Source: Patescibacteria group bacterium
Lineage (GTDB): Bacteria; Patescibacteriota; Minisyncoccia; UBA6257; HR35
Direction: 5' to 3'
NCBI GenBank assembly: GCA_030549845.1
Contig: JAUQQN010000001.1
Location: 133,668 to 197,667 of the forward strand
Length of the DNA stretch: 64,000 bases
A program made the position numbers and the translations under genes. The notes beneath the pieces were generated by a model that was given only the letters and a program-made list of their open reading frames with translations, searched no databases and had not been told where the DNA came from. Position 1 is the stretch's first letter; every line of letters starts with the position of its first letter. Below, piece by piece: positions 1 to 64,000 of this stretch.

Positions 1-448
1 ATTTTTTTAGGTTGATTTTTGCACTGTTCACTTTTTCGACCTTTTTAGGGCTATTTGTTAAAAATATTTCTACTTTAAATTTTAACTTATCTTTTATCTT
101 TTCATAATTTTTCTGATTAATATTTTTTAAGATTGCTATGTCAAATTCTCCAAATTCTCTGTATATTTCATTAAGTATTTCTTCGCTAATTTCACCATTG
201 ACAAAAATTATTTTTGTTTCTCTTGTGTATAAAACATAAATTACTTTATCATTATCCCTAAAGCCCCTGATAAAAATTCCATTTATTTCATATTCGCCTG
301 GCAAATTGAATACTTTGTCATAATTGATTTTTCTTGTAAGCTCTGATAAAATATTAATAGAATCTTTTTGAATTTTTATAGGATCTAAATATATTTTATT
401 TTCATTTAATTTTATCTCACAGCCGTTTTCAATTTTTTTTATTTCCAT
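1..448 (-). CDS. hypothetical protein, 3' end truncated by window start (ATG at 446..448 on minus strand; translation MEIKKIENGCEIKLNENKIYLDP...)
   Basis: Open reading frame on the minus strand runs off the window edge and was not in the ORF track because it is unclosed; no recognisable catalytic motif. Confidence 0.35.
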   Translation of the reverse strand, partial: MEIKKIENGCEIKLNENKIYLDPIKIQKDSINILSELTRKINYDKVFNLPGEYEINGIFIRGFRDNDKVIYVLYTRETKIIFVNGEISEEILNEIYREFGEFDIAILKNINQKNYEKIKDKLKFKVEIFLTNSPKKVEKVNSAKINLKK

Positions 449-470
449 TTTTTCTAATTATAATTATAAC

Positions 471-1535
471 ATGCAGAAGGCTGGTTTGGATAAGTTAACA
501 TCGCAAAATAAAATCATAAGAAATATAAATGTAGGTGATATTCATAAGGGATTTGTGATCAAAAAAAGAGCAAGGGAGGTTTTTATAGAAATACCTTTTA
601 TTGGAGTTGGAAGAGTTTATGGTATTGAGTATATGAAAGCTAAAAGTATAATTCAAAAAATTGATGAAGGAAGTGAAGTTGTTGTAAAAATAATAGGACT
701 AGATGATGGTTATGGAAATTTGGAATTAGAACTCCAAGATATAGAATCCATTAGTGTTTGGATGAAAGCAAAAGAAATTATGCAAAATAAAGGAATTGTG
801 GAATTAGAAGTTAAAGAAGCAAATAAAGGAGGATTGATTGTTGATTTTTATGGTATTAAAGGTTTTGTACCTGTATCTCAATTAGCACCAGAAAATTATC
901 CAAGAGTTGGAGAAAATAACAAACAAGAAATCTTAAAACATCTTAATAATTTTGTTGGCAAAAAAATGAAACTTGCTATTATAAGTGTTGATCCTTCTTC
1001 TCAAAAATTAATCCTTTCAGAAAGAAGTGCAAGAATTGAAGAATTTCAAAAAGTTCTTTCTCAATATAAAGTTGGGCAATTAGTCGAAGTTGAAATTTTA
1101 GGAACAAGTAAATTTGGAGTTTTTGTAAGAGTTCATTATAACCCTCACATCGATGGTTTAATCCATATAACAGAGATACCAGAAAGATTAAGGAATTTAG
1201 AAGAAAATTTTAAAAAGGGAGATAAAATAAAAGCTAAGATAATAAAAATAGAGGAGGACAGGGTTGCTTTAACTTTAAAGGGATTAGAAGAAGATCCATG
1301 GATCTCTTTTGCCGAAAAGTACAAAGTTGGTGATGTAGTTAAAGGAGTAGTTATTTCTAAAGAAGAATTTTTTGCTTCAGTTGATGTAGAGGGAGTGACC
1401 GGAATAATCTTGGAAAATTTTGAAAACTTAGAAATCAAAAAAGAGTATGAACTTATAATAGATCAATTAGATCCTTCGACCAAAAAACTCATCCTTAAAT
1501 TAAAAGAAAATGAATTTCAAAAATCCAATAGTTAA
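471..1535 (+). CDS. rpsA: S1 RNA-binding domain protein, 30S ribosomal protein S1-like (four S1 repeats)
   Basis: Repeated S1-fold segments (GDIHKGFVIKK...; GGLIVDFYGIKGFVPVSQL...; GQLVEVEILGTSKFGVFVRV...; GDVVKGVVISK...); 354 aa. Confidence 0.6.
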   Translation: MQKAGLDKLTSQNKIIRNINVGDIHKGFVIKKRAREVFIEIPFIGVGRVYGIEYMKAKSIIQKIDEGSEVVVKIIGLDDGYGNLELELQDIESISVWMKAKEIMQNKGIVELEVKEANKGGLIVDFYGIKGFVPVSQLAPENYPRVGENNKQEILKHLNNFVGKKMKLAIISVDPSSQKLILSERSARIEEFQKVLSQYKVGQLVEVEILGTSKFGVFVRVHYNPHIDGLIHITEIPERLRNLEENFKKGDKIKAKIIKIEEDRVALTLKGLEEDPWISFAEKYKVGDVVKGVVISKEEFFASVDVEGVTGIILENFENLEIKKEYELIIDQLDPSTKKLILKLKENEFQKSNS

Positions 1536-3342
1536 AAGTTTACTACTTACTTTTTTAATATTTTTGAGTTTTGTCATCTTTTCTTCTTATTTGTCTTACA
1601 AAAATATAAAAACTATTACTTTATCAAAATTTAAAGAACTTATTGAAAAAGGGGAGATTATTTCTCTTCATATTTATGACAATGCTATTTTAATTGAAAC
1701 TAAAAATAAAGAATACTTAAGGATCAATAAAGAAAGCAACTTAACTTTTTGGCAGTTACTTAAAGACCTAAATATACCCTATGAAAAAACTGAGAATATT
1801 AATGTTTCTGTACAAAATAAATCTGCTCAAGAACTTTTTGCAATGTTAGCTATTAATTTGCTACCTGCTTTGCTTATTGTAGGGATTTTTATCTATATGT
1901 TCTCTCAAGCTCAAAAAGGAGCTGGGCAGATATTCACTTTTTCCAAATCTTCTGTTAAAATGCATGACCCAAGAAAAGAAAGAATTACATTTAATGATGT
2001 TGCCGGCCTTAAGGAAGCTAAAGAAGAATTAAAAGAAGTAATTGACTTTTTAAAAAGCCCTCAAAAATTCTTAAACCTTGGAGCAAGGGTACCAAAAGGA
2101 GTTTTACTTGTAGGGCCACCAGGTACAGGAAAAACACTATTAGCAAAAGCAACAGCTTGTGAGGCTGGAGTTCCTTTTTTCTATATCTCAGGCTCTGAAT
2201 TTATAGAGCTTTTTGTAGGAGTAGGAGCAAGTAGAATTAGGGATGCTTTCTCTGTTGCAAAAAGATTCGCACCCTCAATTTTATTTATAGATGAAATAGA
2301 TTCAATTGGAAGAATGAGAGGCATAGGTCTTACTGGAGCACATGAAGAACGGGAGCAAACTTTAAATCAATTATTAGCAGAAATGGATGGTTTTGAAAAA
2401 GACATTCCGTTGGTTGTTATTGCAGCAACAAATAGGCCAGATGTTTTAGATCCTGCTCTTTTAAGACCTGGAAGGTTTGATAGGAAAATATATTTAGATT
2501 TACCAACATTGTCGGAAAGAGAAGAAATCTTGAAAATTCACTTAAAGAATAAAAAAGTAGGAAATATAAATCTTAAAGAAATAGCTGAAAGAACTCCTGG
2601 ATTTTCAGGCGCAGATCTTGCAAATTTGTGTAATGAAGCAGCTATTTTAGCAGCAAGGAAAAATAAAACTCAAATAGAACAACAAGAATTATTAGAAGCA
2701 ATAGAAAAAGTTTTACTAGGGCCAGAAAGAAAATCTAAAGTTTATTCCAAAAAAGAAAAATTAATTGCTGCATATCATGAAAGTGGACACGCAATAGTAG
2801 CTCATTATCTACCGCACTCATCACCAGTTCAAAAAATTTCAATTATAGCAAGAGCAAAAGCAGGTGGTTATACGCTTAAAACTCCTCTTGAGGAAAGATC
2901 TTTTTTATTTAAAAAAGAATTTTTAGATGAAATATCTGCATTACTTGGTGGTTACGCAGCAGAACTTCTAGTATTTAATGATATATCAACCGGCGCAAGC
3001 TCTGACTTGAGAGTGGCTACAGATTTAGCAAGAGAACTAGTTACCACATACGGAATGTCTGAAGAATTTGGGCCTATAAGTTTAGGTAGAAAACAAGAAA
3101 TTATTTATGGAATTAAAGAAACTATAATTGAAAAAGATTATTCTGAAAAAACTGCAGAAAAAATTGATGAAGAAGTACAAAAGATTTTAAAAACAGCCTT
3201 AGAAAGAGCTAAAAAGGTTTTAGAAATGAAAAAAGAAAAATTAGATAAGCTTGCTAAAGCCTTAGTTAGAAAAGAAGTTATAGAAAGAAAACAATTTGAA
3301 AGAATATTAGGAGAACCCAAGGGCTCTTTAAAAGAAATTTAA
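1510..3342 (+). CDS. ftsH: ATP-dependent zinc metalloprotease FtsH
   Basis: N-terminal TM helices, AAA+ Walker [14 protein letters not shown], second region of homology, zinc motif HESGHAIV; 610 aa. Confidence 0.92.
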
Positions 3343-4676
3343 ACTGAAGGAATCTCTGGCGACGGAGGTATATATCTTGTTGGGGTGATCTCTAATCCAT
3401 ATGGAGGAACAACTTCTATTGGAATATGGAAAATAGAAGCTAATTCCTCTGTATTTAATATTATCCTATTCTCATCATAATCTGTATTCCATCTTCCTTT
3501 AAGATATGCCCAAATTATCCTCTTTCTAAAAAATATTTTCTCATCGTATAAAGATTTATAAAAAGTAACTGGCCTATCAATTGTCGTAACTGTTTTTACA
3601 TCCCTTAATATTCCATTCAAATCTTGTCTTTCAAAAATTTTAAAGGCACCCATAACTAAACCAATATTTCTATCCCTTTTTTGACTAAATATATCTTTAG
3701 TTGCTACATAACAGAATCTAATTACACACCAATATCCAGGTTTTGATATTTTCTTTTCTATAGCCTCTATAATCTCTCTTTCTCCTGGAGTTAGCTTCAT
3801 TAAATCTAAAGATTGAGCCTCTGTTTTTTCTTCTTTACCTACTTTCCATTCAATAGGTTGAAACCAGACTAAAAATAAATTTTTGATAAACTCTAAAATG
3901 TAATCTAAAGGCCTTGGTTCTACTTTTTCTTTTCTGCCCATTAATTTATTAACCTCTTTTTTGCCCCTAGCTCCCCATTCTCTTCCGAATTCTTTATCAT
4001 TAGGGGGTACAGGCATAGCCATAATTTGAATAACAATCCATTCTTTGTCTGAAAGATAGGTTGCTCCTTCAGATAAAAGCCCTATTGGATCAATTCTTTG
4101 TTCTTCTGGTAATTTTTCCCAAACTTCATATGTTTTTATTGGATAGTAGTCTTTTGGGGTTTGTTTATCATCTTCTGTTTTGGTAAACACAAATTCACAA
4201 CCAAAAACATCAAACGTAGGATTAGGAATTTTCCATGGCAAATCTTTTAGCGGATCTTCTACTTCCTCTACAGATGCCTCTGGATATTGAGAATAAATTC
4301 TGCTTGCTACAAAGTCTTTTAAGCTATCTAAACATCTTATAATAAATCTCAGCTTTCCATTATGCATATGCATTTCAAAAACATAAAAAGGAGGAGTAAA
4401 ACCTTGCATGTACCTTGCCCAAGGATCTCCTTTCCTAAAAACAGCATGTAAAGAGTAAAAAATTTCTTCCATGGCTTTAGGTGATTTTTTTACATAAGGC
4501 GGCACCTTAAGTTCTAAAAAAACCCACTTTAGCCCACCTCTATATCGATATCTGACTGTAGTTAAATGTTTTTCTTTTACAACAAACCAAACAAGAAAAG
4601 GGAGTAGTATCCACCATATACTTAGTATAAAGCCTATTATAAACTTAAAGAAATTAATCATTTTTAAGGCTAACAA
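3339..4676 (-). CDS. hypothetical membrane-anchored protein
   Basis: 445-aa ORF with an N-terminal TM helix and no recognisable motif; overlaps neighbours by 4 nt and 23 nt. Confidence 0.45.
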   Translation of the reverse strand: MLALKMINFFKFIIGFILSIWWILLPFLVWFVVKEKHLTTVRYRYRGGLKWVFLELKVPPYVKKSPKAMEEIFYSLHAVFRKGDPWARYMQGFTPPFYVFEMHMHNGKLRFIIRCLDSLKDFVASRIYSQYPEASVEEVEDPLKDLPWKIPNPTFDVFGCEFVFTKTEDDKQTPKDYYPIKTYEVWEKLPEEQRIDPIGLLSEGATYLSDKEWIVIQIMAMPVPPNDKEFGREWGARGKKEVNKLMGRKEKVEPRPLDYILEFIKNLFLVWFQPIEWKVGKEEKTEAQSLDLMKLTPGEREIIEAIEKKISKPGYWCVIRFCYVATKDIFSQKRDRNIGLVMGAFKIFERQDLNGILRDVKTVTTIDRPVTFYKSLYDEKIFFRKRIIWAYLKGRWNTDYDENRIILNTEELASIFHIPIEVVPPYGLEITPTRYIPPSPEIPSV

Positions 4677-5736
4677 TATTTTTATTTACTTTGAAGTTTT
4701 TATATAAATAAATTTTGAAAGTATTTGGAGAAATTTCTTTATGTCTTCTAACTATTTCATAAAGCTTTTCAATTTCTATCTCTTTTTCTTCTTCTACAAT
4801 TTTTTTAATCAAATCTATTATATGACCTTCAGCATATCCCCATTCTTTTAATGCATATTTCCCTCTACCATACTTTACAAACTCTGGATTATAAATTAAA
4901 GCATTATGTATAGATCTATAATCATATGTCTTTTTCCATGCAGAATGCAAAAGCTCATCTTCTATTTGGGATAATTCTTTTAGTTTTTCGTATATCTCTA
5001 TAAAATGAAGAGGTCTTTTTTCTAATTCAAAAATTATTTTAATTTTATCACTTAAAGAGCTTGGTGCTATTCTTTCATGATTAATATACCCTATTTCATT
5101 CAATGGATTTTTCTTTATTATTTTTGAAATTTTTATAAACTCTATAATGTCTTCTATATCGGGCGTTATTTTTAAGTGCGTTTTTATTTCATCTCTTATA
5201 ATGTCAAAAAGGTTTTCTTCTTTTAATGGTTTACTTAATTTAATTAATCTTGAATTTATGTGTTCTAAAATTAATTTGCTTTTTATTAAAACTTCTTTTA
5301 TAGTACTTAAATATGAGAAAAATATCTTTGTTTCTACTTCATAATGGAAATTTTCGTAAATTACAAAAAACAATCTTAGTATATTTTCGATGTTCTCATC
5401 AATATCATAAAGATCTTTAAGTTTTTTGAAAATATAAAATTCTCTTTTGACTTTTAGGTTACCTAAAATATCATGAATCTCTGGATATATCCTTTTTTCA
5501 AAATATTGAAGGGTTGAAGATTTTTTACTCATTTTATTTAATGCCTTATTTTCTATTTGTCTAACCCTTTCTCTAGTAATACCATATTCTTTTCCTATTT
5601 TTTCTAATGACATTCTGGGATTTTCTATCCCAAACCTTTTTTTAATAATATCAATTTCTCTTTTATCTAGTTCACTTAATAGTTCATCTAATGTATTATA
5701 TATTTCTGTTTTCATCTTCTGCTTTAAATTATACAA
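4654..5736 (-). CDS. sigma-70 region-4 HTH domain protein (N-terminal region-4-like HTH plus ~270-aa uncharacterised C-terminal domain)
   Basis: N-terminal segment LDKREIDIIKKRFGIENPRMSLEKIGKEYGITRERVRQIENKALNKM matches sigma-70 region 4 (TRERVRQIE...AL.K); the rest has no similarity I recognise. Confidence 0.5.
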   Translation of the reverse strand: MYNLKQKMKTEIYNTLDELLSELDKREIDIIKKRFGIENPRMSLEKIGKEYGITRERVRQIENKALNKMSKKSSTLQYFEKRIYPEIHDILGNLKVKREFYIFKKLKDLYDIDENIENILRLFFVIYENFHYEVETKIFFSYLSTIKEVLIKSKLILEHINSRLIKLSKPLKEENLFDIIRDEIKTHLKITPDIEDIIEFIKISKIIKKNPLNEIGYINHERIAPSSLSDKIKIIFELEKRPLHFIEIYEKLKELSQIEDELLHSAWKKTYDYRSIHNALIYNPEFVKYGRGKYALKEWGYAEGHIIDLIKKIVEEEKEIEIEKLYEIVRRHKEISPNTFKIYLYKNFKVNKNIVSLKND

Positions 5737-5830
5737 TAAAAATAAAAAAGCGAAAATAAAATTTACAAATAAAAGCCTATAAAATTATTCATAAATAATC
5801 GCAAGGTATTATATAATATTTTTATATAAA

Positions 5831-5903
5831 GCGGCGGTAGTTCAGTGGTAGAACGTCTGCCTTCCAAGCAGAAGGTCGCGGGTTCGAATCCCGTCCGCCG
5901 CTC
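5831..5903 (+). tRNA. tRNA-Gly (anticodon TCC)
   Basis: GCGGCGG...CCGCCGC acceptor stem, D-loop AGTTCAGTGGTAGAAC, anticodon loop CTTCCAA, T-loop GGTTCGAATCC; GC-rich against an AT-rich background. Confidence 0.85.
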
Positions 5904-5905
5904 AC

Positions 5906-7282
5906 ATGTTAAACTTTAAAAATCTTAATATAAAACAAATAAAAGATATAATAAAAGAAATTGGCCTTGAATCCTTCTATAATGAATATTTTGAATGGAT
6001 AAAGAAAGAGGACAAGAGGATAAGAGGATTTTTGTTTTTTACTGAAAATCTTGCAAAAAATCTTGTAGAAGAGCTAAAAAATAAAAAGGGAGATTTACCA
6101 CTTTACGGAATACCCATAGCTATTAAAGATAATATTTTAGTAAAAGGAGAAAAGTGCACTGCTGGTTCAAAAATTTTAGAAAATTATATTGCTACATATG
6201 ATGCTACAGTAATAAAAAAATTAAAAGCTGCTGGAGCTGTGATTGTTGGTAAAACTAATATGGATGAGTTTGCAATGGGTTCTTCTACTGAATACTCTGC
6301 TTATTTTCCTACATTTAATCCTTTTGATTCTTCTAAAGTACCTGGTGGATCTTCAGGAGGATCTGCAGCTGTTGTAGGAGCTGGTCTTTTGCCAATTGCA
6401 TTAGGCTCAGATACAGGAGGTTCTATAAGGCAACCTGCTGCATTTTGTGGAATTTATGGTTTAAAACCAACATATGGAGCGGTATCGAGATATGGATTAA
6501 TTGCTATGGCATCTTCTTTAGATCAAATAGGACCTTTGGCTAAAGATTTAGAAGATTTGATAACTTTATTTGAAGTCATAAGAGGCAAAGATCCTAAGGA
6601 TTCTACAAGTGTTGAGTTTCCTCAAGATAAAATAAAAGAAACTCAAATAAAAACAATTGGTTTGCCAAAAGAATTTTTTGAGGATGCTGATTCTAAAATT
6701 TCTTCACTTATCTTAGAAAAAATTAAAAAAACAAATTTAAAAATCAAGGAAATTTCTTTAAAGTACGTAAAATACGGTATTCATTGTTATTATTTAATAA
6801 TGCCAGCAGAGGTTAGTTCAAACCTAGCAAGATATGAAGGAATTAGGTACAGCAAAAGAGAAAAGGGTAAATTATGGGAAGTTTATGAAAAAACCAGGGG
6901 TAAATATCTTGGAAAAGAAGTAAAAAGAAGAATTATTATAGGCACATTTGTTTTATCCCATGGTTATTATGAGGCTTATTATTTAAAAGCTCAAAAATTA
7001 AGAAGGGCTATTTTTGAAGATTTCCAGAATGCATTTAAAGAAGTTGATTTAATAATTTCTCCAACATCTCCTAGTCTACCTTTCAATTTAGGAGAAAAGA
7101 TTGAAGATCCTTTAAAAATGTATTTGTCAGATATTTATACAGTTCCGGTAAATCTTGCAGGGCTTCCTGCTTTAAATATTCCTGCTGGTTTTATAAATGG
7201 TTTACCTGTTGGCCTTCAAGTCATAGGAAATTTATTTGATGAATATAAATTATTTGAATTCGCAAAAATATTAGAAAAATAA
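5906..7282 (+). CDS. gatA: Glu-tRNA(Gln)/Asp-tRNA(Asn) amidotransferase subunit A
   Basis: Amidase signature region (GGSSGGSAAVVGAG...GSDTGGSIRQPAAFCGIYGLKPTYG); 458 aa. Confidence 0.88.
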   Translation: MLNFKNLNIKQIKDIIKEIGLESFYNEYFEWIKKEDKRIRGFLFFTENLAKNLVEELKNKKGDLPLYGIPIAIKDNILVKGEKCTAGSKILENYIATYDATVIKKLKAAGAVIVGKTNMDEFAMGSSTEYSAYFPTFNPFDSSKVPGGSSGGSAAVVGAGLLPIALGSDTGGSIRQPAAFCGIYGLKPTYGAVSRYGLIAMASSLDQIGPLAKDLEDLITLFEVIRGKDPKDSTSVEFPQDKIKETQIKTIGLPKEFFEDADSKISSLILEKIKKTNLKIKEISLKYVKYGIHCYYLIMPAEVSSNLARYEGIRYSKREKGKLWEVYEKTRGKYLGKEVKRRIIIGTFVLSHGYYEAYYLKAQKLRRAIFEDFQNAFKEVDLIISPTSPSLPFNLGEKIEDPLKMYLSDIYTVPVNLAGLPALNIPAGFINGLPVGLQVIGNLFDEYKLFEFAKILEK

Positions 7283-7867
7283 ATGGAGGTTTTGCAAAGA
7301 ATATTAGAAATTTTTAGTAAAATTGCAGGGCTTTTGTTTAACATTCCTGAATTTCAAAAATTAAGAATTTTAATATCTTTGTTCTCAATTATTTTTTCCT
7401 TGCTTTTAATTTTCTATTGGATTCATCTTGAAAGAAAATATAAATATGGCTCTGAGTGGTGGAGTTTTCTTATTAAATACTTTTTAGAAGCTTTTATAAA
7501 GCCCGAATATTTTAAAAATGAGTGGAGGAAAATCAAAAATTTGTTTGTAACTGATCATATATCTTCTTTATTAAAAACTTATCAATTTTTACAAGAAGTT
7601 ATAGATTTATATGGATATGAAAAAGGTAATTTGAAAGAAAAGTTTTTACAAATTCCAAATCAAGTTTATAACAAAAAAGAAAGATATGAGATGGCGCTAG
7701 AGGCCCTAGAGGTGATTTATAATAAAATTCAGAAAAAAGAGGAAATAGAAATTACTAAATTAGATGCTCTATCAATTTTGAAAGAAATTGAAAGTATGTT
7801 AGGAGATCTTTTTGTAATCAGTCCTGAAGATTACTGGGCAAACTTTCAAGTTGTGCCTGAAGAGTAA
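7283..7867 (+). CDS. hypothetical membrane protein
   Basis: 194-aa ORF with one predicted TM segment, immediately downstream of gatA. Confidence 0.4.
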   Translation: MEVLQRILEIFSKIAGLLFNIPEFQKLRILISLFSIIFSLLLIFYWIHLERKYKYGSEWWSFLIKYFLEAFIKPEYFKNEWRKIKNLFVTDHISSLLKTYQFLQEVIDLYGYEKGNLKEKFLQIPNQVYNKKERYEMALEALEVIYNKIQKKEEIEITKLDALSILKEIESMLGDLFVISPEDYWANFQVVPEE

Positions 7868-9098
7868 TTATCTTGCCATTTCTCCAAATTTTTAAATTTA
7901 TAATATCTCCAACTTTTCTTGAAGTTATTTGTTGAGCTAAGGTATTTTGAGGAGTAATTTTTACACCATTAACTTCTAAGATAATATCTCCCTTTTTAAT
8001 GCCTGCTTTTTCTGCTGGAGAATTTGGTAAAACTGCAGGTTTTTTATCATCTTCAGAATAAACATATGCGCCATAGTCAAATGGAAGATTAAATTTCTTT
8101 TGGATTTCTTCTGTAACCAACAAATACCTTACACCTAAAAATGGTACCTCTACTTTTCCTTTTGTACTAAGATCATAAAGCATATTCTTTAATCTGTTAA
8201 CTGGAATAGCAAAACCAATATTTTCTGCTCCACTTACTATTGCAGTATTTATACCTATTACTTCACCCCTAAGGTTTATTAATGGACCACCAGAATTACC
8301 TGGATTTATTGCTGCATCTGTTTGAATTAACCCTTCTAACCTTTGAATGTTACCTAAATTGTCACTCGCTACAATATTTCTTCTAAGACCAGAAACCACT
8401 CCTACACTAACAGTATTTTGAAACTCTCCTAATGCATTTCCTATTGCTATTACTGTCTGTCCTAATTTTAATTTATTAGAATCTCCTAATTTCAAATAAG
8501 GTAAATTTGTGGCATTTATTTTAATTATTGCTAAATCATCAATAGGATGTAATGCTATTACTTTTCCTTTATATTTTCTCCCGTCATTCAAATAAACGGT
8601 GTATTCTGCATCTTTTTCATTTACAACATGTTTATTAGTAGCAATTAAACCATCAGAAGAAATTATAAATCCTGTACCTGCACCTATTTGTTTCTTTTCA
8701 GTACCTTTTTGTCTATATTGGGGAATTTGGAATTCAAAGAAAAATTGTCTAAATTCTGGAGGTAAATCAAATTCATCAAATGGGTTGATATAATATTTTT
8801 CAAATATTGGAACATCTTTACTAATTACAATACTAACTACAGCTGGAGATGATTTTTCAACTATTTCAGTTATCAATTTTTCATAATCAGCAACTGGTTT
8901 ATATTCTGGTATTTGCTCAAATATAGTTTCTGGCGTTTCTACTTTGATGTTTTGGATTTTCGGATTATAAATTAATTTTTTTAATGCATCGATTAGATTT
9001 TGCAAATTAGCTTGGGCAATTGCGAGATTGAATGAAATTATTAAAGCTACTATGGCTATTAAAGTAATGTAAAATATGTAATTTCTTATTCCTTTCAT
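7818..9098 (-). CDS. htrA: HtrA/DegP-family periplasmic serine endoprotease with C-terminal PDZ domain
   Basis: Signal anchor, trypsin-fold catalytic residues (NKHVV..., DAAINPGNSGGPL), PDZ-like C-terminus; 426 aa. Confidence 0.85.
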   Translation of the reverse strand: MKGIRNYIFYITLIAIVALIISFNLAIAQANLQNLIDALKKLIYNPKIQNIKVETPETIFEQIPEYKPVADYEKLITEIVEKSSPAVVSIVISKDVPIFEKYYINPFDEFDLPPEFRQFFFEFQIPQYRQKGTEKKQIGAGTGFIISSDGLIATNKHVVNEKDAEYTVYLNDGRKYKGKVIALHPIDDLAIIKINATNLPYLKLGDSNKLKLGQTVIAIGNALGEFQNTVSVGVVSGLRRNIVASDNLGNIQRLEGLIQTDAAINPGNSGGPLINLRGEVIGINTAIVSGAENIGFAIPVNRLKNMLYDLSTKGKVEVPFLGVRYLLVTEEIQKKFNLPFDYGAYVYSEDDKKPAVLPNSPAEKAGIKKGDIILEVNGVKITPQNTLAQQITSRKVGDIINLKIWRNGKIITLQAQLESLPSNLQD

Positions 9099-9140
9099 TT
9101 TTTAAGTAAGTTAATTGATGCTTTTGTTATTCCTAATATA

Positions 9141-10988
9141 TTATAACTCATTTTCAAAATCAAAGAAGCTTTCATGAAATAAGTTTTTATACTTTGGATG
9201 ATTTGAGAAATATATCTTCATTATTTCTTTAAACAAAGGCAAGGTAGCAACAGATCCTTCTGGTACTTCCTCTACAAAAACCACTAATACTATCTCTGGG
9301 CTAGGATATGGTGCATAACCTGCAAAAAAGGCGTTTAATTTTCTCTTTCCTAAAACATGTGGTGAACCACTTTTCCCTGCTATAGGGATAGGAAAATCAT
9401 TTAAAATTTTAGCTGTACCTTGAGTTACAGTCATTCTCATCCCCTCTTGAACAATTCTTAAATTTTCTATATTTACTAAATTTTCCTTCAAAATTTCTGG
9501 TTTTTTTTCATAAACAACATTTCCTTTGTAATCTAATATTTTTTGTACTAAAAATGGACGAATTAGCTTATTTGTTGCCAAAGCAGAAGTAAAAATTGCT
9601 ATTTGAAGGGGAGTTACTAATAAATCTCCTTGTCCGATACTTACATTATAAGTATCACCTATCCTCCAGATTGGATCTAATTTATTATTCTTTTTAGTTT
9701 CAGGAGTTGGGATAAAACCTTCTTTTTCTCCTGATAAATCTATTCCTGTTTTTCTACCTAAGCCAAACAGTTCAAAGTATTTTTTAATGTTATAAATTCC
9801 TAAACCTTTTTGATCTTTATACCCACCTCCTATTGTGTAAAAATATACATTTACAGAATTTGCTATAGCTTCTTTCATATTTACATAACCATGAATTTTC
9901 CAATCTTTGAAAATCCAATCTTTTCCTGGGAAATAAGGATTAGGAATCCTTAATTCACCACTTGAGTAGATTTTCTTTTCTGGATCAATTATTTTTTCCT
10001 CAAGCGCCCCCACTGCTAAGATCGGCTTTACAATAGAACCAGGAGCATACAATCCTGAGATCACTCTGTTAAAAAGAGGATTCATTGGGTCATTTAAAAT
10101 TTCTTTTATTTTATATCTTTTTTTATCAAATATATCTATATCAAAACTTGGATAAGATATCATGGCTAAAATTTCTCCTGTATTTGGGTTGATAGCTAGC
10201 ATGCCTCCTTTTTTATACCCTCTTTCTTCCATATATCTTTTAAAGGCTTCATATGCTTTTTTCTGAAAATCACTATCTATTGTTAAAACAAGGGAGTAAC
10301 CTATTAATGGTTCTTTTTTGTTTTTAATACTTATCACATTCGCTCTTGCATCTTTTATAAAATTTATTTCTCCATTAATTCCCCGCAAAAATTTGTCATA
10401 ATCTTTTTCTACACCAAGCTTTCCAATATATTCATTTGGTTTTAAATTAAAGGTCTTAATTTCTTCTTCATTAGGAAAACCTAAGTATCCTATAATATTA
10501 GAAAATTCTTCAACAAAATTATATTTTCTTTTAAATGTATTTATAACTCTCACCTCAAGTAAATCAGGATATTTAATAATAAAATTAAATGCAACATTTT
10601 TTGGTAAATTTTTTACTACTAAGATATTGTTAGAAACTTCCGAATCTAAGTTATAATTTTTAACAACTTCCTCAACTTCCCTTAGGATACTTTCTGAGAT
10701 TTTTGAAATATCTACAAGTAAATCAAAAGAGTCTTCATTTTCAACTAAAATTTTTTTATTTCTATCAAAAATAACCCCTCTTGGTGCTGGTAAAATAAAT
10801 TGGATGCTTTGATTTTTTTGGGCCAATGCTAACCATTTTTTATGCTCAAAAACAGAAAACTTTAAAAACGCACCAACATACAAAAAAATAAATAAAAATA
10901 ATGCAAAAATAAAAGTTTTCGGAAGGTCAAAGGATTTAAAATAAAAATCGCCTTTTTCTTTTATTATCTCTTCATCTATCCATTCCAT
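9141..10988 (-). CDS. mrdA: peptidoglycan D,D-transpeptidase, penicillin-binding protein 2
   Basis: N-terminal TM, transpeptidase motifs SIVK (SxxK), SVN (SxN), KSG; located directly downstream of mreBCD. Confidence 0.8.
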   Translation of the reverse strand: MEWIDEEIIKEKGDFYFKSFDLPKTFIFALFLFIFLYVGAFLKFSVFEHKKWLALAQKNQSIQFILPAPRGVIFDRNKKILVENEDSFDLLVDISKISESILREVEEVVKNYNLDSEVSNNILVVKNLPKNVAFNFIIKYPDLLEVRVINTFKRKYNFVEEFSNIIGYLGFPNEEEIKTFNLKPNEYIGKLGVEKDYDKFLRGINGEINFIKDARANVISIKNKKEPLIGYSLVLTIDSDFQKKAYEAFKRYMEERGYKKGGMLAINPNTGEILAMISYPSFDIDIFDKKRYKIKEILNDPMNPLFNRVISGLYAPGSIVKPILAVGALEEKIIDPEKKIYSSGELRIPNPYFPGKDWIFKDWKIHGYVNMKEAIANSVNVYFYTIGGGYKDQKGLGIYNIKKYFELFGLGRKTGIDLSGEKEGFIPTPETKKNNKLDPIWRIGDTYNVSIGQGDLLVTPLQIAIFTSALATNKLIRPFLVQKILDYKGNVVYEKKPEILKENLVNIENLRIVQEGMRMTVTQGTAKILNDFPIPIAGKSGSPHVLGKRKLNAFFAGYAPYPSPEIVLVVFVEEVPEGSVATLPLFKEIMKIYFSNHPKYKNLFHESFFDFENEL

Positions 10989-10989
10989 T

Positions 10990-11400
10990 TTAGAAAAACA
11001 CCTTATAAATAAAAATTATGAAAGAGGAAAATAAAAAATTTATTAGAAAAATGTAAAAAAACAAATTAAAACTTTGTAACTTTAAGAAATAAAATATTGA
11101 AAAAATATAAATTGCTTGCATTAAAAAATTTAAAAGAAAAACCAAGTTCTTGCTTTCAAAACTTACGAATTTTTTAAGAAATAGTAACAAAAGAAAGAAG
11201 CCTCCTATAATTAATCCAGTAAATCCCAGTGGAATATACAACATTAAATCATTAATCAAAGACGAAGCTAAAAATAAAATCCAGAAGCTCTTGTAGCTTT
11301 TTAAAAAATAGATTAATAAAAATGGTAAGAAAAAAAACAAAATATTATTTGTCAAAACTTTAAAGACAATATCTAAAAAAAGTAAGATTAAAAGCATCAT
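10990..11400 (-). CDS. mreD: rod shape-determining protein MreD (polytopic membrane)
   Basis: 136-aa very hydrophobic protein between mreC and pbp2; assignment rests on synteny. Confidence 0.5.
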   Translation of the reverse strand: MMLLILLFLDIVFKVLTNNILFFFLPFLLIYFLKSYKSFWILFLASSLINDLMLYIPLGFTGLIIGGFFLLLLFLKKFVSFESKNLVFLLNFLMQAIYIFSIFYFLKLQSFNLFFYIFLINFLFSSFIIFIYKVFF

Positions 11401-12149
11401 TGAACTATAATAAGTTTACTTGAATTAAAATCAGCCAAAGGGGTTACATATAGTTTTTGCGTATTTCCTAAGTTCTCTATTTTAAAAATTTCTCCTATCA
11501 AAAACCCTTTAGGGAAAATTTCATCACCACCTGTCATTAAAAGATCACCAACTTTTATTTTTAGCTTTGGATCAACAAAATTAACTTCTATATAACCTAC
11601 GCCTGTGGTTTTTGCAAGTCCTACATTTATTCCATCTAAATTATTAACATTAAATTGAATATTAGGATAGTTTAACGAGATTATTTCTAAATACCCTGAT
11701 TTTAATATTTTTCTTACAAATCCAACAAGCATCCAATTTTCATCTATTACTATTGAATTTATTTTTACTTCTTTTTGAGAATGAGCATAAATTATCCCAA
11801 ATTGGCTAGATATTTGCTTTGCTTCAGCTACGTTAGGATACCTTTCTTTTATTAATTCAAGTGATTTTAGAAAAAGTTTCTCTTGTTCTGCTATTTTAAT
11901 TTGTGCTAGTTGTTTTAATAAGTTGTAATATTTTTCCCTATAAGAATCTTCTTGCGTAAAGAAAAGAGAATTTTTTAATTTTTGGAGAACGTTCTTAGAA
12001 ATATTTTGAAAGTTTAAAAAGAAAATATAACCTTTTTCATATTCAGAAGCTAGAGCTTTATTGAAATTGGTTAAAAAGATTAAAATAACAAAGAGATAAA
12101 TAAGTATAAATTTTTTTTCAAAATCCCTCATTTTTGTAAATTTTACCAA
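11397..12149 (-). CDS. mreC: rod shape-determining protein MreC
   Basis: N-terminal TM, coiled-coil region, C-terminal beta domain; follows mreB. Confidence 0.65.
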   Translation of the reverse strand: MVKFTKMRDFEKKFILIYLFVILIFLTNFNKALASEYEKGYIFFLNFQNISKNVLQKLKNSLFFTQEDSYREKYYNLLKQLAQIKIAEQEKLFLKSLELIKERYPNVAEAKQISSQFGIIYAHSQKEVKINSIVIDENWMLVGFVRKILKSGYLEIISLNYPNIQFNVNNLDGINVGLAKTTGVGYIEVNFVDPKLKIKVGDLLMTGGDEIFPKGFLIGEIFKIENLGNTQKLYVTPLADFNSSKLIIVQ

Positions 12150-12152
12150 AAT

Positions 12153-13160
12153 TTAAATTAAACAAAATTTTTTATAATAATCAAAATTTTCAATAATCCT
12201 TCCTAGCCCCAAAACAACTGAGTGTAAAGGATTTTCTAATAAATTTATATTTGTATTTAAGTTTTTTGCTAAATAATCATCTAACCCTTCTATTAAACTT
12301 CCTCCTCCAGTTAGATATATTCCATTATTTACTATATCTCCTATTAAATCTGCCGGTGTTGAGTTTAAAATATCTTTTATTTCGTCGACCAGATCTTCTA
12401 AATTTTGCTGAATTGCCTCTCTTAAATCTTGACTTGATACAACAACTTCTTTAGGTAAAGTTGTGATAGCATCTCTTCCTCTTAAAGTATAAAAATTATT
12501 TTTACCCACTATGGAACCTATTGCTTTTTTAGCTTCTTCAATTTGACTTTCACCTACAATTAAGTTATATTTAACCCTTACATAATTTAAAAAGCTTTGA
12601 TTAAACCTATCGCCTGCTATTTTTATACTCTTTCCAATAACTATTCCTCCTAATGAAATTACCGCTATTTCTGTTGTACCTCCACCGATATCTATTATCA
12701 TCAAGCCTTTAGCTTCATCAACCTTTAAATTCCCTCCTAATGCTGCTGCTATTGGTTGTTCAATTAAATGGACTTTTTTAAAACCAACAGAAAGCCCAGC
12801 TTCTACTACGCTCCTTATTTGAACCTCTGTTAAATTTAGTGGTATTCCTATCAAAACAATAGGCCTGAATAGTTGAAAATATTCCTTTTGTAATATTTCA
12901 AAAATTTTTCCTAAATATGCTTGAGTGGCTTCAAAATCCGTAATAACTCCAAAATTTATTGGTTTCACTACCGAAATGTTTTGTGGAGCTCTCCCCATCA
13001 TTTTTTTTGCTATCTCACCAATTGCAATAATACTCTGACTTCTTTTATCAAATGCAATAATTGAAGGTTCTTCAAAAATTATTCCCTTATTTTTCAAATA
13101 AACTAATGTATTGGATGTTCCAAGGTCTATACCTAAATGAAGTTGAAATGTTATTTTCAT
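12153..13160 (-). CDS. mreB: rod shape-determining actin homologue MreB
   Basis: DLGTSNTLVY phosphate-1 motif, DIGGGTTEIAV, actin/Hsp70 fold; 335 aa. Confidence 0.9.
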   Translation of the reverse strand: MKITFQLHLGIDLGTSNTLVYLKNKGIIFEEPSIIAFDKRSQSIIAIGEIAKKMMGRAPQNISVVKPINFGVITDFEATQAYLGKIFEILQKEYFQLFRPIVLIGIPLNLTEVQIRSVVEAGLSVGFKKVHLIEQPIAAALGGNLKVDEAKGLMIIDIGGGTTEIAVISLGGIVIGKSIKIAGDRFNQSFLNYVRVKYNLIVGESQIEEAKKAIGSIVGKNNFYTLRGRDAITTLPKEVVVSSQDLREAIQQNLEDLVDEIKDILNSTPADLIGDIVNNGIYLTGGGSLIEGLDDYLAKNLNTNINLLENPLHSVVLGLGRIIENFDYYKKFCLI

Positions 13161-14401
13161 TTCTTTATTAATTTTAATAATTGTTCAATTGTAATTTGTT
13201 TATAATTTTTCTCTTTTCTATGCTTAAACTCAAATTTTTTGTTTTTCAGATAATTTTCGCCAATTACAATTCTATATGGAATCCCTATTAAATCACTTTC
13301 AGCAAATTTTTCTCCGGCACTTATGTTTCTATCATCAAAAAGTACTTCTATATTTTCATTTAATAATTTAAAATAAATTTCTTTTGCATATTTCTCTAAT
13401 TTTTCATTTTTCTTTTTATCTTTCCCTAAAATTAAAATTATATGTATTTTAAATGGAGCTACTTCTTCTGGCCATATTATACCTTTTTCATCATTATATA
13501 CTTCTACTATAGCTCCCATAAGTCTTGTAACTCCTATACCATAGCAACCTGCATGAACTAATTTTGCTTTATTATCTCTATCGATATAGTAAACATCGAA
13601 GGCCTCAGAAAATTTTGTACCTAAATTGAAAGTATTGCCTACTTCTATCGCTTTTAGTTCTTCTAATTCTTTTTTACAGTTTTTACAATTTTTTGAAGTT
13701 AGGATTTCTTTATTCCAAGCTATTTTACATCTTTTGCAATAATAAATTATATCTTCGCCAGCAGGAGTTGGAACTTGAAATTCTGTAGAATAGGTTGAAA
13801 ATGTTCCACCTGATGCATAAGTTTCAATAGCTCTTAACCCACATCTTTTGAAAATCTTTAGATAAGTTTTATCCACCAATTTTTTAAATTTCTCTACTTC
13901 CTCATTATTTCTATGAAAAGAATAGAGATCTTTCATGATAAACTCTCTATTTCTTAAAAGACCTGACTTTGCTCTTAATTCATCTCTGTACTTTGTATGT
14001 ATTTGGTATAAAGCTATAGGCAAATCTTTATAAGAATTTATAAGTTTTTTTGCTAAAGGGAAAATTATTTCTTCATGTGTCGGAGCTAAAGAATATTCTG
14101 AGCCTGTTTGACTTTTAGTTTTAAATAAAACATCAAATTTCTCCCATCTTCCTGTTTTTTCCCAATATTCTTTGGGATGCAAATTTGTAAGCAAAAGCTC
14201 TTGACAGCCAATTTTATTAAGCTCTTCTCTTATTATATTTTCAATTTTATCAATAACTCTTAAACCTAAAGGTAAAAAATTATATATTCCTGAAGAAACC
14301 TTTTCTATAAATCCTGCCCTTATCAAAAGTTTAGCATTCCTTGATTCTTCATCAGATGGCTCTTCTTTATAAGTTTTATAAATAAATTTTGATTGCAACA
14401 T
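13157..14401 (-). CDS. proS: proline--tRNA ligase (short form, no INS editing domain)
   Basis: Near-collinear with E. coli ProRS catalytic core (NFLPLGLRV, APTHEE, YQIHTKYRDE, REFIMKDLYSFH); 414 aa. Confidence 0.85.
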   Translation of the reverse strand: MLQSKFIYKTYKEEPSDEESRNAKLLIRAGFIEKVSSGIYNFLPLGLRVIDKIENIIREELNKIGCQELLLTNLHPKEYWEKTGRWEKFDVLFKTKSQTGSEYSLAPTHEEIIFPLAKKLINSYKDLPIALYQIHTKYRDELRAKSGLLRNREFIMKDLYSFHRNNEEVEKFKKLVDKTYLKIFKRCGLRAIETYASGGTFSTYSTEFQVPTPAGEDIIYYCKRCKIAWNKEILTSKNCKNCKKELEELKAIEVGNTFNLGTKFSEAFDVYYIDRDNKAKLVHAGCYGIGVTRLMGAIVEVYNDEKGIIWPEEVAPFKIHIILILGKDKKKNEKLEKYAKEIYFKLLNENIEVLFDDRNISAGEKFAESDLIGIPYRIVIGENYLKNKKFEFKHRKEKNYKQITIEQLLKLIKK

Positions 14402-14503
14402 TAAAAAATTATAAAAATTAGGAAAAGAAAAAGCAATATTGAGTTAAAAGATTAATAGCGAAAAAGAGTAGCAAATCTTCTTCTTATTAAAGTTATAAAA
14501 AGA

Positions 14504-15793
14504 TTAATCTCTAAAAACAAATTCCAAAATTTCGTTCTGGCCTGGATCTGGACACCAATTAAGGGAATAAATACCTACTTCATTATCACCAACTGCTCTT
14601 CCATCAGAATAAACTCCATCAGTAATATAGTTACAATTAAATGGCCATGCTAAATGCTCTATAGTGCCATTATTATCTGTACCTCTGCTTGCTGTGCCGC
14701 CCTCCTTCCCACTAATCCAATTACCTGTTGCCGGGTTATATTTAATGTGAGGTATGATAGCTGCTTTATTAAACGAGCCTTTCCATATTTCATAATGACT
14801 TACTGTACAACCATCTTCATCGCCACAAAGTTCATGAAAGGCTGACATATCAAGTGGAATCGTAGTTTTAGTAAGTAATTTATGTCTTCTTACATAACTT
14901 ACTAATTTATTATTAACATATTTGTAGATATCTTCAGCTCCTTCAATTTTTTTAGTGTTTTTTGTAAGATTACTTGGAAGACTAGGAACAGTAAATACTT
15001 GGTCAGGGTTAGTATTTGGATCAGCTAAAGGAACATCTACTTGCATCCACCAATTTCTGTTACAGCCATAGTTATTCCCTAAAAATTGTCTTCCGGTTAA
15101 CCTCACGTCATTAGGTGTATTCCTATAAATTGCCCAAGGAAGGCCTAACCTACCTCCACCTCCATATCCTTTGCCTCCTGTTGCTCCAGTTATTACTACT
15201 GGTTCATCTTGAGCTACTTTGTCCCAATCCCACTCTATTATTAAGAAACTTTTAGTATCATCAAAGTAATAAGGTCCGCAGCTCCATTCTCCACCACACC
15301 TAAAATTAATATACCAATTTCCTCCCTCGCTATTGTCTAAATCAATATGAAAGCCAGACCCTCCTCCATTTAAATTAGTAAATCTTATCTGCCCTTTATT
15401 TCCTACTTTTTTATAAATATATAACCCAAACTCCTCGGCACATATAGGGCCATTAACATTGAATATAGCTCTATTTAAACCTCTCACAACAGTGTAATTT
15501 CCTCCACCTGATTTTTGACTATCTACATACTCTTTTGTTGCAACTTGTTCTGGCGGTGAGTTTTCAGAAGGAGTTTGAGTAAAAAGAGGAGCTAGTTCAA
15601 ATTGATTAGTTCTACCAGCAATTTTTTTCAAAAACTTAAATCCTTCGTTTGCTGTTTTAAATACTGTGTATTTTTGTTGGGTTTGTTGTGCTTTGATTTG
15701 AGGAAGTGGGATTGTTAATATAAGTAGGGTTAAGAAAGAAAGTAAGATTCCTGTAAAGATTCCTATAAGTATTTGCTTTTTATTGTTTTGCAT
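14504..15793 (-). CDS. secreted/surface hypothetical protein (N-terminal signal anchor, Gly/Trp/Cys-rich)
   Basis: Hydrophobic N-terminus MQNNKKQILIGIFTGILLSFLTLLILTIPLPQIKAQ; no known domain; AGTTATCCACAA motif lies 62 nt upstream. Confidence 0.45.
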   Translation of the reverse strand: MQNNKKQILIGIFTGILLSFLTLLILTIPLPQIKAQQTQQKYTVFKTANEGFKFLKKIAGRTNQFELAPLFTQTPSENSPPEQVATKEYVDSQKSGGGNYTVVRGLNRAIFNVNGPICAEEFGLYIYKKVGNKGQIRFTNLNGGGSGFHIDLDNSEGGNWYINFRCGGEWSCGPYYFDDTKSFLIIEWDWDKVAQDEPVVITGATGGKGYGGGGRLGLPWAIYRNTPNDVRLTGRQFLGNNYGCNRNWWMQVDVPLADPNTNPDQVFTVPSLPSNLTKNTKKIEGAEDIYKYVNNKLVSYVRRHKLLTKTTIPLDMSAFHELCGDEDGCTVSHYEIWKGSFNKAAIIPHIKYNPATGNWISGKEGGTASRGTDNNGTIEHLAWPFNCNYITDGVYSDGRAVGDNEVGIYSLNWCPDPGQNEILEFVFRD

Positions 15794-15854
15794 GTTTTTG
15801 TTATTGGATTAATTTATTAAATTTTAAAATTGAAATTTTTTATGTCAAATAAAA

Positions 15855-15866
15855 TTGTGGATAACT
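15855..15866 (-). promoter_or_regulatory. AGTTATCCACAA element (contains a perfect DnaA-box consensus TTATCCACA); copy 1 of 4
   Basis: Exact 12-mer shared with 29959..29970 and 35906..35917; lies upstream of a secreted-protein gene in the same relative orientation. Confidence 0.45.
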
Positions 15867-16473
15867 ATTTTTTAGTATATTCTACGATTTTATCAATTAA
15901 TCCATATTCTTTTGCTTCTTCTGCTGATAAATAAAAATCTCTATCAGTATCTTTTTCTATTTTCTCTAATGGTTGTCCTGTATGTTTTGCTAAAATTTGA
16001 TTTATTTTTGATTTTATTTTTAATATTTGCCTTGCTGTAATTTCAATCTCAACTGCTTGACCTGCTGCTTCTCCCATTACTTGATGAAGTAAGATTTCTG
16101 TATTAGGAAGAGCCATTCTTTTTCCTTTTGTCCCTGCTGCAAGTAAAATTGCAGCCGCAGATGCTACCATTCCAAGCCCAATAGTTACAACATCAGGTTT
16201 TACAAATTGCATAGTATCATAAATAGCTAATGCTGAAGTTACAACTCCTCCTGGAGAATTTATATAAAAATAAATATCTTTTTCTGGATCTTCATGTTCT
16301 AAAAATAAAAATTGAGCAATAATCAAATTTGCAACCTGATCTGTAATTGGAGTCCCTAGAATTACTATTCTATCTTTTAACAATCTTGAATAAATATCAT
16401 AAGCCCTTTCTCCATGTTGAGTTTTTTCTATTACATAAGGAATAAGTTGCATGTGTTTTTCAATCTCTTTCAT
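15865..16473 (-). CDS. clpP: ATP-dependent Clp protease proteolytic subunit
   Basis: [21 protein letters not shown], catalytic Ser in [11 protein letters not shown], His in LLHQVMG; 202 aa. Confidence 0.9.
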
Positions 16474-16483
16474 TTTAAATTTA

Positions 16484-17056
16484 TTATAATATTTTTCTAT
16501 TTAATATCCAAATCATAAAAACAAAAAGAATTATTGTCCTATAATGGATACCTAAAGGAGAGAGATATAAAACCCAAAAAATTTCTAAAGAAAAAATTGT
16601 TTTTAATAATGAATTAAGTAGGTTTTCTTTAAACCCAAGAAACATTATCAAAAATACAATCAAAGGGAACAAAATTGAGATAAGAAATAGTGTAAAAAAC
16701 TGAAAAAGATTGTTAGAAATAAAAACAAAAAGGAGTAGATTTAAAACCCAACCTAATTTGCTATTTTTTATAAAAAGAAAATAATAAAAAGGCCAAATTA
16801 AAGTAAGATAAATTTGATTTAAATCTAAAATATAACTAAGTAAAATAAGGAAAGATGGGGTCAAAATTGAAGATAAGAAAATTTCTGGTCCCCTAAGATA
16901 ATAAAAATTGAAAAAAATTAAAAAAATAAAAAGTACAAAAGAAAAATATGGGTTTTTTAAACTTAAATAAAAAAATAATGTAGTAGACGCTAAGGCTAAA
17001 ATTAAAAGTAGATTATTAAATATCGAGCTCTTTAGCCTGCTTAGCATAAGTTTCAA
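16484..17056 (-). CDS. hypothetical polytopic membrane protein
   Basis: 190 aa, ~6 hydrophobic helices, no motif. Confidence 0.4.
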
Positions 17057-18917
17057 TAAATTTTCTTCGTGGTTCGACCTCTGTGCCCATTAAAATTGTA
17101 AATAATTCATCAGCTTTTTCTGCATCTTTTATAGTTACTTTTCTTAGAATCCTTGTTTCTGGGTTCATGGTAGTAGCCCACAATTCTTCGGGATTCATTT
17201 CACCTAATCCTTTATATCTCTGCACATCAATATTGATATTTCTCCTTTTTGTTTGAATTTCCTTTATTAATTTATCTTTTTCTTCATCTGAATAAGCATA
17301 ATAAATTTCTTTGCCTGCTTGAATCTTGTAAAGAGGAGGATGAGCTATGTAAATATATCCTTTTTCTACTAAAGGCTTAAAGTACCTATAAAACAATGTT
17401 AAAAGTAAAGTTCTTATGTGATGGCCATCAGAATCAGCATCAGTAGCTATTATTATTTTTGAATACCTTAAATTATCAATATTAAAATCTTTTCCTATCC
17501 CTGTTCCTAAAGTTATTATTAAATCTTTGATTTCTTTCGATTTTAAAATTTTATTTAAGCTTGCCTTTTCAACATTTAAAATTTTACCCCTAAGAGGAAA
17601 TACTGCTTGAAAAATTCTATCTCTTCCCTGTTTTGCACTTCCCCCAGCACTATCTCCTTCTACAATAAAGAGCTCTCTTTTGGAAAAATCTTTTGTAGAA
17701 CAATCAGCTAATTTGCTTGCTAAAATTAATGAACTTGAAATTCTTTTTTTCAAAACTGCTTCTTTTGCACTCTTTTCTGCTTCTCTTACTTCTAAATTAA
17801 CGGAAAGTCTATTTAAAATATTTTTTGCTTCATCTGGATTTTTGCCAAAATACTCTTTCAAAAAATTATATGTTTTAGATTCTACAAAACTTTTAACCTC
17901 AGGATTTCCTAATTTACTTTTTGTTTGACCCTCAAATTGCGGTTCAGGAATTTTCAAAGAAATTATTGAATATAATCCTCCTTTTATATCTTCAGTGATT
18001 AGATTTTTATTGTTTTTAAGAATATTTAATTCTTTACCAACTTCATTAAAAACCCTAACTAAAGCATTTCTAAAACCTACAAGATGAGTACCGCCTTCTG
18101 GATTTAATATATTGTTTGTAAATGCTAATTCTTTTGTTTCTTGGTTTTCTATGTAATTAAAGCAAAATTCAAATTCTTTATCTTCTTCGTTAATCTTTCC
18201 ATATATATGATGAAAATTAATTAAGTTTTTATTTTTGGTTAAGTGATTTAAAAAACTTATAATTCCTCCTTCGAAATAAAAGCTATAACAAAAATCATCT
18301 CTTTCATCATAAAAATTTATCCTTAATTTTGGAGAAAGGTATCCTTGATGCCTTAAATAATCTAAAATTAGATCTCTATCAAAATTAATATCTTCAAAAA
18401 TTTTATTATCTGGCTCAAATATTATAGTAGTTCCTGTTTTGTTTGATGGTTTAACTTTCTTAACTGGATATTTTGGTACTCCTCTTTCATATTCCTGTAC
18501 CCATTCGTATCCATCTCTATAAACTATAGCTTTTAGATATTTTGATAAAGCGTTCACAACAGAAAGACCTACCCCATGTAAGCCTCCAGAGACTTTATAT
18601 ATTTTTTGAGAAAATTTACCACCTGCATGAAGATATGTAAGAACGGTCTCTAATGCAGATTTTTTTGTTTTTGGATGAATATCAACAGGAATACCTCTAC
18701 CATCGTCAGAAATTTGAACTCTATTATTTTTCAAAATTTTAACCTCGATATTTTTAGCATAACCTGCTAAGAATTCATCTATGCTATTATTTATTATTTC
18801 CCAGACTAAATGATGTAATCCTTCTTTCCCAGTTCCACCAATATACATTCCTGGTCTTTTTCTTACTGCTTCTATCCCCTCTAAAACTTGTATATCTTCT
18901 GCTTTATAAGTTGACAT
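17016..18917 (-). CDS. gyrB: DNA gyrase subunit B (type IIA topoisomerase ATPase subunit; ParE not excluded)
   Basis: GHKL ATPase N-terminus (VRKRPGMYIGGTG, LHHLVWEIINNSIDE), Toprim EGDSAGGSAKQGRDR, C-terminal GyrB tail; 633 aa. Confidence 0.85.
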   Translation of the reverse strand: MSTYKAEDIQVLEGIEAVRKRPGMYIGGTGKEGLHHLVWEIINNSIDEFLAGYAKNIEVKILKNNRVQISDDGRGIPVDIHPKTKKSALETVLTYLHAGGKFSQKIYKVSGGLHGVGLSVVNALSKYLKAIVYRDGYEWVQEYERGVPKYPVKKVKPSNKTGTTIIFEPDNKIFEDINFDRDLILDYLRHQGYLSPKLRINFYDERDDFCYSFYFEGGIISFLNHLTKNKNLINFHHIYGKINEEDKEFEFCFNYIENQETKELAFTNNILNPEGGTHLVGFRNALVRVFNEVGKELNILKNNKNLITEDIKGGLYSIISLKIPEPQFEGQTKSKLGNPEVKSFVESKTYNFLKEYFGKNPDEAKNILNRLSVNLEVREAEKSAKEAVLKKRISSSLILASKLADCSTKDFSKRELFIVEGDSAGGSAKQGRDRIFQAVFPLRGKILNVEKASLNKILKSKEIKDLIITLGTGIGKDFNIDNLRYSKIIIATDADSDGHHIRTLLLTLFYRYFKPLVEKGYIYIAHPPLYKIQAGKEIYYAYSDEEKDKLIKEIQTKRRNINIDVQRYKGLGEMNPEELWATTMNPETRILRKVTIKDAEKADELFTILMGTEVEPRRKFIETYAKQAKELDI

Positions 18918-18919
18918 TT

Positions 18920-19258
18920 TTAAATTTTCGTTGTTAATCTTATATCAAAAATTCTATCTATACTTATTAAACTCGGCCCAACAGAAATTAAAATTATAAA
19001 ATAAGCTATTAAAAGAAGTTTGACCAAATCTATTCTTTTTTCTTTAATTATTAGTACTAAATTTGCTAAAATCCAAAATAGAGAAATCAAAGAAGTCAAA
19101 AAGCCTGTTGCTATCATAAAACTTGATATAAAATAAATTAAGCTTTTCAATTTATTTTCTTTAAATTTATTTAAACCAAAATTAAAATATACATATCCCA
19201 CAATTAAACGAGATAAAAAAATTCCTAGAAAATCAAAAGCCCACAAAAATTGTATCAT
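18920..19258 (-). CDS. small membrane protein, DoxX-like
   Basis: 112 aa, LSRLIVGYVYFNFGLNKF resembles the DoxX LRIxLGxxFxxxGxxK motif. Confidence 0.4.
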   Translation of the reverse strand: MIQFLWAFDFLGIFLSRLIVGYVYFNFGLNKFKENKLKSLIYFISSFMIATGFLTSLISLFWILANLVLIIKEKRIDLVKLLLIAYFIILISVGPSLISIDRIFDIRLTTKI

Positions 19259-20291
19259 GGAGAAAGCTTACTTTAACGTAATAAATCAAATTTTCAAGCC
19301 TTACCAAGCTTCTATACTTAAATTATATCAAAAATTTAGAAGTTTTGAAAAAGTTTACGACTATTTAAAGAGAAATAACAAATTAAAAGAAATAGATATA
19401 GAAAAAGAATATGAAAAAGTAAAAAAATTAGACATAGAAGTGGTTACATTAAGCGAAAATGGGTATCCGGAGGTTTTAAAAAATATTGATAGTCCTCCGC
19501 TTGGTTTTTATGCATTAGGAAATTTAAAAATTTTAAAAGAGGAAACCTTATTTGTAGCAATTGTTGGAACAAGAAAGGCAAGCAATTATGGAAAGGAAAC
19601 ATCTTTTAGATTTTCTAAGGGTTTATCAAATTTAGGAGTCATTATTGTAAGTGGATTAGCTTATGGAATAGATGAGTATGCTCATAAAGGCGCAGTTGAT
19701 GTAGGGTCTAAAACAATTGCAGTATTAGGAGAAGGAATTGATTTGGTATTAAATTCTCCAAAAAGAAAATTAGTTGAGAAAATTTTGGAAAATGACGGTT
19801 TAATAATATCTGAATATTCTTTATCCACACCTGCTATGCCTTATCATTTTCCTTTAAGAAATAGAATAATTGCTGGATTGAGTAATGCAGTATTGGTAAT
19901 TGAAGCACCAATAGATTCTGGAGCACTTATTACAGCAAATTATGCTTTAAAGTATGGGAGGGAGATTTTTGTTGTCCCTGGTGAAATAACTAATAAAAAT
20001 TTTGAAGGAAGCCATAATTTAATTAAGCAAGGAGCAAAACTTGTAACCTCTATTGAAGATATCTTAGTTGAGTTTGGAATTGATTATAAAGAAAAAAACA
20101 AAGTTAAAAAATTGAAGTTATCACCAAGAGAAGAAATTATTATTGAATCTTTACAAGTTAAAGAAAAGACAATAGAAGAATTAAGTAAAGAAACAAATTT
20201 CCCTATTCAAGATTTATTGGTCTTATTAACTCATATGGAAATAAAAGGCTTAATAAAAAACAAAGAGGGTAAGTTTTATTTGAATTTGTAA
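19257..20291 (+). CDS. dprA: DNA-processing protein A (natural transformation, ssDNA protection)
   Basis: Rossmann-like DprA core (VGTRKAS..., GLAYGIDEYAHKGA, VVPGEI), C-terminal winged-helix-like tail; 344 aa. Confidence 0.85.
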   Translation: MEKAYFNVINQIFKPYQASILKLYQKFRSFEKVYDYLKRNNKLKEIDIEKEYEKVKKLDIEVVTLSENGYPEVLKNIDSPPLGFYALGNLKILKEETLFVAIVGTRKASNYGKETSFRFSKGLSNLGVIIVSGLAYGIDEYAHKGAVDVGSKTIAVLGEGIDLVLNSPKRKLVEKILENDGLIISEYSLSTPAMPYHFPLRNRIIAGLSNAVLVIEAPIDSGALITANYALKYGREIFVVPGEITNKNFEGSHNLIKQGAKLVTSIEDILVEFGIDYKEKNKVKKLKLSPREEIIIESLQVKEKTIEELSKETNFPIQDLLVLLTHMEIKGLIKNKEGKFYLNL

Positions 20292-20313
20292 TTGCAAAAA
20301 TTTGGAGTATAAT
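20286..20313 (+). promoter_or_regulatory. sigma-70-type promoter TTGTAA-16-TATAAT driving the downstream small RNA
   Basis: TTGTAA at 20286..20291, 16-nt spacer, TATAAT at 20308..20313, immediately after the dprA stop codon. Confidence 0.45.
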
Positions 20314-20320
20314 TTATTTA

Positions 20321-20471
20321 AGAACACTAGGAAGGGCTGCCGAGTTCGGAGACCTCCGGGGAGGTGACGGGCCCCCGGAGAAAGGCAGCCCTTCCTATGT
20401 TATATATAGAGGGAGGCATGGGATTTTATATCTTATTTTAATTCTTCCCCTGCCTCCCTTTTTATTTTTTC
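20321..20471 (+). ncRNA. candidate small structured RNA, identity unresolved (SRP/4.5S-like is one possibility)
   Basis: Sharply GC-rich region: a 12-bp perfect outer stem (20330..20341 / 20384..20395) encloses an 8-bp inner stem (CTCCGGGG/CCCCGGAG). A second hairpin AGGGAGGCATGGG...CCCCTGCCTCCCT (20410..20459) followed by a T-tract (20460..20471) acts as terminator. Weak similarity of CCGGAGAAAGGCAGCC to the SRP domain IV consensus CCGGAAGGAAGCAGCC. Confidence 0.35.
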
Positions 20472-20667
20472 TTAATTCTATTTCTTATTATGGTAGCCAA
20501 AATTCAAAACCTCACAAGCTCGCCTTGAATCATTAAATAACAAATCAAGAAGACCTAAAAGATTAGGACAATCCAAAATCAATCCTCTAAAACAACCTCA
20601 ATCTGAATTTTCGTAATCTGATTACGAAAACTACGAAAACTAATAATTTTTCTTTTAGGTCCATCTA

Positions 20668-20695
20668 TTGACAAAAAAATAAAATTTGTTAAAAT
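20668..20695 (+). promoter_or_regulatory. near-consensus sigma-70 promoter TTGACA-16-TAAAAT for the lipoprotein gene
   Basis: TTGACA 20668..20673, 16-nt spacer, TAAAAT 20690..20695; strong SD AGGAGGTG at 20713..20720 lies 7 nt before the ATG. Confidence 0.55.
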
Positions 20696-20727
20696 TAGAG
20701 CGGAAATCTAGAAGGAGGTGTTGGGTA

Positions 20728-21054
20728 ATGAGACGTTTATTTTTATTTTTAATTTTCGCAACGGCGTTTGTCGGTGGCTGCGGAGGGGGACATAAGCCCC
20801 CCTCCGTTGAGACGTTGCCTCCGGCTCCAACCACAAAGGTGGAGTCGGGGCCTATTGTGGGCTGGTGGTGGGTAACCATCACCAGCCATACGACCCCTTC
20901 CCGGATAGAAGTTATCCGGGAAGGGGTAACATTGTTTAATTTTTTAGAGACCCGGGAGGTCAAAATCGACCTCCCGGAGGGTAATTACCTCATCCGGGTG
21001 ATATACCCGGATGGGGGCTCCTGGGAGGGAGAGCTGACTCTCCCTCCCAAATAG
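20728..21054 (+). CDS. small GC-rich lipoprotein (108 aa; lipobox FVGGC)
   Basis: ATG at 20728 after AGGAGGTG; signal peptide MRRLFLFLIFATAFVGG|C; mature part is beta-strand-like. The annotated ORF start at 20686 is upstream of the RBS-supported ATG. Mature-region GC is far above the genome background. Confidence 0.6.
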   Translation: MRRLFLFLIFATAFVGGCGGGHKPPSVETLPPAPTTKVESGPIVGWWWVTITSHTTPSRIEVIREGVTLFNFLETREVKIDLPEGNYLIRVIYPDGGSWEGELTLPPK

Positions 21055-21066
21055 TTTTTTCCACAG

Positions 21067-21092
21067 CCCCACCCTTTCGGGTGGGGTTTTTT
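21067..21092 (+). terminator. rho-independent terminator (CCCCACCC-TTTC-GGGTGGGG + T6)
   Basis: Perfect 8-bp GC stem, 4-nt loop, TTTTTT tract, 12 nt after the lipoprotein stop codon. Confidence 0.75.
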
Positions 21093-21113
21093 ATTCCACT
21101 TTTATTTGACTTA

Positions 21114-21143
21114 AAACAAATAAATCCGTACGGAACTATTTGT
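21114..21143. repeat. palindromic element with TTCCGTACGGAA core, copy 1
   Basis: AAACAAATAAATCCGTACGGAACTATTTGT; near-identical to 27942..27975; imperfect hairpin; 39 nt downstream of the ileS stop codon. Confidence 0.5.
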
Positions 21144-21181
21144 ATAAGTAATTTTTATTTTGTTAGATTTTGAGAAAGGAA

Positions 21182-24100
21182 TTATTCTATCCAAATATTA
21201 ACTTTTCCAAAATTTTCATATTCGAATTCCCTTTCCAATTTAAATTTTTTAGAAACTCCAAATTTAAGGTTGCTTATATTTGTTTCTTTTTTAATTCTTA
21301 ATAGATTTTTTGAAATAATGTTTTTTAGGTTTTTAGGCAATAACATGGAAACATTTATAGGAGTTATAGGGATTAATCCTAAATCTTGTCTTAAATCTTG
21401 AATATATCTTATAAAATCATTTACTATTCCTTCTTCTTTAAGCTCTGGTGTTATTTCTTTATTAAGCCAAACATAAATAGGAGAGTCTGCAAATAAATAG
21501 TTTTCTTTATTTTTAGGCTCTCCAATTATTACTTTTTTAACATTTACTTCTTCTTTGATAAGTTCCAAATATTCTTCTTCTATTTTTTCTCCTAAATAAA
21601 CTTCTTTTAAGGGTTGCCTTACTTTTATTCCATTATTTTTTCTTAGCATCAAAATTTCTGATGTTATTTCTCTTACTTTTTTCATTTCTTTAAGTATTTC
21701 TTTTTCTTTTGTTGACAAATCTTTAGGGGGTAAAACTTTTTCTAAATGAACACTTATTTCTACCTTTTTTCTATCTTTCATTTCATTTTTTATCTCATGA
21801 TAAAGAAACTCACTAAAGAAAGGAGTTATTGGAGCAGAAATTTTTGCTATTTCAAAAAGATATTCTTCTAACTTCATCATAGCGATTTGTATTTCATTTT
21901 CATTTTTAGGTCTTTGGAACCTTCTTCTGCTCCTTCTTAGCCACCAATGAGATAAATCTTGAACTAAATTTACCAGTTCTCTACTTGCTTTTGTTGGATT
22001 GAAGTTATACAAAGATTCATAAACTATTTTATAAGCTTCTTTTAATCTCACATCAAACCATTTATCAATTATTTCTTTACTTTGATAATTTCTAATTTTT
22101 AATTTCTTTGGTTTTCTGTACATTCTATAAAAGTTAAAAATATTCAAAAGCAGATCAAAGTAATTTCTCTTTAGGTTTATAAGCTCTTCTTCTATGAATC
22201 TTTTATTATCAGCAGATTCACTTACATAAACAAAGTAAAACCTTAAAAGATCAGCTCCGTATTTTTCGATGGCCTCCATAGGATCTACAACGTTTCCCAA
22301 TGACTTGGACATTTTTCTTCCCTCCTTATCTAAAACTAAGCCCAAAGAGACTACATTTTTGTAAGTTTCCATTTTCTTTATCAAATACCCTATAACTAAC
22401 AAAGTATAAAACCAACCCCTTGTTTGATCTATTCCTTCCACAATAAAATCTATAGGGAATAAAATTCCTTCATCTATTTCTTTTTTATTTTCAAATGGAT
22501 AATGAAAAGATGCAAAAGGAACACACCCTGAGTCAAACCAAATATCTGCTAAGTCTTCTATTCGTTCTTTTAATCCTCCACATTTACATTTCCATTTAAA
22601 TTTATCCACATAAGGCCTATGAATATTTATTTCATTATTTTCATCTCTTGGCAAAATTAAAAGTTCAATTTCTTTATATTCCCCAGGTTCGAAGTTAAAT
22701 TCTTCATTTTCTGCTGTTTGTTTTTTAGAAAGCCCTTGCATTTCTCCACAAAGAGCCCATAAAGGATCCTGATGTGATACTATTAAGATTGTTTTTCCTT
22801 CATACTTTTCTTCCAAATCTAAAATTACTGATATCATTCTTTTTCTTACATCATCCAAACTTTCACCATTTTCTGGGGCTTTGAAATACTGATCATATTG
22901 ATCTTCATAAAGCTTATCATATTCTTTTATTGATTTACCGTTTAATACACCAAAATCTATTTCTCTTAACCTTAGATCTACAATAATCGGAACTCGTAAA
23001 ATATTAGAAAGTATTTCTGCAGTTTGCTTCGTTCTTAAAAGTGGTGAAGTTACAATAAAGTCGATATTCTTCTTCGCTAACTCTTTAGCCACCTTCATTA
23101 TTTGTTTTTCTCCATTCGAGGTCAATGGGTTAAAGAAAACTTCAGGGTAGGAAGATAGTAATTCTTTTACATTACTTATGGCTTCTCCATGCCTTAAAAG
23201 AATGTATTTATTTTTTGATTTGAAATGTTGAGCAAGCTCCTTTAAACTCCCTATAACTTCTATTGAACCACAGCTATTACATTTCCATATAGGAAGAGGT
23301 ATACCCCAAACCCTTGTTCTTGATAGATTCCAATCTTTTCCTTCCTTAAGCCATTCATAAAATCTACCACTTCCAATTTCTTTTGGATACCAATTTATTT
23401 TTTCGTTAATTTTTAATAGCTTATCTTTAAATTTAGATACTTTAATCACCCAATTTTTTGTTGAATAATAAATAAGCGGTGTTTTACATCTCCAACAATG
23501 GGGATAATCGTGTTCATATCCAGTTAAATTTGCATAGAGGATTAAATTTCTTTCTTTTAAGTCTTCAACAATATATGGATCTGCATCTTTAAAAAATAAA
23601 TTATTTATTTTACTACTAATAAAAGCTGGTTCATCAAAATTAAAAATTCCTGACTCGTTTATTGGATTTATTAGAGGAAGATTATATTTTTTACTTAATT
23701 CAAAATCCTCTTCACCAAATGCAGGAGCTATATGAACTATTCCTGTACCTTCGTCTTCTTTTACGAATTCTGCTAAATAAACTTTAAATGCATTTTCATA
23801 ATTTTCTATATTTTCTGGAGGATAAAGAGGTTCATATTCTAAACCTTCTAGTTCTTTGCCTTTTATTTTTTTAATCTCTATTCCTTTAAATCCCTGAGGA
23901 AGCCTTAAAGATATTAGAATTTCTTCATTTAAGTCAAATACTTTATATTCATACTCTGGATGTATTGCTAAAGCTATATTTGAAATTAACGTCCATGGGG
24001 TTGTTGTCCAAACTAAGAAATAAATTTGTTTTTCAGAAAATTCTTCTAAAAAGTGTGGAATGTTTTTCAACTTAAACTTAACATAAATATCAGGATCTAA

Positions 24101-24688
24101 AACTTTTTTATAAGCATCAACTTGTCCTACTTCGGCTTGAGAAAGGACGGTTTCGCATCTTGGGCAATAAGGAAAAACTTTATATTCTTCTTTTAAGTAC
24201 CCTTGATCATAAATCTTTTTAATAATCCACCAACAGGATTCCATGTAAAATGGATCATAAGTGATATAAGCATTTTTATGATCAATCCAAAATCCCATCA
24301 TTTCATCCATTTTCTCCCATTCATTTTTATATTTCATAACAAGCTCTTTACATTTTGCATTAAATTTATCAATTCCATATGAAAATATATCTTTTTTTGT
24401 TTTAAATCCTAAAAATTTTTCAGTGGCAACTTCTATAGGAAGTCCGTGCGTATCCCATCCTGCCCTTCTTTCAGCATATTCACCAATCATTGTTCTAAAT
24501 CTTAAAATAATATCTTTATAAACTCGGGTAAGAAAATGCCCGATGTGAGGTTTATCATTAGCATACGGAGGACCTTCAACAAAAACAAATCTTTTATTTT
24601 TTATATTTCTTTTTAAGCTTTCTTTAAAAATATTATTTGATTTCCAAAAATTTATTATTTTCTTTTCCAATTCACTTAGATTTAGCAT
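21182..24688 (-). CDS. ileS: isoleucine--tRNA ligase with an inserted histidine-phosphatase (PGAM-like) domain
   Basis: HIGH-region PPYANDKPHIGH, GWDTHGLPIE, WGIPLPIW, WFDSG, KMSKS (RKMSKSLGNVVDP). A ~195-aa insertion (aa ~495-690) carries LLRHGEAISN and VSHQD motifs of the histidine phosphatase superfamily; it sits between CNSCGS and CKCGG. 1168 aa. Confidence 0.85.
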   Translation of the reverse strand: MLNLSELEKKIINFWKSNNIFKESLKRNIKNKRFVFVEGPPYANDKPHIGHFLTRVYKDIILRFRTMIGEYAERRAGWDTHGLPIEVATEKFLGFKTKKDIFSYGIDKFNAKCKELVMKYKNEWEKMDEMMGFWIDHKNAYITYDPFYMESCWWIIKKIYDQGYLKEEYKVFPYCPRCETVLSQAEVGQVDAYKKVLDPDIYVKFKLKNIPHFLEEFSEKQIYFLVWTTTPWTLISNIALAIHPEYEYKVFDLNEEILISLRLPQGFKGIEIKKIKGKELEGLEYEPLYPPENIENYENAFKVYLAEFVKEDEGTGIVHIAPAFGEEDFELSKKYNLPLINPINESGIFNFDEPAFISSKINNLFFKDADPYIVEDLKERNLILYANLTGYEHDYPHCWRCKTPLIYYSTKNWVIKVSKFKDKLLKINEKINWYPKEIGSGRFYEWLKEGKDWNLSRTRVWGIPLPIWKCNSCGSIEVIGSLKELAQHFKSKNKYILLRHGEAISNVKELLSSYPEVFFNPLTSNGEKQIMKVAKELAKKNIDFIVTSPLLRTKQTAEILSNILRVPIIVDLRLREIDFGVLNGKSIKEYDKLYEDQYDQYFKAPENGESLDDVRKRMISVILDLEEKYEGKTILIVSHQDPLWALCGEMQGLSKKQTAENEEFNFEPGEYKEIELLILPRDENNEINIHRPYVDKFKWKCKCGGLKERIEDLADIWFDSGCVPFASFHYPFENKKEIDEGILFPIDFIVEGIDQTRGWFYTLLVIGYLIKKMETYKNVVSLGLVLDKEGRKMSKSLGNVVDPMEAIEKYGADLLRFYFVYVSESADNKRFIEEELINLKRNYFDLLLNIFNFYRMYRKPKKLKIRNYQSKEIIDKWFDVRLKEAYKIVYESLYNFNPTKASRELVNLVQDLSHWWLRRSRRRFQRPKNENEIQIAMMKLEEYLFEIAKISAPITPFFSEFLYHEIKNEMKDRKKVEISVHLEKVLPPKDLSTKEKEILKEMKKVREITSEILMLRKNNGIKVRQPLKEVYLGEKIEEEYLELIKEEVNVKKVIIGEPKNKENYLFADSPIYVWLNKEITPELKEEGIVNDFIRYIQDLRQDLGLIPITPINVSMLLPKNLKNIISKNLLRIKKETNISNLKFGVSKKFKLEREFEYENFGKVNIWIE

Positions 24689-25169
24689 TTTTATAATTCT
24701 TTATAGCTTTCTCTATTAATTTTTCTGCTTCTTCTTTGTTTAACCAATCTTTTATCTTTACCCACTTACCTGGTTCTAATGTTTTGTAATTTTCAAAAAA
24801 GTGTTTAATTTGATTTTTATAATTTTCTGGAATTTCACTTATATCATTATACATCCCCCAAAAAGGATCTATTTTTTCTTTTGGAACTGCTATTACTTTT
24901 TCATCTTTTCCAGCCTCGTCTTCCATTTCTAAAACTCCTATTGGTTTTACTCTAATCAAACTACCTGGCAATATACTTTCATAAGATAATATTAAAACAT
25001 CTACTGGGTCTCCATCATCTGCTAAAGTTTCTTCTATAAATCCATAATTGAAAGGATAATACATTGCTGTATATAGAAATCTATCAACTCTTATTCTATT
25101 TTTTTCTTTATCTAACTCATATTTAACATTGCTCCCCTTTGAAATTTCAATTAAAACATCTATTTCCAT
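24672..25169 (-). CDS. ppa: inorganic pyrophosphatase (family I)
   Basis: Family I PPase fold and Asp-rich metal motifs (DDGDPVDVLIL); 165 aa. Confidence 0.85.
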   Translation of the reverse strand: MEIDVLIEISKGSNVKYELDKEKNRIRVDRFLYTAMYYPFNYGFIEETLADDGDPVDVLILSYESILPGSLIRVKPIGVLEMEDEAGKDEKVIAVPKEKIDPFWGMYNDISEIPENYKNQIKHFFENYKTLEPGKWVKIKDWLNKEEAEKLIEKAIKNYKNAKSK

Positions 25170-25171
25170 TT

Positions 25172-26332
25172 TTAGTTTTCACCTGAAGATTCACTAATTA
25201 CGGAATCTTCAGGGTTACTTTTTATATCTATTTCTTCTATATCTGCTATTCCTCCTTCTATTTCTTTTTCTGGTTCTTCTATTAATCTTACATCTATTCT
25301 CCATCCAGTTAATTTTGAGGCTAATTTTATGTTTTGTCCATTTTTTCCTAAAGCCACAGGTAATTGATCTTCGGTTACATAAAGCTTAATTGTTCTTTTT
25401 GGCAAAATTTCTCCACTTACAACCTTTGCTGGAGAAAGAGCATTCATCACATACTGAAGTGGATCATCAGAATATTCTATTATGTCTATTTTTTCTCCAT
25501 TCAACTCATTAGAAATACTTAAAACTCTTGCGCCCTTAGGGCCTATACAGGCACCAACAGGATCAATTCCTTGAACATTTGATTTTACAGCTAACTTACT
25601 TCTTACACCAGGAATTCTTGCGACTCCTTTAATTTCTATTATTCCTTCTATTATCTCTGGAATTTCAAAAGAAAAAAGTGCTGAAACAAAAAGAGGATTT
25701 GCTCTTGAAAGATATACTTCAACTAACCCTGGTTTTTTCTCAACGCCATAAACATAAAACCTCATTCTATTTCCAATCTTATAGAATTCGTTAGGAATTG
25801 CTTCTGTTTTAAACATTATTCCTAAGGCCTTAACTAAATCAACATATACAGCTCTACTATCTATTTTTTGTATAGTACCAGAAACTATTTTCCCTTCTTT
25901 TTCCTTAAATTCATTGTATATATTTTCTTTTGTAATCTCTCTAACTTTTTGAATAATTATTTGCTTTGCTGTTTGGGCAGCAATTCTACTAAACGCATCT
26001 TTATATTCGAGCGGCATTCTTATTTCATCTCCTGGCTTAGAATTTGGGTTAATTTTTTGAGCTTCTGAAAGCAAGATATGTTTATATGGGTTAAATTTGA
26101 CTACTTGATTTTCTACATCTTTATCATCAACTACTGTTTTAACTAAATAAAATTCTATCCTTTTACCAGTAGGATCAATTTTTCCTTCAACTTTTTCTTC
26201 TTTGTGCCTATAATCTTTTTTATAAGCAGCAGCTAAGGCACTTGCTAAAATTTCTTTGACCTGATTTTCATCTAAATCTCTTTCTTCAACTATTTGATCT
26301 ATTAAGCTTTCTAATTGTTTAATATTTATCAT
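25172..26332 (-). CDS. nusA: transcription termination/antitermination factor NusA
   Basis: N-terminal NusA domain, S1 and two KH domains (IPGVRSKLAVKS..., PVALGKNGQNIKLASKLTGWRIDV); 386 aa. Confidence 0.85.
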   Translation of the reverse strand: MINIKQLESLIDQIVEERDLDENQVKEILASALAAAYKKDYRHKEEKVEGKIDPTGKRIEFYLVKTVVDDKDVENQVVKFNPYKHILLSEAQKINPNSKPGDEIRMPLEYKDAFSRIAAQTAKQIIIQKVREITKENIYNEFKEKEGKIVSGTIQKIDSRAVYVDLVKALGIMFKTEAIPNEFYKIGNRMRFYVYGVEKKPGLVEVYLSRANPLFVSALFSFEIPEIIEGIIEIKGVARIPGVRSKLAVKSNVQGIDPVGACIGPKGARVLSISNELNGEKIDIIEYSDDPLQYVMNALSPAKVVSGEILPKRTIKLYVTEDQLPVALGKNGQNIKLASKLTGWRIDVRLIEEPEKEIEGGIADIEEIDIKSNPEDSVISESSGEN

Positions 26333-26372
26333 TTTTTAAACAACAGGTTATATAATTTTAATATTATAAATC

Positions 26373-27581
26373 ATGAATAAAAAAGCGCAAATAGAAGACA
26401 TCCTCTTATTTTTTGCTTTGGTAATAATAATATTTTCTGCTTTTATATATTATTTTTATTTTAAAACAGGAAAGGTACCAGTCTTAAAACCAAGAAAAGA
26501 AATAAAGCCCGCTGAAAAAAGCGTAATTCCTCCTGGTATTTTTTTCCCTAAAAAAGAGAAGGTTCCCTTTTTAAATATTAAGAAAGTTTCCGAAGCAAGT
26601 GTTTTTAAAATCAATTTAGGAACCACTACAAAACCAAATAAAAATCTAGAAACTTCAATAAAACATAAATATAAAAACTTAAATAATTTAGAAACTAATG
26701 AAGTTGAGTTTGAATTAGAGGGTAAAAATTTAAAAAATCCTAATGAAAAAATCCATTTTGCTTATTTATTAATACCTATTGAAAATAACTGGAAGGTTCT
26801 AAAATCCAATAAATTAAAAATAATCCTTCCTAAAAAACCACAAATTTACATTCTTTTAGTGAGTTCTTTAAATGAAAAAAATGAATATGACCCCAGTCCT
26901 TATGCTCTTATTTTTTCTGTGAATGTTTCTAAATATTTTAATGATATTAAAATTACGTCTCTTCAAAATAGAAACATTATAAGAATCAAAAATTTTTCGC
27001 AAAATACTATTAACATAACAAATTGGAAAATAGTGTCTTCATTAGGAAATTTTGTGATACCACAAGGAGTTGAATTTGTTGAACCTTCTGGTAATTATAT
27101 AAAAAAAGATATCATATTAAATCCTGGCGAGGAAGCAAAAATTATAGCATCATCTTCTCCATTAGGTTTTAGTTTTAAAATTAACAAGTGCTTTGCTTAT
27201 TTTTTAAAATCAAAGCCGTCAATTAAAAAATTTCTAGATAACATCCCAAATATTTGCGACAAATTCTCAAAAGAAGAGCTTTTAGAATTAAGAAAAGGAA
27301 AGTATAGCTTAAATTGCATTTTAGTTCTGGAAAAAGCTGGATGCACTGGTATACAAGAAAAAGATTATACTCTAATAAAAAATGATATATCCTGTTTGAA
27401 TTTAATAAATGCCAGATTTAATTACCAAAGTTGCTATGAAAAAAATAAAAATAATATTGATTTCATTCAAAAAAATTGGCATATATTTATCCCCACAAAT
27501 TTCTTTTACTATCCAAGGTATGAAGAAATTAGGTTATTGGATGAGAATGGTCTTTTAGTTAATAAATATATTATTTATTGA
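26373..27581 (+). CDS. hypothetical membrane-anchored extracytoplasmic protein
   Basis: N-terminal TM (ILLFFALVIIIFSAFIYYFYF), 402 aa, several Cys in the C-terminal half, no motif. Confidence 0.4.
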   Translation: MNKKAQIEDILLFFALVIIIFSAFIYYFYFKTGKVPVLKPRKEIKPAEKSVIPPGIFFPKKEKVPFLNIKKVSEASVFKINLGTTTKPNKNLETSIKHKYKNLNNLETNEVEFELEGKNLKNPNEKIHFAYLLIPIENNWKVLKSNKLKIILPKKPQIYILLVSSLNEKNEYDPSPYALIFSVNVSKYFNDIKITSLQNRNIIRIKNFSQNTINITNWKIVSSLGNFVIPQGVEFVEPSGNYIKKDIILNPGEEAKIIASSSPLGFSFKINKCFAYFLKSKPSIKKFLDNIPNICDKFSKEELLELRKGKYSLNCILVLEKAGCTGIQEKDYTLIKNDISCLNLINARFNYQSCYEKNKNNIDFIQKNWHIFIPTNFFYYPRYEEIRLLDENGLLVNKYIIY

Positions 27582-27840
27582 GAAAAACTTTATTGAATTT
27601 TTCAGTGAGCTTAGATTTTAATCTGTTTGCTTTATTTTTATGCATAAAAGTTTTAGCTGCTTTATCAATATATTTATAAGCTAAGCTTAAATATTTTTTT
27701 GCTTTTTCTTTGTCTTTTTCGGCTAGGGCTTTTAAAAACTCCTTAATTACGCTTTTTATTTGTCTCTTTCTTTTTAAATTCCTCAATCTTCTCTTTAAAT
27801 TCTTTCTTAATTCCTTTTTTGCTGATTTTGTTTTTGGCAT
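27571..27840 (-). CDS. rpsT: 30S ribosomal protein S20
   Basis: Lys/Arg-rich 89-aa helical protein MPKTKSAKKELRKNLKRRLRN...; typical S20. Confidence 0.8.
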   Translation of the reverse strand: MPKTKSAKKELRKNLKRRLRNLKRKRQIKSVIKEFLKALAEKDKEKAKKYLSLAYKYIDKAAKTFMHKNKANRLKSKLTEKFNKVFLNK

Positions 27841-27941
27841 CGTTAATAAATTATATTTAATTTTTCAAAATTTTCAAATACCTTATTGCAATAGGATTTT
27901 TTAGTAATTCATAAAAACCCAAATATTCTTTTTAACTTCAT

Positions 27942-27975
27942 AAAACAAATAGTTCCGTACGGAATTATTTGTTTT
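27942..27975. repeat. palindromic element with TTCCGTACGGAA core, copy 2 (near-perfect 17-bp stem)
   Basis: AAAACAAATAGTTCCGTACGGAATTATTTGTTTT; overlaps the last 2 nt of tsaD; probable bidirectional terminator. Confidence 0.5.
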
Positions 27976-29011
27976 ATATTGTAGTTATTGGATTTATGTC
28001 GAGTTTTTCAGGTTCAAGGGCTTTTTCTATGAAAAAATAGCTAGCAAAGGCTATGTTAATTCCATTATCTGTAGAAAGTTCTTTTAATGGGAAGTAAATT
28101 TTCTTATTTTTGAAGAATTTTAAAAACATTTTTCTTAAAGTTAAATTAGATATTACTCCTCCTGTAACTATTATGCTTTTAACGCTATATCTATCTAATG
28201 CTTTTTTTACTTTAATTATTAAAGTCTCAAAGGCTGCTTTTTGATAAGAATTAGCTAAATCAGCTTTTGCTTCTTCTAATTTGTTTAATCTTCTAACTTC
28301 TTCTACTAATTCCCAAAATGCTGTTTTTAATCCGGCAAAACTAAAATTAAAATTTGCTTGATTAACCATAGGTCTTGGTAAGTTAAAAAGTGGTTTCCCT
28401 TTTTTTGCTAATTTTTCTAATTTAGGCCCGCCAGGATATTCTAAACCTAAAATTCTTGCAGCTTTATCCAAACTTTCTCCAATTGCATCATCTAATGTTT
28501 CACCTAATTTTTTAAATTTTTCAAAGCTTTCAAAATGCACTAAAATTGTATGCCCTCCAGAAATTAATAAACCAATTGCAGGAAATTCTATTTTTCTAAC
28601 TTTTTGCCATATGTTTAACTTATTTTTAGAGATTAAAATAGAATAAAAATGAGCTAATAAATGATTTACAGGAATTATTTTTTTATCATATCTCTTTGCT
28701 AATCTTACAACAAATTCTTTACCTTCAACTAAGGCAGGAGGTAAGCCTGGCCCATATGAAAAAGCAAAATAATCAACATCTTTCAGGTTAATTTTTGTTT
28801 CTTTTATCAAATTATCTAAAAGAATTGGTAAATTTTTCTTATGTTCTCTTGCAGCTAAAATAGGAACAATTCCACCATACTTTGAATGAACTTCTACTTG
28901 GGTTCTTAACTTATGAGCTAAAATTTTAAATTCAAGTTTTTTATTTTCTTTAAATTCTATTAAGGAAATACCTGTTTCATCACAAGTTGTTTCAAATCCT
29001 AAAATTTTCAT
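27974..29011 (-). CDS. tsaD: tRNA N6-adenosine threonylcarbamoyltransferase, Kae1/TsaD family
   Basis: MKILGFETTCDETGISLIEF N-terminus, metal-binding HxxxH (NHLLAH), ASKmK fold; 345 aa. Confidence 0.7.
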   Translation of the reverse strand: MKILGFETTCDETGISLIEFKENKKLEFKILAHKLRTQVEVHSKYGGIVPILAAREHKKNLPILLDNLIKETKINLKDVDYFAFSYGPGLPPALVEGKEFVVRLAKRYDKKIIPVNHLLAHFYSILISKNKLNIWQKVRKIEFPAIGLLISGGHTILVHFESFEKFKKLGETLDDAIGESLDKAARILGLEYPGGPKLEKLAKKGKPLFNLPRPMVNQANFNFSFAGLKTAFWELVEEVRRLNKLEEAKADLANSYQKAAFETLIIKVKKALDRYSVKSIIVTGGVISNLTLRKMFLKFFKNKKIYFPLKELSTDNGINIAFASYFFIEKALEPEKLDINPITTI

Positions 29012-29026
29012 ACAATCTATTATACA

Positions 29027-29917
29027 CTATTCACGAATCTGTCCAGGTTCACATCGAAGACCTTGGCCAGAGCATACAGAAGTACTAGTATTCACCCATC
29101 TGTTTCGAGTTTCATCATAATATTGGCAAAAACCGAGAAAGCATCTAAGTCTAAGAGGAGGACTTACCGTGATAGTAGAAGTATTTGAAACTTGTTGAGT
29201 ATTTGATTTTAAATATAATGAATAAGTGCCTGTAGGAACTCCATTTAAACTTAAAGTTCTTGTTACAAAAATATTATTAATATTATTGATAAAGTCATCA
29301 GATCGAATTGAAGGAAAGAGTGTAAAACCAGTTGAGTATGGAGAAATGCTAGGATCCGCCGGAACTGGTAAATTTGAAGGACAATAAGCCTTATTGCTAT
29401 AAATTGTATAAGTTATAGTAGAAGTAGATTGTGTAGTAGTTGATTCAGGTTCAAGTTTATAATACCAGCCTCTATTACTTGCTGGTACTACAAAAAAGCT
29501 TGCTGAAGCAGATTGACTGTCTTTTTTATAAGTAATAGTTACTGTTGAATATTGTGATCCTGGATTTGTAAATACTCCTTCTATTATGCAATCCGTACTA
29601 GAGACATATCCTCCTATTTGATCACATTTTCCAGAAGTTGAATATTGATTTATAGTTAAACTTAGATTTCCACCGCTCCCACCCACTAATTTTATCCTAA
29701 AAAGAGTTCCGCTTGCTACAGTAGATTTAATATTTGTTTTATAAATATCATCTGAGATTGCATTTTCTATTTCAATCCCTTGATCATTAGGAGAAGAAAG
29801 TGCATAAATTTCTATACCAATGCCATTTGCAGCTTTAGCAAAATAAAAATTTCTATAAATTAAGAAAGTAGTTATCAAAAGTAAAATTCCTAAAATGATA
29901 TAAATTTTACTTTTCAT
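29027..29917 (-). CDS. secreted Ser/Thr-rich hypothetical protein with C-terminal Cys cluster
   Basis: Signal peptide MKSKIYIILGILLLITTFLIYRNFYFAKA; AGTTATCCACAA motif 42 nt upstream. Confidence 0.45.
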   Translation of the reverse strand: MKSKIYIILGILLLITTFLIYRNFYFAKAANGIGIEIYALSSPNDQGIEIENAISDDIYKTNIKSTVASGTLFRIKLVGGSGGNLSLTINQYSTSGKCDQIGGYVSSTDCIIEGVFTNPGSQYSTVTITYKKDSQSASASFFVVPASNRGWYYKLEPESTTTQSTSTITYTIYSNKAYCPSNLPVPADPSISPYSTGFTLFPSIRSDDFINNINNIFVTRTLSLNGVPTGTYSLYLKSNTQQVSNTSTITVSPPLRLRCFLGFCQYYDETRNRWVNTSTSVCSGQGLRCEPGQIRE

Positions 29918-29958
29918 CTTTTCAATTATAATTTAAAATTTTTAATGGTCAAATAAGG

Positions 29959-29970
29959 TTGTGGATAACT
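29959..29970 (-). promoter_or_regulatory. AGTTATCCACAA element, copy 2 of 4
   Basis: Exact 12-mer; in the divergent intergenic region between the 29027..29917 secreted-protein gene and the Mur-ligase-like gene. Confidence 0.45.
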
Positions 29971-29993
29971 TTTGTTAAAATTTTAAATAATAA

Positions 29994-31190
29994 ATGTTTA
30001 ATTTTTTAGCAAAATTAATTTACCTAAAATATAGACCAAAAATATTAGTAGTTTCAGGGACAGCAGGAAAAAGTTTAACAATTCATATTATTAAGCACTT
30101 TTTAGAAAAGAAAACAAAAGTTTATTCTACAAATTATCATAAGGATCATAAGAAATCTATTTTTTTAACCTTTATTCTAGAATCACAGTATAAACCTTTT
30201 TCTAATTTTTTAAAAGCTTTGAAGATTTTACTTACAAAAATAAGTTATCCTGAAATTTTAATAATAGAATTTGGTTTTGAAGAACCAAAAGTTATTGATT
30301 ATTGGTTAAAATTCCTTAAGCTAGATTATTTAATTATTACTTCTATAGGCAGAATGCCAGCTTTTTCGGAAGTTTTTGCTGGGCCTGAAAATATCAAAAA
30401 AAGAAAAAAAAGATTAATAGAAAACTTAAGTGTTAATGGCTATGCTTTTATTAATAACGACGACATAAGTTGCCTTGAGTTATTAGAGAAATCCAAATAT
30501 AATGTGATATATTTTGGATTGAGCGAAGATTCTGATTTTAGAGCAGAAAATATAGAGTTAATATGTAACTTAGAATCTACTCCTTCAATTTGTGGCACTT
30601 CATTTGAAATAAACAGTAAATATGGGAAAAGGAAAATATTTTTAAGGAATCTTTTTGGGAAAGGGATCATTTATGCATCGCTTGCTTCTTGCGCAATTTT
30701 GGTTCATTTAGGATTTAATTTTGAAGAAATTTGTAATTATTTAGAAAAATTTAGTGGTTTAAAGCATAGATTAAATTTAATAAAATCTAGTAAAGGGTAT
30801 TATATTTTAGATGATTCTTTACATCTTTCTGAGGCTTCCTTTTGGCAAGTGATTGATATTTTTAAAAAAATTCCTGCAAAAAGAAAAATAATTTTGTTGG
30901 GGGATTGCCTTGATTCTGGAAAATATGCTTTAGATTTTCACTTTGAGGCTGGAGAAATTTTATCGAATATATGCGACTTTATAATAACTTTTGGCATTCG
31001 ATCTAAGTTTACAATAGATTCAGCAGTTGCTTATGGATTTGAAAAAGAAAATACTAAGCATTTTTATAATAACCAATATCATGAACTTTTGCATTTTTTA
31101 GATGAGTTATTAAGGCCCGATGATTTAATTTTAATAACTGGAGATAAAAGATTAAATTTGCACAAAATTGTAGATTTTATTTCTTCATAA
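29994..31190 (+). CDS. Mur ligase family protein (MurF-like)
   Basis: P-loop-like VVSGTAGKS near the N-terminus, central-domain architecture of Mur ligases; 398 aa; substrate unknown. Confidence 0.45.
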   Translation: MFNFLAKLIYLKYRPKILVVSGTAGKSLTIHIIKHFLEKKTKVYSTNYHKDHKKSIFLTFILESQYKPFSNFLKALKILLTKISYPEILIIEFGFEEPKVIDYWLKFLKLDYLIITSIGRMPAFSEVFAGPENIKKRKKRLIENLSVNGYAFINNDDISCLELLEKSKYNVIYFGLSEDSDFRAENIELICNLESTPSICGTSFEINSKYGKRKIFLRNLFGKGIIYASLASCAILVHLGFNFEEICNYLEKFSGLKHRLNLIKSSKGYYILDDSLHLSEASFWQVIDIFKKIPAKRKIILLGDCLDSGKYALDFHFEAGEILSNICDFIITFGIRSKFTIDSAVAYGFEKENTKHFYNNQYHELLHFLDELLRPDDLILITGDKRLNLHKIVDFISS

Positions 31191-32337
31191 AAAATTCTTT
31201 AAGAACTTTTACCACATAATCTAAGTCTTCTTTTTTTGTCTCTCTCCCAAAAGAAAATCTAATACTCTTTTTGGATCTCTCTGAATTTGAGTAAATTTCT
31301 TCAATAATATAGCTTGGTTGGTTTGCTCTCGCTTTACAAGCCATTCCAGCAGATACCATTATATTTTTCTCATCTAAGTAAATTAACAATTCTTGAGCAG
31401 TTTTTTGTGGGAAATACAGATTTAATATTTTAGGTGAAGAAAATTTAAGATCCCCATTTATTTCAAAATTAATTTTTTCTTCTTTTAATCTTTTAATAAA
31501 ATAGTCTCTTAATTCTTCAAAGTACTTTTTTGTTTTTACTCTTTCATTTAATGCAATTTCTAAAGCTTTTGCAAAGCCAACTATTAAAGGAACATTTTCT
31601 GTAGAAGGCCTTAAACCAAATTCTTGTTCTGAACCAGAAATTAATCTTTCTAAGATTGTATTTTCTTTTTTGTATAAACAAGCAATTCCTTTAGGTCCAT
31701 ATATTTTATGAGAAGACAATGTCATCATATCTACTCCAAGTTTTTTGACACTAATATCTTCTGTTAGGGGGGCTTGCGCTGCATCTGTATGGAAAATTAT
31801 CTTTATATCTCTGTCTTTATTTATTTCATGAATGATATCACTTATTTCTTTAATTTTTTGAATTGTACCGATTTCACTATTTACATAATGAATAGTCACT
31901 AAAATAGTATTTTCTTTTATGAATTTTTTAATTAAATTAGGATCTACTAATCCAGTTTTTTCAGGTTTCACTAAATCATAATCTATTAAATTTAATTTTT
32001 TTAAATCACGTAAAACTTCCAAAATAGAGGGGTGTTCAATTGTTGAAGAAATTATATGTGGTTTTATTTTTAACCTAAAATAAAAGTAAAATACTAACCC
32101 TTTAATTGCTAAATTATTGCTTTCTGTTGCTGAAGAAGTAAAAATTATTTCTCTAAAATAATCAGCACTAATTAGTTCTTTAATTTTCATCCTTGATTCA
32201 TCAATAGCTTTTAAAGCATTTTGTCCTAATTTATGCAAACTTGAAGGATTACCAAATTCTTTATCAAAATATTTTTTCATCACTTCTAAAACTCTCTTAT
32301 CTACAGGGGTGGTAGCAGAATAATCTAAGTAAATCAT
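31177..32337 (-). CDS. iscS: cysteine desulfurase (class V aminotransferase, NifS/IscS-like)
   Basis: MIYLDYSATTPVDKRVLEVM, PLP-Lys SSHKIYGPKG, active-site Cys loop GMACKARAN; 386 aa. Confidence 0.85.
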   Translation of the reverse strand: MIYLDYSATTPVDKRVLEVMKKYFDKEFGNPSSLHKLGQNALKAIDESRMKIKELISADYFREIIFTSSATESNNLAIKGLVFYFYFRLKIKPHIISSTIEHPSILEVLRDLKKLNLIDYDLVKPEKTGLVDPNLIKKFIKENTILVTIHYVNSEIGTIQKIKEISDIIHEINKDRDIKIIFHTDAAQAPLTEDISVKKLGVDMMTLSSHKIYGPKGIACLYKKENTILERLISGSEQEFGLRPSTENVPLIVGFAKALEIALNERVKTKKYFEELRDYFIKRLKEEKINFEINGDLKFSSPKILNLYFPQKTAQELLIYLDEKNIMVSAGMACKARANQPSYIIEEIYSNSERSKKSIRFSFGRETKKEDLDYVVKVLKEFFMKK

Positions 32338-32601
32338 TTATGGAAACTTAGGAACTTCTTTTACCTCTAAAAATGAAAGTATGATAACAGGAATAGTATA
32401 AGAAGTTATGAGGATAATTAGGCCTAATAAAATCCAAGGTAAAAATTTCTTTGCCTCATCTAGCTTTTTGTGATATATTGCTAAAACCCCTAAATAAATA
32501 AAAGAAGCAGATGAACCTAAAATTATCAAAACTTGCATTATTTTTATGATCCTTAAAAGAATTATTCTTATCTCATCCATATTATTTAAAAGAAGGTACA
32601 A
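32338..32601 (-). CDS. small two-helix membrane protein, pilin-like hairpin module family (VirB2/TrbC-like), paralog 6
   Basis: 87 aa, two hydrophobic helices separated by a short charged loop (HKKLDEAKK); pattern shared with five neighbouring genes. Confidence 0.45.
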   Translation of the reverse strand: MYLLLNNMDEIRIILLRIIKIMQVLIILGSSASFIYLGVLAIYHKKLDEAKKFLPWILLGLIILITSYTIPVIILSFLEVKEVPKFP

Positions 32602-32839
32602 ATGTTTGTATTGTTTTTAAAATTATTTCTTTATTTAGAAATACTAAACTTATTAAAATTAATCCCAATATTATATAAATTAATGCTTTTTTAACTTCAC
32701 CAAAGTTTTTCGATGAAAAATATGTCTTTATACCTAAATAAATTATAAAAAAACTAGAAATAAGTAGAGCGAACTTTAATAAAAAATTGGTTAAATTTTC
32801 CAAAATAGAGAGAATTTTATCCAAAAATGGAAAATACAT
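32582..32839 (-). CDS. small two-helix membrane protein, pilin-like hairpin module family, paralog 5
   Basis: 85 aa; FALLISSFFIIYLGIKTYFSSKNFGEVKKALIYIILGLILISLVF; same module. Confidence 0.45.
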   Translation of the reverse strand: MYFPFLDKILSILENLTNFLLKFALLISSFFIIYLGIKTYFSSKNFGEVKKALIYIILGLILISLVFLNKEIILKTIQTFVPSFK

Positions 32840-33123
32840 TACTTAAAGAAAGAAATTAGGATAGCTTGAATAGAAAAGGATGCGATTATTAACACTAATC
32901 CTACAATAATTAGTGGAACTTCTTCTTTAAATCCTTTCCCTGGATTTACCATATATTTAAAGCCAGAATACATTAAAATACCTATACCACTTACCATTCC
33001 TATCCAATAAAAAATATTAATTACTCCAATGAGTTTACAAATAAAATAATTTATGCCTTCTTGCTGAGCACAACCTATTTCCCCTCTAAACCTAATTGCT
33101 TGGGCAAAAACTAAGCTTATCAT
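32839..33123 (-). CDS. small two-helix membrane protein, pilin-like hairpin module family, paralog 4
   Basis: 94 aa; ...GCAQQEG...IFYWIGMVSGIGILMYSGFKYMVNPGKGFKEEVPLIIVGLVLIIASFSIQAIL. Confidence 0.45.
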   Translation of the reverse strand: MISLVFAQAIRFRGEIGCAQQEGINYFICKLIGVINIFYWIGMVSGIGILMYSGFKYMVNPGKGFKEEVPLIIVGLVLIIASFSIQAILISFFK

Positions 33124-34772
33124 AAACCTAATATTTGCTTAATGATATTCCAACCACTACCTCCAGGTGTATAAATTTTCCCTGTTTCTATATCGAAGAC
33201 TTGACTAAACGGCTTATCTGGAAATTCTGAATTTGTAATTTCAACTTCACATTGGCCTTTATAATCATAAAATTGAATATATAAAAATCCTAATGTATTA
33301 CCTGGAGGAGAAATATATTTAGGAACTCTATATAGAGATTTTCCCTTTTCATAACTCAAGGTTATTTGGAAATCTCTGTTAAACAGGTATAAAGAAGTTG
33401 CCTTTGTTTTATCAAAATTAAAACTTGAAACACTTGTTCCCCTCATAACCCCATATAATGTACAATTCCCATTTTTTTTAGGAGTAGGTTGAACTTCATA
33501 TTCTATATACATTGAAAAAGGAGGTTGATATATATTCCTTTGCAAAACTGTGATTCCTAATAACTGCTCTAAAGCATCTTTCAAGTTATCGGGCATTTCT
33601 ACCCTTATATATTGAGAAGCATAAATTATAAGTTTGTCTCCTTTTATTGTTAATTTTGGTAGCTCCTCAACAACAACTTCAACTTTTGGTCGATATTGAA
33701 TATCAAGATAGGTAATATTCAAATTACAGTTATTTGATTGGAATGCAACTCTTACAAAATCACCTGGCTCAATATGGTTCCCTAGCTCAGCTTCTATATA
33801 TTGGGAACCAAAAATATTAGGTTCTATTTTTGAAAACAAATTTTTACCTTTTGTTTTATTGTAAAAAGTAAGCGTTAATTCACATGTATCCTTAGAAGAA
33901 ACAAAAACAAAAAATCTTCCATTTTCATCTATTTTTGCAGTATTTGTATCTATTATTAGAGTACCAGAAGCAGTGCCACTAGGTAAAATAGATTGAGTAG
34001 TATCTGGAATGGGTTGAGTAATATCTGGAATAGGTTGAGCAGTGTCTGTAGTAATTGGACCTAGTTCAGAAGGTGGTTGTAATGCTAAACCACCTGTTAA
34101 CCATCTTTCTACTCCAATAACAATCGTAAATGAAACAATTCCTACTACAATACCTATTATCCCCCATTGGACTCTTTTATGAACATCACTAACTTGGCTA
34201 GGTTTTGTAATATATAAAATGCCAGCCCACATTAAAAACAAAACCCCTAAAGCTAGAGATAAGGTATATAATATCCTTAAGCCTTTATCAAAAAGAAACA
34301 ACAAACATTGACCAATTCCTCTTTCGCATTCACGAATAGTAGGAAATCCTCTTAGATATTCTGATGGAGCTATATATAATTTTTCCAGCTGACCATTTTC
34401 TATTTGTACATTCAATACTTTAAATCCTCGGTATTGTTGTAAACTAGGAGGTGGATCTATTAAAATTAATTCTGCTGCCTCTATTATTAAGTTACTCCAA
34501 TTTCCGTAAGTCTCTCTAACTGCATCATTGACATTTATGTTAGGATCTGTACTTTCAATGCTATTACCTCTAACCTCGAATGTTCCTTCACCATATCTAT
34601 TATTCAAAAGCTCAGCCATTTTTTCTCTTATCAAACGCCTTAAACCTTCATCTACATTTATTCCCTGCACTGTCTTTATGCCCCATTGAAAAGGATTAAA
34701 ATATTGAGTAACTTGAGCAAAAGTGATATTACTGAATATTAGCAAAATAACTAAAAGTAAAATTTTTTTCAT
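33120..34772 (-). CDS. secreted 550-aa protein with embedded pilin-like hairpin module (aa ~165-225) and QPIPD(I/T)TQ tandem repeat
   Basis: Signal peptide MKKILLLVILLIFSNITFA; internal segment GIGQCLLFLFDKGLRILYTLSLALGVLFLMWAGILYITKPSQVSDVHKRVQWGIIGIVVGIVSFTIVIG matches the paralog module; 21-nt tandem DNA repeat at 33999..34040. Confidence 0.45.
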   Translation of the reverse strand: MKKILLLVILLIFSNITFAQVTQYFNPFQWGIKTVQGINVDEGLRRLIREKMAELLNNRYGEGTFEVRGNSIESTDPNINVNDAVRETYGNWSNLIIEAAELILIDPPPSLQQYRGFKVLNVQIENGQLEKLYIAPSEYLRGFPTIRECERGIGQCLLFLFDKGLRILYTLSLALGVLFLMWAGILYITKPSQVSDVHKRVQWGIIGIVVGIVSFTIVIGVERWLTGGLALQPPSELGPITTDTAQPIPDITQPIPDTTQSILPSGTASGTLIIDTNTAKIDENGRFFVFVSSKDTCELTLTFYNKTKGKNLFSKIEPNIFGSQYIEAELGNHIEPGDFVRVAFQSNNCNLNITYLDIQYRPKVEVVVEELPKLTIKGDKLIIYASQYIRVEMPDNLKDALEQLLGITVLQRNIYQPPFSMYIEYEVQPTPKKNGNCTLYGVMRGTSVSSFNFDKTKATSLYLFNRDFQITLSYEKGKSLYRVPKYISPPGNTLGFLYIQFYDYKGQCEVEITNSEFPDKPFSQVFDIETGKIYTPGGSGWNIIKQILGL

Positions 34773-34773
34773 T

Positions 34774-35427
34774 TTAATGAGTTAAACTAAATTCAATTGC
34801 TTTAACAATTGAAAAAGCAGCAACTGTAAAAATTGCTCCGATTATTGCCCAAGTAATATAATTCCAACCTTCTCTATCGCCTGGTTTTAAATATAACTTC
34901 ATTCCTCCATAAATTATAAAACCTATTGCTGAAAGCATAGATACAGTATACAGAACTGTTAAAATTTTAGTAATAAACCAAAGAAAGCATCTTCCTAATA
35001 AGCCAGGTGGGGTAGGTTTTCCTCCTAAGATATCAAAAATATTTATTCCTGTGCAATTAATTCTCGGAGGTTGAAAACTTAATTGTTGAGCATAAGCTAT
35101 ATTAAATATAAAATCTATTCTCCAATTAGAGACCGTATATTCAATAAGTTTAACTAATCCCCAAGAAATTAAAGCTAAAGCTAAACCTAAAGAAGCCCAA
35201 ATTAATCTATTCTTTACATCTTGTTGTGCTTTTTGGGCTTGAACTATAAGAATTATTCCTGCCCACATAATCATAATTACAGCCAATGCACCAGAAAGCC
35301 ATGTCAAAATTTTTAATGCAACATAAAAAACTAATAAAGCACAAGAAGTTAAATCTTGGCAAATAACTGGAACAGGAAAAATTCTATTGCTAAATATCCC
35401 AAAATCTGGATTAAATGGATAAGGCAT
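34774..35427 (-). CDS. membrane protein with two tandem copies of the pilin-like hairpin module
   Basis: 217 aa; module a: ...TSCALLVFYVALKILTWLSGALAVIMIMWAGIILIVQAQKAQQDVKNRLIWASLGLALALISWGLVKLIEY; module b: ...GRCFLWFITKILTVLYTVSMLSAIGFIIYGGMKLYL...WNYITWAIIGAIFTVAAFSIVKAIEF. Confidence 0.45.
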   Translation of the reverse strand: MPYPFNPDFGIFSNRIFPVPVICQDLTSCALLVFYVALKILTWLSGALAVIMIMWAGIILIVQAQKAQQDVKNRLIWASLGLALALISWGLVKLIEYTVSNWRIDFIFNIAYAQQLSFQPPRINCTGINIFDILGGKPTPPGLLGRCFLWFITKILTVLYTVSMLSAIGFIIYGGMKLYLKPGDREGWNYITWAIIGAIFTVAAFSIVKAIEFSLTH

Positions 35428-35447
35428 TCAATTTATTTTTATTATTT

Positions 35448-35828
35448 TTAAAATCCAGGCTGTCCTGTAACTACAAGATTTTCTACAAACTTAACTACAG
35501 CCCAAGCAAGTAATGCTATAGCCAAACCAGCTGCTCCGTATATCAACCTATTTTTACCTTCATCAATTTTTGCTTGGATTATAACTTGTATTCCTCCCCA
35601 AATTATGTATATAACTGCAAAAGCACCTGCTGCCCACATTAGAATTCTTAAAACCCATGTAAAGACTTGTAAAAGAACTTCACCTAGAGTTCTTCCTTGT
35701 AAAAAACCAGATTCTGGTGGTAGTTCGCGTATAGGCCATTCTCCTCCTTGCCCATAAACTAAGCCAAGGTTTCCTAAAAATAAGATTAATAGTAAAATTG
35801 CACTTAATCTAAGGGTTTTTTTACTCAT
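35448..35828 (-). CDS. signal-peptide-bearing pilin-like protein (VirB2/TrbC-like), first gene of the cluster
   Basis: 126 aa; signal MSKKTLRLSAILLLILFLGNLGLVYG|QGG, then LQVFTWVLRILMWAAGAFAVIYIIWGGIQVIIQAKIDEGKNRLIYGAAGLAIALLAWAVVKFVENL; AGTTATCCACAA motif 78 nt upstream. Confidence 0.5.
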   Translation of the reverse strand: MSKKTLRLSAILLLILFLGNLGLVYGQGGEWPIRELPPESGFLQGRTLGEVLLQVFTWVLRILMWAAGAFAVIYIIWGGIQVIIQAKIDEGKNRLIYGAAGLAIALLAWAVVKFVENLVVTGQPGF

Positions 35829-35905
35829 TTTATTAATTTAAAATTAATGCGACCTAGTTTTAATTAAAAAAATTTTAAACCATTCAATATCTTCTTTTTC
35901 AAAAA

Positions 35906-35917
35906 TTGTGGATAACT
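35906..35917 (-). promoter_or_regulatory. AGTTATCCACAA element, copy 3 of 4
   Basis: Exact 12-mer in the divergent region between the pilin-like cluster and comM. Confidence 0.45.
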
Positions 35918-35935
35918 TCATAGTAAAATTATTTA

Positions 35936-37438
35936 ATGTTTTCAAGGGTGTTTTCAGCAATTTTAGAAGGTTTGGAAGGAAAAATAGTAGAAGTTGAAAC
36001 AGGTTTATTGCCTGGGTTAACTTCATTTTCTATTGTTGGACTTCCAGATAAAGCTATACAAGAAGCAAAAGAGCGAATAACATTAGCTTTAAAAAGCATA
36101 AATGCAAAACCTCCTTTAAAATTCAATAGAAAAATCATAGTAAATTTAGCTCCTGCAGATATTAAAAAAGAGGGGTCTATTTTAGATTTAGCAATAGCTA
36201 TAAGTTTTCTTATATCAACAAAACAAATTTCTCAAATTAAAAAGAAAATATTATTTTTAGGAGAACTTTCACTAGATGGGAAATTAAGAAAGGTTAAAGG
36301 TGCTTTGCCTATTATTTTATCTTTACATAAGTATTTTGAAGAAGTATATCTACCAAAGGAAAATCTTAATGAAGTTAAATTTTTAAAAATAGAAAATCTT
36401 TATCTATTTGATTCATTAAAAGAAGTTATAGACCATTTAGAAGGGACGAATAAAAAAGAACCTTTTAAAAACGAAGAATTTGAAGAGATGGAAGAGAATT
36501 TTGATGAATTAGAGTTTATAAAAATTACAAATTTTCTATTAAGAGCAATAATCATCTCAGCATCGGGAAGACATAATTTAATCCTTTATGGGCCTCCTGG
36601 AACAGGTAAAACTTTAATAGCAAGAAATATTGTAAGTTTATTGCCAAGGTTAAACTATGAAGAAAGTTTAGAGGTGACAAGCATATATAGTGCTGCAAAT
36701 AAACTAAAAGAAGGATTTATACTTAATCCACCATTTAGAAACCCACATCATACAGCTTCTGCAGTAGCAATTTTAGGTGGTGGCCAAAACCCTAAACCAG
36801 GAGAAGTTACTTTAGCACATAAAGGGGTCTTATTTTTAGACGAGCTACCAGAATTCAGAAGAGATGTATTAGAGGGCTTAAGAGAACCTTTAGAAAATGG
36901 GGAAATTACTATTGCAAGAAGCAATAAAATCATAAAATTTCCTGCTAAGTTTATGTTTGTAGCTGCTTATAATCCTTGCCCGTGTGGATTTTATGGAGAT
37001 AACGAAAAAGAATGTATTTGCACAATATCTGAAATTAAAAAATATCATAAAAAATTATCTGGGCCTTTAATGGATAGAATTGATATGAAATTAAACGTAC
37101 CACGATTAAAAAGTGAAGAAGTATTCAAAGATAATTCGATAAATTTTCATAAAATTAAAGAGGTAATTTTAGAATTGAAAGAAAAACAAATTAAAAGACA
37201 AGGCAAATTCAACAGCGAATTAAATTTAAAAGAAATCAAGGAGTTTTGTAAATTGGAATTTGAAGCAGAAAGATTAATTCAAAAATCAATAGATTCCTTA
37301 AAGCTTTCTCTAAGAAGCATACATAAAATAATAAAGGTTGCAAGGACTATTGCTGATTTAGAAAATAAAGATAAAATAGAAAAAGACCATATCGGCGAAG
37401 CTATTCAGTATAGATCAACAGAGAATATTGATTTATAA
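35936..37438 (+). CDS. comM: Mg-chelatase-like AAA+ ATPase YifB/ComM (competence-associated)
   Basis: N-terminal Lon-like domain, Walker [14 protein letters not shown], ChlI-type AAA+ and C-terminal domain; 500 aa. Confidence 0.8.
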   Translation: MFSRVFSAILEGLEGKIVEVETGLLPGLTSFSIVGLPDKAIQEAKERITLALKSINAKPPLKFNRKIIVNLAPADIKKEGSILDLAIAISFLISTKQISQIKKKILFLGELSLDGKLRKVKGALPIILSLHKYFEEVYLPKENLNEVKFLKIENLYLFDSLKEVIDHLEGTNKKEPFKNEEFEEMEENFDELEFIKITNFLLRAIIISASGRHNLILYGPPGTGKTLIARNIVSLLPRLNYEESLEVTSIYSAANKLKEGFILNPPFRNPHHTASAVAILGGGQNPKPGEVTLAHKGVLFLDELPEFRRDVLEGLREPLENGEITIARSNKIIKFPAKFMFVAAYNPCPCGFYGDNEKECICTISEIKKYHKKLSGPLMDRIDMKLNVPRLKSEEVFKDNSINFHKIKEVILELKEKQIKRQGKFNSELNLKEIKEFCKLEFEAERLIQKSIDSLKLSLRSIHKIIKVARTIADLENKDKIEKDHIGEAIQYRSTENIDL

Positions 37439-38575
37439 TTGTATTTGATGATAATTTTGAAAGAAAGAAATTTAATTAGAAAAAATAAAAACTTGATAAA
37501 AGATAAAAAAATTTTGTTAAGAGTTGATTATAATGTCGAAATAAAAAAGGGAAAGATACTAGATGACTATAGAATAAAAGAAAGCCTGGAAACTATAAGA
37601 TTTCTCCAAAAAAATAAAGCAAAGCAAATAATATTAATTACTCATTTTGGAAGACCTAAAAAGCAAGAAAGGGAATTTTCAATAAGAAAATTATTACCTT
37701 TTTTAAAAAGAATATTTAAAAATATCAAATATTTTTATTGGCGTCCTGGTTTGAATGTGCCAGAATATCCTTTGATTATTTTAGAAAATATAAGGTTTTT
37801 TAAAGAAGAAGAAAGAAATGATGAAAAATTTGCAAAAGAGCTAAGCAAATTAGGAGATTTGTACATAAATGATGCCTTTTCTACAAGCCATCGAAAACAT
37901 GCATCTTTAGATAAAATTAAAAAATTCATTCCTTATTATTTTGGTTTAAATTTTGAAAAAGAAATCAATAATCTAAATTTAGTTTTTGAATTTTTTAAAA
38001 AAAATAAAAGTGTAGGTGTTGTTATTGGAGGAATAAAATTTGAAACAAAAATAAAATTAATAGAAAAATTTTTAGAAAAGGCTGAATTAATTATTTTGGT
38101 AGGTGGCCTTGCTAATACATTTTTAAAAGCTAAAGGCTTTGAAGTAGGTTCTTCGATATTTGATGAAGAATATTTAAATTACATAAAAAAATTTTATTCT
38201 TCTAAGTTATTATTACCTTTTGATTTTATAACTCAAAGAGGGCATTTGTATTTAGGAGAAATTAAAGGAACTGATATTATTTATGACACAGGTTATATAA
38301 GCATAAACATATTTCTAGAAGAGTTGAAGAAAGTAAAACTTGTAATATGGAATGGCCCATTGGGGAAAATAGAAAAAAAAGAATATAAAAAAGGCAGCCT
38401 AACCTTTGCCAAAGGTTTAAAGGAGATTAATAACAAAAAAATAATTGGAGGAGGAGAAACTTTATCAATAGCAAATAAAATTTTTAAAAATGATAAAAAT
38501 ACATTTTTATCAACCGGAGGAGGTGCTATGCTTTATTATTTGGCAAATGGTAATTTACCGATATTTGAAAAATAA
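37439..38575 (+). CDS. pgk: phosphoglycerate kinase
   Basis: LLRVDYNVEIKKGKILDDYRIKESLETIRFL...ITHFGRP pattern of the PGK N-domain; 378 aa. Confidence 0.8.
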   Translation: MYLMIILKERNLIRKNKNLIKDKKILLRVDYNVEIKKGKILDDYRIKESLETIRFLQKNKAKQIILITHFGRPKKQEREFSIRKLLPFLKRIFKNIKYFYWRPGLNVPEYPLIILENIRFFKEEERNDEKFAKELSKLGDLYINDAFSTSHRKHASLDKIKKFIPYYFGLNFEKEINNLNLVFEFFKKNKSVGVVIGGIKFETKIKLIEKFLEKAELIILVGGLANTFLKAKGFEVGSSIFDEEYLNYIKKFYSSKLLLPFDFITQRGHLYLGEIKGTDIIYDTGYISINIFLEELKKVKLVIWNGPLGKIEKKEYKKGSLTFAKGLKEINNKKIIGGGETLSIANKIFKNDKNTFLSTGGGAMLYYLANGNLPIFEK

Positions 38576-39387
38576 TGCTTGAAATTTTAAGTTATCCATT
38601 TTTCCACAATGCATTAATTTCAATGATACTTTTAAGTTCTATTCTTTCTATATTAGGAATTTTTTTGATTTTAAAAAGGGGAGTCTTTATAGCTGATGCA
38701 TTAGCTCATTCCTCTTTATTGGGAGTTGGACTAAGTTTTTTAGTGGGCTTAAATTATTTTTTTACAACTATTTTTTACTTAATACTATGTGCTATCTTAA
38801 TTTTCTTAATAGAGAAAAAATCTTTATTGAATTATGATCTTTTGATAATGATAATGGCAATATTAGGAATAGCAGGCGGTGTTTTAATACTAAGCACCTC
38901 TTTTGCAAAATCTTCTTTAATTAGTTTTTTATTTGGAAACATTCTCTTAATAGATAAATTAGATGTCATAGTTTTATTTTTGATTTTTTCTGCTGTTTTA
39001 ACTTTATTTAAACTATATGGGAAAGATACTCTTTTAACTTTCATTAATAAAGACTTAGCCTATACAGAAAATATAAAAGTAGATGCTATAAATTTATTTT
39101 TCATTATTATTCTCTCTATAGTAATCGGAGTAAGCATAAAAATGATAGGAGTGCTTCTTGTAAGTTCACTTCTAGTTCTTCCTGTATCTATCTCAAAATT
39201 AATTTCTCAATCTTTTAAAGGGCTAGTCTTAAATTCAATTTTATGGGCGGAGCTTATTGGAATTAATGGCTTATTTATTTCTTATTTTTTGAACCTTCCT
39301 CCTGGTCCAGTAATAGCATTTCTAGGAATTTTGATATTAGCTATTTTTTTGACAATTAAAAATTTAAATGTTAAAATTTTAAAATAA
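38575..39387 (+). CDS. ABC-3 family metal (Zn/Mn) transporter permease, ZnuB-like; orphan
   Basis: ADALAHSSLLGVGLSF matches ZnuB GDTLAHASLLGVAFG; 270 aa, 8 TM; no adjacent ATPase or substrate-binding gene. Confidence 0.65.
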   Translation: MLEILSYPFFHNALISMILLSSILSILGIFLILKRGVFIADALAHSSLLGVGLSFLVGLNYFFTTIFYLILCAILIFLIEKKSLLNYDLLIMIMAILGIAGGVLILSTSFAKSSLISFLFGNILLIDKLDVIVLFLIFSAVLTLFKLYGKDTLLTFINKDLAYTENIKVDAINLFFIIILSIVIGVSIKMIGVLLVSSLLVLPVSISKLISQSFKGLVLNSILWAELIGINGLFISYFLNLPPGPVIAFLGILILAIFLTIKNLNVKILK

Positions 39388-39388
39388 A

Positions 39389-39646
39389 ATGGAAGATTAC
39401 AAAAATGTAACAAAAATTTTAGTTTGGATAGTTGTAGTAAGTACTGTTGCTTACTTTGTTTTGCTTCCTGTAAGTTTTACAAGACCTAATCCTACACGAA
39501 TTTCTCCAGAAAAACCGAAAGAAGCATTAAAAGCAAATCCCTTAAATATACTAAATTTAAACATCACTCCAAATGAAAGTACTTCTACGCCAACTTCTTC
39601 AGAAGATCTAAAACTTCCTAAACCATTAATGGAGCTTGGGGAATAA
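39389..39646 (+). CDS. small hypothetical membrane protein
   Basis: 85 aa, one TM; weak support. Confidence 0.3.
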   Translation: MEDYKNVTKILVWIVVVSTVAYFVLLPVSFTRPNPTRISPEKPKEALKANPLNILNLNITPNESTSTPTSSEDLKLPKPLMELGE

Positions 39647-40597
39647 AGTTTTTGAAAATTCTAAGGGGTCAAAACCTACTACAGAAAAAGCATAAATTTC
39701 TAAAGCCCCTATATCAGAATTGATTTTTGAACTTTCTCCCCTATCTACTAAAAATCCAATTTTAATAGATGCAGATTCACATAAAAGCAAATTAAAGTTT
39801 TCTACTTCTTCTTTGTAAGCACTTAACAAATTTGAAACTTCATCTAAAGAATTTTTTAAATCTTCAAAAATAAAAATTAATTCATTATCTTTAAACGGAG
39901 TAAGATTTATAAAAATTTTTAAATTATTCAACTTGTAAGAAAGGCCTAATAAGTCATAAAGCTTATAAAGGTCTTCAAAATACACAGTTTTAAAGTTTTC
40001 TTCATACTCTAAAATTTTTTTGTAAAAATATTCAATTTTTGCTGGTAGATAGTCAAAAGAAAAAATCTGAAAATGTGGATGTTCTATACTTGCTCCTGAT
40101 CTAAATCCTAAATTCCAAATCAAAATATTAACTCTTCCATTTTTCCTTCCGAACCATTCTATAGAAATTTCTAACGCCTTTCTTATATCTTCTTTTGAAA
40201 TATTTTCTTTATTATGCTCTTTAAAAATAATGAGAGAATGGTCTCTAGATATTTTCGCCAAATTTGATGCAGTTATAGCTTTTTCATTCTCTAACCTTCC
40301 TAAATCATCGTAGGGAGTTTCTTCTAAAGGATTACAAAATGGATCATATTTATAACCTTCTTTTTCTTCCTTTTTAGGTTCTTTCCTTTTTGCTCTCCAA
40401 ATATTAAAATGAGTTTCTTGATTTAAAATTTTATTCTTGAAAATGATTATTCTTTGATTTTCAGCTTCCTTAAATTTTTCTTTCAGATTATTTGGAAAAT
40501 ACTGTTGAGCTTCTTCTATGCGAACCTCATAAATTCTATCAAAAATTTTTTTAGCGCCTTCATCAAGTTTTTCTATTTTTCTTAAAAGTTCTTCCAT
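39626..40597 (-). CDS. GalT-like HIT-superfamily nucleotidyltransferase (galactose-1-phosphate uridylyltransferase family)
   Basis: GASIEHPHFQIFSF matches the GalT active-site HPHGQ motif; 323 aa. Confidence 0.45.
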   Translation of the reverse strand: MEELLRKIEKLDEGAKKIFDRIYEVRIEEAQQYFPNNLKEKFKEAENQRIIIFKNKILNQETHFNIWRAKRKEPKKEEKEGYKYDPFCNPLEETPYDDLGRLENEKAITASNLAKISRDHSLIIFKEHNKENISKEDIRKALEISIEWFGRKNGRVNILIWNLGFRSGASIEHPHFQIFSFDYLPAKIEYFYKKILEYEENFKTVYFEDLYKLYDLLGLSYKLNNLKIFINLTPFKDNELIFIFEDLKNSLDEVSNLLSAYKEEVENFNLLLCESASIKIGFLVDRGESSKINSDIGALEIYAFSVVGFDPLEFSKTLFPKLH

Positions 40598-40627
40598 AAA
40601 AAAATTATATAATTTAAAATATAGGAT

Positions 40628-40713
40628 GGAGGGGTGCCGGAGTGGTCTAACGGGACGGCCTGGAGAGCCGTGGCCCTTTTAGGGTCTCGTGGGTTCGAAT
40701 CCCACCCCCTCCG
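40628..40713 (+). tRNA. tRNA-Ser (anticodon GGA), long variable arm
   Basis: GGAGGGG...CCCCTCC acceptor stem, anticodon loop CTGGAGA, long variable arm GGCCCTTTTAGGGTCTC, T-loop GGTTCGAATCC. Confidence 0.85.
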
Positions 40714-40871
40714 AAATTTACAAGTTTTCCCTTGACAGACAAAAATTATTTATTTAAAATTTTTAAAATAATGCATAAAAGTTTAATAAATAATTGGATA
40801 TTGATTTTGTTTATTATTAAAGGCCGGAGGGGTGCCGGTTAGTTAATTTTAAATATAAAAAGTGTTCTAAA

Positions 40872-40898
40872 GCCGGCACCCCGCCGGCTTTATTTATT
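40872..40898 (+). terminator. rho-independent terminator GCCGGC-ACCCC-GCCGGC + T-rich tract
   Basis: 6-bp GC stem plus TTTATTTATT; its upstream partner arm at 40823..40838 (GCCGGAGGGGTGCCGG) repeats the first 13 nt of tRNA-Ser. Confidence 0.4.
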
Positions 40899-40932
40899 CT
40901 AAAAGGTCATGATTAATTTCAAAAGTTAATCT

Positions 40933-41979
40933 ATGGTAAGGCGAATTTTCAATAATTTAAGAAATAAAACTAAACAGACAACTAGAAGCGGAAATATTTA
41001 TGGTCTAGCAGATTTTAATATTTTAAAAATCAAAAATATTAATGATTTTAAAAATATAAATGAAAAATCTTTTGTAGATATCCCTGCTTCTATTCCTAAG
41101 AACCCTTTTTATTTAGAAAAAGTCGGTGTTACTAATAGAAAACACAAAATAAAAATTAGAGATATTTTTGAAGACAACAAAATAATTGAGGTAGAAGCAG
41201 ATATTAAGATATTTTTTGACTTACCCGAAAATCAAAGAGGGCTTCATATGTCAAGGATCGAAAAAGCAATGCAAGAATTTCAAAACGCTGGAACAGATTT
41301 AAAAACATATGCTCAGAGTTTAATAAAATATGCTGCTGAACTTCAAAATAGGAAAGGCGGAGAGATAGAAGTTGAGTTTAACTATGAAAAAACAATTAAC
41401 AAAAATTCTTCTGGACGATTGGCTCATGAGATTTTAAAAATTCTTTTTTATGGAAAATTGAAAGAGGATAATAAATTTATCTATAAATTAGGAATAAAAG
41501 CTCCATTTATGAACGCATGTCCTTGCCCACAAAGATGGGCTATTAGGGAATTTTATAATAAACTTAAAGAGTTAGGGTTTAAAAATGAAGAAATTTATGA
41601 ATTAGCATCTCATATAAGCTTTGGAACACATACCAATTTAGGAGAGGCTACTTTATGTATTGAGGACCTGAATAATAATATCAATTATCAAGACTTATAT
41701 GAAATACTGGATGAAACATTATCTATAACAAGAGAGCTTTTAAGCGGACAAGATGAATTTGAGTTTATAAAAGAAGCCCTTATTAAAGAACAATTTTGTG
41801 AAGATGCTGCAAGAGATTTGGTTTATACTGTTGTTAAAAATTTAAAAAATAAAATACATCCTGAAAGCTTAATAGAAATTTATGTAGAAGTCAACGAAAG
41901 TATACATTTTCACAACTTAAGAGTAGAAATTGTAGATAATTTTAAGCATATTTTGGATAAAATAGAAAAATTAAATTAG
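40933..41979 (+). CDS. GTP cyclohydrolase FolE2/MptA-like (DUF198) protein
   Basis: GLHMSRIEKAM resembles the conserved FolE2 GTHMSRF motif; 348 aa; function not certain. Confidence 0.4.
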   Translation: MVRRIFNNLRNKTKQTTRSGNIYGLADFNILKIKNINDFKNINEKSFVDIPASIPKNPFYLEKVGVTNRKHKIKIRDIFEDNKIIEVEADIKIFFDLPENQRGLHMSRIEKAMQEFQNAGTDLKTYAQSLIKYAAELQNRKGGEIEVEFNYEKTINKNSSGRLAHEILKILFYGKLKEDNKFIYKLGIKAPFMNACPCPQRWAIREFYNKLKELGFKNEEIYELASHISFGTHTNLGEATLCIEDLNNNINYQDLYEILDETLSITRELLSGQDEFEFIKEALIKEQFCEDAARDLVYTVVKNLKNKIHPESLIEIYVEVNESIHFHNLRVEIVDNFKHILDKIEKLN

Positions 41980-41982
41980 AAA

Positions 41983-42924
41983 ATGAAAATTTTTGATTTA
42001 CATTTAGATCTTGAGATTTATTATCGATATCCTGAATTTCTTAATATGACTTTTAAAAGTTTGGAAATTTTGGATACTAAAAGACACGGAGATATCCCTC
42101 AATTTTTAAAATCTAATCTTAAAATAGCTGTCGTAAATATTTTTCCATTTGAATTTAAGAAAAATAAGTGGGAACCAATTAATATAAATAAATTTTTCGA
42201 AAGATTGGAAAGTTTTGTTAAGTGGATTAAGAAATTTGATGTTTTTGAAATAATATTAAATAGGGATGACTTAAAAAATAATTTGAAAAACAAAAGAATA
42301 GGTATTATCTTAGGTGTCGAGGGCTTAAATTTCATAAATAAGATCGAGGATATTTATAAAATATACGAAAGCGGAATAAGGGTCTTCGGTCTAAATTGGA
42401 ATATTGATTCTAAATTCTCTACCTCTTTAAAAACTATAACCAAATCTGGTTTAACAGAAGAAGGTAAAGCGTTGATAAAAATCTTGGAAAAACTACCAAT
42501 TGTAATTGATTTAGCCCATTCATCAATCTATACTTCTAAAGATGTTTTTAAGTATTACAAAAAACCAATCATATTTTCTCATAATGGTATACAAAAGATT
42601 GTAAACTTTGAGCAAAATTTATCAGATGATTTGCTAGATAATTTAAACAAAAATAAAGGATTGATAGGTCTAACATGTTTACCATATTCTATAAATTTAA
42701 ATGGAGAAATAAGTTTTAAAATCTGGCATCAGGCATTAAAATATGCAAAAGATAAATATAAAAATAATTTAGCTATAGGCACAGATTTTTTCGGTTTTAA
42801 GTTTAATAAAGACTACAAAGGGTTATCTAATTATTTAGATTTTTCTAAAAACCTAAAAAAATTTAAAGTGCCTAAATATATACTTTTTAATAATTCTTTT
42901 AATTTGTTTTTAAAAAGTTTATAA
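41983..42924 (+). CDS. peptidase M19 (membrane dipeptidase)-like protein
   Basis: FDLHLDL near the N-terminus (cf. DGHNDL), VIDLAHSS (cf. DLSHVS), IIFSHNG; 313 aa. Confidence 0.4.
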   Translation: MKIFDLHLDLEIYYRYPEFLNMTFKSLEILDTKRHGDIPQFLKSNLKIAVVNIFPFEFKKNKWEPININKFFERLESFVKWIKKFDVFEIILNRDDLKNNLKNKRIGIILGVEGLNFINKIEDIYKIYESGIRVFGLNWNIDSKFSTSLKTITKSGLTEEGKALIKILEKLPIVIDLAHSSIYTSKDVFKYYKKPIIFSHNGIQKIVNFEQNLSDDLLDNLNKNKGLIGLTCLPYSINLNGEISFKIWHQALKYAKDKYKNNLAIGTDFFGFKFNKDYKGLSNYLDFSKNLKKFKVPKYILFNNSFNLFLKSL

Positions 42925-42939
42925 TATCTTATTCAAACC

Positions 42940-44574
42940 ATGATTGAAGACATCTATAAGGAGTATGAATATCCAAGAAGTTTAGATCTCTTTAGAAAAT
43001 TTATAGCAGAAAAGCAAGAAAGAATAAGAAGGGATATTGAGGTTTTAATTGAACAAAAGAAAATTACAAAGGAGAGATTTGAAAAAATTAAAGAAGAAAT
43101 AAGAAAGGTCTTTGGAGAGAACATAGAATATATTTCTACCACTTTACATCTTAGACCAAGGGCCATAGATTATTTAGAATTAGCTCAAAAAAGAATATCT
43201 CAAGCAATAGAACCTAATAAAGTTTTTTATTATCCTGTATATTATCAAGATTTTGAAAGTGAAAGACCAGATAGAATATACTTTGGAAGTTTTTCTTTAT
43301 CTTTATGTGATATCATTCCTAATTTAAAAAAGAAATTTGAAACTTCTCTTGAATTTCATATAGAACTAATGGAATATTTAAAAAAGGAAAATTGGGAAGA
43401 CGAAGTTAAAAATAACTTGGAGAATTTTCTTAGTAAAGAGTTTTCTGGTTTTAAGAAAAATTTAAGGGGTATACTTATTGAGGAAGCAAAATGTGTGGTA
43501 ATTTCCATTTTAAGGGACTATAAAAAATTTTTTGAAGAAATAGGCTTAGTAGATATAGAAGAGAAAATTAACAACATCAACACAAATTTAGCAAATATTT
43601 TTTTAAACAATTTTGAAGCTCTTGCACCACTTTTAGAAACACTTGGAATAAGCAAAGAAGATTTAGAAAACATAAAAGAAAGAAAAAAGAAAGCTATAGG
43701 CGAATTTCTTTTTCTAGTATGCATTTTAGGAGAATTAACTCATATAGGAGCTGAGTATGGTAAATTTGATGATATAAGAATAAAATTGGGTTTGATGGAT
43801 GAAAAAGAAAGGAAAGAGGAAGCTTCTCAAGAAAGATTTAGATTTTTTGAAGTTGAAGGAGAAGGATCTGAAAGTGATACATTAAGATTTCTTTTTGATG
43901 AGGAGGGAAGTAAACTTTTGATTCAAACAGCAAAATATATGGGACACGAAGAATCAAGATGGTCTCCTATTTCTGAAAAATTGATAAAAAGGATAAGAAT
44001 TATTGATTTTTACCTAAAAGTAAAAAGTAGAGAAAAAGAGATTAGAGAAATAATAGAAAATTATCTTGAAAATTCGATTTTAAACTGGGAAGGTTTTGTT
44101 GAATTATTAGAATTAGTTAATTATTTCGCTCACTTAAAAAACGAAGAAAGGGCACAATTGGATGTAACTTTAAAAGAAATCCAAGAAAATAACGTGAACA
44201 AAAAGTTAAGAGAGTGGATTAATTATTATAATAAGAAAATTAAAGAAAAAGATACAAGTCTAAGATTTTTAATCCATGAGGATATTTTTAAAAGAAAAAT
44301 TTTATGGTTTGTTTTTAAAAATTATATAGAAGGAGAGTTTATGAAAATTAAAGTAATCTCTGAAGATCTTTTTACAATATTTCTAAGTCCTTCAAATTTA
44401 GAAAAATTTGAAACTGAAAAATTATTGGAAGAAATAACAAAACCTCGTTTTTATGGTTTACAACTTCCTCTTCGATTACCAAAATTAAACAAAGAGGATC
44501 TCATCAATTTGGTTAGCTTATTTACAGGGGATGAAAAAATCCAACCTTTTCTTGATAGCGTTCTTAAAAAATAA
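42940..44574 (+). CDS. hypothetical cytoplasmic protein (544 aa)
   Basis: Long helical, Lys/Glu-rich ORF with no motif I recognise. Confidence 0.4.
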   Translation: MIEDIYKEYEYPRSLDLFRKFIAEKQERIRRDIEVLIEQKKITKERFEKIKEEIRKVFGENIEYISTTLHLRPRAIDYLELAQKRISQAIEPNKVFYYPVYYQDFESERPDRIYFGSFSLSLCDIIPNLKKKFETSLEFHIELMEYLKKENWEDEVKNNLENFLSKEFSGFKKNLRGILIEEAKCVVISILRDYKKFFEEIGLVDIEEKINNINTNLANIFLNNFEALAPLLETLGISKEDLENIKERKKKAIGEFLFLVCILGELTHIGAEYGKFDDIRIKLGLMDEKERKEEASQERFRFFEVEGEGSESDTLRFLFDEEGSKLLIQTAKYMGHEESRWSPISEKLIKRIRIIDFYLKVKSREKEIREIIENYLENSILNWEGFVELLELVNYFAHLKNEERAQLDVTLKEIQENNVNKKLREWINYYNKKIKEKDTSLRFLIHEDIFKRKILWFVFKNYIEGEFMKIKVISEDLFTIFLSPSNLEKFETEKLLEEITKPRFYGLQLPLRLPKLNKEDLINLVSLFTGDEKIQPFLDSVLKK

Positions 44575-44613
44575 CTTTCTTACTACAACTTTTTGCTATA
44601 TTAAATTAATAAA

Positions 44614-44868
44614 TTAAATAACCTTATAAACAAGATCTCCTTCTTTTGTTTTCCCAATGACTTTTACTGCAACTTCTTGGCCTACATTAGCTTCTTGAAT
44701 TTTTTTGTGTTCTATCTCCATTGATTCAATAACTTGGCGAAATCTCTCTTCTCCATTCTTTTTTCTTACAATTATTTCATCCCCTATTTTAAGATCATCT
44801 TCAAGTTCAAGTATCATTGCTGGAATATGAGGATAAAAATGTTTTACTTTCCCAACTAATTTTTCCAT
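44614..44868 (-). CDS. small beta-barrel hypothetical protein (EF-Tu domain-2-like)
   Basis: 84 aa; IGDEIIVRKKNGEERFRQVIESMEIEHKKIQEANVGQEVAVKV resembles translation-protein beta-barrels. Confidence 0.35.
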   Translation of the reverse strand: MEKLVGKVKHFYPHIPAMILELEDDLKIGDEIIVRKKNGEERFRQVIESMEIEHKKIQEANVGQEVAVKVIGKTKEGDLVYKVI

Positions 44869-44893
44869 TTGATTAATTGTTTTTAATTCGACC

Positions 44894-45583
44894 CTATTTT
44901 TTACTTACCCATTTATTATCTTTTATATAAAACCTCCATAATTTATCTTTATATTCTTCGGCATAATCTATACCAATCCTTTTTGCTTTAATAATTTTAA
45001 ACTTTGATTTATTATAAGCAAAATTACCTAGCTTTGTCTCATTTTCTAGCCATATTCTTTTACTTTTAGTCAAATCTTCACCCCAAAAAGAACTGTCAAG
45101 ATAAAGTTCTTTGCACAAGTTGCCAGGCCCCTTAGGATTTTTTAGATTCAAAATAGGCTCTAGGCTTCTTATTAAAACACATTCTGGATAACCTTCTTTA
45201 TAAGTTGTTATATTTAATTGATAATAATTTCCATAAACTAAATAAATGTAAATATGCCCTCCTCTTAAATATTCAGCTAAATTTCTTGACGTTACTTTGC
45301 ATTTTCTACAATTTAAAATTCTCTTTTTAAAAATTTCGGGGTTATTAATATAGTGTTTTATTCTTTCCCAATTTTCTTTTAAGATTTTTGATTTTATTTT
45401 TAAAGGCTGTTCTTTTTTTGAATATGCATGTGAAGCTTTGTCATACGGACCAATATAAGCTTCTGTTTCAACAATTTTACCAATCAATAATTTATTTTTA
45501 TATTTTCTGACAAGAAATTTCCCTAATAAATCTGTAGCAACTTTTAAAGTACTCCTTTCAAAAAAATTTCTTTTTAACCTCAT
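44894..45583 (-). CDS. mpg: DNA-3-methyladenine glycosylase (Mpg/AAG family)
   Basis: VETEAYIGPYDKASHA, GHIYIYLVYGNYYQLNI, VLIRSLEP, RFYIKDNKWVS align with human AAG motifs. Confidence 0.8.
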   Translation of the reverse strand: MRLKRNFFERSTLKVATDLLGKFLVRKYKNKLLIGKIVETEAYIGPYDKASHAYSKKEQPLKIKSKILKENWERIKHYINNPEIFKKRILNCRKCKVTSRNLAEYLRGGHIYIYLVYGNYYQLNITTYKEGYPECVLIRSLEPILNLKNPKGPGNLCKELYLDSSFWGEDLTKSKRIWLENETKLGNFAYNKSKFKIIKAKRIGIDYAEEYKDKLWRFYIKDNKWVSKK

Positions 45584-45607
45584 TATAATATAATAAATTA
45601 AAATAAA

Positions 45608-46540
45608 ATGTTTTTTGAATACTTAATAATTATTTTAGGATTATCTCTTTTTGAAATAATTTCTTCAATTGACAATGCGGTAATAAATGCTCATGTTCTA
45701 AAAACATTACCTGAAAGATTTAGGAAATTTTTTCTTTTATGGGGTTTACTTTTTGCTGTCTTTTTAATGAGGGGTATTTTACCTTTTTTAATTGTTTGGC
45801 TAACCAATCCAAAATTAAGTTTTGCCCAAATAATTACATTCGTCTTTTCAAATGACCCTACAATTCAAAATTATATCGAAAAATCTCAAAGCCTTTTGCT
45901 TTCAGCAGGAGGTATTTATCTTTTATTTGTTTTCTTAGGATGGCTTTTTTTAGAAGAAAAAAAATATGCTTTTTTAGTCGAAAGGTTCATCCATCGACAA
46001 TCAATATGGTTTTATGCAATTGCTTCAATAGTATTTACTATTTTAATTGCTGTTTCTCTCAAAATTAATCCGAAGTTGGCTCTTACTTTTTCAATAGGTT
46101 CTACGGTATTTTTTATTACTGATGGATTTAAGAAAAATGCAGAAGAAAAAGAAAAAGAATTACTTAATCCGAACCTAAGTGCTTGGAGTAAAATTCTCTA
46201 TCTCGAAGTTCTTGATGCAAGTTTTTCTATTGATGGAGTAATAGGAGCTTTTGCGTTTACTCTATCTGTCCCTCTTATTCTTATTGGTAACGGCTTAGGA
46301 GCTTTGGTAGTACGAGAATTTACAATCAAAGGAATCGATTTAGTAACAAAATTTGCTTATTTAAAAAATGGAGCAATGTATTCGATTGGTATGCTGGGTA
46401 GTTTAATGATTCTTGAAAGTTTCGGTAAGCATTATCCTTTTTGGTTAGCACCATTAAACACTTTTGCATTATTAGGACTTTTTCTTTATTTATCTTATAA
46501 GGAATTAAAAGAGGCAGAAAAATTAAAAGAGCTTCAATGA
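45608..46540 (+). CDS. TerC/DUF475 family integral membrane protein
   Basis: SIDNAV motif near the N-terminus, repeated in the second half (SIDGVIG); 310 aa. Confidence 0.55.
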   Translation: MFFEYLIIILGLSLFEIISSIDNAVINAHVLKTLPERFRKFFLLWGLLFAVFLMRGILPFLIVWLTNPKLSFAQIITFVFSNDPTIQNYIEKSQSLLLSAGGIYLLFVFLGWLFLEEKKYAFLVERFIHRQSIWFYAIASIVFTILIAVSLKINPKLALTFSIGSTVFFITDGFKKNAEEKEKELLNPNLSAWSKILYLEVLDASFSIDGVIGAFAFTLSVPLILIGNGLGALVVREFTIKGIDLVTKFAYLKNGAMYSIGMLGSLMILESFGKHYPFWLAPLNTFALLGLFLYLSYKELKEAEKLKELQ

Positions 46541-47556
46541 ATTATTTCTTGTAATTTTTGTATATGTTTTAAAAGCATTGCACAATAACCCCATTCATTA
46601 TCATACCAAGAAAAAACTTTTGCTAAATCACCATCAACAACTTTTGTCAAAGTAAGATCTATCACTGCTCCATATGGTTCACCAATAATATCACTGGAAA
46701 CCACTGGATCTTCAATTACTTTTATGATATCTTTCCATCTTGGTGAATTTGCCTCTTCTTTAAATATATCGTTAATTTCTTTAACAGACGTTTCTCTTTT
46801 CATAACCATTGTAATATCAGATAAAGAAACAATAGGAACTGGTACTCTAATTGAAATTCCATCAAATTTTCCTTTCATTTCTGGAATAACTTTTATCGTA
46901 GCCTCTGCAGCTCCAGTAGTGGATGGAACTATATTTTGAGCTCCGGCTCTCCCTCTTCTAAAGTCATGTCCTTTAACTATGCTATCTAGAATTGATTGTG
47001 TATTGGTGTAAGCATGAATTGTCGTAAGAATCGCCTTTTTTATACCTATCCTTTCATTCAAAATTGCTATAACTGGATTTACTGAATTTGTTGTACAAGA
47101 AGCATTTGATGTTATTAAAGCTTGATCACCTAATGAAGAGATTTTCTCTAAATCTTCTAGTCCAGGTGTGAAATGTATTGTTATATCATCTTTTGCTGGA
47201 GCTGTTATTATAACTCTTTTTGCACCAGCCTCTAAATGCGCTTTTGCTTTTTCATATTCTGTAAAAAACCCTGTAGCTTCTATCACTAGATCTATATCTA
47301 AATCTTTCCATGGCAAATTTCTAGGATCTGTTTCTTTAAAAACTAAAATTTCTTTATTATCTACAATTAATTTCCCATTCTCTACTTTTACCTCTTTTTC
47401 ATATTTCCCGTAAATAGTATCATATTTTAGTAAGTAAGCCAAATTTTCTATATCAGATAAATCATTAATAGCAACTATATCGAAATTTTCTTTGTCAAAT
47501 GCTACTCTGAAAAAAATTCTTCCTATTCTTCCAAATCCATTTATTGCAATTCTCAT
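46534..47556 (-). CDS. gap: glyceraldehyde-3-phosphate dehydrogenase
   Basis: INGFGRIGR NAD-binding, catalytic SNASCTTNS, ...WYDNEWGY; 340 aa. Confidence 0.92.
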   Translation of the reverse strand: MRIAINGFGRIGRIFFRVAFDKENFDIVAINDLSDIENLAYLLKYDTIYGKYEKEVKVENGKLIVDNKEILVFKETDPRNLPWKDLDIDLVIEATGFFTEYEKAKAHLEAGAKRVIITAPAKDDITIHFTPGLEDLEKISSLGDQALITSNASCTTNSVNPVIAILNERIGIKKAILTTIHAYTNTQSILDSIVKGHDFRRGRAGAQNIVPSTTGAAEATIKVIPEMKGKFDGISIRVPVPIVSLSDITMVMKRETSVKEINDIFKEEANSPRWKDIIKVIEDPVVSSDIIGEPYGAVIDLTLTKVVDGDLAKVFSWYDNEWGYCAMLLKHIQKLQEIIH

Positions 47557-47581
47557 ATTTTTTTAAAAGTTAAATTTCGAC

Positions 47582-48619
47582 CTAAAGTAAAGTTTTTATC
47601 TTTTCCTTTTCTTCGGTAACTACTGTTTTTAATTTTTCTTCTTTTTTAATTAAATCCTTGAAATTAAACAAAAATCTATTAAAAGCCCTGTAAGCCTGTT
47701 CTAAGTTAGTAGTACTATTTGAAAGCTGAGAACGTGCTTTTTCTAAATAACTAGTTATCTCATTTATGTCTTTTTCTAATTGGGCTAAGCTTTTAAGGAT
47801 ATCTTGAACATTTCTTGCAAATTCTTGTTTTTTTAATATCAAACTTAATTGTGAACACAATATTTCAAATGTTTTGGGAGAAGAAATTATAACAGATTTT
47901 TCTTTTGCATAATCCCAAATTTCATCATATTCTTTATTACTCAATATTTCATAAAACAATCCTTCTGCAGGTAGAAACATAATGGCATATTCTATTGTTT
48001 CTCTTATAGGAATAATATATTTACTTGAAATATTATCAATGTGGGTTTTAATCGCTTTTATTAATTCTTTTCTCAATTTTTCTTTTTCAGCTTCAGAATC
48101 TGTTTCTAACAACTTTACAAAACTACTATAAGGGAATTTAGAATCAATAGGAATAATAGTATCATTAATTTTTAAAATAAAATCTACTACAAAGCTTCCT
48201 AATCTATATTGTTTCTCATAAACATTTTTAGGAAAGTCTTTTAAAATTTCTTCTAAAGCTTTCTCTCCAAAAATCCCTCTTGATTTTGTCCCTGCTAAGA
48301 CTTCTTTTAAATTCCTAAGATCTAAAGAATGATTTTCTAACACTCTTGCAACTTCTTCTATTTTTGCTGTTTTTTCCGTTGTTTTTTCTAGCTTTTCGTG
48401 AATTTCTTTTTGAATATTTTCCAATTTAGATTCTATCTCCTTTCTTAATTCTTGGGAGATAGTAACTAATTTTTCTAAGGCTAGTTGTTCTTCTTCTTTC
48501 TCTTTATACTCTTTTTCTCTAAACCTTATTTCTAACTCTTTTTTTATAAAAAAATACAAAATACCCAAAGCAGAGCTTATTATTATTAGATTTATAAAAA
48601 CAACCAATAAAATTTCCAT
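47582..48619 (-). CDS. rmuC: DNA recombination protein RmuC-like
   Basis: N-terminal TM plus long coiled coil plus C-terminal RmuC-like domain; 345 aa. Confidence 0.5.
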   Translation of the reverse strand: MEILLVVFINLIIISSALGILYFFIKKELEIRFREKEYKEKEEEQLALEKLVTISQELRKEIESKLENIQKEIHEKLEKTTEKTAKIEEVARVLENHSLDLRNLKEVLAGTKSRGIFGEKALEEILKDFPKNVYEKQYRLGSFVVDFILKINDTIIPIDSKFPYSSFVKLLETDSEAEKEKLRKELIKAIKTHIDNISSKYIIPIRETIEYAIMFLPAEGLFYEILSNKEYDEIWDYAKEKSVIISSPKTFEILCSQLSLILKKQEFARNVQDILKSLAQLEKDINEITSYLEKARSQLSNSTTNLEQAYRAFNRFLFNFKDLIKKEEKLKTVVTEEKEKIKTLL

Positions 48620-49236
48620 TATTTAAAATTATACTTCAGTTTTTTTAGGATTTCTTTTAAATAATTTTCTTGTTCTTTTTCATCAAGAAATTCTACTTGA
48701 TTTTTGATTTTTCTTTTTAAAATAATATCATAAATAAAAATTCCAGCAGAAACAGAAACATTTAAACTTTCTACCATTCCTAGCATAGGAATATAAACTT
48801 TGTAATCTGCATTTTTTATTGCATAATCAGAAAGTCCATTTACTTCATTTCCCAAAAATAAAGCAGTTTTTTCTGGCCAATTAAATTCAAAAATGTTTTC
48901 AGCTTTTTCATTAACCACTGTTGCCACTATTTTAAAATTTTCCTTTTTTAAACTTTCTATGCATTCAATTGTAGGATTTTCATAATTATCTTTTGAAAAA
49001 ATTTTATACAAAATCCATTTACTAGAACCTACAGAGGTTGAAGTTAGCTCATAAGGATCATAAAATTCTATTTTATTAAAAATGAAATACACAAAAGGAA
49101 CCCCTAATGCATCGCATGTTCTTAATATTGCCCCAGCGTTAAATTTGTCTTTAACATCTTCTAAAACAACAATTAAATTTTTAATTCTCTTTTTGGCAAG
49201 ATTTTTAATTTTTTCTAATTTATTTTCTGTGACCAT
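48619..49236 (-). CDS. SpoU/TrmH-family RNA 2'-O-methyltransferase
   Basis: SPOUT motifs (FNAGAILRTCDALGV, LGNEVNGLS, VESLNVSVSAGIFIY); 205 aa. Confidence 0.7.
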   Translation of the reverse strand: MVTENKLEKIKNLAKKRIKNLIVVLEDVKDKFNAGAILRTCDALGVPFVYFIFNKIEFYDPYELTSTSVGSSKWILYKIFSKDNYENPTIECIESLKKENFKIVATVVNEKAENIFEFNWPEKTALFLGNEVNGLSDYAIKNADYKVYIPMLGMVESLNVSVSAGIFIYDIILKRKIKNQVEFLDEKEQENYLKEILKKLKYNFK

Positions 49237-49275
49237 GTTTTTCTAATTAATAATATAATAAAATAATAAAGAAAA

Positions 49276-51006
49276 ATGAAAAATTTAGAAATTGCAAGAC
49301 TTTTGAGAATGATGGCATTATATTTAGAAATGAAAGGAATTCCTTTTAAGCCTCAGGCCTATGAGAGAGCGGCTTATTCTATTGAATCTCTAGACGAAAA
49401 TATTGAAGAATTTGTAAAAAAAGTCGGGAAAGAAGGATTAAAAAATCTTCCTGGTGTAGGCGAGTCTATTGCAGAGAAAATAATAGAGTTTTTAAAGACA
49501 GGACAGATTAAAGAATTAGAAGAATTAAAAAAAGAAGTGCCGGTTGATATAGAAACCCTTTCTTCTATTGAAGGAGTTGGTCCTAAAACTATATATAAGC
49601 TATATAAAGCCCTTGGGATTAGAACATTAGAAGATTTAGAAAAAGCTTGTAGAGAACATAAAATAAGAAGATTGCCTGGGTTTGGAGCTCAAAGTGAAGA
49701 AAAAATTCTAAAAGGTATAGAATTTTTTAAGCAAGGAAGCAAAAGATTTGTATTAGGATTTATAATACCGATTGTCGAAAGCTTGGTAAATTATTTAAAA
49801 GAGCATCCTGATATAAAAGAAGTAGTACCTGCTGGATCTTATAGAAGAAGAAAAGAAACGGTTGGAGATATTGATATTTTAGCTATCTCTAAAAACCCAG
49901 AAAAGGTTATGGATTATTTTGTAAGCTTTCCAGAAGTTGAGCACATTTATGCAAAAGGACCAACAAAAACAATGGTGAGATTAAAAATCGGTTTAGACGT
50001 TGATTTAAGGGTTGTGGAAAAAGAAAGTTTTGGCGCTGCTTTAGCTTATTTTACTGGTTCAAAAGATCACAATATACAAATGAGAGAGCTTGCTATTAAA
50101 AAAGGATGGAAATTAAATGAATACGGGTTATTTGATAAAAATGGCAAAAGAATAGCAGGTGAGACTGAAGAAGAAATATATGAAAAGTTAGGACTCCAGT
50201 GGATACCTCCTGAATTACGTGAAAACCAAGGAGAAATTCAGTTTGCCCTAGAAAAAAAATTACCAGAGTTAATAGAATATGGAAGCATAAAAGGAGATCT
50301 ACAGATCCAAACAAACTGGACAGATGGCAGCAATTCTATTGAGGAAATGGTTGAAGAAGCTATAAAACTAGGCTTAGAATACATTTGTATCACAGATCAT
50401 ACAAAATCTTTAGCTGTAACTGGTGGGCTAGACGAAGAAAAACTATTAAAACAAATGAATTTTATTGATGAATTGAACAAAAAATATAAAGGAAAAATAA
50501 CAATTTTGAAAGGAGCTGAAGTAAACATTCAAAAAGATGGCAGTTTAGACATTTCTGATGAAATATTAGCAAAATTAGATTTTGTAGGAGCAGCAATTCA
50601 TACCCATTTTAACCTACCTAAAAATGTACAAACAGAAAGGATAATAAAAGCCATGAAAAATCCGCATGTAGACTGTATTTTTCATCCAACAGGAAGAGTT
50701 ATTAATAAAAGGCCACCTTATGAAGTTGACATTGATAAAATAATTGACGAAGCTAAAAAAACTAATACCATCTTAGAAATAGATGCTTACCCAGATAGGC
50801 TTGATTTGAAAGATGAACACATAAAAAAATGTGTAGAAAAAGGCGTTAAAATGGTAATAGACTCTGATGCTCATTCTTATTTGCATTATCAATATTTAAA
50901 TTTAGGAGTTGCTCAAGCAAGAAGAGGTTGGGCTACACAAAGCGACATTCTAAATACACTTCCATTAAAAGACTTCATGAAAAATTTACCTAAACGAAGG
51001 ATGTGA
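49276..51006 (+). CDS. polX: DNA polymerase X family protein with C-terminal PHP (3'-5' exonuclease/phosphatase) domain
   Basis: Pol-beta-like N-terminus (HhH, GDIDIL nucleotidyltransferase motif), PHP His/Asp motifs in the C-terminal half; 576 aa. Confidence 0.85.
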   Translation: MKNLEIARLLRMMALYLEMKGIPFKPQAYERAAYSIESLDENIEEFVKKVGKEGLKNLPGVGESIAEKIIEFLKTGQIKELEELKKEVPVDIETLSSIEGVGPKTIYKLYKALGIRTLEDLEKACREHKIRRLPGFGAQSEEKILKGIEFFKQGSKRFVLGFIIPIVESLVNYLKEHPDIKEVVPAGSYRRRKETVGDIDILAISKNPEKVMDYFVSFPEVEHIYAKGPTKTMVRLKIGLDVDLRVVEKESFGAALAYFTGSKDHNIQMRELAIKKGWKLNEYGLFDKNGKRIAGETEEEIYEKLGLQWIPPELRENQGEIQFALEKKLPELIEYGSIKGDLQIQTNWTDGSNSIEEMVEEAIKLGLEYICITDHTKSLAVTGGLDEEKLLKQMNFIDELNKKYKGKITILKGAEVNIQKDGSLDISDEILAKLDFVGAAIHTHFNLPKNVQTERIIKAMKNPHVDCIFHPTGRVINKRPPYEVDIDKIIDEAKKTNTILEIDAYPDRLDLKDEHIKKCVEKGVKMVIDSDAHSYLHYQYLNLGVAQARRGWATQSDILNTLPLKDFMKNLPKRRM

Positions 51007-51051
51007 ATAAATCTATATTGATTTTATTTTTTAATTTATTAAAATAATTAG

Positions 51052-52206
51052 ATGAACGTATTAATGATTGGGTGGGAATTGCCACCATTCAACAGTGGTG
51101 GTTTGGGTGTTGCTTGTTTTTTTATGGCTTCTCATTTAAAAAACAAAATAAACATAATCTTTACTCTTCCTAAAAAATTACCAATTAAAAATGTCCCCTT
51201 TAAAGTGCTTTTTGCTGATGAAAAAATTGAAATATTAGAAGGTTATTTAAAATATAAAGGAATAGTTGTACAAGGATTTTTAGAAGAAGTTTTAACATAT
51301 GGAAAAAGGCTTTTACAAACTTTAGTCAAAAATAACATAAAGATCGATATAATCCATGCTCATGATTGGTTGGGTGGAGTAGCAGGAGTTTATTTAAAAG
51401 AAGCCCTTAAAAAACCATTAATAATTCACGTTCATGCAACCGAAATAGAAAGAACAGGAAATAGCCCCAATCCTTTAATCTACAATTTAGAAAAAGATTG
51501 TTTTGAAAAGGCAGATTTAATAATTACTGTAAGCTCTTTAACAAAAAAGATTGTAAGTGAATTTTATAACATAAACCCGGAAAAAATAATTCCTGTACCA
51601 AATGGAATTGATTTCGAAATATACCCCAATAAAGAACCCAAGTTTATTATAGAACTGAAAAAGCAAGGTTATAAAATAGTTACATTTGTAGGAAGATTAG
51701 TTTTACAAAAAGGCCCTGATTATTTTCTTAAAACTTTAAAATATGTACAAAAATTTGTTCCAAAAATCAAATATGTATTTGTAGGAAGTGGCGATATGTT
51801 AAGTTCATTAATAAAAATTGCTTATGAAGATAATGTATTAGATAAAGTTATATTTGCTGGTTTTTTAAGAGACGCAGAGCTTTGGGGAGTTTATAAATAT
51901 TCTGATCTATTAGTTTCTCCTTCTGTGTTTGATCCATTTGGACTTGTTCCATTAGAGGCCGTAAAGTTTAAATTACCAGTAATAATCTCAAAAACAACTG
52001 GATGCGGAGAATACCTTTATCATTGTTTAAAGGTTGATTTTTGGGATATAAAATTGATGGCAAATTACATTGTAGGGGTTTTAAAATATCAACCATTGCG
52101 AAATGAATTGGTAAAAAACTCTTTTGGTGAATTGCCAAAGTTTGATTGGGAAGATAGAGCTAACCAGATTGTAAATATATATTCTAATCTCCTAAACAAA
52201 GTATAA
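51052..52206 (+). CDS. glycosyltransferase family 4/5 (glycogen-synthase-like, GT-B fold)
   Basis: N-terminal GGLGV motif, HAHDW, C-terminal GT-B E-x7-E region; 384 aa. Confidence 0.6.
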   Translation: MNVLMIGWELPPFNSGGLGVACFFMASHLKNKINIIFTLPKKLPIKNVPFKVLFADEKIEILEGYLKYKGIVVQGFLEEVLTYGKRLLQTLVKNNIKIDIIHAHDWLGGVAGVYLKEALKKPLIIHVHATEIERTGNSPNPLIYNLEKDCFEKADLIITVSSLTKKIVSEFYNINPEKIIPVPNGIDFEIYPNKEPKFIIELKKQGYKIVTFVGRLVLQKGPDYFLKTLKYVQKFVPKIKYVFVGSGDMLSSLIKIAYEDNVLDKVIFAGFLRDAELWGVYKYSDLLVSPSVFDPFGLVPLEAVKFKLPVIISKTTGCGEYLYHCLKVDFWDIKLMANYIVGVLKYQPLRNELVKNSFGELPKFDWEDRANQIVNIYSNLLNKV

Positions 52207-52208
52207 AA

Positions 52209-53381
52209 ATGCCTTCTATTTGTTTTTATTTTAAAATTCATCAACCATTTAGGTTAAAAAATTACAGTGTATTTGATATTGGTGAGGACTTTAATTATTT
52301 TGATGATGAAAGAAATAAGATGTATTTAGACAGAATTGCCCAAAAATGTTATATTCCTACATTAAACTTAATATATGAACTAATAAAAGAAACAAACTTT
52401 AGATTTAAAGCTTCTTTTGGTCTAACTGGTACATTAATAGAACAATTTAAGCTTTGGCATCCAGAAGTTTTGGATTTATTTAAGAAAGTAGCAAGTACAG
52501 GGTGTATAGAGTTTACTGGCGAAACTTATTATCATTCCCTTTCTTCATTATTTTCCATAAAGGAATTTATAGAACAAATTGAATTACATAAAAAAATAAT
52601 AGAAAAAGAGTTCATGCAAATTCCTAAGGTTTTTTCTAACACAGAGCTAATATACTTTGACGAGTTAGAAAATATACTACCTGACTTGGGCTTTAATGCA
52701 ATCATAACTGAGGGAGTTGATTGGATTTTGGGTTGGCGTTCTCCAAATTTTATATATGAATCACCACAAGGCAAATTGAAAATATTTTTAAGGAATTATA
52801 AGCTTTCTGATGACATAAGTTTTAGGTTTTCTTCTAGAGATTGGGATGGTTGGCCATTAACAGCTGATAAATTTGCAAGCTGGGTTGCGCAATTTAGAGG
52901 TAATGGTGAAGTTATTAATTTATTTATGGATTTTGAGACATTTGGAGAGCACCAATGGGCTGAGACTGGTATCTTTGAATTTCTTGCTAATTTACCATTT
53001 GAAATTTTGAAATATAAAGATTTAGAATTTTCCACCCTATCAGAAGCACTAAAAAAATATCCTGTAAGGGGCACTTATTCGTCCTATTATCCAATTACAT
53101 GGGCTGATACTGAAAGAGATTTAACAGCTTGGTTAGGAAATGAAATGCAAAAGGATTCCGCTTATAGATTATATCAACTTGAAAATAGAATAAAATCAAA
53201 GGATGAAAATTTTTTAGATACATGGAGAAAACTTCAAACTGCGGATCATTTTTATTATATGTGCACGAAATGGTTTGCTGATGGAGATGTTCATAAATAT
53301 TTCAATCCTTATGAAAATCCTTATGTTGCTTATTTGAATTTCAGAAATGTTTTAGAAGATTTAAATTTAAGATTAAAATAA
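52209..53381 (+). CDS. glycoside hydrolase family 57-like alpha-glucan-active enzyme
   Basis: N-terminal FYFKIHQPFRL (the GH57 HQP..R signature); 390 aa. Confidence 0.5.
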   Translation: MPSICFYFKIHQPFRLKNYSVFDIGEDFNYFDDERNKMYLDRIAQKCYIPTLNLIYELIKETNFRFKASFGLTGTLIEQFKLWHPEVLDLFKKVASTGCIEFTGETYYHSLSSLFSIKEFIEQIELHKKIIEKEFMQIPKVFSNTELIYFDELENILPDLGFNAIITEGVDWILGWRSPNFIYESPQGKLKIFLRNYKLSDDISFRFSSRDWDGWPLTADKFASWVAQFRGNGEVINLFMDFETFGEHQWAETGIFEFLANLPFEILKYKDLEFSTLSEALKKYPVRGTYSSYYPITWADTERDLTAWLGNEMQKDSAYRLYQLENRIKSKDENFLDTWRKLQTADHFYYMCTKWFADGDVHKYFNPYENPYVAYLNFRNVLEDLNLRLK

Positions 53382-53384
53382 TTT

Positions 53385-54635
53385 ATGAAAATAGAAGAGT
53401 TAAAAAACAGAATAGAATTTGAAATACAAAAACCTATTTCTGAAATTTCTATTATAAATTTAGTTCAAGATTTGATAAGTTATTGTTACAAAGCAAGAGC
53501 TTCAGATATACACATAGAACCCCAGGAAAATCAATTATTAATAAAAGCAAGAATTGATGGTATTATCCATGAACTTTTTACCTTTCCTAAAGAAATTCAA
53601 GATGAAATAATCTCACGAATAAAAATATTATCAGGCCTTAGAACAGATGAACACTACACACCACAAGATGGACGTTTTAAGTTTTTTGACTCCTATTCAA
53701 ACTCAGAATTTGATATACGGGTTTCTATTATGCCTACATATTTTGGAGAGAATGCTGTTTTAAGATTATTAGTATCAAAAGAGACATCTTTTACCTTAGA
53801 AACTCTTGGCTTTTCTGAAAGGGATTTAAAAGAAGTTAAAAAAGCTATTAAAAAACCTTATGGTATGATACTTGTAACGGGACCTACTGGCTCTGGTAAA
53901 ACTACTACTTTATATACGATATTAAAAACTTTAAATACAGGAGCTGTTTCTATAATTACATTAGAAGATCCAATTGAATATTCCATACCAGGTATCACAC
54001 AAATACAAGTTAATCCTCAAGTAGGTTTAGTTTTTAGTACTGGTTTAAGAGCTATTTTAAGACAAGATCCTGATATTATCATGGTTGGTGAAATAAGAGA
54101 TGAAGAAACAGCAGATATTGCTGTCAATGCTGCCTTAACTGGACATTTACTTTTGTCAACTTTACATACAAATGACGCAGCAACTGCTTTACCAAGACTC
54201 TTAGAAATGGGAGTGGAACCTTTTTTAATTGCTTCTACGGTAAATATAGTTATAGGACAAAGATTAGTACGAAAAATTTGTGAAAACTGTAAACAAGAAA
54301 GAAAATTCACAACAACAGAAATATTATCATTTTTAGAAACTATTGGATTAGATCTTACGTTAGAAAATATTAAAGAAATTAAAAAACAAAAGTTTTATAT
54401 AGGAAAAGGATGTGAATTATGTAATAATACTGGATATTATGGAAGATTAGGGATATTCGAGGTATTGCCTATCACTGATAAAATAAGAACAGCTATCATG
54501 AAAAGGTCAGATAGCAATGAAATAAAGTCTATTGCTGTTTCTGAGGGTATGAAAACAATGATTCAAGACGGTTTTGATAAAGTAGTAAAAGGTCTTACAA
54601 CTATAGAAGAAATTCTAAGAGTTATTCATGAATAA
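53385..54635 (+). CDS. pilB: type IV pilus assembly ATPase PilB/GspE family (with tetracysteine Zn finger)
   Basis: Walker A GPTGSGKTTTLYT, Asp box, His box, CENC...CELC zinc finger typical of PilB/GspE rather than PilT; 416 aa. Confidence 0.8.
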   Translation: MKIEELKNRIEFEIQKPISEISIINLVQDLISYCYKARASDIHIEPQENQLLIKARIDGIIHELFTFPKEIQDEIISRIKILSGLRTDEHYTPQDGRFKFFDSYSNSEFDIRVSIMPTYFGENAVLRLLVSKETSFTLETLGFSERDLKEVKKAIKKPYGMILVTGPTGSGKTTTLYTILKTLNTGAVSIITLEDPIEYSIPGITQIQVNPQVGLVFSTGLRAILRQDPDIIMVGEIRDEETADIAVNAALTGHLLLSTLHTNDAATALPRLLEMGVEPFLIASTVNIVIGQRLVRKICENCKQERKFTTTEILSFLETIGLDLTLENIKEIKKQKFYIGKGCELCNNTGYYGRLGIFEVLPITDKIRTAIMKRSDSNEIKSIAVSEGMKTMIQDGFDKVVKGLTTIEEILRVIHE

Positions 54636-55692
54636 AAAACCTTTTTTTCTAAGAATTTCTTTAAATGAGAAAATACTATTTGTTAGAAATTTATCGATGC
54701 TGTTAAAAAGCGGTATTAGCATTGTTGAAGCCTTAGAGATTTTAAAAAATAACACAAAATCTAAAACTTTAATTTATATTCTAAACGAAACTATTTCAGA
54801 TGTTCAAAGAGGGCAATTTTTATCAAATAGTTTAAATAAATTTAAAAATGTATTTGGTGAGTTTTTTGTAAATATAATTAGGGTAGGAGAGCTTACGGGG
54901 AAGCTCCCCGAAAATCTAGACAAATTAGCTGATGAGTTAGCACAAATAGGAGCTTTGAAAAGAAAAATTATTACTACCATGATTTACCCAACTTTCATAA
55001 TAACAACAATGGTAGTTTTAGTAATTTTCGTTTTGTATTTTGTTTTTCCTAAAATATTACCTATCTTCGAAAATCTAGGAGTAGAATTGCCTCTTACTAC
55101 TAAAATTTTTATAAAGGTTTCTTATTTTTTAATAAACAATACAACTGAGCTGATAATTTTTTTAATTATATTTATTTTATCATTTTTTATTGCCTTAAGA
55201 TTTCCTAAGTCAAAATTTTATATTGATTTATTTTTATTAAATCTACCATTGCTTTCGGATGTAATTAAAAAATATATTCTTGCTGAATTTTCTAGGATAT
55301 TAAGCTTATTATTAGGAAGTGGGCTTAAAATAGTAGAAAGCATAGAAATTGCTGGAAATGCTTTAACTAATAATGTATATAAAAAAATTTTAATAGATGT
55401 TTCATCAAATGTTTTATCGGGCTATCCTTTAAATGAGTCTTTAGAAAAATTTCCAAAATTATTTCCTTATAATTTTGTAAAGATGATTGAAATTGGCGAA
55501 AGAACAGGAAATCTAGAAAAAAATTTAAGATACTTATCCCAAAACTTTGAGGAGGATGTAGACACATTTTTAGAAAGATTTATAAATATATTAGAGCCTT
55601 TAATATTAGTAATTATCGCAGCAACAATTGGTTTTATGGCAATTTCTATTATACTACCAATATATGAATTATCAGAAAAAATCCAACCTTAG
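54628..55692 (+). CDS. pilC: type IV pilus platform protein PilC/GspF family
   Basis: T2SSF-domain polytopic membrane protein; translationally coupled to pilB (8-nt overlap); 354 aa. Confidence 0.75.
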   Translation: MNKKPFFLRISLNEKILFVRNLSMLLKSGISIVEALEILKNNTKSKTLIYILNETISDVQRGQFLSNSLNKFKNVFGEFFVNIIRVGELTGKLPENLDKLADELAQIGALKRKIITTMIYPTFIITTMVVLVIFVLYFVFPKILPIFENLGVELPLTTKIFIKVSYFLINNTTELIIFLIIFILSFFIALRFPKSKFYIDLFLLNLPLLSDVIKKYILAEFSRILSLLLGSGLKIVESIEIAGNALTNNVYKKILIDVSSNVLSGYPLNESLEKFPKLFPYNFVKMIEIGERTGNLEKNLRYLSQNFEEDVDTFLERFINILEPLILVIIAATIGFMAISIILPIYELSEKIQP

Positions 55693-57424
55693 TTTTACGT
55701 TTTTAGAAATTTTAATAACCATTGTTTTTATAGTGCTTTTAGGGTATTTTATATACGGAGCTTTTATAAATTTTTTAAAAATGACAACATCTTTAAGGCT
55801 TACACTTCAGGCTTTAAATATTTTAGAAAGTGAATTAGAAATAATAAGAAATATGAAGTATGAAGACATTGGTATAAAAGATGGCTATCCAAGAGGTAAA
55901 CTTGAAAGAAAAAAATATATAAGTTTAGGCAACTTAAACTTTGTGGTTTCTTATTATATAAGAAATATAGATGATCCTTTTGATGGCACGGTTACTTCAA
56001 CTCCTCAAGATTTAGCTCCTGCTGATTATAAGCTGGTTGAACTAGAAATAGAATGCCTCAATTGTGGGGTCAAATTTAAACCTCAAAAATTAACAACCTT
56101 AGTAGCGCCTAAAAATTTGGAAGTGACTACAAACAATGGATCTTTATTTATTAAAGCGATAAACTCAAAAGGTGAACCTATACCACAGGCTAAGGTTATT
56201 GTATTAAATAAGCAAATAAATCCACCTATTTTAATTGAAGATTATACAAATAATGATGGCATTTTACCATTAATAGATATACCTACAGGAACTAATGCTT
56301 ATGAAATTACAATTAATAAAGATGGATATTCAACAGAAAAAACTTATACTCCAGGTGATCCAGAAAACCCCAACCCTCTCAACCCTCATGCAACCGTAAA
56401 AGAGCAAACTTTAACCGTAGTTACATTAGCTATAGATAAGTTAAGTAATTTGAGAATAAATACAAAAGATAAATTCTGCAGACCCATAGGAAATATTAAT
56501 TTAAGAGTCAGTGGAACAAAATTAATTGGTAAAAATCCTGATGTTATAAAATTTTCAACCACTACTTCTACAAATATTGATGGCACAAAATTTTTACAAA
56601 ATATAGAATGGGATGAATATAATTTTTCTATCTTAAGCAATGGATACATATTAAGAGGCAGCAACCCTATTTGGCCCCTAGTTGTTCTTCCAAGTACTAC
56701 TAAAGATGTTGATTTAATTTTAATACCAAAAGAAACCACCTCTTCTAATTTATTAATAGAAGTGATTGATTCAAATAGATTACCTATTAAATTTGCATCA
56801 GTTACCTTATCTAGTGGTAACTATAGTTCAACATTAATTACAAATACAGAAGAGTATTATGAAAATAACTGGTTAGAAAATTATTCTCAAAAATCAGAAA
56901 ATATAGAAATTGATAGTAATGGTTATATAAAATTAAAATATTTGACAGATGGTTATCCAACTAATACACAAGAGTGGTTAATATCTAATACTATTGATTT
57001 TGGATCAAGAACTGATTTATTAAAAATAAACTGGGATGGAGATGAAGCTTCACAAACAGACATAAAATTACAAATTGCAGTAAATAATGATAACTCTACT
57101 TGGAATTTTATAGGACCAGATGGCACCTCAAATTCATATTTTGAAGAAAAAGAAATTTCCAGTCTTTCTTTATTTACAAATTTTAGGTATTTAAGATATA
57201 AAGTTTATTTACAAACTTTTGATCCTCAACAAACGCCTATTTTTAAATACATCAATTTCCAGTTTTCTTCGGATTGTTTACCGCCTGGTCAGGTTTTATT
57301 TAAAAATTTAAATATAGCTACATATCAATTAAAAGTAGAAAAGGAAGGCTATCAAACATTTTTATCAAATATAGATTTATTAGAAAGTTTTAAACAAATT
57401 ATTGTAAACCTCAGCCCGCAATGA
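55664..57424 (+). CDS. large prepilin-like protein (class III signal-like N-terminus SNLS|FTFLEIL; ~587 aa)
   Basis: ATG at 55664 (the ORF track starts at TTG 55628); FTFLEILITIVFIV matches the prepilin N-terminal methylation/helix motif; overlaps the pilC 3' end by 29 nt. Confidence 0.5.
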   Translation: MNYQKKSNLSFTFLEILITIVFIVLLGYFIYGAFINFLKMTTSLRLTLQALNILESELEIIRNMKYEDIGIKDGYPRGKLERKKYISLGNLNFVVSYYIRNIDDPFDGTVTSTPQDLAPADYKLVELEIECLNCGVKFKPQKLTTLVAPKNLEVTTNNGSLFIKAINSKGEPIPQAKVIVLNKQINPPILIEDYTNNDGILPLIDIPTGTNAYEITINKDGYSTEKTYTPGDPENPNPLNPHATVKEQTLTVVTLAIDKLSNLRINTKDKFCRPIGNINLRVSGTKLIGKNPDVIKFSTTTSTNIDGTKFLQNIEWDEYNFSILSNGYILRGSNPIWPLVVLPSTTKDVDLILIPKETTSSNLLIEVIDSNRLPIKFASVTLSSGNYSSTLITNTEEYYENNWLENYSQKSENIEIDSNGYIKLKYLTDGYPTNTQEWLISNTIDFGSRTDLLKINWDGDEASQTDIKLQIAVNNDNSTWNFIGPDGTSNSYFEEKEISSLSLFTNFRYLRYKVYLQTFDPQQTPIFKYINFQFSSDCLPPGQVLFKNLNIATYQLKVEKEGYQTFLSNIDLLESFKQIIVNLSPQ

Positions 57425-59127
57425 AGTTAAAAAAGTTTTTTTTAATTTTTTTTATTTTAATACTTCCGATTTTTTGCAAAGCTGAAAAAGTTTTTGAGTA
57501 TTTTTCTCATTCTCCGCGAACTACTAATAAGCTAGATTTAAATTTAGTAGAAGAAATTAAGCAAGAAATAAAAATATTTGATGATAATCTAAGTAAAATT
57601 TATCTTTGGATAGATAACCCGGGTACAGCTAATGAAGTGAATATTCAACTTTTTGAAGAAGACCATTTATTATTCAGTAAGACCATCAATATTCCCCAGG
57701 TAAAAGGAGGTTATTTTGGTTATAAGTTTGGAATAGATTTAGGAAAGAATTTAAAAATAGAAAGCGGAAAAAATTATCATTTATCAATAAAAAATTTAAC
57801 CAAAGATGAAATGTATATCTACTATACAAGCAAGATAGAGATTTTACAAGGAGAAGAAAAAGAAGGCATTTTACCAATCTCCTTAGGTAAATTTTTGATA
57901 AATGGAAAAGAGTATGCTTATTCTTTGAAAATAGCGCTTGCTGAATCTTTGGAACAAGATGTGCCTAAATTATTTAATCCACAAATAGAAATTGAAAGTC
58001 CTTATAAAGTTTATCTTTTATTCAATTCAAACGAACCGATAAAATATAAAGTTATCTATTGGGATGTGAATAGAAATGAAACTTATTTAATCCCTTCAAA
58101 TCCTTATTTAGAAAATTGTTTTATAGAAACGAAAAAATGTAAAATAAGTATTTATACGAATCATAACACTTATTATAAATTCCAAATTTCTATAATAGAT
58201 TATTGGGGCAATTTCAAAACTTATGAAGGGGAATTTGTAACCCCCTTAGATCCTACTATTTCTACTTCAACAATTTCTACTTCAACAATAAAAATTAATG
58301 ATACATTACCCCCTCAAATTTCTAATTTTCAAATAAAAGAAATAACTTCCAATAATATAATAGTCTCTTTTGAAACAAATGAATTTGCACTTAGTTCTCT
58401 TAAAATTTTTTATAAAGATACAGGTGTTATAGTGATGGAAATAAGAAATAGTATGTTTAATTTATATCATGAAATAAGCGCATTGAATTTACTTTTCCCT
58501 AACTTAGAATACGAAGGAGTAGTTTATGTAGAAGACATATTTAAAAATAAAAATGAATATAAATTTAGCTTCAAAACTAAAGAAGGTAAAACTTCTCAAT
58601 CTTTAGATAAATTTTTATCTCAACCTAAAATTTTAGAAATTAATGTAATAAATGAAGGAATTGAATCTAGCTTAAAAACCCCAGATATTGAAATTAATTA
58701 CGACCAAAATTTAAATAAAATGAATATCAAAACAGATTCCAATAATTTAAAAATTAATTTCATTAAAAGACCAGAGGTTTCTATTTTTAGTTATTCTATC
58801 AAAGAAGGAAGTTATGATTTGGATTTAAATATTTTCTCTCCTGGGGTTTATAATTACCTAGCTTATCAAGAGCTCCGGCCTAACATAAAACAAATTCTAA
58901 AATCTGGTGAAATTGAAATAAAAAGCAAAGAAATTAAGGAAATTTCTTCGGAAAAAATAGAAACAAAAAATAATACAGAAATTAAAATAAAAGAGGGTTC
59001 TCCAAAAATAATTCAACCTTTGCCTGCTTCAGAATCTGTTTCATCTCATAAAAAAATTATTTCAATTATCGGAATAATTGTGATTTTAAGTTTGTTATTA
59101 ATCTTATTTTTGATAAAAAGAAAATGA
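57421..59127 (+). CDS. cell-surface protein with signal peptide and C-terminal TM anchor, ISTST tandem repeat
   Basis: MKLKKFFLIFFILILPIFCKA signal; C-terminal IISIIGIIVILSLLLILFLIKRK; 15-nt tandem DNA repeat near 58258..58290. Confidence 0.4.
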   Translation: MKLKKFFLIFFILILPIFCKAEKVFEYFSHSPRTTNKLDLNLVEEIKQEIKIFDDNLSKIYLWIDNPGTANEVNIQLFEEDHLLFSKTINIPQVKGGYFGYKFGIDLGKNLKIESGKNYHLSIKNLTKDEMYIYYTSKIEILQGEEKEGILPISLGKFLINGKEYAYSLKIALAESLEQDVPKLFNPQIEIESPYKVYLLFNSNEPIKYKVIYWDVNRNETYLIPSNPYLENCFIETKKCKISIYTNHNTYYKFQISIIDYWGNFKTYEGEFVTPLDPTISTSTISTSTIKINDTLPPQISNFQIKEITSNNIIVSFETNEFALSSLKIFYKDTGVIVMEIRNSMFNLYHEISALNLLFPNLEYEGVVYVEDIFKNKNEYKFSFKTKEGKTSQSLDKFLSQPKILEINVINEGIESSLKTPDIEINYDQNLNKMNIKTDSNNLKINFIKRPEVSIFSYSIKEGSYDLDLNIFSPGVYNYLAYQELRPNIKQILKSGEIEIKSKEIKEISSEKIETKNNTEIKIKEGSPKIIQPLPASESVSSHKKIISIIGIIVILSLLLILFLIKRK

Positions 59128-59690
59128 GGGCTTTTACTTTGATGGAAACATTAATAGCCATTTTTATTATTTCTGCTTTAATTGGATTAATAATTCTTTT
59201 TGTATTAAACTTGGTAAATTTTAATGTATTTTTTGTTTTAAACATAGGTGGCACAAGAGAAATTGATATTACCCTAAATAATATGATCAAGGAGCTGCGT
59301 AGTATGAATCAATCTAATACAGGAGGGTATCCTATTGAAAGCGCAGATGAAACTAGTATAATATTCTACACCGATATAGATGGAGATGGGGTTATGGAAA
59401 GACTGAGGTATTTTTTAGAAAATAATCAAGTAAAAAGAGGTATAACGAGATTTGAAAATGGAACATATGATTCAAATAAAGAAAAGATTTGGCTTATGAT
59501 TAATAATGTAAATAAATTTAAGATAACCTATTATGACGCTAATTATACGGGAACAGAAGTTCCCTTAACTTTTCCTGTAGATATTTCAAAAATTAGGACA
59601 ATTCGGATTGATGTTTCTTTAAAGTTTTTAAACAAACCAGAAATTAATTATTATATAATAGCAACACCAAGAAATTTAAGAGGAAAATGA
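59124..59690 (+). CDS. pseudopilin / minor type IV pilin
   Basis: MRA|FTLMETLIAIFIISALIGL prepilin-type N-terminus; 188 aa. Confidence 0.6.
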   Translation: MRAFTLMETLIAIFIISALIGLIILFVLNLVNFNVFFVLNIGGTREIDITLNNMIKELRSMNQSNTGGYPIESADETSIIFYTDIDGDGVMERLRYFLENNQVKRGITRFENGTYDSNKEKIWLMINNVNKFKITYYDANYTGTEVPLTFPVDISKIRTIRIDVSLKFLNKPEINYYIIATPRNLRGK

Positions 59691-61078
59691 AAATAAAATC
59701 ACAAATTTCTTTATATGTTATTATATATAGCGGAATAGCAATTTTTCTTTTATCTGGTTTTTTAATTTGGATACAAGCTTTTATTTTAAATACGCAAAGG
59801 GAAATTATAAAAAAGAAATTATTTGCTGTTGCTGAAAGTGGAATAGAATATTATAGATGGCATTTGGCCCATGCCCCTCAAGATTTTACGGATGGCACAA
59901 ATAGACCAGGTCCTTATGAACATATTTTTTATGACAGATTCGGAAATTCAATAGGTAAATTCATACTAGATATTACACCACCTCCGGTTGGTTCAACAAT
60001 AGTTAAAATAAAATCATCTGGTATTTTAAATGAATTTCCTAATGTTGAAAAATCTATTTTAGTTACACTCGGTATACCTTCTTTTGCAAAATATTCAGTG
60101 GTAGTAAATGATAATATTAGGTTCGGTGAGGGAACAGAGGTATATGGAGAAATTCATTCAAATCAAGGAATAAGATTTGATGGGGTTGCTTATAATTTGG
60201 TCTCTAGTGCTCTGACAACATATGATGATCCCGATCACACCGGTCCCCAAGAATGGGCTGTTCATACCCATAAAAATCCAGTAGATCCTCTACCACCAAC
60301 TCCATATCCACAAAGACCTGATGTTTTTAAAGCAGGAAGATTAGTAGGAGTTCCAAGGGTTGACTTTAATGGAATTACTTATGATTTGGCTAAAATAAAA
60401 TTAGAAGCCCAAACAAATGGAGTTTATATAGGACCTTCTAATAGTTATGGGTATGAAATTATCTTAAAGCCAGATGGTACTTTTGATTTATACAAGGTTA
60501 CAAGAGTATATTCTGATTGCGATAATCCTTCTTGGAGCATAAGAAATAAAACTTTTATTAGAAATTATCAAATCCCTCAAAATGGAACAATTTTCATTGA
60601 AGATCATGTATGGGTGAGTGGTCAAATAAAAAATAAAAGAGTTTTAATAGGAGCAGGAAAGTTTCCAGATATAGAATCGGAACGAAAAAATATAATAATA
60701 AATCAAAACTTAACTTATTCAAACTATAATGGAGATGATGTGATAGGTCTTATTGCTCAAAATAATGTTTTAGTAGGCTTAAAGAGCTTGGATAATTTAA
60801 AAATAGATGCAGCTTTAATTGCTCAAAATGGGTTTGTAGGTCGTTTATATTATTCTTCTTTATGTGGTTCAGAATACCTTAGAAACTCCATAACTATATA
60901 TGGTATGATAGGAACGAATAAAAGATATGGCTTTGCTTGGGTTTGTGGTAACATCCATTGTTCTGGATACAAATACAGAACATTAATATATGATGCAAAT
61001 TTATTGTATGGACCACCTCCTTATTTTCCATTATCTACTTCCTTTTATGAAGTTTTAAAGTGGTTAGAGTTAAAATAG
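59687..61078 (+). CDS. membrane-anchored pilus-associated hypothetical protein
   Basis: N-terminal TM, 463 aa, embedded between pseudopilin and pilin genes; no FTxxE motif. Confidence 0.35.
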   Translation: MKIKSQISLYVIIYSGIAIFLLSGFLIWIQAFILNTQREIIKKKLFAVAESGIEYYRWHLAHAPQDFTDGTNRPGPYEHIFYDRFGNSIGKFILDITPPPVGSTIVKIKSSGILNEFPNVEKSILVTLGIPSFAKYSVVVNDNIRFGEGTEVYGEIHSNQGIRFDGVAYNLVSSALTTYDDPDHTGPQEWAVHTHKNPVDPLPPTPYPQRPDVFKAGRLVGVPRVDFNGITYDLAKIKLEAQTNGVYIGPSNSYGYEIILKPDGTFDLYKVTRVYSDCDNPSWSIRNKTFIRNYQIPQNGTIFIEDHVWVSGQIKNKRVLIGAGKFPDIESERKNIIINQNLTYSNYNGDDVIGLIAQNNVLVGLKSLDNLKIDAALIAQNGFVGRLYYSSLCGSEYLRNSITIYGMIGTNKRYGFAWVCGNIHCSGYKYRTLIYDANLLYGPPPYFPLSTSFYEVLKWLELK

Positions 61079-61088
61079 TTATCCACTA
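61077..61088 (+). promoter_or_regulatory. AGTTATCCACTA element, copy 4 of 4 (one mismatch to the other three)
   Basis: Lies 89 nt upstream of the pilA ATG, in the same relative orientation as copies 1-3. Confidence 0.4.
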
Positions 61089-61176
61089 TTTTTGGTTTTT
61101 CTAAAAAAATACTATATTATAATTAAATATTAAATTAACTTGGTCGAAATTAAGTTTTAAAAATTAAAAATACATA

Positions 61177-61626
61177 ATGAAAACCAAAAAGGCTTTTACC
61201 TTAATTGAGGTTTTGCTTGTTATAGGTATAATAATTTTGCTTGCAGGAGCAATAATAGTAGCTGTAAACCCTGGTCGACAATTTGCTAAAGCAAGAAACA
61301 CACAAAGAAAAACAGATACAACTGCTATTTTGAATGCAATTGTTCAGAATATGGTTGATAATCAAGGAGCTTGGAAATGTGACGCTGTACCGGAATTACC
61401 ATCTTCTACAACTTTAATTGCTACTCCAGGAGGAGTTGACCTAGCTTCTTGTTTGGTTCCTACTTATCTTCCAAGAATGCCTTTAGACCCACAAAGAGGA
61501 ACGATTAATACAACTACAGGCGAATATAATACTCAATATAACATAAGATATGATCCAGCTTCTGGTAGATTAGAGGTTTGTGCTCCTTATGCAGAACTTG
61601 GTGAAACTATTTGTACATCTAAATAA
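61177..61626 (+). CDS. pilA: type IV major pilin (PilA-like)
   Basis: MKTKKA|FTLIEVLLVIGIIILLAGAIIVAV class III signal with Glu+5; C-terminal Cys residues; 149 aa. Confidence 0.7.
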   Translation: MKTKKAFTLIEVLLVIGIIILLAGAIIVAVNPGRQFAKARNTQRKTDTTAILNAIVQNMVDNQGAWKCDAVPELPSSTTLIATPGGVDLASCLVPTYLPRMPLDPQRGTINTTTGEYNTQYNIRYDPASGRLEVCAPYAELGETICTSK

Positions 61627-62266
61627 TTGAAAGGAAATATTTGTAAGCTTGAATAGGATTTTCCTTACCAAAAATTGCATTTCCTATTATTATGTAATCA
61701 ATTGAATTTTTATAGTTCAAAAAAATTTTTAAGTTTTCTTCATTTATTCCCCCATCTACTAATATTTTTTTGAGGTTTTTGTATTGCTCTTTAAACTTTA
61801 TTGCGTTCTCTAACCTGCTGAAGGTATTTTCTAGAAGGCTTTGACCAGATTTGCCGGGGTGAACACCTAAAATTAAAATTCCATTTACATAGCTTAAAAA
61901 TTCTTTAATGAATTCTGTTTCTATATGTGGTGACCATGCTATTATTATTTCTTTTTTTAATTTTTTAGCAAATTTTAATAAAGCAAAAGGAAGATTACAT
62001 CCTTCAAAATGAAGTATTAAAATTTTAATTCTTTTATTATTCCATTTTAGTATTTCTTGGGGTTTTAATTGAACCATCAAATGAACATGTAGTTTTAAGT
62101 TTTCATCTAATCTTTCCAATTCTTTTGGGTTTTGCCAAGTTTGATAGTCTGTAAAGTCTAAAGACGAGATATCTATATGAAACTCAGCTGTTAAAGCTCT
62201 TAGGGATTCTATTCTTCTCTTTGCTTCTTCAAAGTTTTCTGTATTTATTGAAGGCACTATTTTCAT
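61619..62266 (-). CDS. rpe: ribulose-phosphate 3-epimerase
   Basis: IVPSI start, LHVHLMV, VDGGIN motifs of the RPE TIM barrel; 215 aa. Confidence 0.55.
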   Translation of the reverse strand: MKIVPSINTENFEEAKRRIESLRALTAEFHIDISSLDFTDYQTWQNPKELERLDENLKLHVHLMVQLKPQEILKWNNKRIKILILHFEGCNLPFALLKFAKKLKKEIIIAWSPHIETEFIKEFLSYVNGILILGVHPGKSGQSLLENTFSRLENAIKFKEQYKNLKKILVDGGINEENLKIFLNYKNSIDYIIIGNAIFGKENPIQAYKYFLSII

Positions 62267-63102
62267 TTCTTTGTCAAATCATATATTAGGGGAGTTGCGA
62301 TACAAATTGATGAATAAGTTCCTATTATAATCCCTAAAATTAATATCAAAATAAAAGCTTGAAGTTTTGGGATCAAAAATAACAAAGGAAACACTGCTAA
62401 TATTGTAGTTAGAGATGTATTAATTGATCTTCTAAGTGTTTGTCTAATACTTTTCTCAAATAACTCTTCATTTATTTTTCCTTCTTTTTTCAAATTTTCT
62501 CTAACTCTATCGAAAACAACTATAGTATCATGAACAGAAAATCCTGCTATTACTAAAAAAGCTATAATAATTGTAGTATCAAGAACATAACCAAAAAATT
62601 TAGAGATCGTTATAAAAATGCCTAAACTACTTAAGACATCATGAGCCAATGTTAGAATTACTATTATCCCAAATAAGTAACCTGGAATTAAAGATTTCTT
62701 TTCCCAAAAAACTATTGAAATATAACTTCCTATACCAATCAAAACCAAGATTATCGCAATATAAGATTTTTTAACTAATTCTCTGCTAAGAGTTGGACTA
62801 ATTATTTCTTCAGATAAAATTTCTGCATCTGGATCAATTTTTTTAATTTCTTCTAATAAAAATTTTTTATCGAAATTTTCTCCTTTTATAATAACTGTAT
62901 CTTTTGTCTGTATTACGCTATCAATCTTAATATTAAGTTTACTTAAAAAATTCTCAAAATTAGGAATTCTTGTTTTTAATTCTATCATTTGACCGCCCTT
63001 TAAATCAACTCCTAAGTTTAATCCAAAAATATTTAAAGCAACTCCCATCCAAATTATTAAAATGGTTGAAATTATGTAAAAAAATATTCTTCTTTTAATC
63101 AT
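62263..63102 (-). CDS. secF: protein-export membrane protein SecF
   Basis: N-terminal TM, periplasmic domain, six TM helices in the C-terminal half, SecD/F family pattern; 279 aa. Confidence 0.75.
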   Translation of the reverse strand: MIKRRIFFYIISTILIIWMGVALNIFGLNLGVDLKGGQMIELKTRIPNFENFLSKLNIKIDSVIQTKDTVIIKGENFDKKFLLEEIKKIDPDAEILSEEIISPTLSRELVKKSYIAIILVLIGIGSYISIVFWEKKSLIPGYLFGIIVILTLAHDVLSSLGIFITISKFFGYVLDTTIIIAFLVIAGFSVHDTIVVFDRVRENLKKEGKINEELFEKSIRQTLRRSINTSLTTILAVFPLLFLIPKLQAFILILILGIIIGTYSSICIATPLIYDLTKK

Positions 63103-64000
63103 TCTTACTTAACTGGCTTAATAATAATTCTTTTGCTAACTCTATATGAATTTGACCTTTTGTTTTTCGCATTAAAGCTCCAATAAGAAATTGCAAGGCA
63201 CTTTCTTTTCCTTTTTTATAATCTTCTACAGCTTTTTTGTTTTCTTCTAAAATTTCTTCTATTATTTTTTTAATTTCTTCTTCATCAATAATTTTTATTT
63301 TCTCCAAAATTGAATCAGGATTTTCATTTTGTTCTACAACTTTGTTTAGAATATCTTTTACTATCCTTATATTTATTTCTCCTTTTTTAAGTTTAATTAA
63401 AATTTTCGCAAATTGAGAAGGCTTGAAATCTAAATCGTTTAAATTTTTTTGATATTTTTGCAAAAGCCCTAAAAGGTCATTAACCAAAATATTATATATC
63501 GTTCTTAAATCATAATCTTTTTCTTCTGCTTTAACTTCTGAACAGCTTTCTTCAAAAAAATCAGCTAGTTCTTTATTAGCAACTAAAATGTCTGCCTCTT
63601 TTAATGTTAGACCATATTCTGCTTTTAATCTTTCTCTTTTTTGCAATGGCAGTTCTGGTAAGGTTATTGAATCTATAAAACTTTGATTCAATATAAGAGG
63701 AGGTAAATCTGGTTCAGGAAAATACCTATAATCTTCTGCGGTTTCCTTTGTTCTTTGTGAAAAAGTTATTCTTTTATCTTCATCAAACCCCCTCGTTTCT
63801 TGGATTATATTTCCACCTTTTTCTATTATTTCTGTTTGTCTTTTTATCTCATATTCAATTGCATCCCTTAATGATCTTATAGAACCTAAATTTTTAACTT
63901 CAACTTTAACACCTAAGCTTTCTCCGAACCCTAAACTTATATTCGCTTCAAATCTTATTTCTCCTTTTTCTGGATTAGCATCAGAAATTTTTAAATACCT
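63095..64000 (-). CDS. gatB: Asp-tRNA(Asn)/Glu-tRNA(Gln) amidotransferase subunit B, 5' end outside the window
   Basis: The ORF-track entry 63095..63691 begins at an internal TTG; the frame stays open upstream and encodes the conserved ...DYRYFPEPDLPPL... GatB motif and the C-terminal GatB/YqeY domain. Confidence 0.75.
   Translation of the reverse strand, partial: RYLKISDANPEKGEIRFEANISLGFGESLGVKVEVKNLGSIRSLRDAIEYEIKRQTEIIEKGGNIIQETRGFDEDKRITFSQRTKETAEDYRYFPEPDLPPLILNQSFIDSITLPELPLQKRERLKAEYGLTLKEADILVANKELADFFEESCSEVKAEEKDYDLRTIYNILVNDLLGLLQKYQKNLNDLDFKPSQFAKILIKLKKGEINIRIVKDILNKVVEQNENPDSILEKIKIIDEEEIKKIIEEILEENKKAVEDYKKGKESALQFLIGALMRKTKGQIHIELAKELLLSQLSKND

Follow-up and report, generated by a model that had tools for sequence, protein, structure and literature searches.

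A histidine phosphatase domain nested within the CP3 zinc knuckle of Patescibacteria isoleucyl-tRNA synthetase

What is a histidine phosphatase doing inside an isoleucyl-tRNA synthetase (IleRS)? The question is raised by the ileS gene of the window analyzed here, a 64,000-nucleotide stretch of a Patescibacteria contig, in which an initial annotation had pointed to a phosphatase-like domain interrupting the synthetase. Few enzymes have been studied as thoroughly as aminoacyl-tRNA synthetases, and nested domains in them, such as editing domains, have each revealed a function. The translation machinery of Patescibacteria is known to be unusual. A literature search found no published description of a synthetase-phosphatase fusion or of an IleRS-linked phosphatase operon.

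The IleRS host and the position of the inserted domain

The ileS gene (positions 21182..24688; this and all other features given here are on the minus strand) encodes a type-2 IleRS with a nested phosphatase, 1168 amino acids in length, as a single unbroken ORF. In an NCBIfam profile search, the protein scores 825.2 bits against the ileS model TIGR00392 (cut-off 621.4), with two matching stretches that flank the insert. A Pfam search of the whole protein likewise finds tRNA-synt_1 broken in two by His_Phos_1, along with Anticodon_1 and DUF5915. We considered an IleRS to be of type 2 if it has an anticodon-binding domain and DUF5915-type domains without a C-terminal zinc-binding domain. The C-terminal organization of the protein agrees with this, as do its closest structural relatives: the full-length AF2 model (pLDDT 91.2, pTM 0.84) is matched in Foldseek by IleRS2 (8c8v/8c8u, the best matches) and by 1ile, with target-normalised TM scores of 0.79–0.87.

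The signature motifs of the synthetic site, HIGH (amino acids 48–51, 24536..24547) and KMSKS (amino acids 792–796, 22301..22315), were located by a translation check, and the WFDSG motif, at which the second half of the catalytic fold begins, lies at amino acids 717–721 (22526..22540). The CP1 editing domain carries the sequence WTTTPWT (amino acids 227–233, 23990..24010), in which W227, T228–T230, P231, W232, and T233 are invariant across 53 homologues; the editing region aligns with the isolated editing-domain chains 1WK8 and 1UE0 of Thermus thermophilus IleRS. As judged from its sequence, the IleRS part is a complete type-2 enzyme, with a synthetic site, a CP1 editing domain, and type-2 C-terminal domains. 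It should charge tRNA-Ile normally, although this is inferred and no enzyme assay supports it.

The insert is located between two cysteine pairs. The first pair (CNSC, C470 and C473, 23270..23281) aligns with C461 and C464 of the T. thermophilus enzyme and the second (CKC, C701 and C703, 22580..22588) with C502 and C504; all four cysteines are invariant in 121 sequences. In a phmmer alignment with T. thermophilus IleRS (1ILE), residues 3–486 of the query correspond to 9–477 of the chain, and residues 688–1012 to 489–812. The gap in this alignment defines the inserted segment (amino acids 487–687, 22628..23230), which consists of the histidine phosphatase and short linkers. Its 201 residues stand in place of 11 residues of the T. 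thermophilus protein. The spacer from WG.P.P to WFDSG is accordingly 250 amino acids long, compared with 53–67 in ~45 other bacterial or archaeal IleRS2 proteins and ~83 in those of Bacteroidota. The initial annotation had described a stretch of this unusual length, an insert between the two cysteine pairs, and a set of motifs (HIGH, CNSC, RHG, SHQD, CKC, WFDSG, and KMSKS), and each of these was found on checking the alignment and the translation coordinates. Its phosphatase boundaries (22619–23206, amino acids 495–690) were correct to within ~8 residues at each end. It had also placed the insert in a Cys knuckle of the catalytic core. The knuckle is indeed a zinc knuckle, but the four-Cys motif is assigned to the peripheral CP3 subdomain and lies outside the Rossmann core (PMC7191050).

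T. thermophilus IleRS (1ILE/1JZQ) and Priestia megaterium IleRS2 (8C8U–8C9D) belong to the same family as the query and have the same domain order. They share with it HIGH, KMSKS, the CP1 editing domain, the type-2 C-terminal domains, and, residue for residue, the four-Cys CP3 motif (phmmer E=4e-216 to 1ILE). Both differ in having the 11-residue connection instead of a phosphatase module, and we know of no solved IleRS with an extra catalytic domain at the CP3 loop. There is a parallel for a hydrolytic domain embedded in a class Ia synthetase: the CP1 editing domain of IleRS, ValRS, and LeuRS (PMC13114784) also lies inside the catalytic body, so accommodating and making use of nested catalytic modules is a known property of the host. 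CP1 is universal and ancient and hydrolyzes aminoacyl esters, whereas the insert is a lineage-restricted phosphatase in CP3 that also exists as a free-standing gene. Judging by name, two further profile models offer precedents: NF040702 (‘isoleucine--tRNA ligase, N-acetyltransferase domain-containing’) for an IleRS that bears an additional enzymatic domain, and PRK07238 (‘bifunctional RNase H/acid phosphatase’) for the fusion of a nucleic-acid enzyme with a branch-1 histidine phosphatase. The query falls far under both cut-offs (293 vs 1999 and 96 vs 326, respectively), and partner domain and layout differ.

Family, catalytic residues, and predicted fold of the insert

The Pfam His_Phos_1 (PF00300) match covers amino acids 496–657 (22718..23203), with E=5.7e-39 in the whole protein and E=2.5e-40 when the segment named in the initial annotation was searched alone; scores of 134–139 bits compare with a gathering threshold of 21.7. 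The RHG motif (amino acids 499–501, 23186..23194) supplies R499 and the presumed nucleophile H500, and the second active-site histidine, H639 (22772..22774), lies in IVSHQD (SHQD, amino acids 638–641); these three residues are present in 121 of 121 sequences. R552 (SPLLRTKQTA, 23033..23035), the phosphate-pocket arginine, is found in 119 of the 121, and the two sequences without it have an arginine two residues later. The presumed general acid E576 (RLREIDFG, 22961..22963) is Glu in 100 sequences and Asp in the other 21. An alignment of 14 family members, of which 13 are standalone proteins, shows no variation at the catalytic R, H, R, E, and H. The Asn of RHGxxxxN is replaced by a hydrophobic residue in ~40% of fused sequences.

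The insert region is modeled by AF2 with a pLDDT of 93.3. Foldseek matches this model to 4ij6, 1h2e, 6s2q, and 9mmh at E ~1e-13 and target-normalised TM scores of 0.75–0.78, with PspA and PhoE at 0.76–0.78; on the same scale the short phosphatases as a group reach 0.75–0.80 and dPGM/BPGM chains ~0.55–0.65. The Pfam match, the catalytic residues, and the structural match to PspA and PhoE confirm, at the level of sequence and predicted fold, the initial assignment of the insert as a branch-1 histidine phosphatase; catalysis is inferred, without an assay. The further description ‘PGAM-like’ is valid for the superfamily only, as none of the named phosphatase and mutase models in NCBIfam reaches its cut-off with the insert. 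A true phosphoglycerate mutase was rejected on NF038349 (118.8 vs 225) and TIGR01258 (36.8 vs 81.7). The size of the domain (~190 amino acids, compared with ~230–250 for dPGM chains) and its weaker structural likeness to mutases also speak against dPGM. GpmB identity (NF002901, 76.5 vs 261) was rejected as well, as was orthology to PspA (86.4 vs 350), CobC, the alpha-ribazole phosphatase (TIGR03162, 95.4 vs 162.9), and SixA (TIGR00249, 34 vs 74.5).

The best matches in both sequence and structure are short phosphatases of ~190–210 amino acids, near the insert in size. PhoE/YhfR (1EBB, 1H2E), PspA (4IJ5), CobC, mycobacterial GpgP, and HFP (9MMH) have the fold and the R-H-G/R/E/H set in common with it. 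The identity is only 22–27%, however, and the insert falls far short of all the equivalog cut-offs. The insert has a flap of the form SS[WY]PE..NPLT in place of the usual QG..D.PLT, and unlike these phosphatases it is found inside a synthetase or in an operon with one. With dPGM/GpmA it shares the superfamily and, by prediction, phosphohistidine chemistry, but it is ~50 residues shorter. The insert is thus predicted to work like the short phosphatases (PspA, CobC, SixA, and PhoE-type) and is the orthologue of none of them.

Nested and adjacent phosphatases across Patescibacteria

The 120 best homologues of the protein were drawn from NCBI, ENA, JGI, and Logan, on contigs of up to 923 kb. PF00300 is present in all 120 (43–99% identity, many independent Patescibacteria assemblies), and among the 150 nearest representatives of 50%-identity clusters, 58 have the domain. 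Comparison with related genomes showed that the insert is not peculiar to this genome but recurs across Patescibacteria. Pairwise identity averages 0.53 in the IleRS core, 0.46 in the insert, and 0.42 in the C-terminal domains, and the pairwise values of insert and core are correlated (r=0.87). Such data leave practically no room for a chimeric assembly, a pseudogene with a frameshift, or an inactive relic in decay. Only the general prior that metagenome assemblies may be chimeric favors an artefact, against which stand the uninterrupted ORF, a GC content without a break across the insert, invariant catalytic residues, a domain-like evolutionary rate, a confident AF2 model, and the recurrence of the architecture across independent projects, with well over 100 protein clusters and with closed or near-closed genomes such as CP066690.1 (923 kb). 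The initial annotation had likewise read the region as a domain insertion in an intact gene rather than a pseudogene, and the motifs, the reading frame, and the homologues that share the insert uphold this. An apparently ‘split’ ileS in Yanofskybacteria (L007) was traced to a masked run of N in the stored record and is not biological.

The top matches to the insert alone are standalone Patescibacteria proteins of ~189 amino acids (40–53% identity), with which it is collinear from their residue ~4 to the C-terminus. Identity to six of these (P0121, P0128, P0130, P0163, P0209, and P0222) is 43–49%, as against 23% for a Firmicutes PhoE-like outgroup. We defined an IleRS-associated histidine phosphatase (HP) family by an identity of at least ~40%, end-to-end collinearity, and the SS[WY]PE..NPLT flap, all of which the query meets. 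The gene order on all seven standalone contigs looked up is argS-HP-(0–3 small genes)-ileS-recO, and the downstream ileS lacks the insert in all five of those tested. A metagenome sample yielded 80 family loci, 29 nested and 51 standalone. Every informative standalone locus in this sample (47 of 47) has argS and/or ileS adjoining on the same strand, with median gaps of 11 nt from argS to HP and 18 nt from HP to ileS. The IleRS proteins neighboring a standalone HP have 19–49 residues where the query has 215, and none of the 80 sampled loci carries both a standalone and a nested form. Seven fused loci (L003–L007, L090, and L091) retain the order argS-ileS[HP]-recO.

IleRS and the phosphatase are thus a pair with a wide distribution in Patescibacteria and two alternative layouts, nested and operonic, and in the sampled loci the HP family occurs only with IleRS, separate or nested, and never both. 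The conserved gene order could in part reflect common descent within a single class, Paceibacteria, and not selection. As a control, 73 non-Patescibacteria loci were inspected; an HP-like ORF is near ileS in only three of these, and in none is it nested. A bacteria-wide association of ileS with phosphatases was rejected on this count, which we judged to be about the chance rate (the chance rate was not computed). Among the three, Urinicoccus (L011) has a PhoE-like gene 4 nt after ileS2, and a Clostridia locus (L008) has the order ileS-lspA-rluD-HP.

The CP3 loop is not the only site of nesting. An HP follows the HYPF motif in two Peregrinibacteria clusters (P0374; P0355/P0389) and the KMSKS motif in one protein on a single contig (P0278), and a second HP occupies CP3 in P0391. 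The HPs of all these proteins keep the catalytic residues. No further after-KMSKS proteins came to light: querying with the P0278 junction gave only IleRS fragments of the ordinary kind, most of them Chloroflexota-like, plus two fragments of CP3 type. No N- or C-terminal HP-IleRS fusion was seen, even though the upstream gene ends within a few nucleotides of the ileS start.

Possible function and origin of the nesting

The architecture, its conservation, the complementary distribution of the two forms, and their shared synteny are established by observation. The explanation we prefer, at a probability of about 0.6, is that the fused protein is a two-active-site enzyme in which a phosphatase partnered with IleRS became nested from a neighboring gene; the catalysis, partnership, and origin invoked here are inferred. 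The phosphatase is predicted to form its own globular domain of ~190 amino acids, and both of its ends are joined into one short CP3 loop flanked by the four cysteines. H500 is predicted to accept the phosphoryl group, with R499, R552, and H639 holding the phosphate and E576 serving as the acid. Phosphatase and IleRS would cooperate, and the substrate would be a phosphomonoester tied to the job of IleRS. As this substrate we would guess first a nucleotide-like 5'-phosphate ester that is produced at, or binds to, the synthetase, and second a phosphate carried by IleRS itself or by tRNA-Ile. The mutually exclusive nested and adjacent forms, the unbroken adjacency of the standalone loci, and the existence of several insertion sites argue for two proteins working together. 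This pattern of operonic and nested forms points to a working link between phosphatase and IleRS that has not been described.

A more specific proposal, which we put forward only tentatively, is that there is a dedicated phosphatase step in making or safeguarding Ile-tRNA, and that selection for proximity built the phosphatase into IleRS several times independently. Candidate roles for such a step are the clearing of a nucleotide-type by-product from the synthetic site, of an inhibitory phosphate on IleRS, or of a blocking phosphate on tRNA-Ile; candidate independent builds are those in the CP3 loop, in the loops after HYPF and KMSKS, and of a second, different HP in CP3. If correct, this would be a new accessory synthetase activity, comparable in kind to the gain of an editing domain.

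The simplest competitor of a partnered phosphatase is an ordinary metabolic enzyme acting on phosphoserine, a sugar phosphate, or phosphomonoesters in general. Such an enzyme would have no mechanistic tie to aminoacylation; it would by chance have been encoded in a housekeeping operon and have ended up in a permissive surface loop as the genome was streamlined, so that co-expression alone would be at work. The nearest solved relatives (PhoE, PspA, GpgP, CobC, and HFP) are indeed broad or metabolic, NCBIfam ranks an archaeal dPGM model first (under its cut-off), Patescibacteria genomes are reduced, and CP3 varies in length across IleRS proteins. The operon also contains argS, to which the standalone HP is as near as it is to ileS. 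We nevertheless hold this explanation to be unlikely. A metabolic phosphatase would not be expected never to stray from ileS (the 47 informative standalone and 29 nested loci), or to be nested at several IleRS sites in different lineages but at none in ArgRS, whose gene is just as close, and the N-terminal fusion, which would be trivial to reach, is missing. Still less probable to us is a protein or RNA-end phosphatase guarding or regulating the synthetase, either by relieving IleRS of an inhibitory phosphate or by making damaged tRNA-Ile chargeable again through removal of a 3'- or 2'-phosphate. Covalent attachment in cis, at several places around the catalytic body, agrees with IleRS or its bound tRNA as the substrate, and the superfamily includes the phosphoprotein and phosphohistidine phosphatases SixA, PGAM5, and Sts. 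HipA-type kinase toxins put inhibitory phosphates on other synthetases. The insert has a weak match to the SixA model (34 bits, under the cut-off of TIGR00249), and its second-best NCBIfam hit, the RNase H/acid phosphatase PRK07238, is a superfamily member fused to a nucleic-acid enzyme. Direct evidence for such a guard is lacking, however, and the nearest solved relatives use small molecules. No kinase toxin was seen in the conserved neighborhood (an RHH/ParE pair at L081 is not a kinase), and we know of no RNA 3'-phosphatase in the histidine phosphatase superfamily.

Whether the phosphatase and IleRS are partners is directly testable with cheap experiments. Patescibacteria in any case gain a lineage-wide feature of an essential gene. 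With the upstream operon gene and its nested counterpart found within one and the same syntenic block, there is a rare natural series from which to learn how domain insertions arise, and one that is also of use in engineering class I synthetases at sites that tolerate insertions.

The history of the nesting is less clear. Fused and unfused forms interleave in crude neighbor-joining trees, with deep branches, of both HP and IleRS: 34 standalone sequences fall within the smallest clade containing the fused HPs, and Fitch parsimony on the IleRS tree gives ~26 changes between fused and unfused states (bootstrap range 23–29). On such deep branches the trees are too crude for counting events. The distribution is patchy and may reflect several transitions or allele exchange; the number and direction of the CP3 fusions remain unresolved. 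We infer that nesting derived from the neighboring HP gene. One possible route would be for HP and the 5' part of ileS to be duplicated in tandem as a block, after which the redundant copies were lost. Searches by tblastn of the argS-ileS gaps of fused loci revealed no HP remnants or partial ileS duplicates.

In the window, ileS follows ppa, which encodes an inorganic pyrophosphatase (24672..25169; Pfam PF00719, E=2.2e-61) and whose 3' end shares 17 nt with the start of ileS on the same strand; ppa, ileS, and nusA probably form a single operon. The order nusA-ppa-ileS-dprA-gyrB is common to the window and a relative (L089). In the window and L089, where ileS moved to a new neighborhood, the phosphatase was carried along only through its nesting, and the move thus does not discriminate between the explanations above. 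A GC-rich spot downstream of ileS matches no credible Rfam family (best, His_leader, 39 bits vs a gathering threshold of 49) and reads as a small lipoprotein gene.

Histidine phosphatase domain in the CP3 loop of IleRS

The ileS gene (21182–24688, minus strand) is a single ORF encoding an isoleucyl-tRNA synthetase (IleRS) of 1168 amino acids. The protein scored 825 bits against the NCBIfam model TIGR00392 (cut-off 621) and matched the Pfam families tRNA-synt_1, Anticodon_1, and DUF5915. As the initial annotation had stated, the HIGH, editing, and KMSKS regions are intact; inspection of the translation placed HIGH at amino acids 48–51, the editing-domain motif WTTTPWT at 227–233, WFDSG at 717–721, and KMSKS at 792–796. 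A full-length AlphaFold2 model built from 53 homologues (mean pLDDT 91.2, pTM 0.84) resembled the solved type-2 IleRS structures 8c8v, 1ile, and yeast 8wnd. The synthetase part is thus intact, and the host protein is an ordinary type-2 IleRS.

The histidine phosphatase domain (HP) proposed earlier within ileS was recovered as Pfam His_Phos_1 (PF00300) at amino acids 496–657 (E = 5.7e-39 in the whole protein; E = 2.5e-40 in the originally proposed insert segment alone), a match that cuts the synthetase profile into two parts. In an alignment with Thermus thermophilus IleRS (1ILE), amino acids 3–486 correspond to chain residues 9–477 and amino acids 688–1012 to residues 489–812, so that amino acids 487–687 (22628–23230) stand in place of 11 residues. 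The cysteine pairs on either side, C470/C473 and C701/C703, match C461/C464 and C502/C504 in the T. thermophilus enzyme, the zinc-binding motif of connecting subdomain CP3, and the proposed insertion into a Cys knuckle is thereby borne out. CP3 forms the connection between CP2 and the latter half of the catalytic fold (PMC7191050). The unusually long spacer between WG.P.P and WFDSG was likewise substantiated, at 250 amino acids versus 53–67 in ~45 other bacterial and archaeal type-2 IleRS; in type-2 IleRS of Bacteroidota it is ~83. Over the insert, 10-residue blocks of the full-length model had pLDDT values mostly of 94–98 (minimum 88). The HP is complete and its active site conserved, and both ends of the domain enter one short CP3 loop flanked by the four conserved cysteines.

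PF00300 was present in all of the 120 best homologues of this IleRS (43–99% identity; drawn from NCBI, ENA, JGI, and Logan, with contigs as long as 923 kb), the nearest named ones being from metagenome-assembled Parcubacteria/Patescibacteria genomes. In an alignment of 121 fused sequences, R499, H500, and H639 are invariant, as are the four knuckle cysteines; R552 occurs in 119, the arginine being displaced by two residues in the other two; position 576 is E or D in all 121; and G608-E609 and R617 are almost invariant. Averaged over sequence pairs, identity is 0.46 in the insert, 0.53 in the remainder of IleRS, and 0.42 in its C-terminal domains, and the pairwise identities of insert and host are correlated (r=0.87), the pattern of a co-inherited domain under selection. 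The uninterrupted ORF, the presence of PF00300 throughout these homologues, and the retained catalytic residues agree with the earlier reading as a domain insertion and not a pseudogene. The insert is real and conserved and, as inferred from sequence, probably catalytically active. A few more distant relatives (L005, from Patescibacteria REEB413, and proteins P0308, P0312, and P0351) have lost one or both CP3 cysteine pairs but keep the insert, indicating that the zinc knuckle is not needed to hold the domain.

Among proteins of solved structure, those closest in sequence are the short phosphatases PhoE/YhfR (E=5e-17), PspA (a phosphoserine phosphatase), and CobC. A model of amino acids 462–722 (pLDDT 93.3) fit best to PspA, PhoE, mycobacterial GpgP, and the riboflavin-pathway phosphatase HFP (target-normalised TM 0.75–0.80), whereas true phosphoglycerate mutases fit less well (0.55–0.65). 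The insert fell below the cut-off of every curated NCBIfam phosphatase or mutase model, including dPGM_arch (118.8 versus 225), CobC (95 versus 163), PspA (86 versus 350), and SixA (34 versus 74.5). These missed cut-offs, together with the fit to short phosphatases, identify it as a superfamily member that is an orthologue of no named enzyme. Its description as phosphoglycerate mutase-like therefore holds at the level of the superfamily, but the dPGM_arch score and the weaker structural fit speak against counting it among the true mutases. The inserted domain looks like any other short histidine phosphatase, and its predicted activity is that of a phosphomonoesterase.

Free and nested forms of the phosphatase

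A search with the insert alone returned, as its best 120 matches, standalone proteins of ~189 amino acids with 40–53% identity to it. The few with a named source are all from Patescibacteria (e.g., Portnoybacteria and Staskawiczbacteria). These are as near to the insert as are the inserts of the fused proteins P0078 and P0061 (41–43%), are collinear with it from their own residue ~4 (MKLNNKYYILRHGEA...) through their C-terminus, and share with it the unusual flap motif SS[WY]PE..NPLT.

All seven standalone contigs inspected carry the block smpB/argS–HP–(zero to three small genes)–ileS–recO, and the downstream gene at five of five loci tested is ileS by TIGR00392, matched in one unbroken stretch and hence without the insert. 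Among fused relatives, only those with enough flank were considered (L003–L007; L090, Sungiibacteriota CP066690.1; and L091); these have argS–ileS[HP]–recO and no free HP gene. Metagenome contigs were also scanned with an alignment of the HP family, and at least 80 loci were kept. Among the 80 listed, HP is nested in IleRS in 29 and standalone in 51. Both argS and ileS flank 40 of the listed standalone genes; seven have one of the two on a contig too short for the other, and four lie on contigs lacking room on both sides. As no listed standalone locus with room lacks the neighbor, HP adjoins argS and/or ileS in 47 of 47 informative cases. At these listed standalone loci, HP is always on the same strand as its neighbor, and the median spacing is 11 nt between the argS stop and the start of the HP alignment and 18 nt between the HP stop and the start of the IleRS alignment (≤60 nt in 77% for the latter). 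The insertion site in the adjacent IleRS spans 19–49 residues, versus 215 in the fused protein studied here. A free and a nested HP occurred together in none of the 80 listed loci. Across the sampled loci, HP is thus either a gene directly upstream of ileS or a domain inside IleRS, and the two are mutually exclusive.

Among 73 control ileS loci listed from other phyla, an HP-like ORF lay within ~6 kb in only three, which looks like chance (not computed), and none had a nested HP. The three include two Firmicutes with a PhoE-like HP gene: it begins 4 nt after ileS2 in Urinicoccus massiliensis (L011, 2896–6606), and a Clostridia metagenome-assembled genome has the order ileS–lspA–rluD–HP (L008, 1794–6648); these Firmicutes proteins are only ~23% identical to the insert. 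Small genes separate free HP from ileS in some relatives: a RHH/ParE toxin-antitoxin pair with an HD_3 phosphohydrolase (L081, 6652–7819), a CYTH triphosphatase-family protein (L087, 6570–7160), and two proteins matching no family (L086, 6594–7433; L088, 6663–7289). On the upstream side of the argS–HP–ileS block, a NUDIX gene is a recurrent neighbor.

Multiple insertion sites in IleRS

The 150 nearest 50%-identity IleRS cluster representatives were collected with the N-terminal 470 amino acids only, so the insert could not bias their ranking; 58 contain HP. Among the 144 full-length IleRS, 84 lack HP and 57 carry it within the CP3 loop. In two, both labelled Candidatus Peregrinibacteria (P0374, PCI25629.1; P0389/P0355), it lies between '...WFESGSMPYA..HYPF' and 'FPADFIAEGLDQTRGWF'. 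In one (P0278), it follows KMSKS, in the loop opening the anticodon-binding domain; this arrangement is known from a lone 268-kb NCBI contig (JAKFZD010000009.1 of GCA_021733565.1; L092, 8001–11822). The synthetase portion of P0278 is closest to Chloroflexota IleRS fragments, a likeness suggesting that its source may not be a Patescibacterium. P0391 (1484 amino acids; JGI and ENA; clustered with P0373 and P0390) has two HP domains in CP3, one at the site described here and another that belongs to the more usual RHGETDWN type and takes the place of the second Cys pair in the chain. Catalytic residues are kept in the HP domains of P0374, P0355/P0389, P0278, and P0391. Nesting has thus occurred repeatedly, at different IleRS loops. 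No N- or C-terminal HP fusion was found, even though the free HP gene typically ends just a few nucleotides before ileS starts.

Fused and unfused forms are mixed in crude neighbor-joining trees of both HP and IleRS (insert masked). We read no more into this than that one layout has turned into the other, or the two have been exchanged, on more than one occasion; the direction at the CP3 site and the number of events are unresolved. In one simple route, a neighboring gene could become nested if HP and the 5' portion of ileS were duplicated in tandem and the outer copies were then lost, which would also account for the differing insertion points. No intermediates were found by tblastn in the argS–ileS gaps of fused loci, and this route remains a model.

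Possible function and genomic setting

Gene fusion and a conserved operon are customarily read as signs of proteins that act jointly; on that reasoning HP and IleRS would do so, with tethering selected for nearness to the synthetase body, an inference made without activity or geometry data. The main rival is that HP has an unrelated metabolic role and is tied to IleRS solely through co-expression. The genomic argument for a functional link is unusually strong. If HP and IleRS do act jointly, our first guess at a substrate, made without substrate data, is a nucleotide-like 5'-phosphomonoester. CobC and HFP, among the nearest characterised relatives, act on ribose- or ribityl-5'-phosphates, and phosphohydrolase genes recur around ileS (ppa in the window; HD_3, CYTH, and NUDIX in related loci). 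Our second choice, likewise inferred, is a phosphate carried by IleRS or tRNA-Ile.

Nested catalytic modules are known in class Ia synthetases, such as the CP1 editing domain, and an NCBI-curated IleRS variant carries an acetyltransferase domain as its added enzyme. We found no phosphatase-bearing synthetase or IleRS–phosphatase operon in the full-text literature searched, which included a 2026 survey of domain insertions and a preprint of the same year on how IleRS domains evolved, and public annotations of the fused sequences read only 'isoleucine--tRNA ligase' or 'class I tRNA ligase family protein'. We regard the fused protein as a multidomain synthetase of the kind that has an accessory enzyme nested in it, and a phosphatase as the guest is apparently undescribed.

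The genes nusA (25172–26332), ppa (inorganic pyrophosphatase, 24672–25169), and ileS are consecutive on the minus strand in a housekeeping region. With nusA 2 nt upstream of ppa and ppa overlapping the ileS start by 17 nt, they look like a single operon, and the order recurs in the relative L089. A pyrophosphatase gene beside a PPi-producing synthetase is suggestive of possible coupling. GC content is ~28% around ileS, without a break at the insert. Downstream of ileS lie a small lipoprotein ORF, dprA, and gyrB.

A 108-amino acid ORF (20728–21054, plus strand) with a lipoprotein-type signal (MRRLFLFLIFATAFVGGC...) and a good ribosome-binding site has ~50% GC versus 28% for the genome, and is followed by a terminator-like GC hairpin and T run (~21065–21095). 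The region had no Pfam match and no credible Rfam match; it may be recently acquired DNA. Two GC-rich inverted repeats just downstream of dprA (20327–20397 and 20404–20465), with only sub-threshold, chance-level Rfam matches, probably function as terminators or form a small structured RNA. Large ORFs without a Pfam family, typical of Patescibacteria genomes, lie on the plus (42940–44574, 57421–59127, and 59687–61078) and minus strands (29027–29917, 14504–15793, and 33120–34772); another (26373–27581, plus strand) has only a weak, sub-threshold match to the Lamin Tail Domain. In the whole 64-kb window, only two Rfam matches reached the gathering score, both of them tRNA genes on the plus strand (5831–5902 and 40628–40713).

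Follow-up and report, generated by a model that had tools for sequence, protein, structure and literature searches.

A VirB2-like pilin array located between comM and iscS in a member of the Patescibacteria

In the Patescibacteria, 441 arrays of 2–11 VirB2-like pilin genes have been described (Quinonero-Coronel et al. 2025, PMC12102498). An array is defined there as two or more pilin genes that are in tandem or one gene apart and whose paralogues show low identity; in the published arrays the identity is 25% on average and 54% at maximum, and pilin genes occur near virB4 in 1135 of the 1948 patescibacterial assemblies (PMC12102498). In Southlakia epibionticum ML1, a six-gene pilin array is located in the essential T4SS cluster SEML1_0006-0019 (Wang et al. 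2023, PMC10633639; PMC12857230). The pilus of a patescibacterial T4SS is yet to be seen, and a FEMS review speaks only of the 'potential to elaborate conjugative pili' (PMC12857230).

We examined a 64-kb stretch of DNA (the window), which has a GC content of ~28% and carries bacterial housekeeping genes. Its syntenic relatives (Ca. Paceibacter sp., Ca. Pacebacteria, Minisyncoccia, and Parcubacteria) place the host in the Patescibacteria, as a member of the Minisyncoccia/Paceibacteria. A first-pass annotation of the window had listed six minus-strand ORFs (g1–g6) with comM and iscS as the neighbours. All of the six are present as listed except for the start of g6 (Table 1), and a scan of the ORFs in the window confirmed the neighbours: the order is comM, g1–g6, and iscS, where comM and g1 are divergent and separated by a spacer of 107 bp. 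As judged from the sequences, the locus is not a new kind of system but a "VirB2-like pilin array", as described before for the patescibacterial T4SS. As in the published definition, it consists of adjacent genes, six in number, with seven modules of low identity. It shares with the published arrays the phylum, the family PF18895, and the tandem, divergent paralogues (mean and maximum pairwise identities of the modules, 22.7% and 44%, vs 25% and 54%).

Table 1. Positions in the window of the array, its genes and modules, and the upstream element
Feature	Position	Strand	Description
Array g1–g6	32338-35828	minus	Six genes; all six ORFs present (g6 start revised)
Promoter-proximal element AGTTATCCACAA	35906..35917	minus	12-mer in the comM/g1 spacer
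g1	35448..35828	minus	126 aa; candidate major pilin; PF18895 35.0 bits
g2	34774..35427	minus	217 aa; tandem double module; PF18895 46.2 bits, 2 stretches
g2 module a	35113-35364	minus	aa ~22-105 (HMM domain aa 22-105)
g2 module b	34777-34998	minus	aa ~144-217 (HMM domain aa 144-217)
g3	33120..34772	minus	550 aa, secreted; PF18895 19.3 bits, sub-threshold; phmmer to g2 1e-10
g3 pilin module	34089-34328	minus	aa 149-228; helices 153-189 and 197-226 (AF2)
g4	32839..33123	minus	94 aa, single module; phmmer to g2 module b 2e-7, to g6 4e-4
g5	32582..32839	minus	85 aa, single module; phmmer to g6 5e-6
g6	32338..32580	minus	80 aa, single module; phmmer to g5, g4, and g2 module b

The spacing of g1–g6 is operon-like. 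The genes are separated by 20 nt (g1-g2) or 1 nt (g2-g3 and g5-g6), or overlap by 4 nt (g3-g4, the start of g4 overlapping the stop of g3 in ATGA) or 1 nt (g4-g5), and iscS begins directly downstream of g6 with a spacing of 0 nt. For g6, the ATG at 32580 is the likely start rather than the TTG at 32601 that was first listed, because it agrees with the gene calls on identical contigs and an equivalent Met is found in all orthologues. The first-pass annotation had proposed that conservation of the array in related genomes be checked, and the gene order and the flanks were found to be kept in four diverged relatives (L003, L005, L008, which is a Ca. Paceibacter sp., and L009). The dN/dS values over the six genes (0.08-0.44; g4, 0.14; g5, 0.10-0.22; g6, 0.08-0.19), among which g1 and g3 are the fastest, indicate that all six genes are under purifying selection.

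The feature common to the six genes is a two-helix hairpin module of ~75 aa in seven copies. Its two hydrophobic helices and the short charged loop between them are seen in the AF2 predictions of g1 (a hairpin) and g3, in the hydropathy, and in the alignment, where the modules lie in register and two glycines are invariant over 27 modules from four genomes. When each protein was compared with the 175 ORFs of ≥40 aa in the window using phmmer, the module matched only other members of the array (E-values of 1e-16 to 1e-20 for g1-g2; the others are given in Table 1), and no other membrane protein of the window was ever matched. The seven related modules claimed at first, two of them in one gene, are thus borne out by phmmer and the in-register alignment. 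Such evidence bears on whether the resemblance is only compositional, the products being unrelated hydrophobic peptides, holin-like or transporter subunits, or the ORFs not being genes at all. Transmembrane similarity does give false matches (one example is L010, an MFS transporter that the g1 alignment picked up as a relative), and g4 and g6 had no match in the Pfam search. The specificity of the phmmer matches, the invariant glycines in one register, the conserved gene order, and the purifying selection in all six genes argue against this reading, as do the scores of g1 and g2, which are above the PF18895 gathering score, and the lack of any PHROG (holin) match of the array proteins at E ≤ 0.01. 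We regard it as extremely improbable and largely refuted by phmmer specificity, glycines and register, selection, and the PHROG result. The two checks proposed earlier, for similarity beyond hydrophobicity and for an unrelated family such as holins, accordingly gave similarity within the array and no above-threshold match to such a family in Pfam or PHROG, respectively.

The gathering scores of PF18895 (T4SS_pilin) and PF04956 (TrbC/VirB2) are 26.6 and 27.9 bits, respectively. The former is exceeded by g1 and g2, while g3 and g5 (19.8 bits) are sub-threshold; g4 and g6 are joined to g2, g3, and g5 by phmmer or an HMM of the modules. The latter is not reached by any member, the best being g5 (25.7 bits, E 1.4e-5), followed by g2 (12.7 bits). 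Other Pfam/NCBIfam matches of g5 and g6 were weak, sub-threshold, and mutually inconsistent. A profile of the seven modules found 322 representatives at E ≤ 1e-10, and some proteins among its best matches have 6-11 PF18895 domains and exceed the PF04956 gathering score as well (51-145 bits). Such multi-module proteins, passing both PF18895 and PF04956, provide a transitive bridge from the array to VirB2/TrbC. No significant direct profile similarity was found: eight annotated plasmid VirB2/TrbC proteins gave an hhalign probability of 0.2 and at most 8.3 bits with the module HMM, and a profile search of PDB sequences found nothing. By these profile comparisons, the homology to the proteobacterial VirB2 is transitive only and not directly demonstrable. 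The first description of the genes as paralogues of a VirB2/TrbC-like two-helix hairpin therefore holds, through PF18895, phmmer, and the transitive PF04956 link. In contrast, its statement that the family could not be placed, with the suggestion of a novel filament, fails in view of the PF18895 scores of g1 and g2, the name "VirB2 component (pilin)" given to g1 orthologues in IMG, and the published arrays. Members of PF18895 carry up to 15 fused modules, which is not obviously compatible with a simple polymerisation of monomers.

We consider that the locus is probably an operon of VirB2-like (PF18895) pilin paralogues. Its surroundings differ from those in S. epibionticum, which also has six genes: g1–g6 lie between comM and iscS, at least ~28 kb from any T4SS gene on either side. 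The first-pass annotation had noted no adjacent VirB4, VirB11, or VirD4, and this extends to the whole window, where none of VirB4, VirB6, VirB3, VirB8, VirB11, and VirD4 was found (54 ORFs of ≥120 aa, the unknowns being re-scanned at E ≤ 1). No T4SS gene was found in the 20-kb contexts of four relatives, either. The absence of T4SS genes near the array, also in close relatives, counts against a T4SS-pilin reading. Since pilins are near virB4 in only the fraction of assemblies given above, the detached position is within the published variation.

The same observation raises the question of a self-contained surface system without VirB4, in which hairpins inserted by Sec/YidC would anchor and present the g3 ectodomains, or would be assembled by a different apparatus (e.g., the T4P machinery). 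The window holds a full T4P cluster, where pilA (61177-61626, MKTKKAFTLIE) adjoins PilB and PilC, and an upstream element, TTATCCACAA, is common to g1, pilA, and two secreted-protein genes. At g1, the element has the form AGTTATCCACAA, includes a perfect DnaA-box 9-mer, TTATCCACA, and is located 3 nt upstream of a -35-like TTGAAA (35902-35897). Three exact copies of the 12-mer and one with a single mismatch occur in the window, as against 0.33 expected, and every copy is 3-5 nt upstream of a -35-like hexamer; the core is kept upstream of the g1 orthologues in L003, L005, L006, and L009. The earlier claim that g1 shares this element with pilA stands as to the sharing, but not as to exact identity: the copy at pilA is the one with the mismatch, and the exact ones are at g1 and the two other genes. 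A common promoter element, however, speaks for co-regulation and not for co-assembly. In addition, the class III signal (G|FTLIE) that the T4P machinery needs is present in pilA and absent in g1–g6, and pilins of the PF18895 type are near virB4 in most of the assemblies surveyed (PMC12102498). A self-contained system is thus very unlikely in our estimation. We judge quite unlikely a more far-reaching proposal, in which the Paceibacter-like array would be an autonomous surface organelle uncoupled from VirB4, with g1 as the shaft or lattice, g3 as a new class of pilin-anchored adhesin, and co-regulation with T4P through a DnaA-box-like operator at an origin-proximal promoter.

Among the products, g1 has the layout nearest to VirB2: a Sec signal peptide (aa 1-26) that ends in VYG|Q (cleavage predicted by eye), a variable N-tail of ~20 aa, helix 1 (48-83), the invariant loop QAKIDEGKNRLI, helix 2 (88-121), and a variable C-tail, as seen in the alignment of 10 homologues. 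The "long cleavable signal peptide" that had been likened to those of VirB2 is predicted to be an ordinary Sec signal of ~26 aa and not a long leader. Two strains with 99.5% identity over 16.8 kb differ in 19 codons of g1, 13 of them non-synonymously, and all the amino-acid changes fall in the tails, while g3 is identical. The strain differences in g1 are thus concentrated in its predicted exposed tails.

Two members are composite. In g2, whose orthologues show 60-64% identity, a conserved Cys pair precedes each module and the linker carries the conserved motif (I/V)(A/V)YAQQL.F.P. The secreted protein with an embedded module that was claimed at first is g3, and its module is the best-conserved region over 14 homologues. 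The signal peptide of g3 (aa 1-20, FA|Q) adds to that of g1, the only one in the earlier account; g2, g4, g5, and g6 have none. The AF2 model of g3 (mean pLDDT 67; domains 75-89) contains an alpha/beta N-domain (34-136), a disordered linker (227-267), and beta-sandwiches (270-360 and 373-530), for which Foldseek gave only generic tandem Ig-like/MG/transglutaminase-C folds (TM about 0.13). Because the module has an alpha/beta domain, predicted to be extracellular, on one side and two beta-sandwich domains on the other, g3 looks adhesin-like and may be a pilin-anchored adhesin or a subunit of the tip. Among the single-module members, g4 carries the short motif VFAQ at its N-terminus and a Cys pair ahead of helix 1.

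If the locus is an operon of pilin paralogues, the six genes would be transcribed together from a promoter located between comM and g1, as suggested by the short spacings (0-20 nt), the overlaps, and the conserved element. Signal peptides, hydropathy, and charge distribution suggest that each product would form one or two helical hairpins in the cytoplasmic membrane, with both tails facing out and the short loop, rich in Lys/Arg, facing in. The main building block would be g1, in view of its cleavable Sec signal, first position, invariant loop, and strain-variable exposed tails, while g2 and g4–g6 would be minor or initiating subunits; the division into major and minor or tip subunits proposed in the first-pass annotation is reasonable on the architecture of the genes. 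The module of g3 would be anchored in the membrane or filament, so that g3 exposes its alpha/beta domain and its pair of Ig-like beta-sandwiches outside the cell and acts as an adhesin-like subunit at the tip or side. By analogy, a machine of the VirB4/VirB6/VirB3(PrgI)/VirB8 type, with its genes at another place in the genome, would extract the hairpins and polymerise them into a pilus or a short conduit, and we infer that the array forms a pilus. The structure may be used by this presumably epibiotic bacterium to contact its host cell or for transfer in either direction between the two.

The hairpins could instead be associated with a T4SS without forming an extracellular filament, staying in the membrane as stacked hairpins that belong to a translocation channel or platform, or as a patch at the site of host contact, with g3 as a membrane-anchored adhesin. 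Gram-positive-type T4SSs are generally without pili (PMC10633639), and no pilus of a patescibacterial T4SS has been imaged (PMC12857230). Moreover, many polypeptides of the family have 2-15 fused modules (4-30 TM helices) and look more polytopic than extractable, and g2 itself is a fused double module. The signal peptide and two helices of g1, which are the VirB2 layout, point the other way, as do its variable exposed tails and invariant loop, which match the pattern of the solved conjugative pili. In the solved F- and T-pili, the lumen is lined by the loop, and the two termini point to the outside. Since both termini are on one side, fusion would still allow the modules to pack as adjacent subunits. 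We think that a non-filamentous role is unlikely. A broader version of the autonomous-organelle proposal, which we likewise judge quite unlikely, is that PF18895 includes covalently concatenated 'poly-pilins' (up to 15 modules) that assemble in a way unlike that of any known conjugative pilus.

Comparison with other systems places the pilin operon more precisely. Like VirB2 (the Agrobacterium T-pilin) and TrbC (RP4), its products are small, with two hydrophobic helices and a short basic loop, and the predicted cleavage of the g1 signal before Gln (VYG|Q) is like that at the A-x-A|Q sites of the VirB2s compared. Unlike them, g1 has a 26-aa ordinary signal instead of a ~47-aa leader, several paralogues replace one gene, the host is a monoderm, and no virB3 or virB4 adjoins the array. 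The tandem VirB2 paralogues of Bartonella and Anaplasma are likewise amplified, diverging pilin genes with variable exposed parts, and by analogy such variation is compatible with a diversification driven by host range or evasion. These paralogues, which are cited in PMC12102498, differ in being proteobacterial PF04956 members, inside or beside virB loci, of intracellular animal pathogens, and are not known to have fused modules or ectodomain fusions as in g2 and g3. The Mbov_0395 family of Mycoplasma ICEs (NF045849) is also a small two-helix protein of wall-less/monoderm T4SSs, but its context is a mobile element, whereas that of g1–g6 is chromosomal housekeeping genes; g2 matched it in 2 stretches (29.7 bits, E 3.9e-7) and, being under the family cutoff of 40, is not a member. 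Finally, in contrast to the arrays in PMC12102498, the present one has a double-module gene and, in g3, a module within 550 aa accompanied by extracellular domains, an architecture not discussed there, and no more than two or three of g1–g6 would pass the HMM criteria of that survey.

The Patescibacteria account for a large part of the diversity of bacteria and live on host cells to which they attach, and their T4SS with its pilin array is essential in the only species tested. The present locus does not add a new kind of system and leaves the overall picture unchanged, but as a clean and conserved example it indicates that the usual HMM cut-offs give too low a number of array members (here, two or three of the six would be called). 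It also indicates that an array can contain a gene with two modules and one in which the pilin module is joined to adhesin-like ectodomains, and that diversification among strains acts on the tails of the first subunit, which are predicted to be exposed. Such points are of use in annotation and in the choice of targets for structural and genetic work.

The six minus-strand open reading frames g1–g6, which the first-pass annotation had placed between comM and iscS, are present exactly where it had put them (see the table). For g6, the start used in gene calls on public contigs of identical sequence, and in all orthologues, is the ATG at 32580. The packing is operon-like: the spacers (overlaps, if negative) from g1 to g6 are 20, 1, −4, −1, and 1 nt, and the gap between g6 and the next gene, iscS, is 0. 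In a consensus scan, the array showed no internal terminator, and no promoter or terminator signal there exceeded those in shuffled sequences.

Features of the pilin-like array, the AGTTATCCACAA element, and other loci (window coordinates unless a relative's locus is named; identity, relatives versus window; dN/dS, L003/L009 at moderate divergence, dS about 0.55)
Feature	Position	Strand	Description	Protein identity (%)	dN/dS
g1	35448-35828	minus	126 aa	45-50	0.38
g2	34774-35427	minus	217 aa	60-64	0.14
g3	33120-34772	minus	550 aa	39-47	0.35
g4	32839-33123	minus	94 aa	41-55	0.14
g5	32582-32839	minus	85 aa	48-54	0.10
g6	32338-32601 as listed	minus	80 aa from the ATG at 32580	61-65	0.08
comM				73-78	0.10
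iscS				75-78	0.10
AGTTATCCACAA site	15855-15866	minus	ahead of 429-aa secreted protein gene 14504-15793
AGTTATCCACAA site	29959-29970	minus	ahead of 296-aa secreted protein gene 29027-29917
AGTTATCCACAA site	35906-35917	minus	ahead of g1
AGTTATCCACAA site	61077-61088	plus	ahead of pilA
Element sites in relatives	L003 8855, 15114; L005 8868, 14821; L009 9894; L008 16259
GGTCG(A/C)(A)ATTAA(G)	about 35844-35854	minus	5′ untranslated region of g1
GGTCG(A/C)(A)ATTAA(G)	about 61142-61154	plus	5′ untranslated region of pilA
GGTCG(A/C)(A)ATTAA(G)	L003 about 8910-8922		5′ untranslated region of the g1 orthologue
g1/g2 spacer	35428-35447		20 nt
g1/g2 spacer, L001	9302-9345		44 nt
Strain-variation hotspot	29503-29557		inside 296-aa secreted protein gene
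Isoleucyl-tRNA synthetase	21182-24688	minus	1168 aa
Type IV pilus (T4P) cluster	53385-61626		complete-looking
PilB (T2SSE)	53385-54635
PilC (T2SSF)	54628-55692
pilA, bona fide	61177-61626		begins MKTKKAFTLIE
T4P cluster protein			598 aa; CarboxypepD_reg/PEGA
T4P cluster protein			568 aa; secreted, C-terminal anchor
T4P cluster protein			188 aa; minor-pilin-like, weak N_methyl and T2SSJ matches
T4P cluster protein			463 aa; no assigned family

When phmmer was used to compare each array protein with the 175 ORFs of 40 aa or more in the window, matches were found only with other array members: g1–g2 (1e-16 to 1e-20), g2–g3 (1e-10), the second module of g2 with g4 (2e-7), g5–g6 (5e-6), and g4–g6 (4e-4). 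The other polytopic membrane proteins of the window gave none. The seven hairpin modules, located at aa 22–105 and 144–217 in g2 (g2a and g2b) and at aa 149–228 in g3, align in a single register, as do 27 modules out of four genomes. In these alignments two glycines are invariant, helix 1 ends in an [IM][IM][WY]xG motif, the loop is rich in Lys, Asp, and Glu, and helix 2 bears a G[LIV]...[SA][FWY] motif; g2a, g2b, g3, and g4 each have a conserved Cys pair ahead of helix 1. The repeated module recognized in the first reading is confirmed by the array-confined matches and the common register. The pairwise module identity is 22.7% on average and 44% at most, and a mere compositional resemblance by chance, set beside these matches, is highly improbable.

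As for the family, the gathering score of Pfam PF18895 (T4SS_pilin; 26.6) is exceeded by g1 (35.0 bits) and g2 (46.2 bits, over two stretches), while g3 (19.3 bits) and g5 (19.8 bits) stay below it, and the Pfam search gave no match for g4 and g6. In the profile check against PF04956 (TrbC/VirB2) that the first-pass annotation had proposed, the best array protein, g5, reached 25.7 bits (E 1.4e-5), slightly below the cutoff of 27.9. Moreover, g2 scored 29.7 bits against a cutoff of 40 on the NCBIfam Mycoplasma-ICE "pilin-like conjugal transfer protein", and g1 orthologues in IMG are named "type IV secretory pathway VirB2 component (pilin)". Judged by these sequence profiles, the locus belongs to PF18895. 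A holin or phage origin was rejected, as the array proteins had no matches to PHROG families, such as holins.

Against 1.84 billion representatives, a profile built on the seven modules of the window matched 322 proteins at E ≤ 1e-10 and 13,208 at E ≤ 1e-3, the lenient count calling for caution given false positives such as L010. This locus (Limnocylindria contig DASWCU010000056.1, 9965–11290), the weakest relative in a genome-collection scan with the g1 alignment, was discarded as an MFS transporter; transmembrane-helix similarity thus gives false positives at a tblastn E of about 1e-5. Word-indexed searches returned close relatives only (12–42 proteins). Five multi-module proteins from outside the window were scanned (P0075, P0076, P0077, P0124, and P0183). 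Three of them, P0075, P0124, and P0183, which are among the best profile matches and carry 8–11 PF18895 domains each, also pass the PF04956 gathering score (51, 145, and 84 bits, respectively), so that a bridge to VirB2/TrbC exists. The same profile found only a chance ribosomal match (E 1.2) among all PDB sequences, and hhalign and HMM searches against eight annotated plasmid VirB2/TrbC proteins gave no signal. Kinship with classical VirB2/TrbC is accordingly supported only transitively and by the architecture.

Many PF18895 members are single polypeptides with 2–15 tandem modules ("poly-pilins"), for example, one of 1775 aa with 15 matched stretches, and most of the best 150 profile matches have at least two modules. 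The 2025 survey of patescibacterial type IV secretion systems (T4SS) does not discuss them (PMC12102498). Their existence raises a question about the mode of assembly of modules that are fused.

Arrays of this kind have been described. Quinonero-Coronel et al. screened 3,035 genomes of Patescibacteria using CONJScan models together with PF18895 and PF04956 and found VirB2-like pilins in 1,948 VirB4-containing assemblies, near virB4 in 1,135 of the 1,948, and 441 "VirB2 arrays" of 2–11 genes (PMC12102498). The identity in those arrays has a mean of 25% and a maximum of 54% (PMC12102498), as compared with 22.7% and 44% here. The statement of the first-pass annotation that the family could not be placed in any described system was therefore wrong; its VirB2-like reading agrees with current annotation.

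The array order and its flanks, namely, the divergent comM on one side and iscS–Mur ligase–TsaD on the other, are the same in two metagenomic loci (L003 and L005) and two species-representative MAGs (L008, "Candidatus Paceibacter sp. KUB_Bin06", and L009). The dN/dS values (table) indicate that g1–g6 are all real genes under purifying selection, g1 and g3 being the fastest-evolving.

The same samples yielded a second strain, L001, which matches the window at 99.5% identity across 16.8 kb; about 58 of the 97 differences lie within g1 and the g1/g2 spacer. In g1, 13 of the 19 differing codons are non-synonymous; the amino-acid changes are confined to aa 28–55 (the tail past the signal peptide) and the C-terminal tail (aa 117–126), with no change in either helix or in the loop QAKIDEGKNRLI. 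All 550 aa of g3 are identical. Since a 24-nt insertion/deletion in the g1/g2 spacer adjoins the hypervariable g1 C-terminus, the data suggest recombination, rather than point mutation, as the source of the exchanged g1 3′ end and spacer. A second variation hotspot, at 29503–29557, carries 13 substitutions in 55 nt, changing aa 121–125 from SQYST to VTPQR.

The predicted layout of g1 is a Sec signal (…LVYG|QGGE), an outside tail of ~20 aa, helix 1, a basic inside loop, helix 2, and an outside tail. In the solved F- and T-pili, both ends of the pilin point outward, and the lumen is lined by the loop; the variable tails and invariant loop of g1 fit this geometry. Set beside this fit, an alternative in which the hairpins stay in the membrane and form no filament appears unlikely; in the cited patescibacterial T4SS literature, pilus formation is presented only as a possibility (PMC10633639; PMC12857230). 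For g3, a signal peptide (…TFA|Q) and an alpha/beta domain (aa 34–136, pLDDT about 85) are predicted, followed by the pilin module, a linker that is disordered and variable in length, and two beta-sandwich domains (270–360 and 373–530). Across 14 homologues the module is the most conserved segment, and in some relatives an extra ~100-aa segment is inserted in the linker. With the hairpin N-out/C-out, both extra domains would be extracellular, a modelled layout expected for an adhesin anchored by its pilin module. A Foldseek search with the g3 model returned only generic tandem beta-sandwich matches (TM about 0.13) and no functional lead. The two predicted hairpins of g2 are joined by an outside linker with a conserved (I/V)(A/V)YAQQL.F.P motif, similar to the N-terminus of g4 (…VFAQ) and to the sites for signal peptidase in g1 and g3; that g2 would be cut at this motif is speculative.

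The window has 54 ORFs of 120 aa or more, all of which were compared with Pfam; unknowns were re-scanned at E ≤ 1. No homologues of VirB4, VirB6, VirB3, VirB8, or VirD4 were detected among them, and among proteins of 250 aa or more a Walker-A motif occurs only in FtsH, ComM, PilB, an amidase, and MreB, in line with the earlier remark that no T4SS ATPase is adjacent. The housekeeping content comprises FtsH, PBP2, MreBC, GyrB, DprA, IleRS, NusA, TsaD, Mur ligase, IscS, ComM, PGK, GAPDH, PolX, and SecF; Rfam found two tRNAs only. The isoleucyl-tRNA synthetase has a PF00300 histidine-phosphatase-superfamily domain (aa 496–657, E 6e-39) that splits the two halves of its catalytic domain and is kept in the L003 and L005 enzymes (1172 aa). 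NCBI contigs with exact or near-exact genes (P0018, P0022, and P0027–P0029) are filed under archaeal MAG names (Methanomethyliaceae, Pacearchaeota, and Nitrososphaerota); they are probably mis-binned, because their gene content is bacterial (MreB, PBP2, sigma-70, NusA, SecF, and Mur ligase).

The explanation that we consider reasonably probable is a PF18895 pilin array working with a monoderm-type T4SS encoded elsewhere. Beyond the membrane topology, we infer that g1 would be the main subunit, g2 and g4–g6 minor subunits, and g3 an adhesin-like subunit. A surface system independent of VirB4 would match the VirB-free window; beside the published proximity of such pilins to virB4 in 1,135 of 1,948 assemblies, it seems quite improbable. 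Using Tn-seq, Wang et al. showed that Southlakia epibionticum cannot grow as an epibiont without its T4SS cluster (PMC10633639).

The 12-mer AGTTATCCACAA occurs in the window in three exact copies and one with a single mismatch, as compared with 0.33 expected. Each copy is followed, 3–5 nt downstream, by a −35-like hexamer, and the promoter spacer is 17 nt. The upstream element that the first reading had seen at both g1 and pilA is borne out, both being among the four genes behind AGTTATCCACAA, with the mismatched copy at pilA. A 10-nt core, TTATCCACAA, is kept at the orthologous promoters of g1 and the 296-aa-protein gene in relatives whose synonymous sites are near-saturated. A perfect DnaA box lies inside AGTTATCCACAA and its core. 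Probably, AGTTATCCACAA is the operator of a surface-structure regulon, on which DnaA or another protein would act. A second common element, GGTCG(A/C)(A)ATTAA(G), was found 25–35 nt ahead of the start codons of g1, its L003 orthologue, and pilA, and the flanking TTAA/AATT repeats might pair.

Across the window, the cumulative G–C skew is lowest at 36,000, a point within the comM/g1 spacer, and the gene orientation flips at about 35.9–36.0 kb, from mostly minus on the left to mostly plus on the right. Because these features coincide with a DnaA box, the array could be origin-proximal, as patescibacterial T4SS genes often are (PMC12102498). Since neither dnaA nor dnaN is present in the window and the 107-bp divergent spacer holds only one perfect box, this is kept as an observation only.

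To the published picture of these arrays, this locus adds several minor details. One is that array members are undercounted at standard HMM thresholds. Another is that a double module and a fusion of a pilin module to an ectodomain occur within one array. The last are that strain variation is focused on the tails, and that a conserved promoter element is common to the array and the T4P pilin gene.

What the first reader, a model, noticed from the sequence alone, without database searches (positions are those of the whole stretch)
33120..34772. 550-aa secreted protein with embedded pilin-like hairpin and QPIPD(I/T)TQ tandem repeat, a candidate tip or adhesin subunit
A signal peptide and a ~160-aa N-terminal domain precede the hairpin module at aa ~165-225 (nt ~34098..34280). 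Directly after it sits a Pro/Thr-rich linker with a perfect tandem repeat TAQPIPDITQPIPDTTQS, encoded by a 21-nt DNA tandem repeat at 33999..34040. A ~290-aa C-terminal domain follows. A pilin-like membrane hairpin fused to large extracellular domains is what a filament-tip adhesin or a filament-anchored surface protein would look like. The repeat is a potential slipped-strand variable site.
Basis: seen in the sequence. Interest (0 to 1): 0.55.

Follow-up and report, generated by a model that had tools for sequence, protein, structure and literature searches.

The report
Pilin-fused surface protein in a pilin operon
This is a real 550-residue exported protein of an ultrasmall (Patescibacteria) bacterium in which a conjugative-pilus-type (VirB2-like) membrane hairpin is fused to outward-facing domains, making it a candidate host-contact subunit of a secretion-system pilus for which no adhesin is known.

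Summary
ORF 33120..34772(-) encodes 550 aa: signal peptide, ~125-aa N-domain, Cys loop, two-helix hairpin (aa 161-228), Pro/Thr linker with a 21-nt tandem repeat, then two beta-sandwich domains rather than one C-terminal domain.

The hairpin is homologous to the neighbouring small proteins (hhalign 98.5-99%), which are Pfam T4SS_pilin/VirB2-like pilins. It is the best conserved part of the protein.

The gene is third in a six-gene pilin operon: single pilin, tandem double pilin, this large fusion, three mini-pilins. Order and position-by-position orthology persist in relatives whose large subunit is only 23-34% identical. The six are therefore fixed, distinct subunits, not interchangeable variants.

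The outward domains match only generic Ig/FN3-like folds and each carries an invariant Cys pair.

The repeat is imperfect, in frame, and constant across all six close assemblies that cover it. It is not a demonstrated slipped-strand switch, although the linker varies widely between orthologues.

Best reading (about 0.45): a low-copy, pilus- or assembly-integrated display or adhesin subunit. The main rival is a hairpin-anchored wall-spanning surface protein. No VirB4/VirB6 lies in the window, and polymerisation is untested.

Patescibacterial pilin arrays are known; this fused member appears undescribed. I rate it a new variant of a known kind.

The parts
33120..34772 (-). g3: the 550-aa pilin-fusion protein (the finding)
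   Evidence: ORF. It belongs to a family of 14 proteins at 43-52% identity, and about 17 clusters at 50% identity in a library of 1.84 billion representatives.
34716..34772 (-). Signal peptide, aa 1-19, with predicted cleavage at TFA|Q
   Evidence: The sequence shows MKK, a hydrophobic core, and small residues at -3/-1. Orthologues have AFS|Q. This is an inference; no predictor was run.
34668..34703 (-). Conserved motif at the mature N-terminus, YFNPFQWGIKTV (aa 24-35)
   Evidence: Mean pairwise identity is 0.95, the highest of any region. The NPFx[FY]GI[KR] motif is retained in distant family members.
34338..34667 (-). N-terminal alpha/beta domain, aa 36-145; found only in this clade
   Evidence: AF2 pLDDT is 80-88 for aa 40-135. 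The domain is absent from distant family members P0023-P0033. No fold assignment was obtained.
34293..34337 (-). Cys loop CERGIGQC (C149, C156) just before helix 1
   Evidence: Both Cys are nearly invariant in the family. An equivalent Cys pair precedes each hairpin of g2.
34089..34292 (-). VirB2/T4SS_pilin-like helical hairpin, aa 161-228
   Evidence: Pfam PF18895 matches at 19.3 bits. hhalign gives 98.5-99% against the g1 and g2 families. Mean pairwise identity is 0.87 against 0.46-0.75 for the domains.
33972..34088 (-). Disordered Pro/Thr-rich linker, aa 229-267
   Evidence: pLDDT is below 35. Composition is given. This is the most variable region; in orthologues it is replaced by a short Gly-rich linker or an extra ~100-aa Cys-pair module.
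33987..34048 (-). 21-nt imperfect tandem repeat encoding (T)AQPIPDI-TQPIPDT-TQS
   Evidence: TRF score 89, 3.0 copies, 82% matches. Copy number is constant in close strains.
33693..33971 (-). Ig/FN3-like beta-sandwich domain, aa 268-360, with invariant C297 and C349
33183..33692 (-). Family-specific C-terminal beta domain, aa 361-530, with invariant C437 and C508 and the motifs RN-Y-PPF and DIETG
   Evidence: AF2 pLDDT is mostly 86-96, with dips to 57-79 around aa 392-411 and 452-461. Foldseek matches only tandem-sandwich proteins. In the library this domain occurs almost only joined to the hairpin.
35448..35828 (-). g1: 126-aa pilin with a signal peptide
   Evidence: PF18895 E 1.5e-8, 35 bits, above the gathering score. 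It is orthologous position-by-position in the related loci L001, L008, L010; against L009 the best hit is g2.
34774..35427 (-). g2: 217-aa tandem double pilin (two hairpins)
   Evidence: PF18895 E 4.8e-12 with two matched stretches. Alignment. Sub-threshold hit to NCBIfam NF045849, a pilin-like conjugal transfer protein.
32839..33123 (-). g4: 94-aa mini-pilin; its start overlaps the g3 stop codon (ATGA)
   Evidence: Two TM helices. It aligns with the other modules. Orthologues in L009 and L010 carry weak PF18895/TrbC hits.
32582..32839 (-). g5: 85-aa mini-pilin
   Evidence: Pfam TrbC/VirB2 E 1.4e-5 and PF18895 E 8e-4.
32338..32601 (-). g6: mini-pilin, 87 aa from a TTG start; more probably 80 aa from the ATG at 32580
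   Evidence: Two TM helices. Called as 80 aa in two other assemblies. Orthologues in L001 and L009.

Best explanation
g3 is the bulky, specialised member of a fixed six-subunit set of VirB2-like (T4SS_pilin) proteins in a Paceibacteria-type Patescibacterium.

Inferred steps:
1. It is exported by Sec and its leader is cut at A19|Q20.
2. The two-helix hairpin sits in the membrane with its basic loop in the cytoplasm.
3. The N-domain lies outside the membrane. The linker and two disulfide-stabilised beta-sandwich domains also lie outside.
4. The hairpin packs against the hairpins of the five neighbouring pilin-like proteins, in the membrane pool and then in the pilus or stub that the cell's type IV secretion system is thought to build.
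5. Conjugative pilins expose both termini on the filament surface. The N-domain would therefore be carried on the outside, and the C-terminal sandwiches would be carried there on a flexible Pro/Thr tether.
6. Because of its size it would be a low-copy subunit, most simply the first (tip) layer.
7. It would then act as the host-contact or adhesin element. This follows the logic of two-domain pilus adhesins, and the role VirB5 plays in Gram-negative systems.

Shown here: the domain anatomy, homology of the hairpin to the pilins, operon conservation and orthology, and the fold class of the outer domains.

Inferred only: topology, incorporation into a filament, position at a tip, and binding.
For: - The hairpin is homologous to bona fide T4SS_pilin neighbours.
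- The hairpin, Cys loop and N-terminal motif are the best conserved parts: 0.86-0.95 mean pairwise identity against 0.59-0.75 for the outer domains. Among close strains 1.2% of sites in the Cys loop plus hairpin vary, against 5-7.5% in the sandwiches. This is the opposite of what a passive membrane anchor would show.
- The gene order g1-g2-g3-g4-g5-g6 is the same in L001, L009, L008 and L010. Best hits are nearly all position-by-position, even where g3 is only 23-34% identical.
- Hairpins in this family are also joined covalently, two or four per chain (g2; P0087 and P0107 have four PF18895 stretches). This fits side-by-side packing in an oligomer.
- There are three invariant Cys pairs, one per extracytoplasmic segment.
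- The outer domains are Ig/FN3-like, as in adhesin stalks.
- In the F pilus both pilin termini face outward and the loop faces the lumen (PMC5018250).
- A six-gene VirB2-like pilin array is essential in a cultured Saccharibacterium. VirB4 is present in 2,417 of 3,035 Patescibacteria, and no T4SS adhesin has been found in the phylum (PMC10633639, PMC12102498, PMC12857230).
Against: - No pilus of this type has been seen in any Patescibacterium. The literature calls it a possibility.
- No VirB4, VirB6 or VirD4 gene lies in the 64-kb window or within +-10 kb of four related loci. Whether this genome has a T4SS at all could not be checked.
- The number of sandwich modules (1-3) and the linker length vary between orthologues. 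That is what one expects of a stalk that must span a cell wall from the membrane.
- The N-domain adjoins helix 1 with no tether and would have to be accommodated at the filament surface.
- The fold matches are generic and show no binding site.
- The hairpin is modelled at only pLDDT 55-64 in the monomer.
Confidence: 0.45

Rival explanations
1. The protein is a hairpin-anchored surface protein that never leaves the membrane. The pilin-like hairpin serves as a two-helix anchor, possibly within a membrane complex with the other five proteins. The linker and sandwich modules form a stalk that reaches through the cell wall to display the C-terminal domain on the cell surface.
For: - Linker length and sandwich number vary (1-3 modules), as in wall-spanning stalks of monoderm adhesins.
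- Other T4SS_pilin hairpins carry unrelated passengers. P0128 has Big_2 x2 plus an esterase, and P0116 has a Peptidase_C39-like domain. This suggests a general anchoring role.
- No T4SS machinery genes lie nearby.
Against: - The hairpin is the most conserved part of the protein, which is unusual for a mere anchor.
- The protein is locked into a conserved operon of pilin paralogues with fixed order.
- Tandem two- and four-hairpin chains argue for ordered hairpin-hairpin packing.
Confidence: 0.3
2. The protein is an assembly initiator or cap without an adhesin role. It would nucleate or terminate polymerisation of the small pilins, a VirB5- or minor-pilin-like structural role. Its outer domains would act as a plug, a length or gate regulator, or a wall-penetrating element rather than a ligand binder.
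For: - One bulky subunit sits among five small ones in fixed order, with translational coupling to g4 through an ATGA overlap.
- The C-terminal domain is well conserved (0.75), with invariant motifs, rather than hypervariable as many adhesin tips are.
Against: - At strain level the sandwich and C-terminal domains vary most.
- Ig/FN3-like domains on flexible tethers are more typical of binding or display.
- Nothing tested here separates this reading from the adhesin reading.
Confidence: 0.12
3. The repeat is a slipped-strand contingency site that varies linker length or expression between cells.
For: - It is a tandem 21-nt repeat and the top TRF score in the window.
- It lies in the region that differs most between orthologues.
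Against: - There are only two full copies, which differ at 2-3 of 21 nt.
- The unit is a multiple of 3, so no frameshift switch is possible.
- Copy number is identical in all six close assemblies that cover it (three identical contigs plus P0015, P0017 and P0018). Only an I-to-V substitution is seen.
- The repeat is absent from all orthologues.
Confidence: 0.03

Closest known systems
VirB2/TrbC/TraA conjugative pilins (Pfam PF04956) and the patescibacterial T4SS_pilin family (PF18895)
   Same: Both have a two-helix hydrophobic hairpin with a short basic loop, an N-terminal leader, and conserved small residues (Gly) in both helices. Homology to neighbours that pass the Pfam threshold is clear.
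   Different: Canonical pilins are about 70-130 aa with only short termini. This protein adds a ~125-aa N-domain and ~320 aa of linker plus two sandwich domains. On its own it scores below the Pfam gathering threshold (19.3 against 26.6 bits).
VirB2-like pilin arrays of Patescibacteria (S. epibionticum SEML1_0014-0019, essential; 441 arrays of 2-11 genes in 383 assemblies)
   Same: Both are tandem arrays of divergent VirB2-like pilins in a patescibacterial chromosome. The S. epibionticum array also has six genes.
   Different: In S. epibionticum the array members whose gene sizes or Pfam hit ranges I saw are small (SEML1_0017-0019 are 381-417 nt), and the array lies inside the T4SS gene cluster. 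Here the array is unlinked to any T4SS gene in 64 kb. It contains a tandem double pilin and a 550-aa fusion. Its members are position-by-position orthologues across distant genomes rather than a variable set. The survey paper reports no adhesin and mentions only 'a non-pilin gene' between pilins.
VirB5 (pilus-tip protein of Gram-negative T4SS)
   Same: The proposed role is the same: a low-copy tip subunit that initiates the pilus and contacts the target.
   Different: There is no sequence or fold relationship. No VirB5 family was hit in Pfam, and the outer domains here are predicted to be beta-sandwiches. VirB5 is described as helical from my own knowledge of the family, not tested here. VirB5 has no pilin hairpin, whereas this protein carries its own.
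Two-domain pilus adhesins and bulky minor pilins (FimH/PapG of chaperone-usher pili; GspK-type minor pseudopilins)
   Same: The design logic is the same: one polymerisation module fused to a display or binding domain, encoded beside a set of minor subunits. This comparison rests on established knowledge and was not tested here.
   Different: The pilin folds and assembly machines are unrelated. Here the polymerisation module is a membrane hairpin flanked on both sides by outer domains.
Surface adhesins of Gram-positive conjugation systems (for example PrgB)
   Same: Both are wall-spanning surface proteins associated with a monoderm T4SS, with Ig-like stalk domains.
   Different: PrgB-type adhesins are sortase/LPXTG anchored and have no pilin module. 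No such adhesins were detected in Patescibacteria.
Mbov_0395-family pilin-like conjugal transfer protein of Mycoplasma ICEs (NCBIfam NF045849)
   Same: The neighbour g2 gives a sub-threshold match (E 3.9e-7, 29.7 against 40 bits). This links the hairpin family to monoderm MPF-FATA-type systems.
   Different: The match is below threshold. g3 itself gives no hit.

Membership tests
T4SS_pilin (PF18895) / VirB2-like pilins | Match to the family HMM at or above the gathering score | tested here: not met
   g3 scores 19.3 bits, E 1.2e-3, against a gathering score of 26.6. The neighbours g1 (35 bits) and g2 (46.2 bits) pass.
T4SS_pilin (PF18895) / VirB2-like pilins | Homology of the hairpin to accepted members | tested here: met
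   hhalign of the g3 family against the g1 family gives 98.5%, E 1.7e-15. Against the g2 family it gives 99.0%, E 4.3e-18. Both alignments cover aa ~141-228.
T4SS_pilin (PF18895) / VirB2-like pilins | Leader peptide plus a two-helix hairpin with a basic loop (N-out/C-out topology) | tested here: met
   Hydropathy and charge analysis. Conserved Cys pairs lie on both outer sides. The topology is inferred from sequence and has not been measured.
T4SS_pilin (PF18895) / VirB2-like pilins | Genomic association with T4SS machinery (VirB4, VirB6, VirB3) | tested here: not met
   None is present in the 64-kb window or within +-10 kb in L001, L008, L009 and L010. The rest of the genome could not be read. 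In the literature 813 of 1,948 assemblies likewise have pilins away from virB4.
T4SS_pilin (PF18895) / VirB2-like pilins | Polymerises into an extracellular pilus | not testable with these tools
   This has not been demonstrated for any patescibacterial member.
VirB5 tip-protein family | Sequence or fold similarity to VirB5/TraC | tested here: not met
   There are no Pfam, NCBIfam or PDB sequence hits. The predicted outer domains are beta-sandwiches.
Ig/FN3-like beta-sandwich superfold | Structural match to the sandwich fold | tested here: met
Slipped-strand (contingency) repeat locus | Near-perfect repeats whose copy number differs between close strains | tested here: not met
   The copies are 18-19/21 identical. 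Copy number is the same in all six close assemblies that cover the linker.

The most novel reading that the evidence does not exclude
Paceibacteria-type Patescibacteria build a hetero-oligomeric VirB2-type pilus from six fixed, non-interchangeable subunits. Its tip layer would be made of a pilin that carries its own adhesin, so that polymerisation module and binding domains share one chain. This would replace the missing VirB5 or PrgB. More broadly, the T4SS_pilin hairpin would be a general 'pilus-display' anchor that also presents enzymes (esterase and peptidase fusions) to the host cell surface.
Probability: 0.25. Interest if true: 0.75.

Novelty: new variant of a known kind. Interest (0 to 1): 0.5.

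Why it matters
In the one cultured Saccharibacterium that has been tested (S. epibionticum), the T4SS and its pilin array are essential for its host-dependent (epibiotic) growth. Nobody yet knows whether a pilus is made or how it would engage the host, and a phylum-wide survey found no adhesin.

A pilin with built-in outward domains, locked into a conserved six-subunit operon, offers three things:
- a concrete candidate for the host-contact element;
- a natural handle (exposed domains) for antibodies or tags to ask whether a pilus exists;
- evidence that at least some 'pilin arrays' are fixed multi-subunit sets rather than antigenic-variation cassettes.

The limits are substantial. The lineage is uncultured, the family is small (about 17 clusters at 50% identity), and the key steps are inferred rather than shown.

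Tried and rejected
- Sequence searches against the PDB and NCBIfam found nothing for g3.
- I tried to read beyond the window to look for VirB4. Two edge proteins were not on record, and the other two sat on short contigs that add nothing.
- The MAG accessions of relatives were not found in the supplements of the survey paper.
- An apparent frameshift splitting the orthologue in L004 is a scaffold gap, a run of N with duplicated flanks. It is not phase variation.
- The cumulative GC-skew minimum at about 35-36 kb, next to the operon, looked like a replication origin. However, skew simply tracks gene strand throughout the window, so I dropped the idea.
- The promoter/terminator scan was at or below shuffle expectation.
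Full report
**What is there.** The ORF at 33120..34772 on the minus strand is real and encodes 550 aa. The window is a low-GC (26-32%) chromosomal stretch full of housekeeping genes: FtsH, GatA, PBP2, MreBC, ClpP, GyrB, IleRS, NusA, TsaD, PGK and GAPDH. The closest named relatives are Patescibacteria MAGs, for example Candidatus Paceibacter sp..

**Anatomy of the protein.** Read from the sequence and two AlphaFold2 models, it has these parts:
- A signal peptide, aa 1-19, with predicted cleavage at TFA|Q.
- A highly conserved motif at the mature N-terminus, YFNPFQWGIKTV.
- An alpha/beta N-domain, aa ~36-145, pLDDT 80-88.
- A Cys loop, CERGIGQC.
- Two hydrophobic helices, aa 167-188 and 203-221, joined by a basic loop.
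- A disordered linker, aa 229-267, with 8 Pro and 10 Ser/Thr.
- An Ig/FN3-like sandwich, aa ~270-359, pLDDT above 90.
- A second beta domain, aa ~373-527, pLDDT mostly 86-96.

**The repeat.** Tandem Repeats Finder reports 33987..34048, period 21, 3.0 copies, 82% matches, score 89. This is the best score in the whole window. The two full units differ at 2-3 of 21 nt and at 1 of 7 residues, so the repeat is not perfect.

**The hairpin is a VirB2-type pilin module.**
- Pfam T4SS_pilin (PF18895) matches aa 169-218 only below threshold: 19.3 bits against a gathering score of 26.6.
- The neighbouring 126-aa (g1) and 217-aa (g2) proteins pass the threshold at 35 and 46.2 bits. The 85-aa g5 matches TrbC/VirB2 at E 1.4e-5.
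- Profile-profile comparison of the g3 family gives 98.5% (E 1.7e-15) against g1 orthologues and 99.0% (E 4.3e-18) against g2 orthologues, over aa ~141-228.

**Topology is inferred.** It rests on a cleavable leader, an even number of TM helices, a basic inter-helix loop, and invariant Cys pairs in each of the three segments predicted to be outside (C149/C156, C297/C349, C437/C508). All of these point to both flanks being extracytoplasmic.

**Family and context.**
- Fourteen close homologues exist at 43-52% identity, none with a functional name.
- A profile search of 1.84 billion representatives found 130 hits.
- About 17 of these are large proteins that share the Cys loop, hairpin, linker, one to three Cys-pair sandwich modules and the same C-terminal domain (P0021-P0033).
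- In that library the C-terminal domain occurs almost only joined to the hairpin. The N-domain is restricted to the window's own clade.
- The gene is always third in the same operon: g1 (~125 aa, leader), g2 (tandem double pilin, 214-287 aa), g3 (large), then up to three mini-pilins of ~75-95 aa; two of the contigs end inside the array. The operon is flanked by housekeeping genes.
- An all-against-all comparison shows that best hits are nearly all position-by-position (g2-g2, g3-g3, g4-g4 and so on; exceptions are g1 against L009 and the truncated arrays). This holds between loci whose g3 share only 23-34% identity.

The six proteins are therefore ancient, distinct orthologue groups. They form a fixed subunit set, not a pool of interchangeable antigenic variants.

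**Conservation pattern.**
- Within the family, the N-terminal motif (0.95), hairpin (0.87) and Cys loop (0.86) are more conserved than the C-terminal domain (0.75), sandwich (0.67), N-domain (0.59) and linker (0.46).
- Among four strain-level variants, variable sites are 1.2% in the Cys loop plus hairpin, against 7.5% in the sandwich and 5.3% in the C-terminal domain.
- A passive anchor would be expected to show the reverse. The hairpin appears constrained by specific contacts.
- Hairpins in this family are also concatenated two per chain (g2 and many 215-290-aa proteins) and four per chain (P0087, P0107). This fits ordered side-by-side packing.

- Tandem-sandwich proteins such as the transglutaminase C-terminal barrels, arrestins, macroglobulin domains and an adhesin repeat.

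No catalytic family was hit in Pfam, NCBIfam or PDB sequences. The region between the hairpin and the first sandwich is an evolutionary hot spot. In orthologues it is a short Gly-rich linker, a Pro-rich linker, or an extra ~100-aa Cys-pair module. More distant members have two or three sandwich modules.

**The repeat as a variable site.** The QPIPD(I/T)T repeat is unique to this species-level cluster. Its copy number is the same in six close assemblies: three contigs with the identical protein, plus P0015, P0017 and P0018, which show only an I-to-V change. A 21-nt unit cannot shift the reading frame. I therefore find no support for slipped-strand variation, although no read-level data were examined.

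**How it most likely works.**
- In solved conjugative pili the inter-helix loop lines the lumen and both pilin termini lie on the outside (PMC5018250). Extensions at both ends of a VirB2-type hairpin are thus geometrically compatible with display on a filament.
- VirB2-like pilin arrays are known in Patescibacteria.
- In S. epibionticum a six-gene array inside the T4SS cluster is essential.
- VirB4 occurs in 2,417 of 3,035 genomes.
- Pilin genes lie away from virB4 in a large minority of assemblies.
- No adhesin has been detected, and the pilus itself remains a hypothesis (PMC10633639, PMC12102498, PMC12857230).

Putting these together, I think g3 is most likely a low-copy subunit whose hairpin co-assembles with the five neighbours. 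It would present its N-domain and its tethered sandwich domains outward. The most economical placement is the first (tip) layer of a T4SS-dependent pilus or stub, with a host-contact role (confidence ~0.45).

The main rival (~0.3) is that the hairpin only anchors a wall-spanning stalk in the membrane.
- For it: variable stalk length, and other T4SS_pilin hairpins that carry unrelated passengers. P0128 has Big_2 plus an esterase, and P0116 has a C39-like peptidase.
- Against it: the conservation pattern described above.

A purely structural cap or initiator role (~0.12) cannot be separated from the adhesin role with these data.

**What could not be settled.**
- Whether this genome has a T4SS. 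None is in the window or within +-10 kb of four related loci, and attempts to read past the window failed.
- Whether any of these proteins polymerise.
- What the outer domains bind.

**Novelty.** Patescibacterial pilin arrays are published. In the searchable literature I found no description of a large pilin-fusion member, of a fixed-order six-gene operon with position-wise orthology, or of tandem two- and four-hairpin pilins. The characterised S. epibionticum array members for which I saw sizes are small. I class this finding as a new variant of a known kind, of moderate interest.

Noticed in passing
window 34774..35427 (-), g2: The 217-aa protein is a tandem double pilin with two hairpins. 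Between the modules sits a conserved NIAYAQ (A113 and Q114 are invariant in 5 orthologues) that looks like a signal-peptidase AxA|Q site. Array members g1, g3 and g4 also have an A/G|Q junction. g4 starts M-ISLVFA|Q, a leader of only 7 residues. This could indicate a shared processing step that cuts g2 into two pilins.
   Followed up: partly
window 34668..34703 (g3); the N-termini of g2 (35427 end) and g5 (32839 end): An aromatic-Pro-Phe motif lies at or near the mature N-terminus in three array members: g3 QYFNPFQWGIK, g2 MPYPFNPDFGI, g5 MYFPF. In g3 it is the most conserved stretch (0.95 identity) and it is kept in distant family members. Its function is unknown.
   Followed up: partly
P0087, P0107, P0128, P0116: Elsewhere in metagenomes the T4SS_pilin hairpin occurs four times in one chain (381-382 aa). 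It also occurs fused to Big_2 plus an esterase, or to a Peptidase_C39-like domain. The hairpin is thus a reusable module for concatenation and for carrying passenger domains.
   Followed up: partly
window 21182..24688 (-): The isoleucyl-tRNA synthetase-like protein (1168 aa) has a histidine-phosphatase domain (His_Phos_1, aa 496-657, E 5.7e-39) inserted inside the class I synthetase core. The orthologue in L001/L002 has the same architecture.
   Followed up: no
window 53385..61626 (+): A separate type IV pilus (T4P) cluster lies here: a PilB-like ATPase, a PilC-like platform protein, four unannotated proteins of 598, 568, 188 and 463 aa, and a 149-aa N-methyl pilin. It is unrelated to the VirB2-like operon 18 kb away.
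   Followed up: no
window 34774..35427 (-), g2: g2 gives a sub-threshold match (E 3.9e-7, 29.7 against 40 bits) to NCBIfam NF045849, the Mbov_0395-family pilin-like conjugal transfer protein of Mycoplasma ICEs. This hints that monoderm MPF-FATA-type systems are not entirely pilin-less.
   Followed up: no
P0015, P0016, P0017: Near-identical copies of g3 are deposited in GenBank under archaeal MAGs (Pacearchaeota, Nitrososphaerota, Methanomethyliaceae), and one relative under a Caldimicrobium MAG. This is almost certainly mis-binning of patescibacterial contigs.
   Followed up: no
window 32338..32601 (-), g6: The longest ORF starts at a TTG and overlaps g5 by 20 nt. Two other assemblies call the gene from the ATG at 32580 (80 aa), which matches the orthologues' N-termini.
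   Followed up: yes
L004 10227..12355: The orthologue in the Candidatus Paceibacter MAG appears split into two ORFs. The cause is a run of N with duplicated flanking sequence, a scaffolding artefact, not a frameshift.
   Followed up: yes
window 26373..27581 (+): A 402-aa protein has a sub-threshold lamin-tail-domain (LTD) match (E 6.6e-6, 26.9 against 34.3 bits). A 404-427-aa ORF with no family on record sits at the same position in related loci.
   Followed up: no
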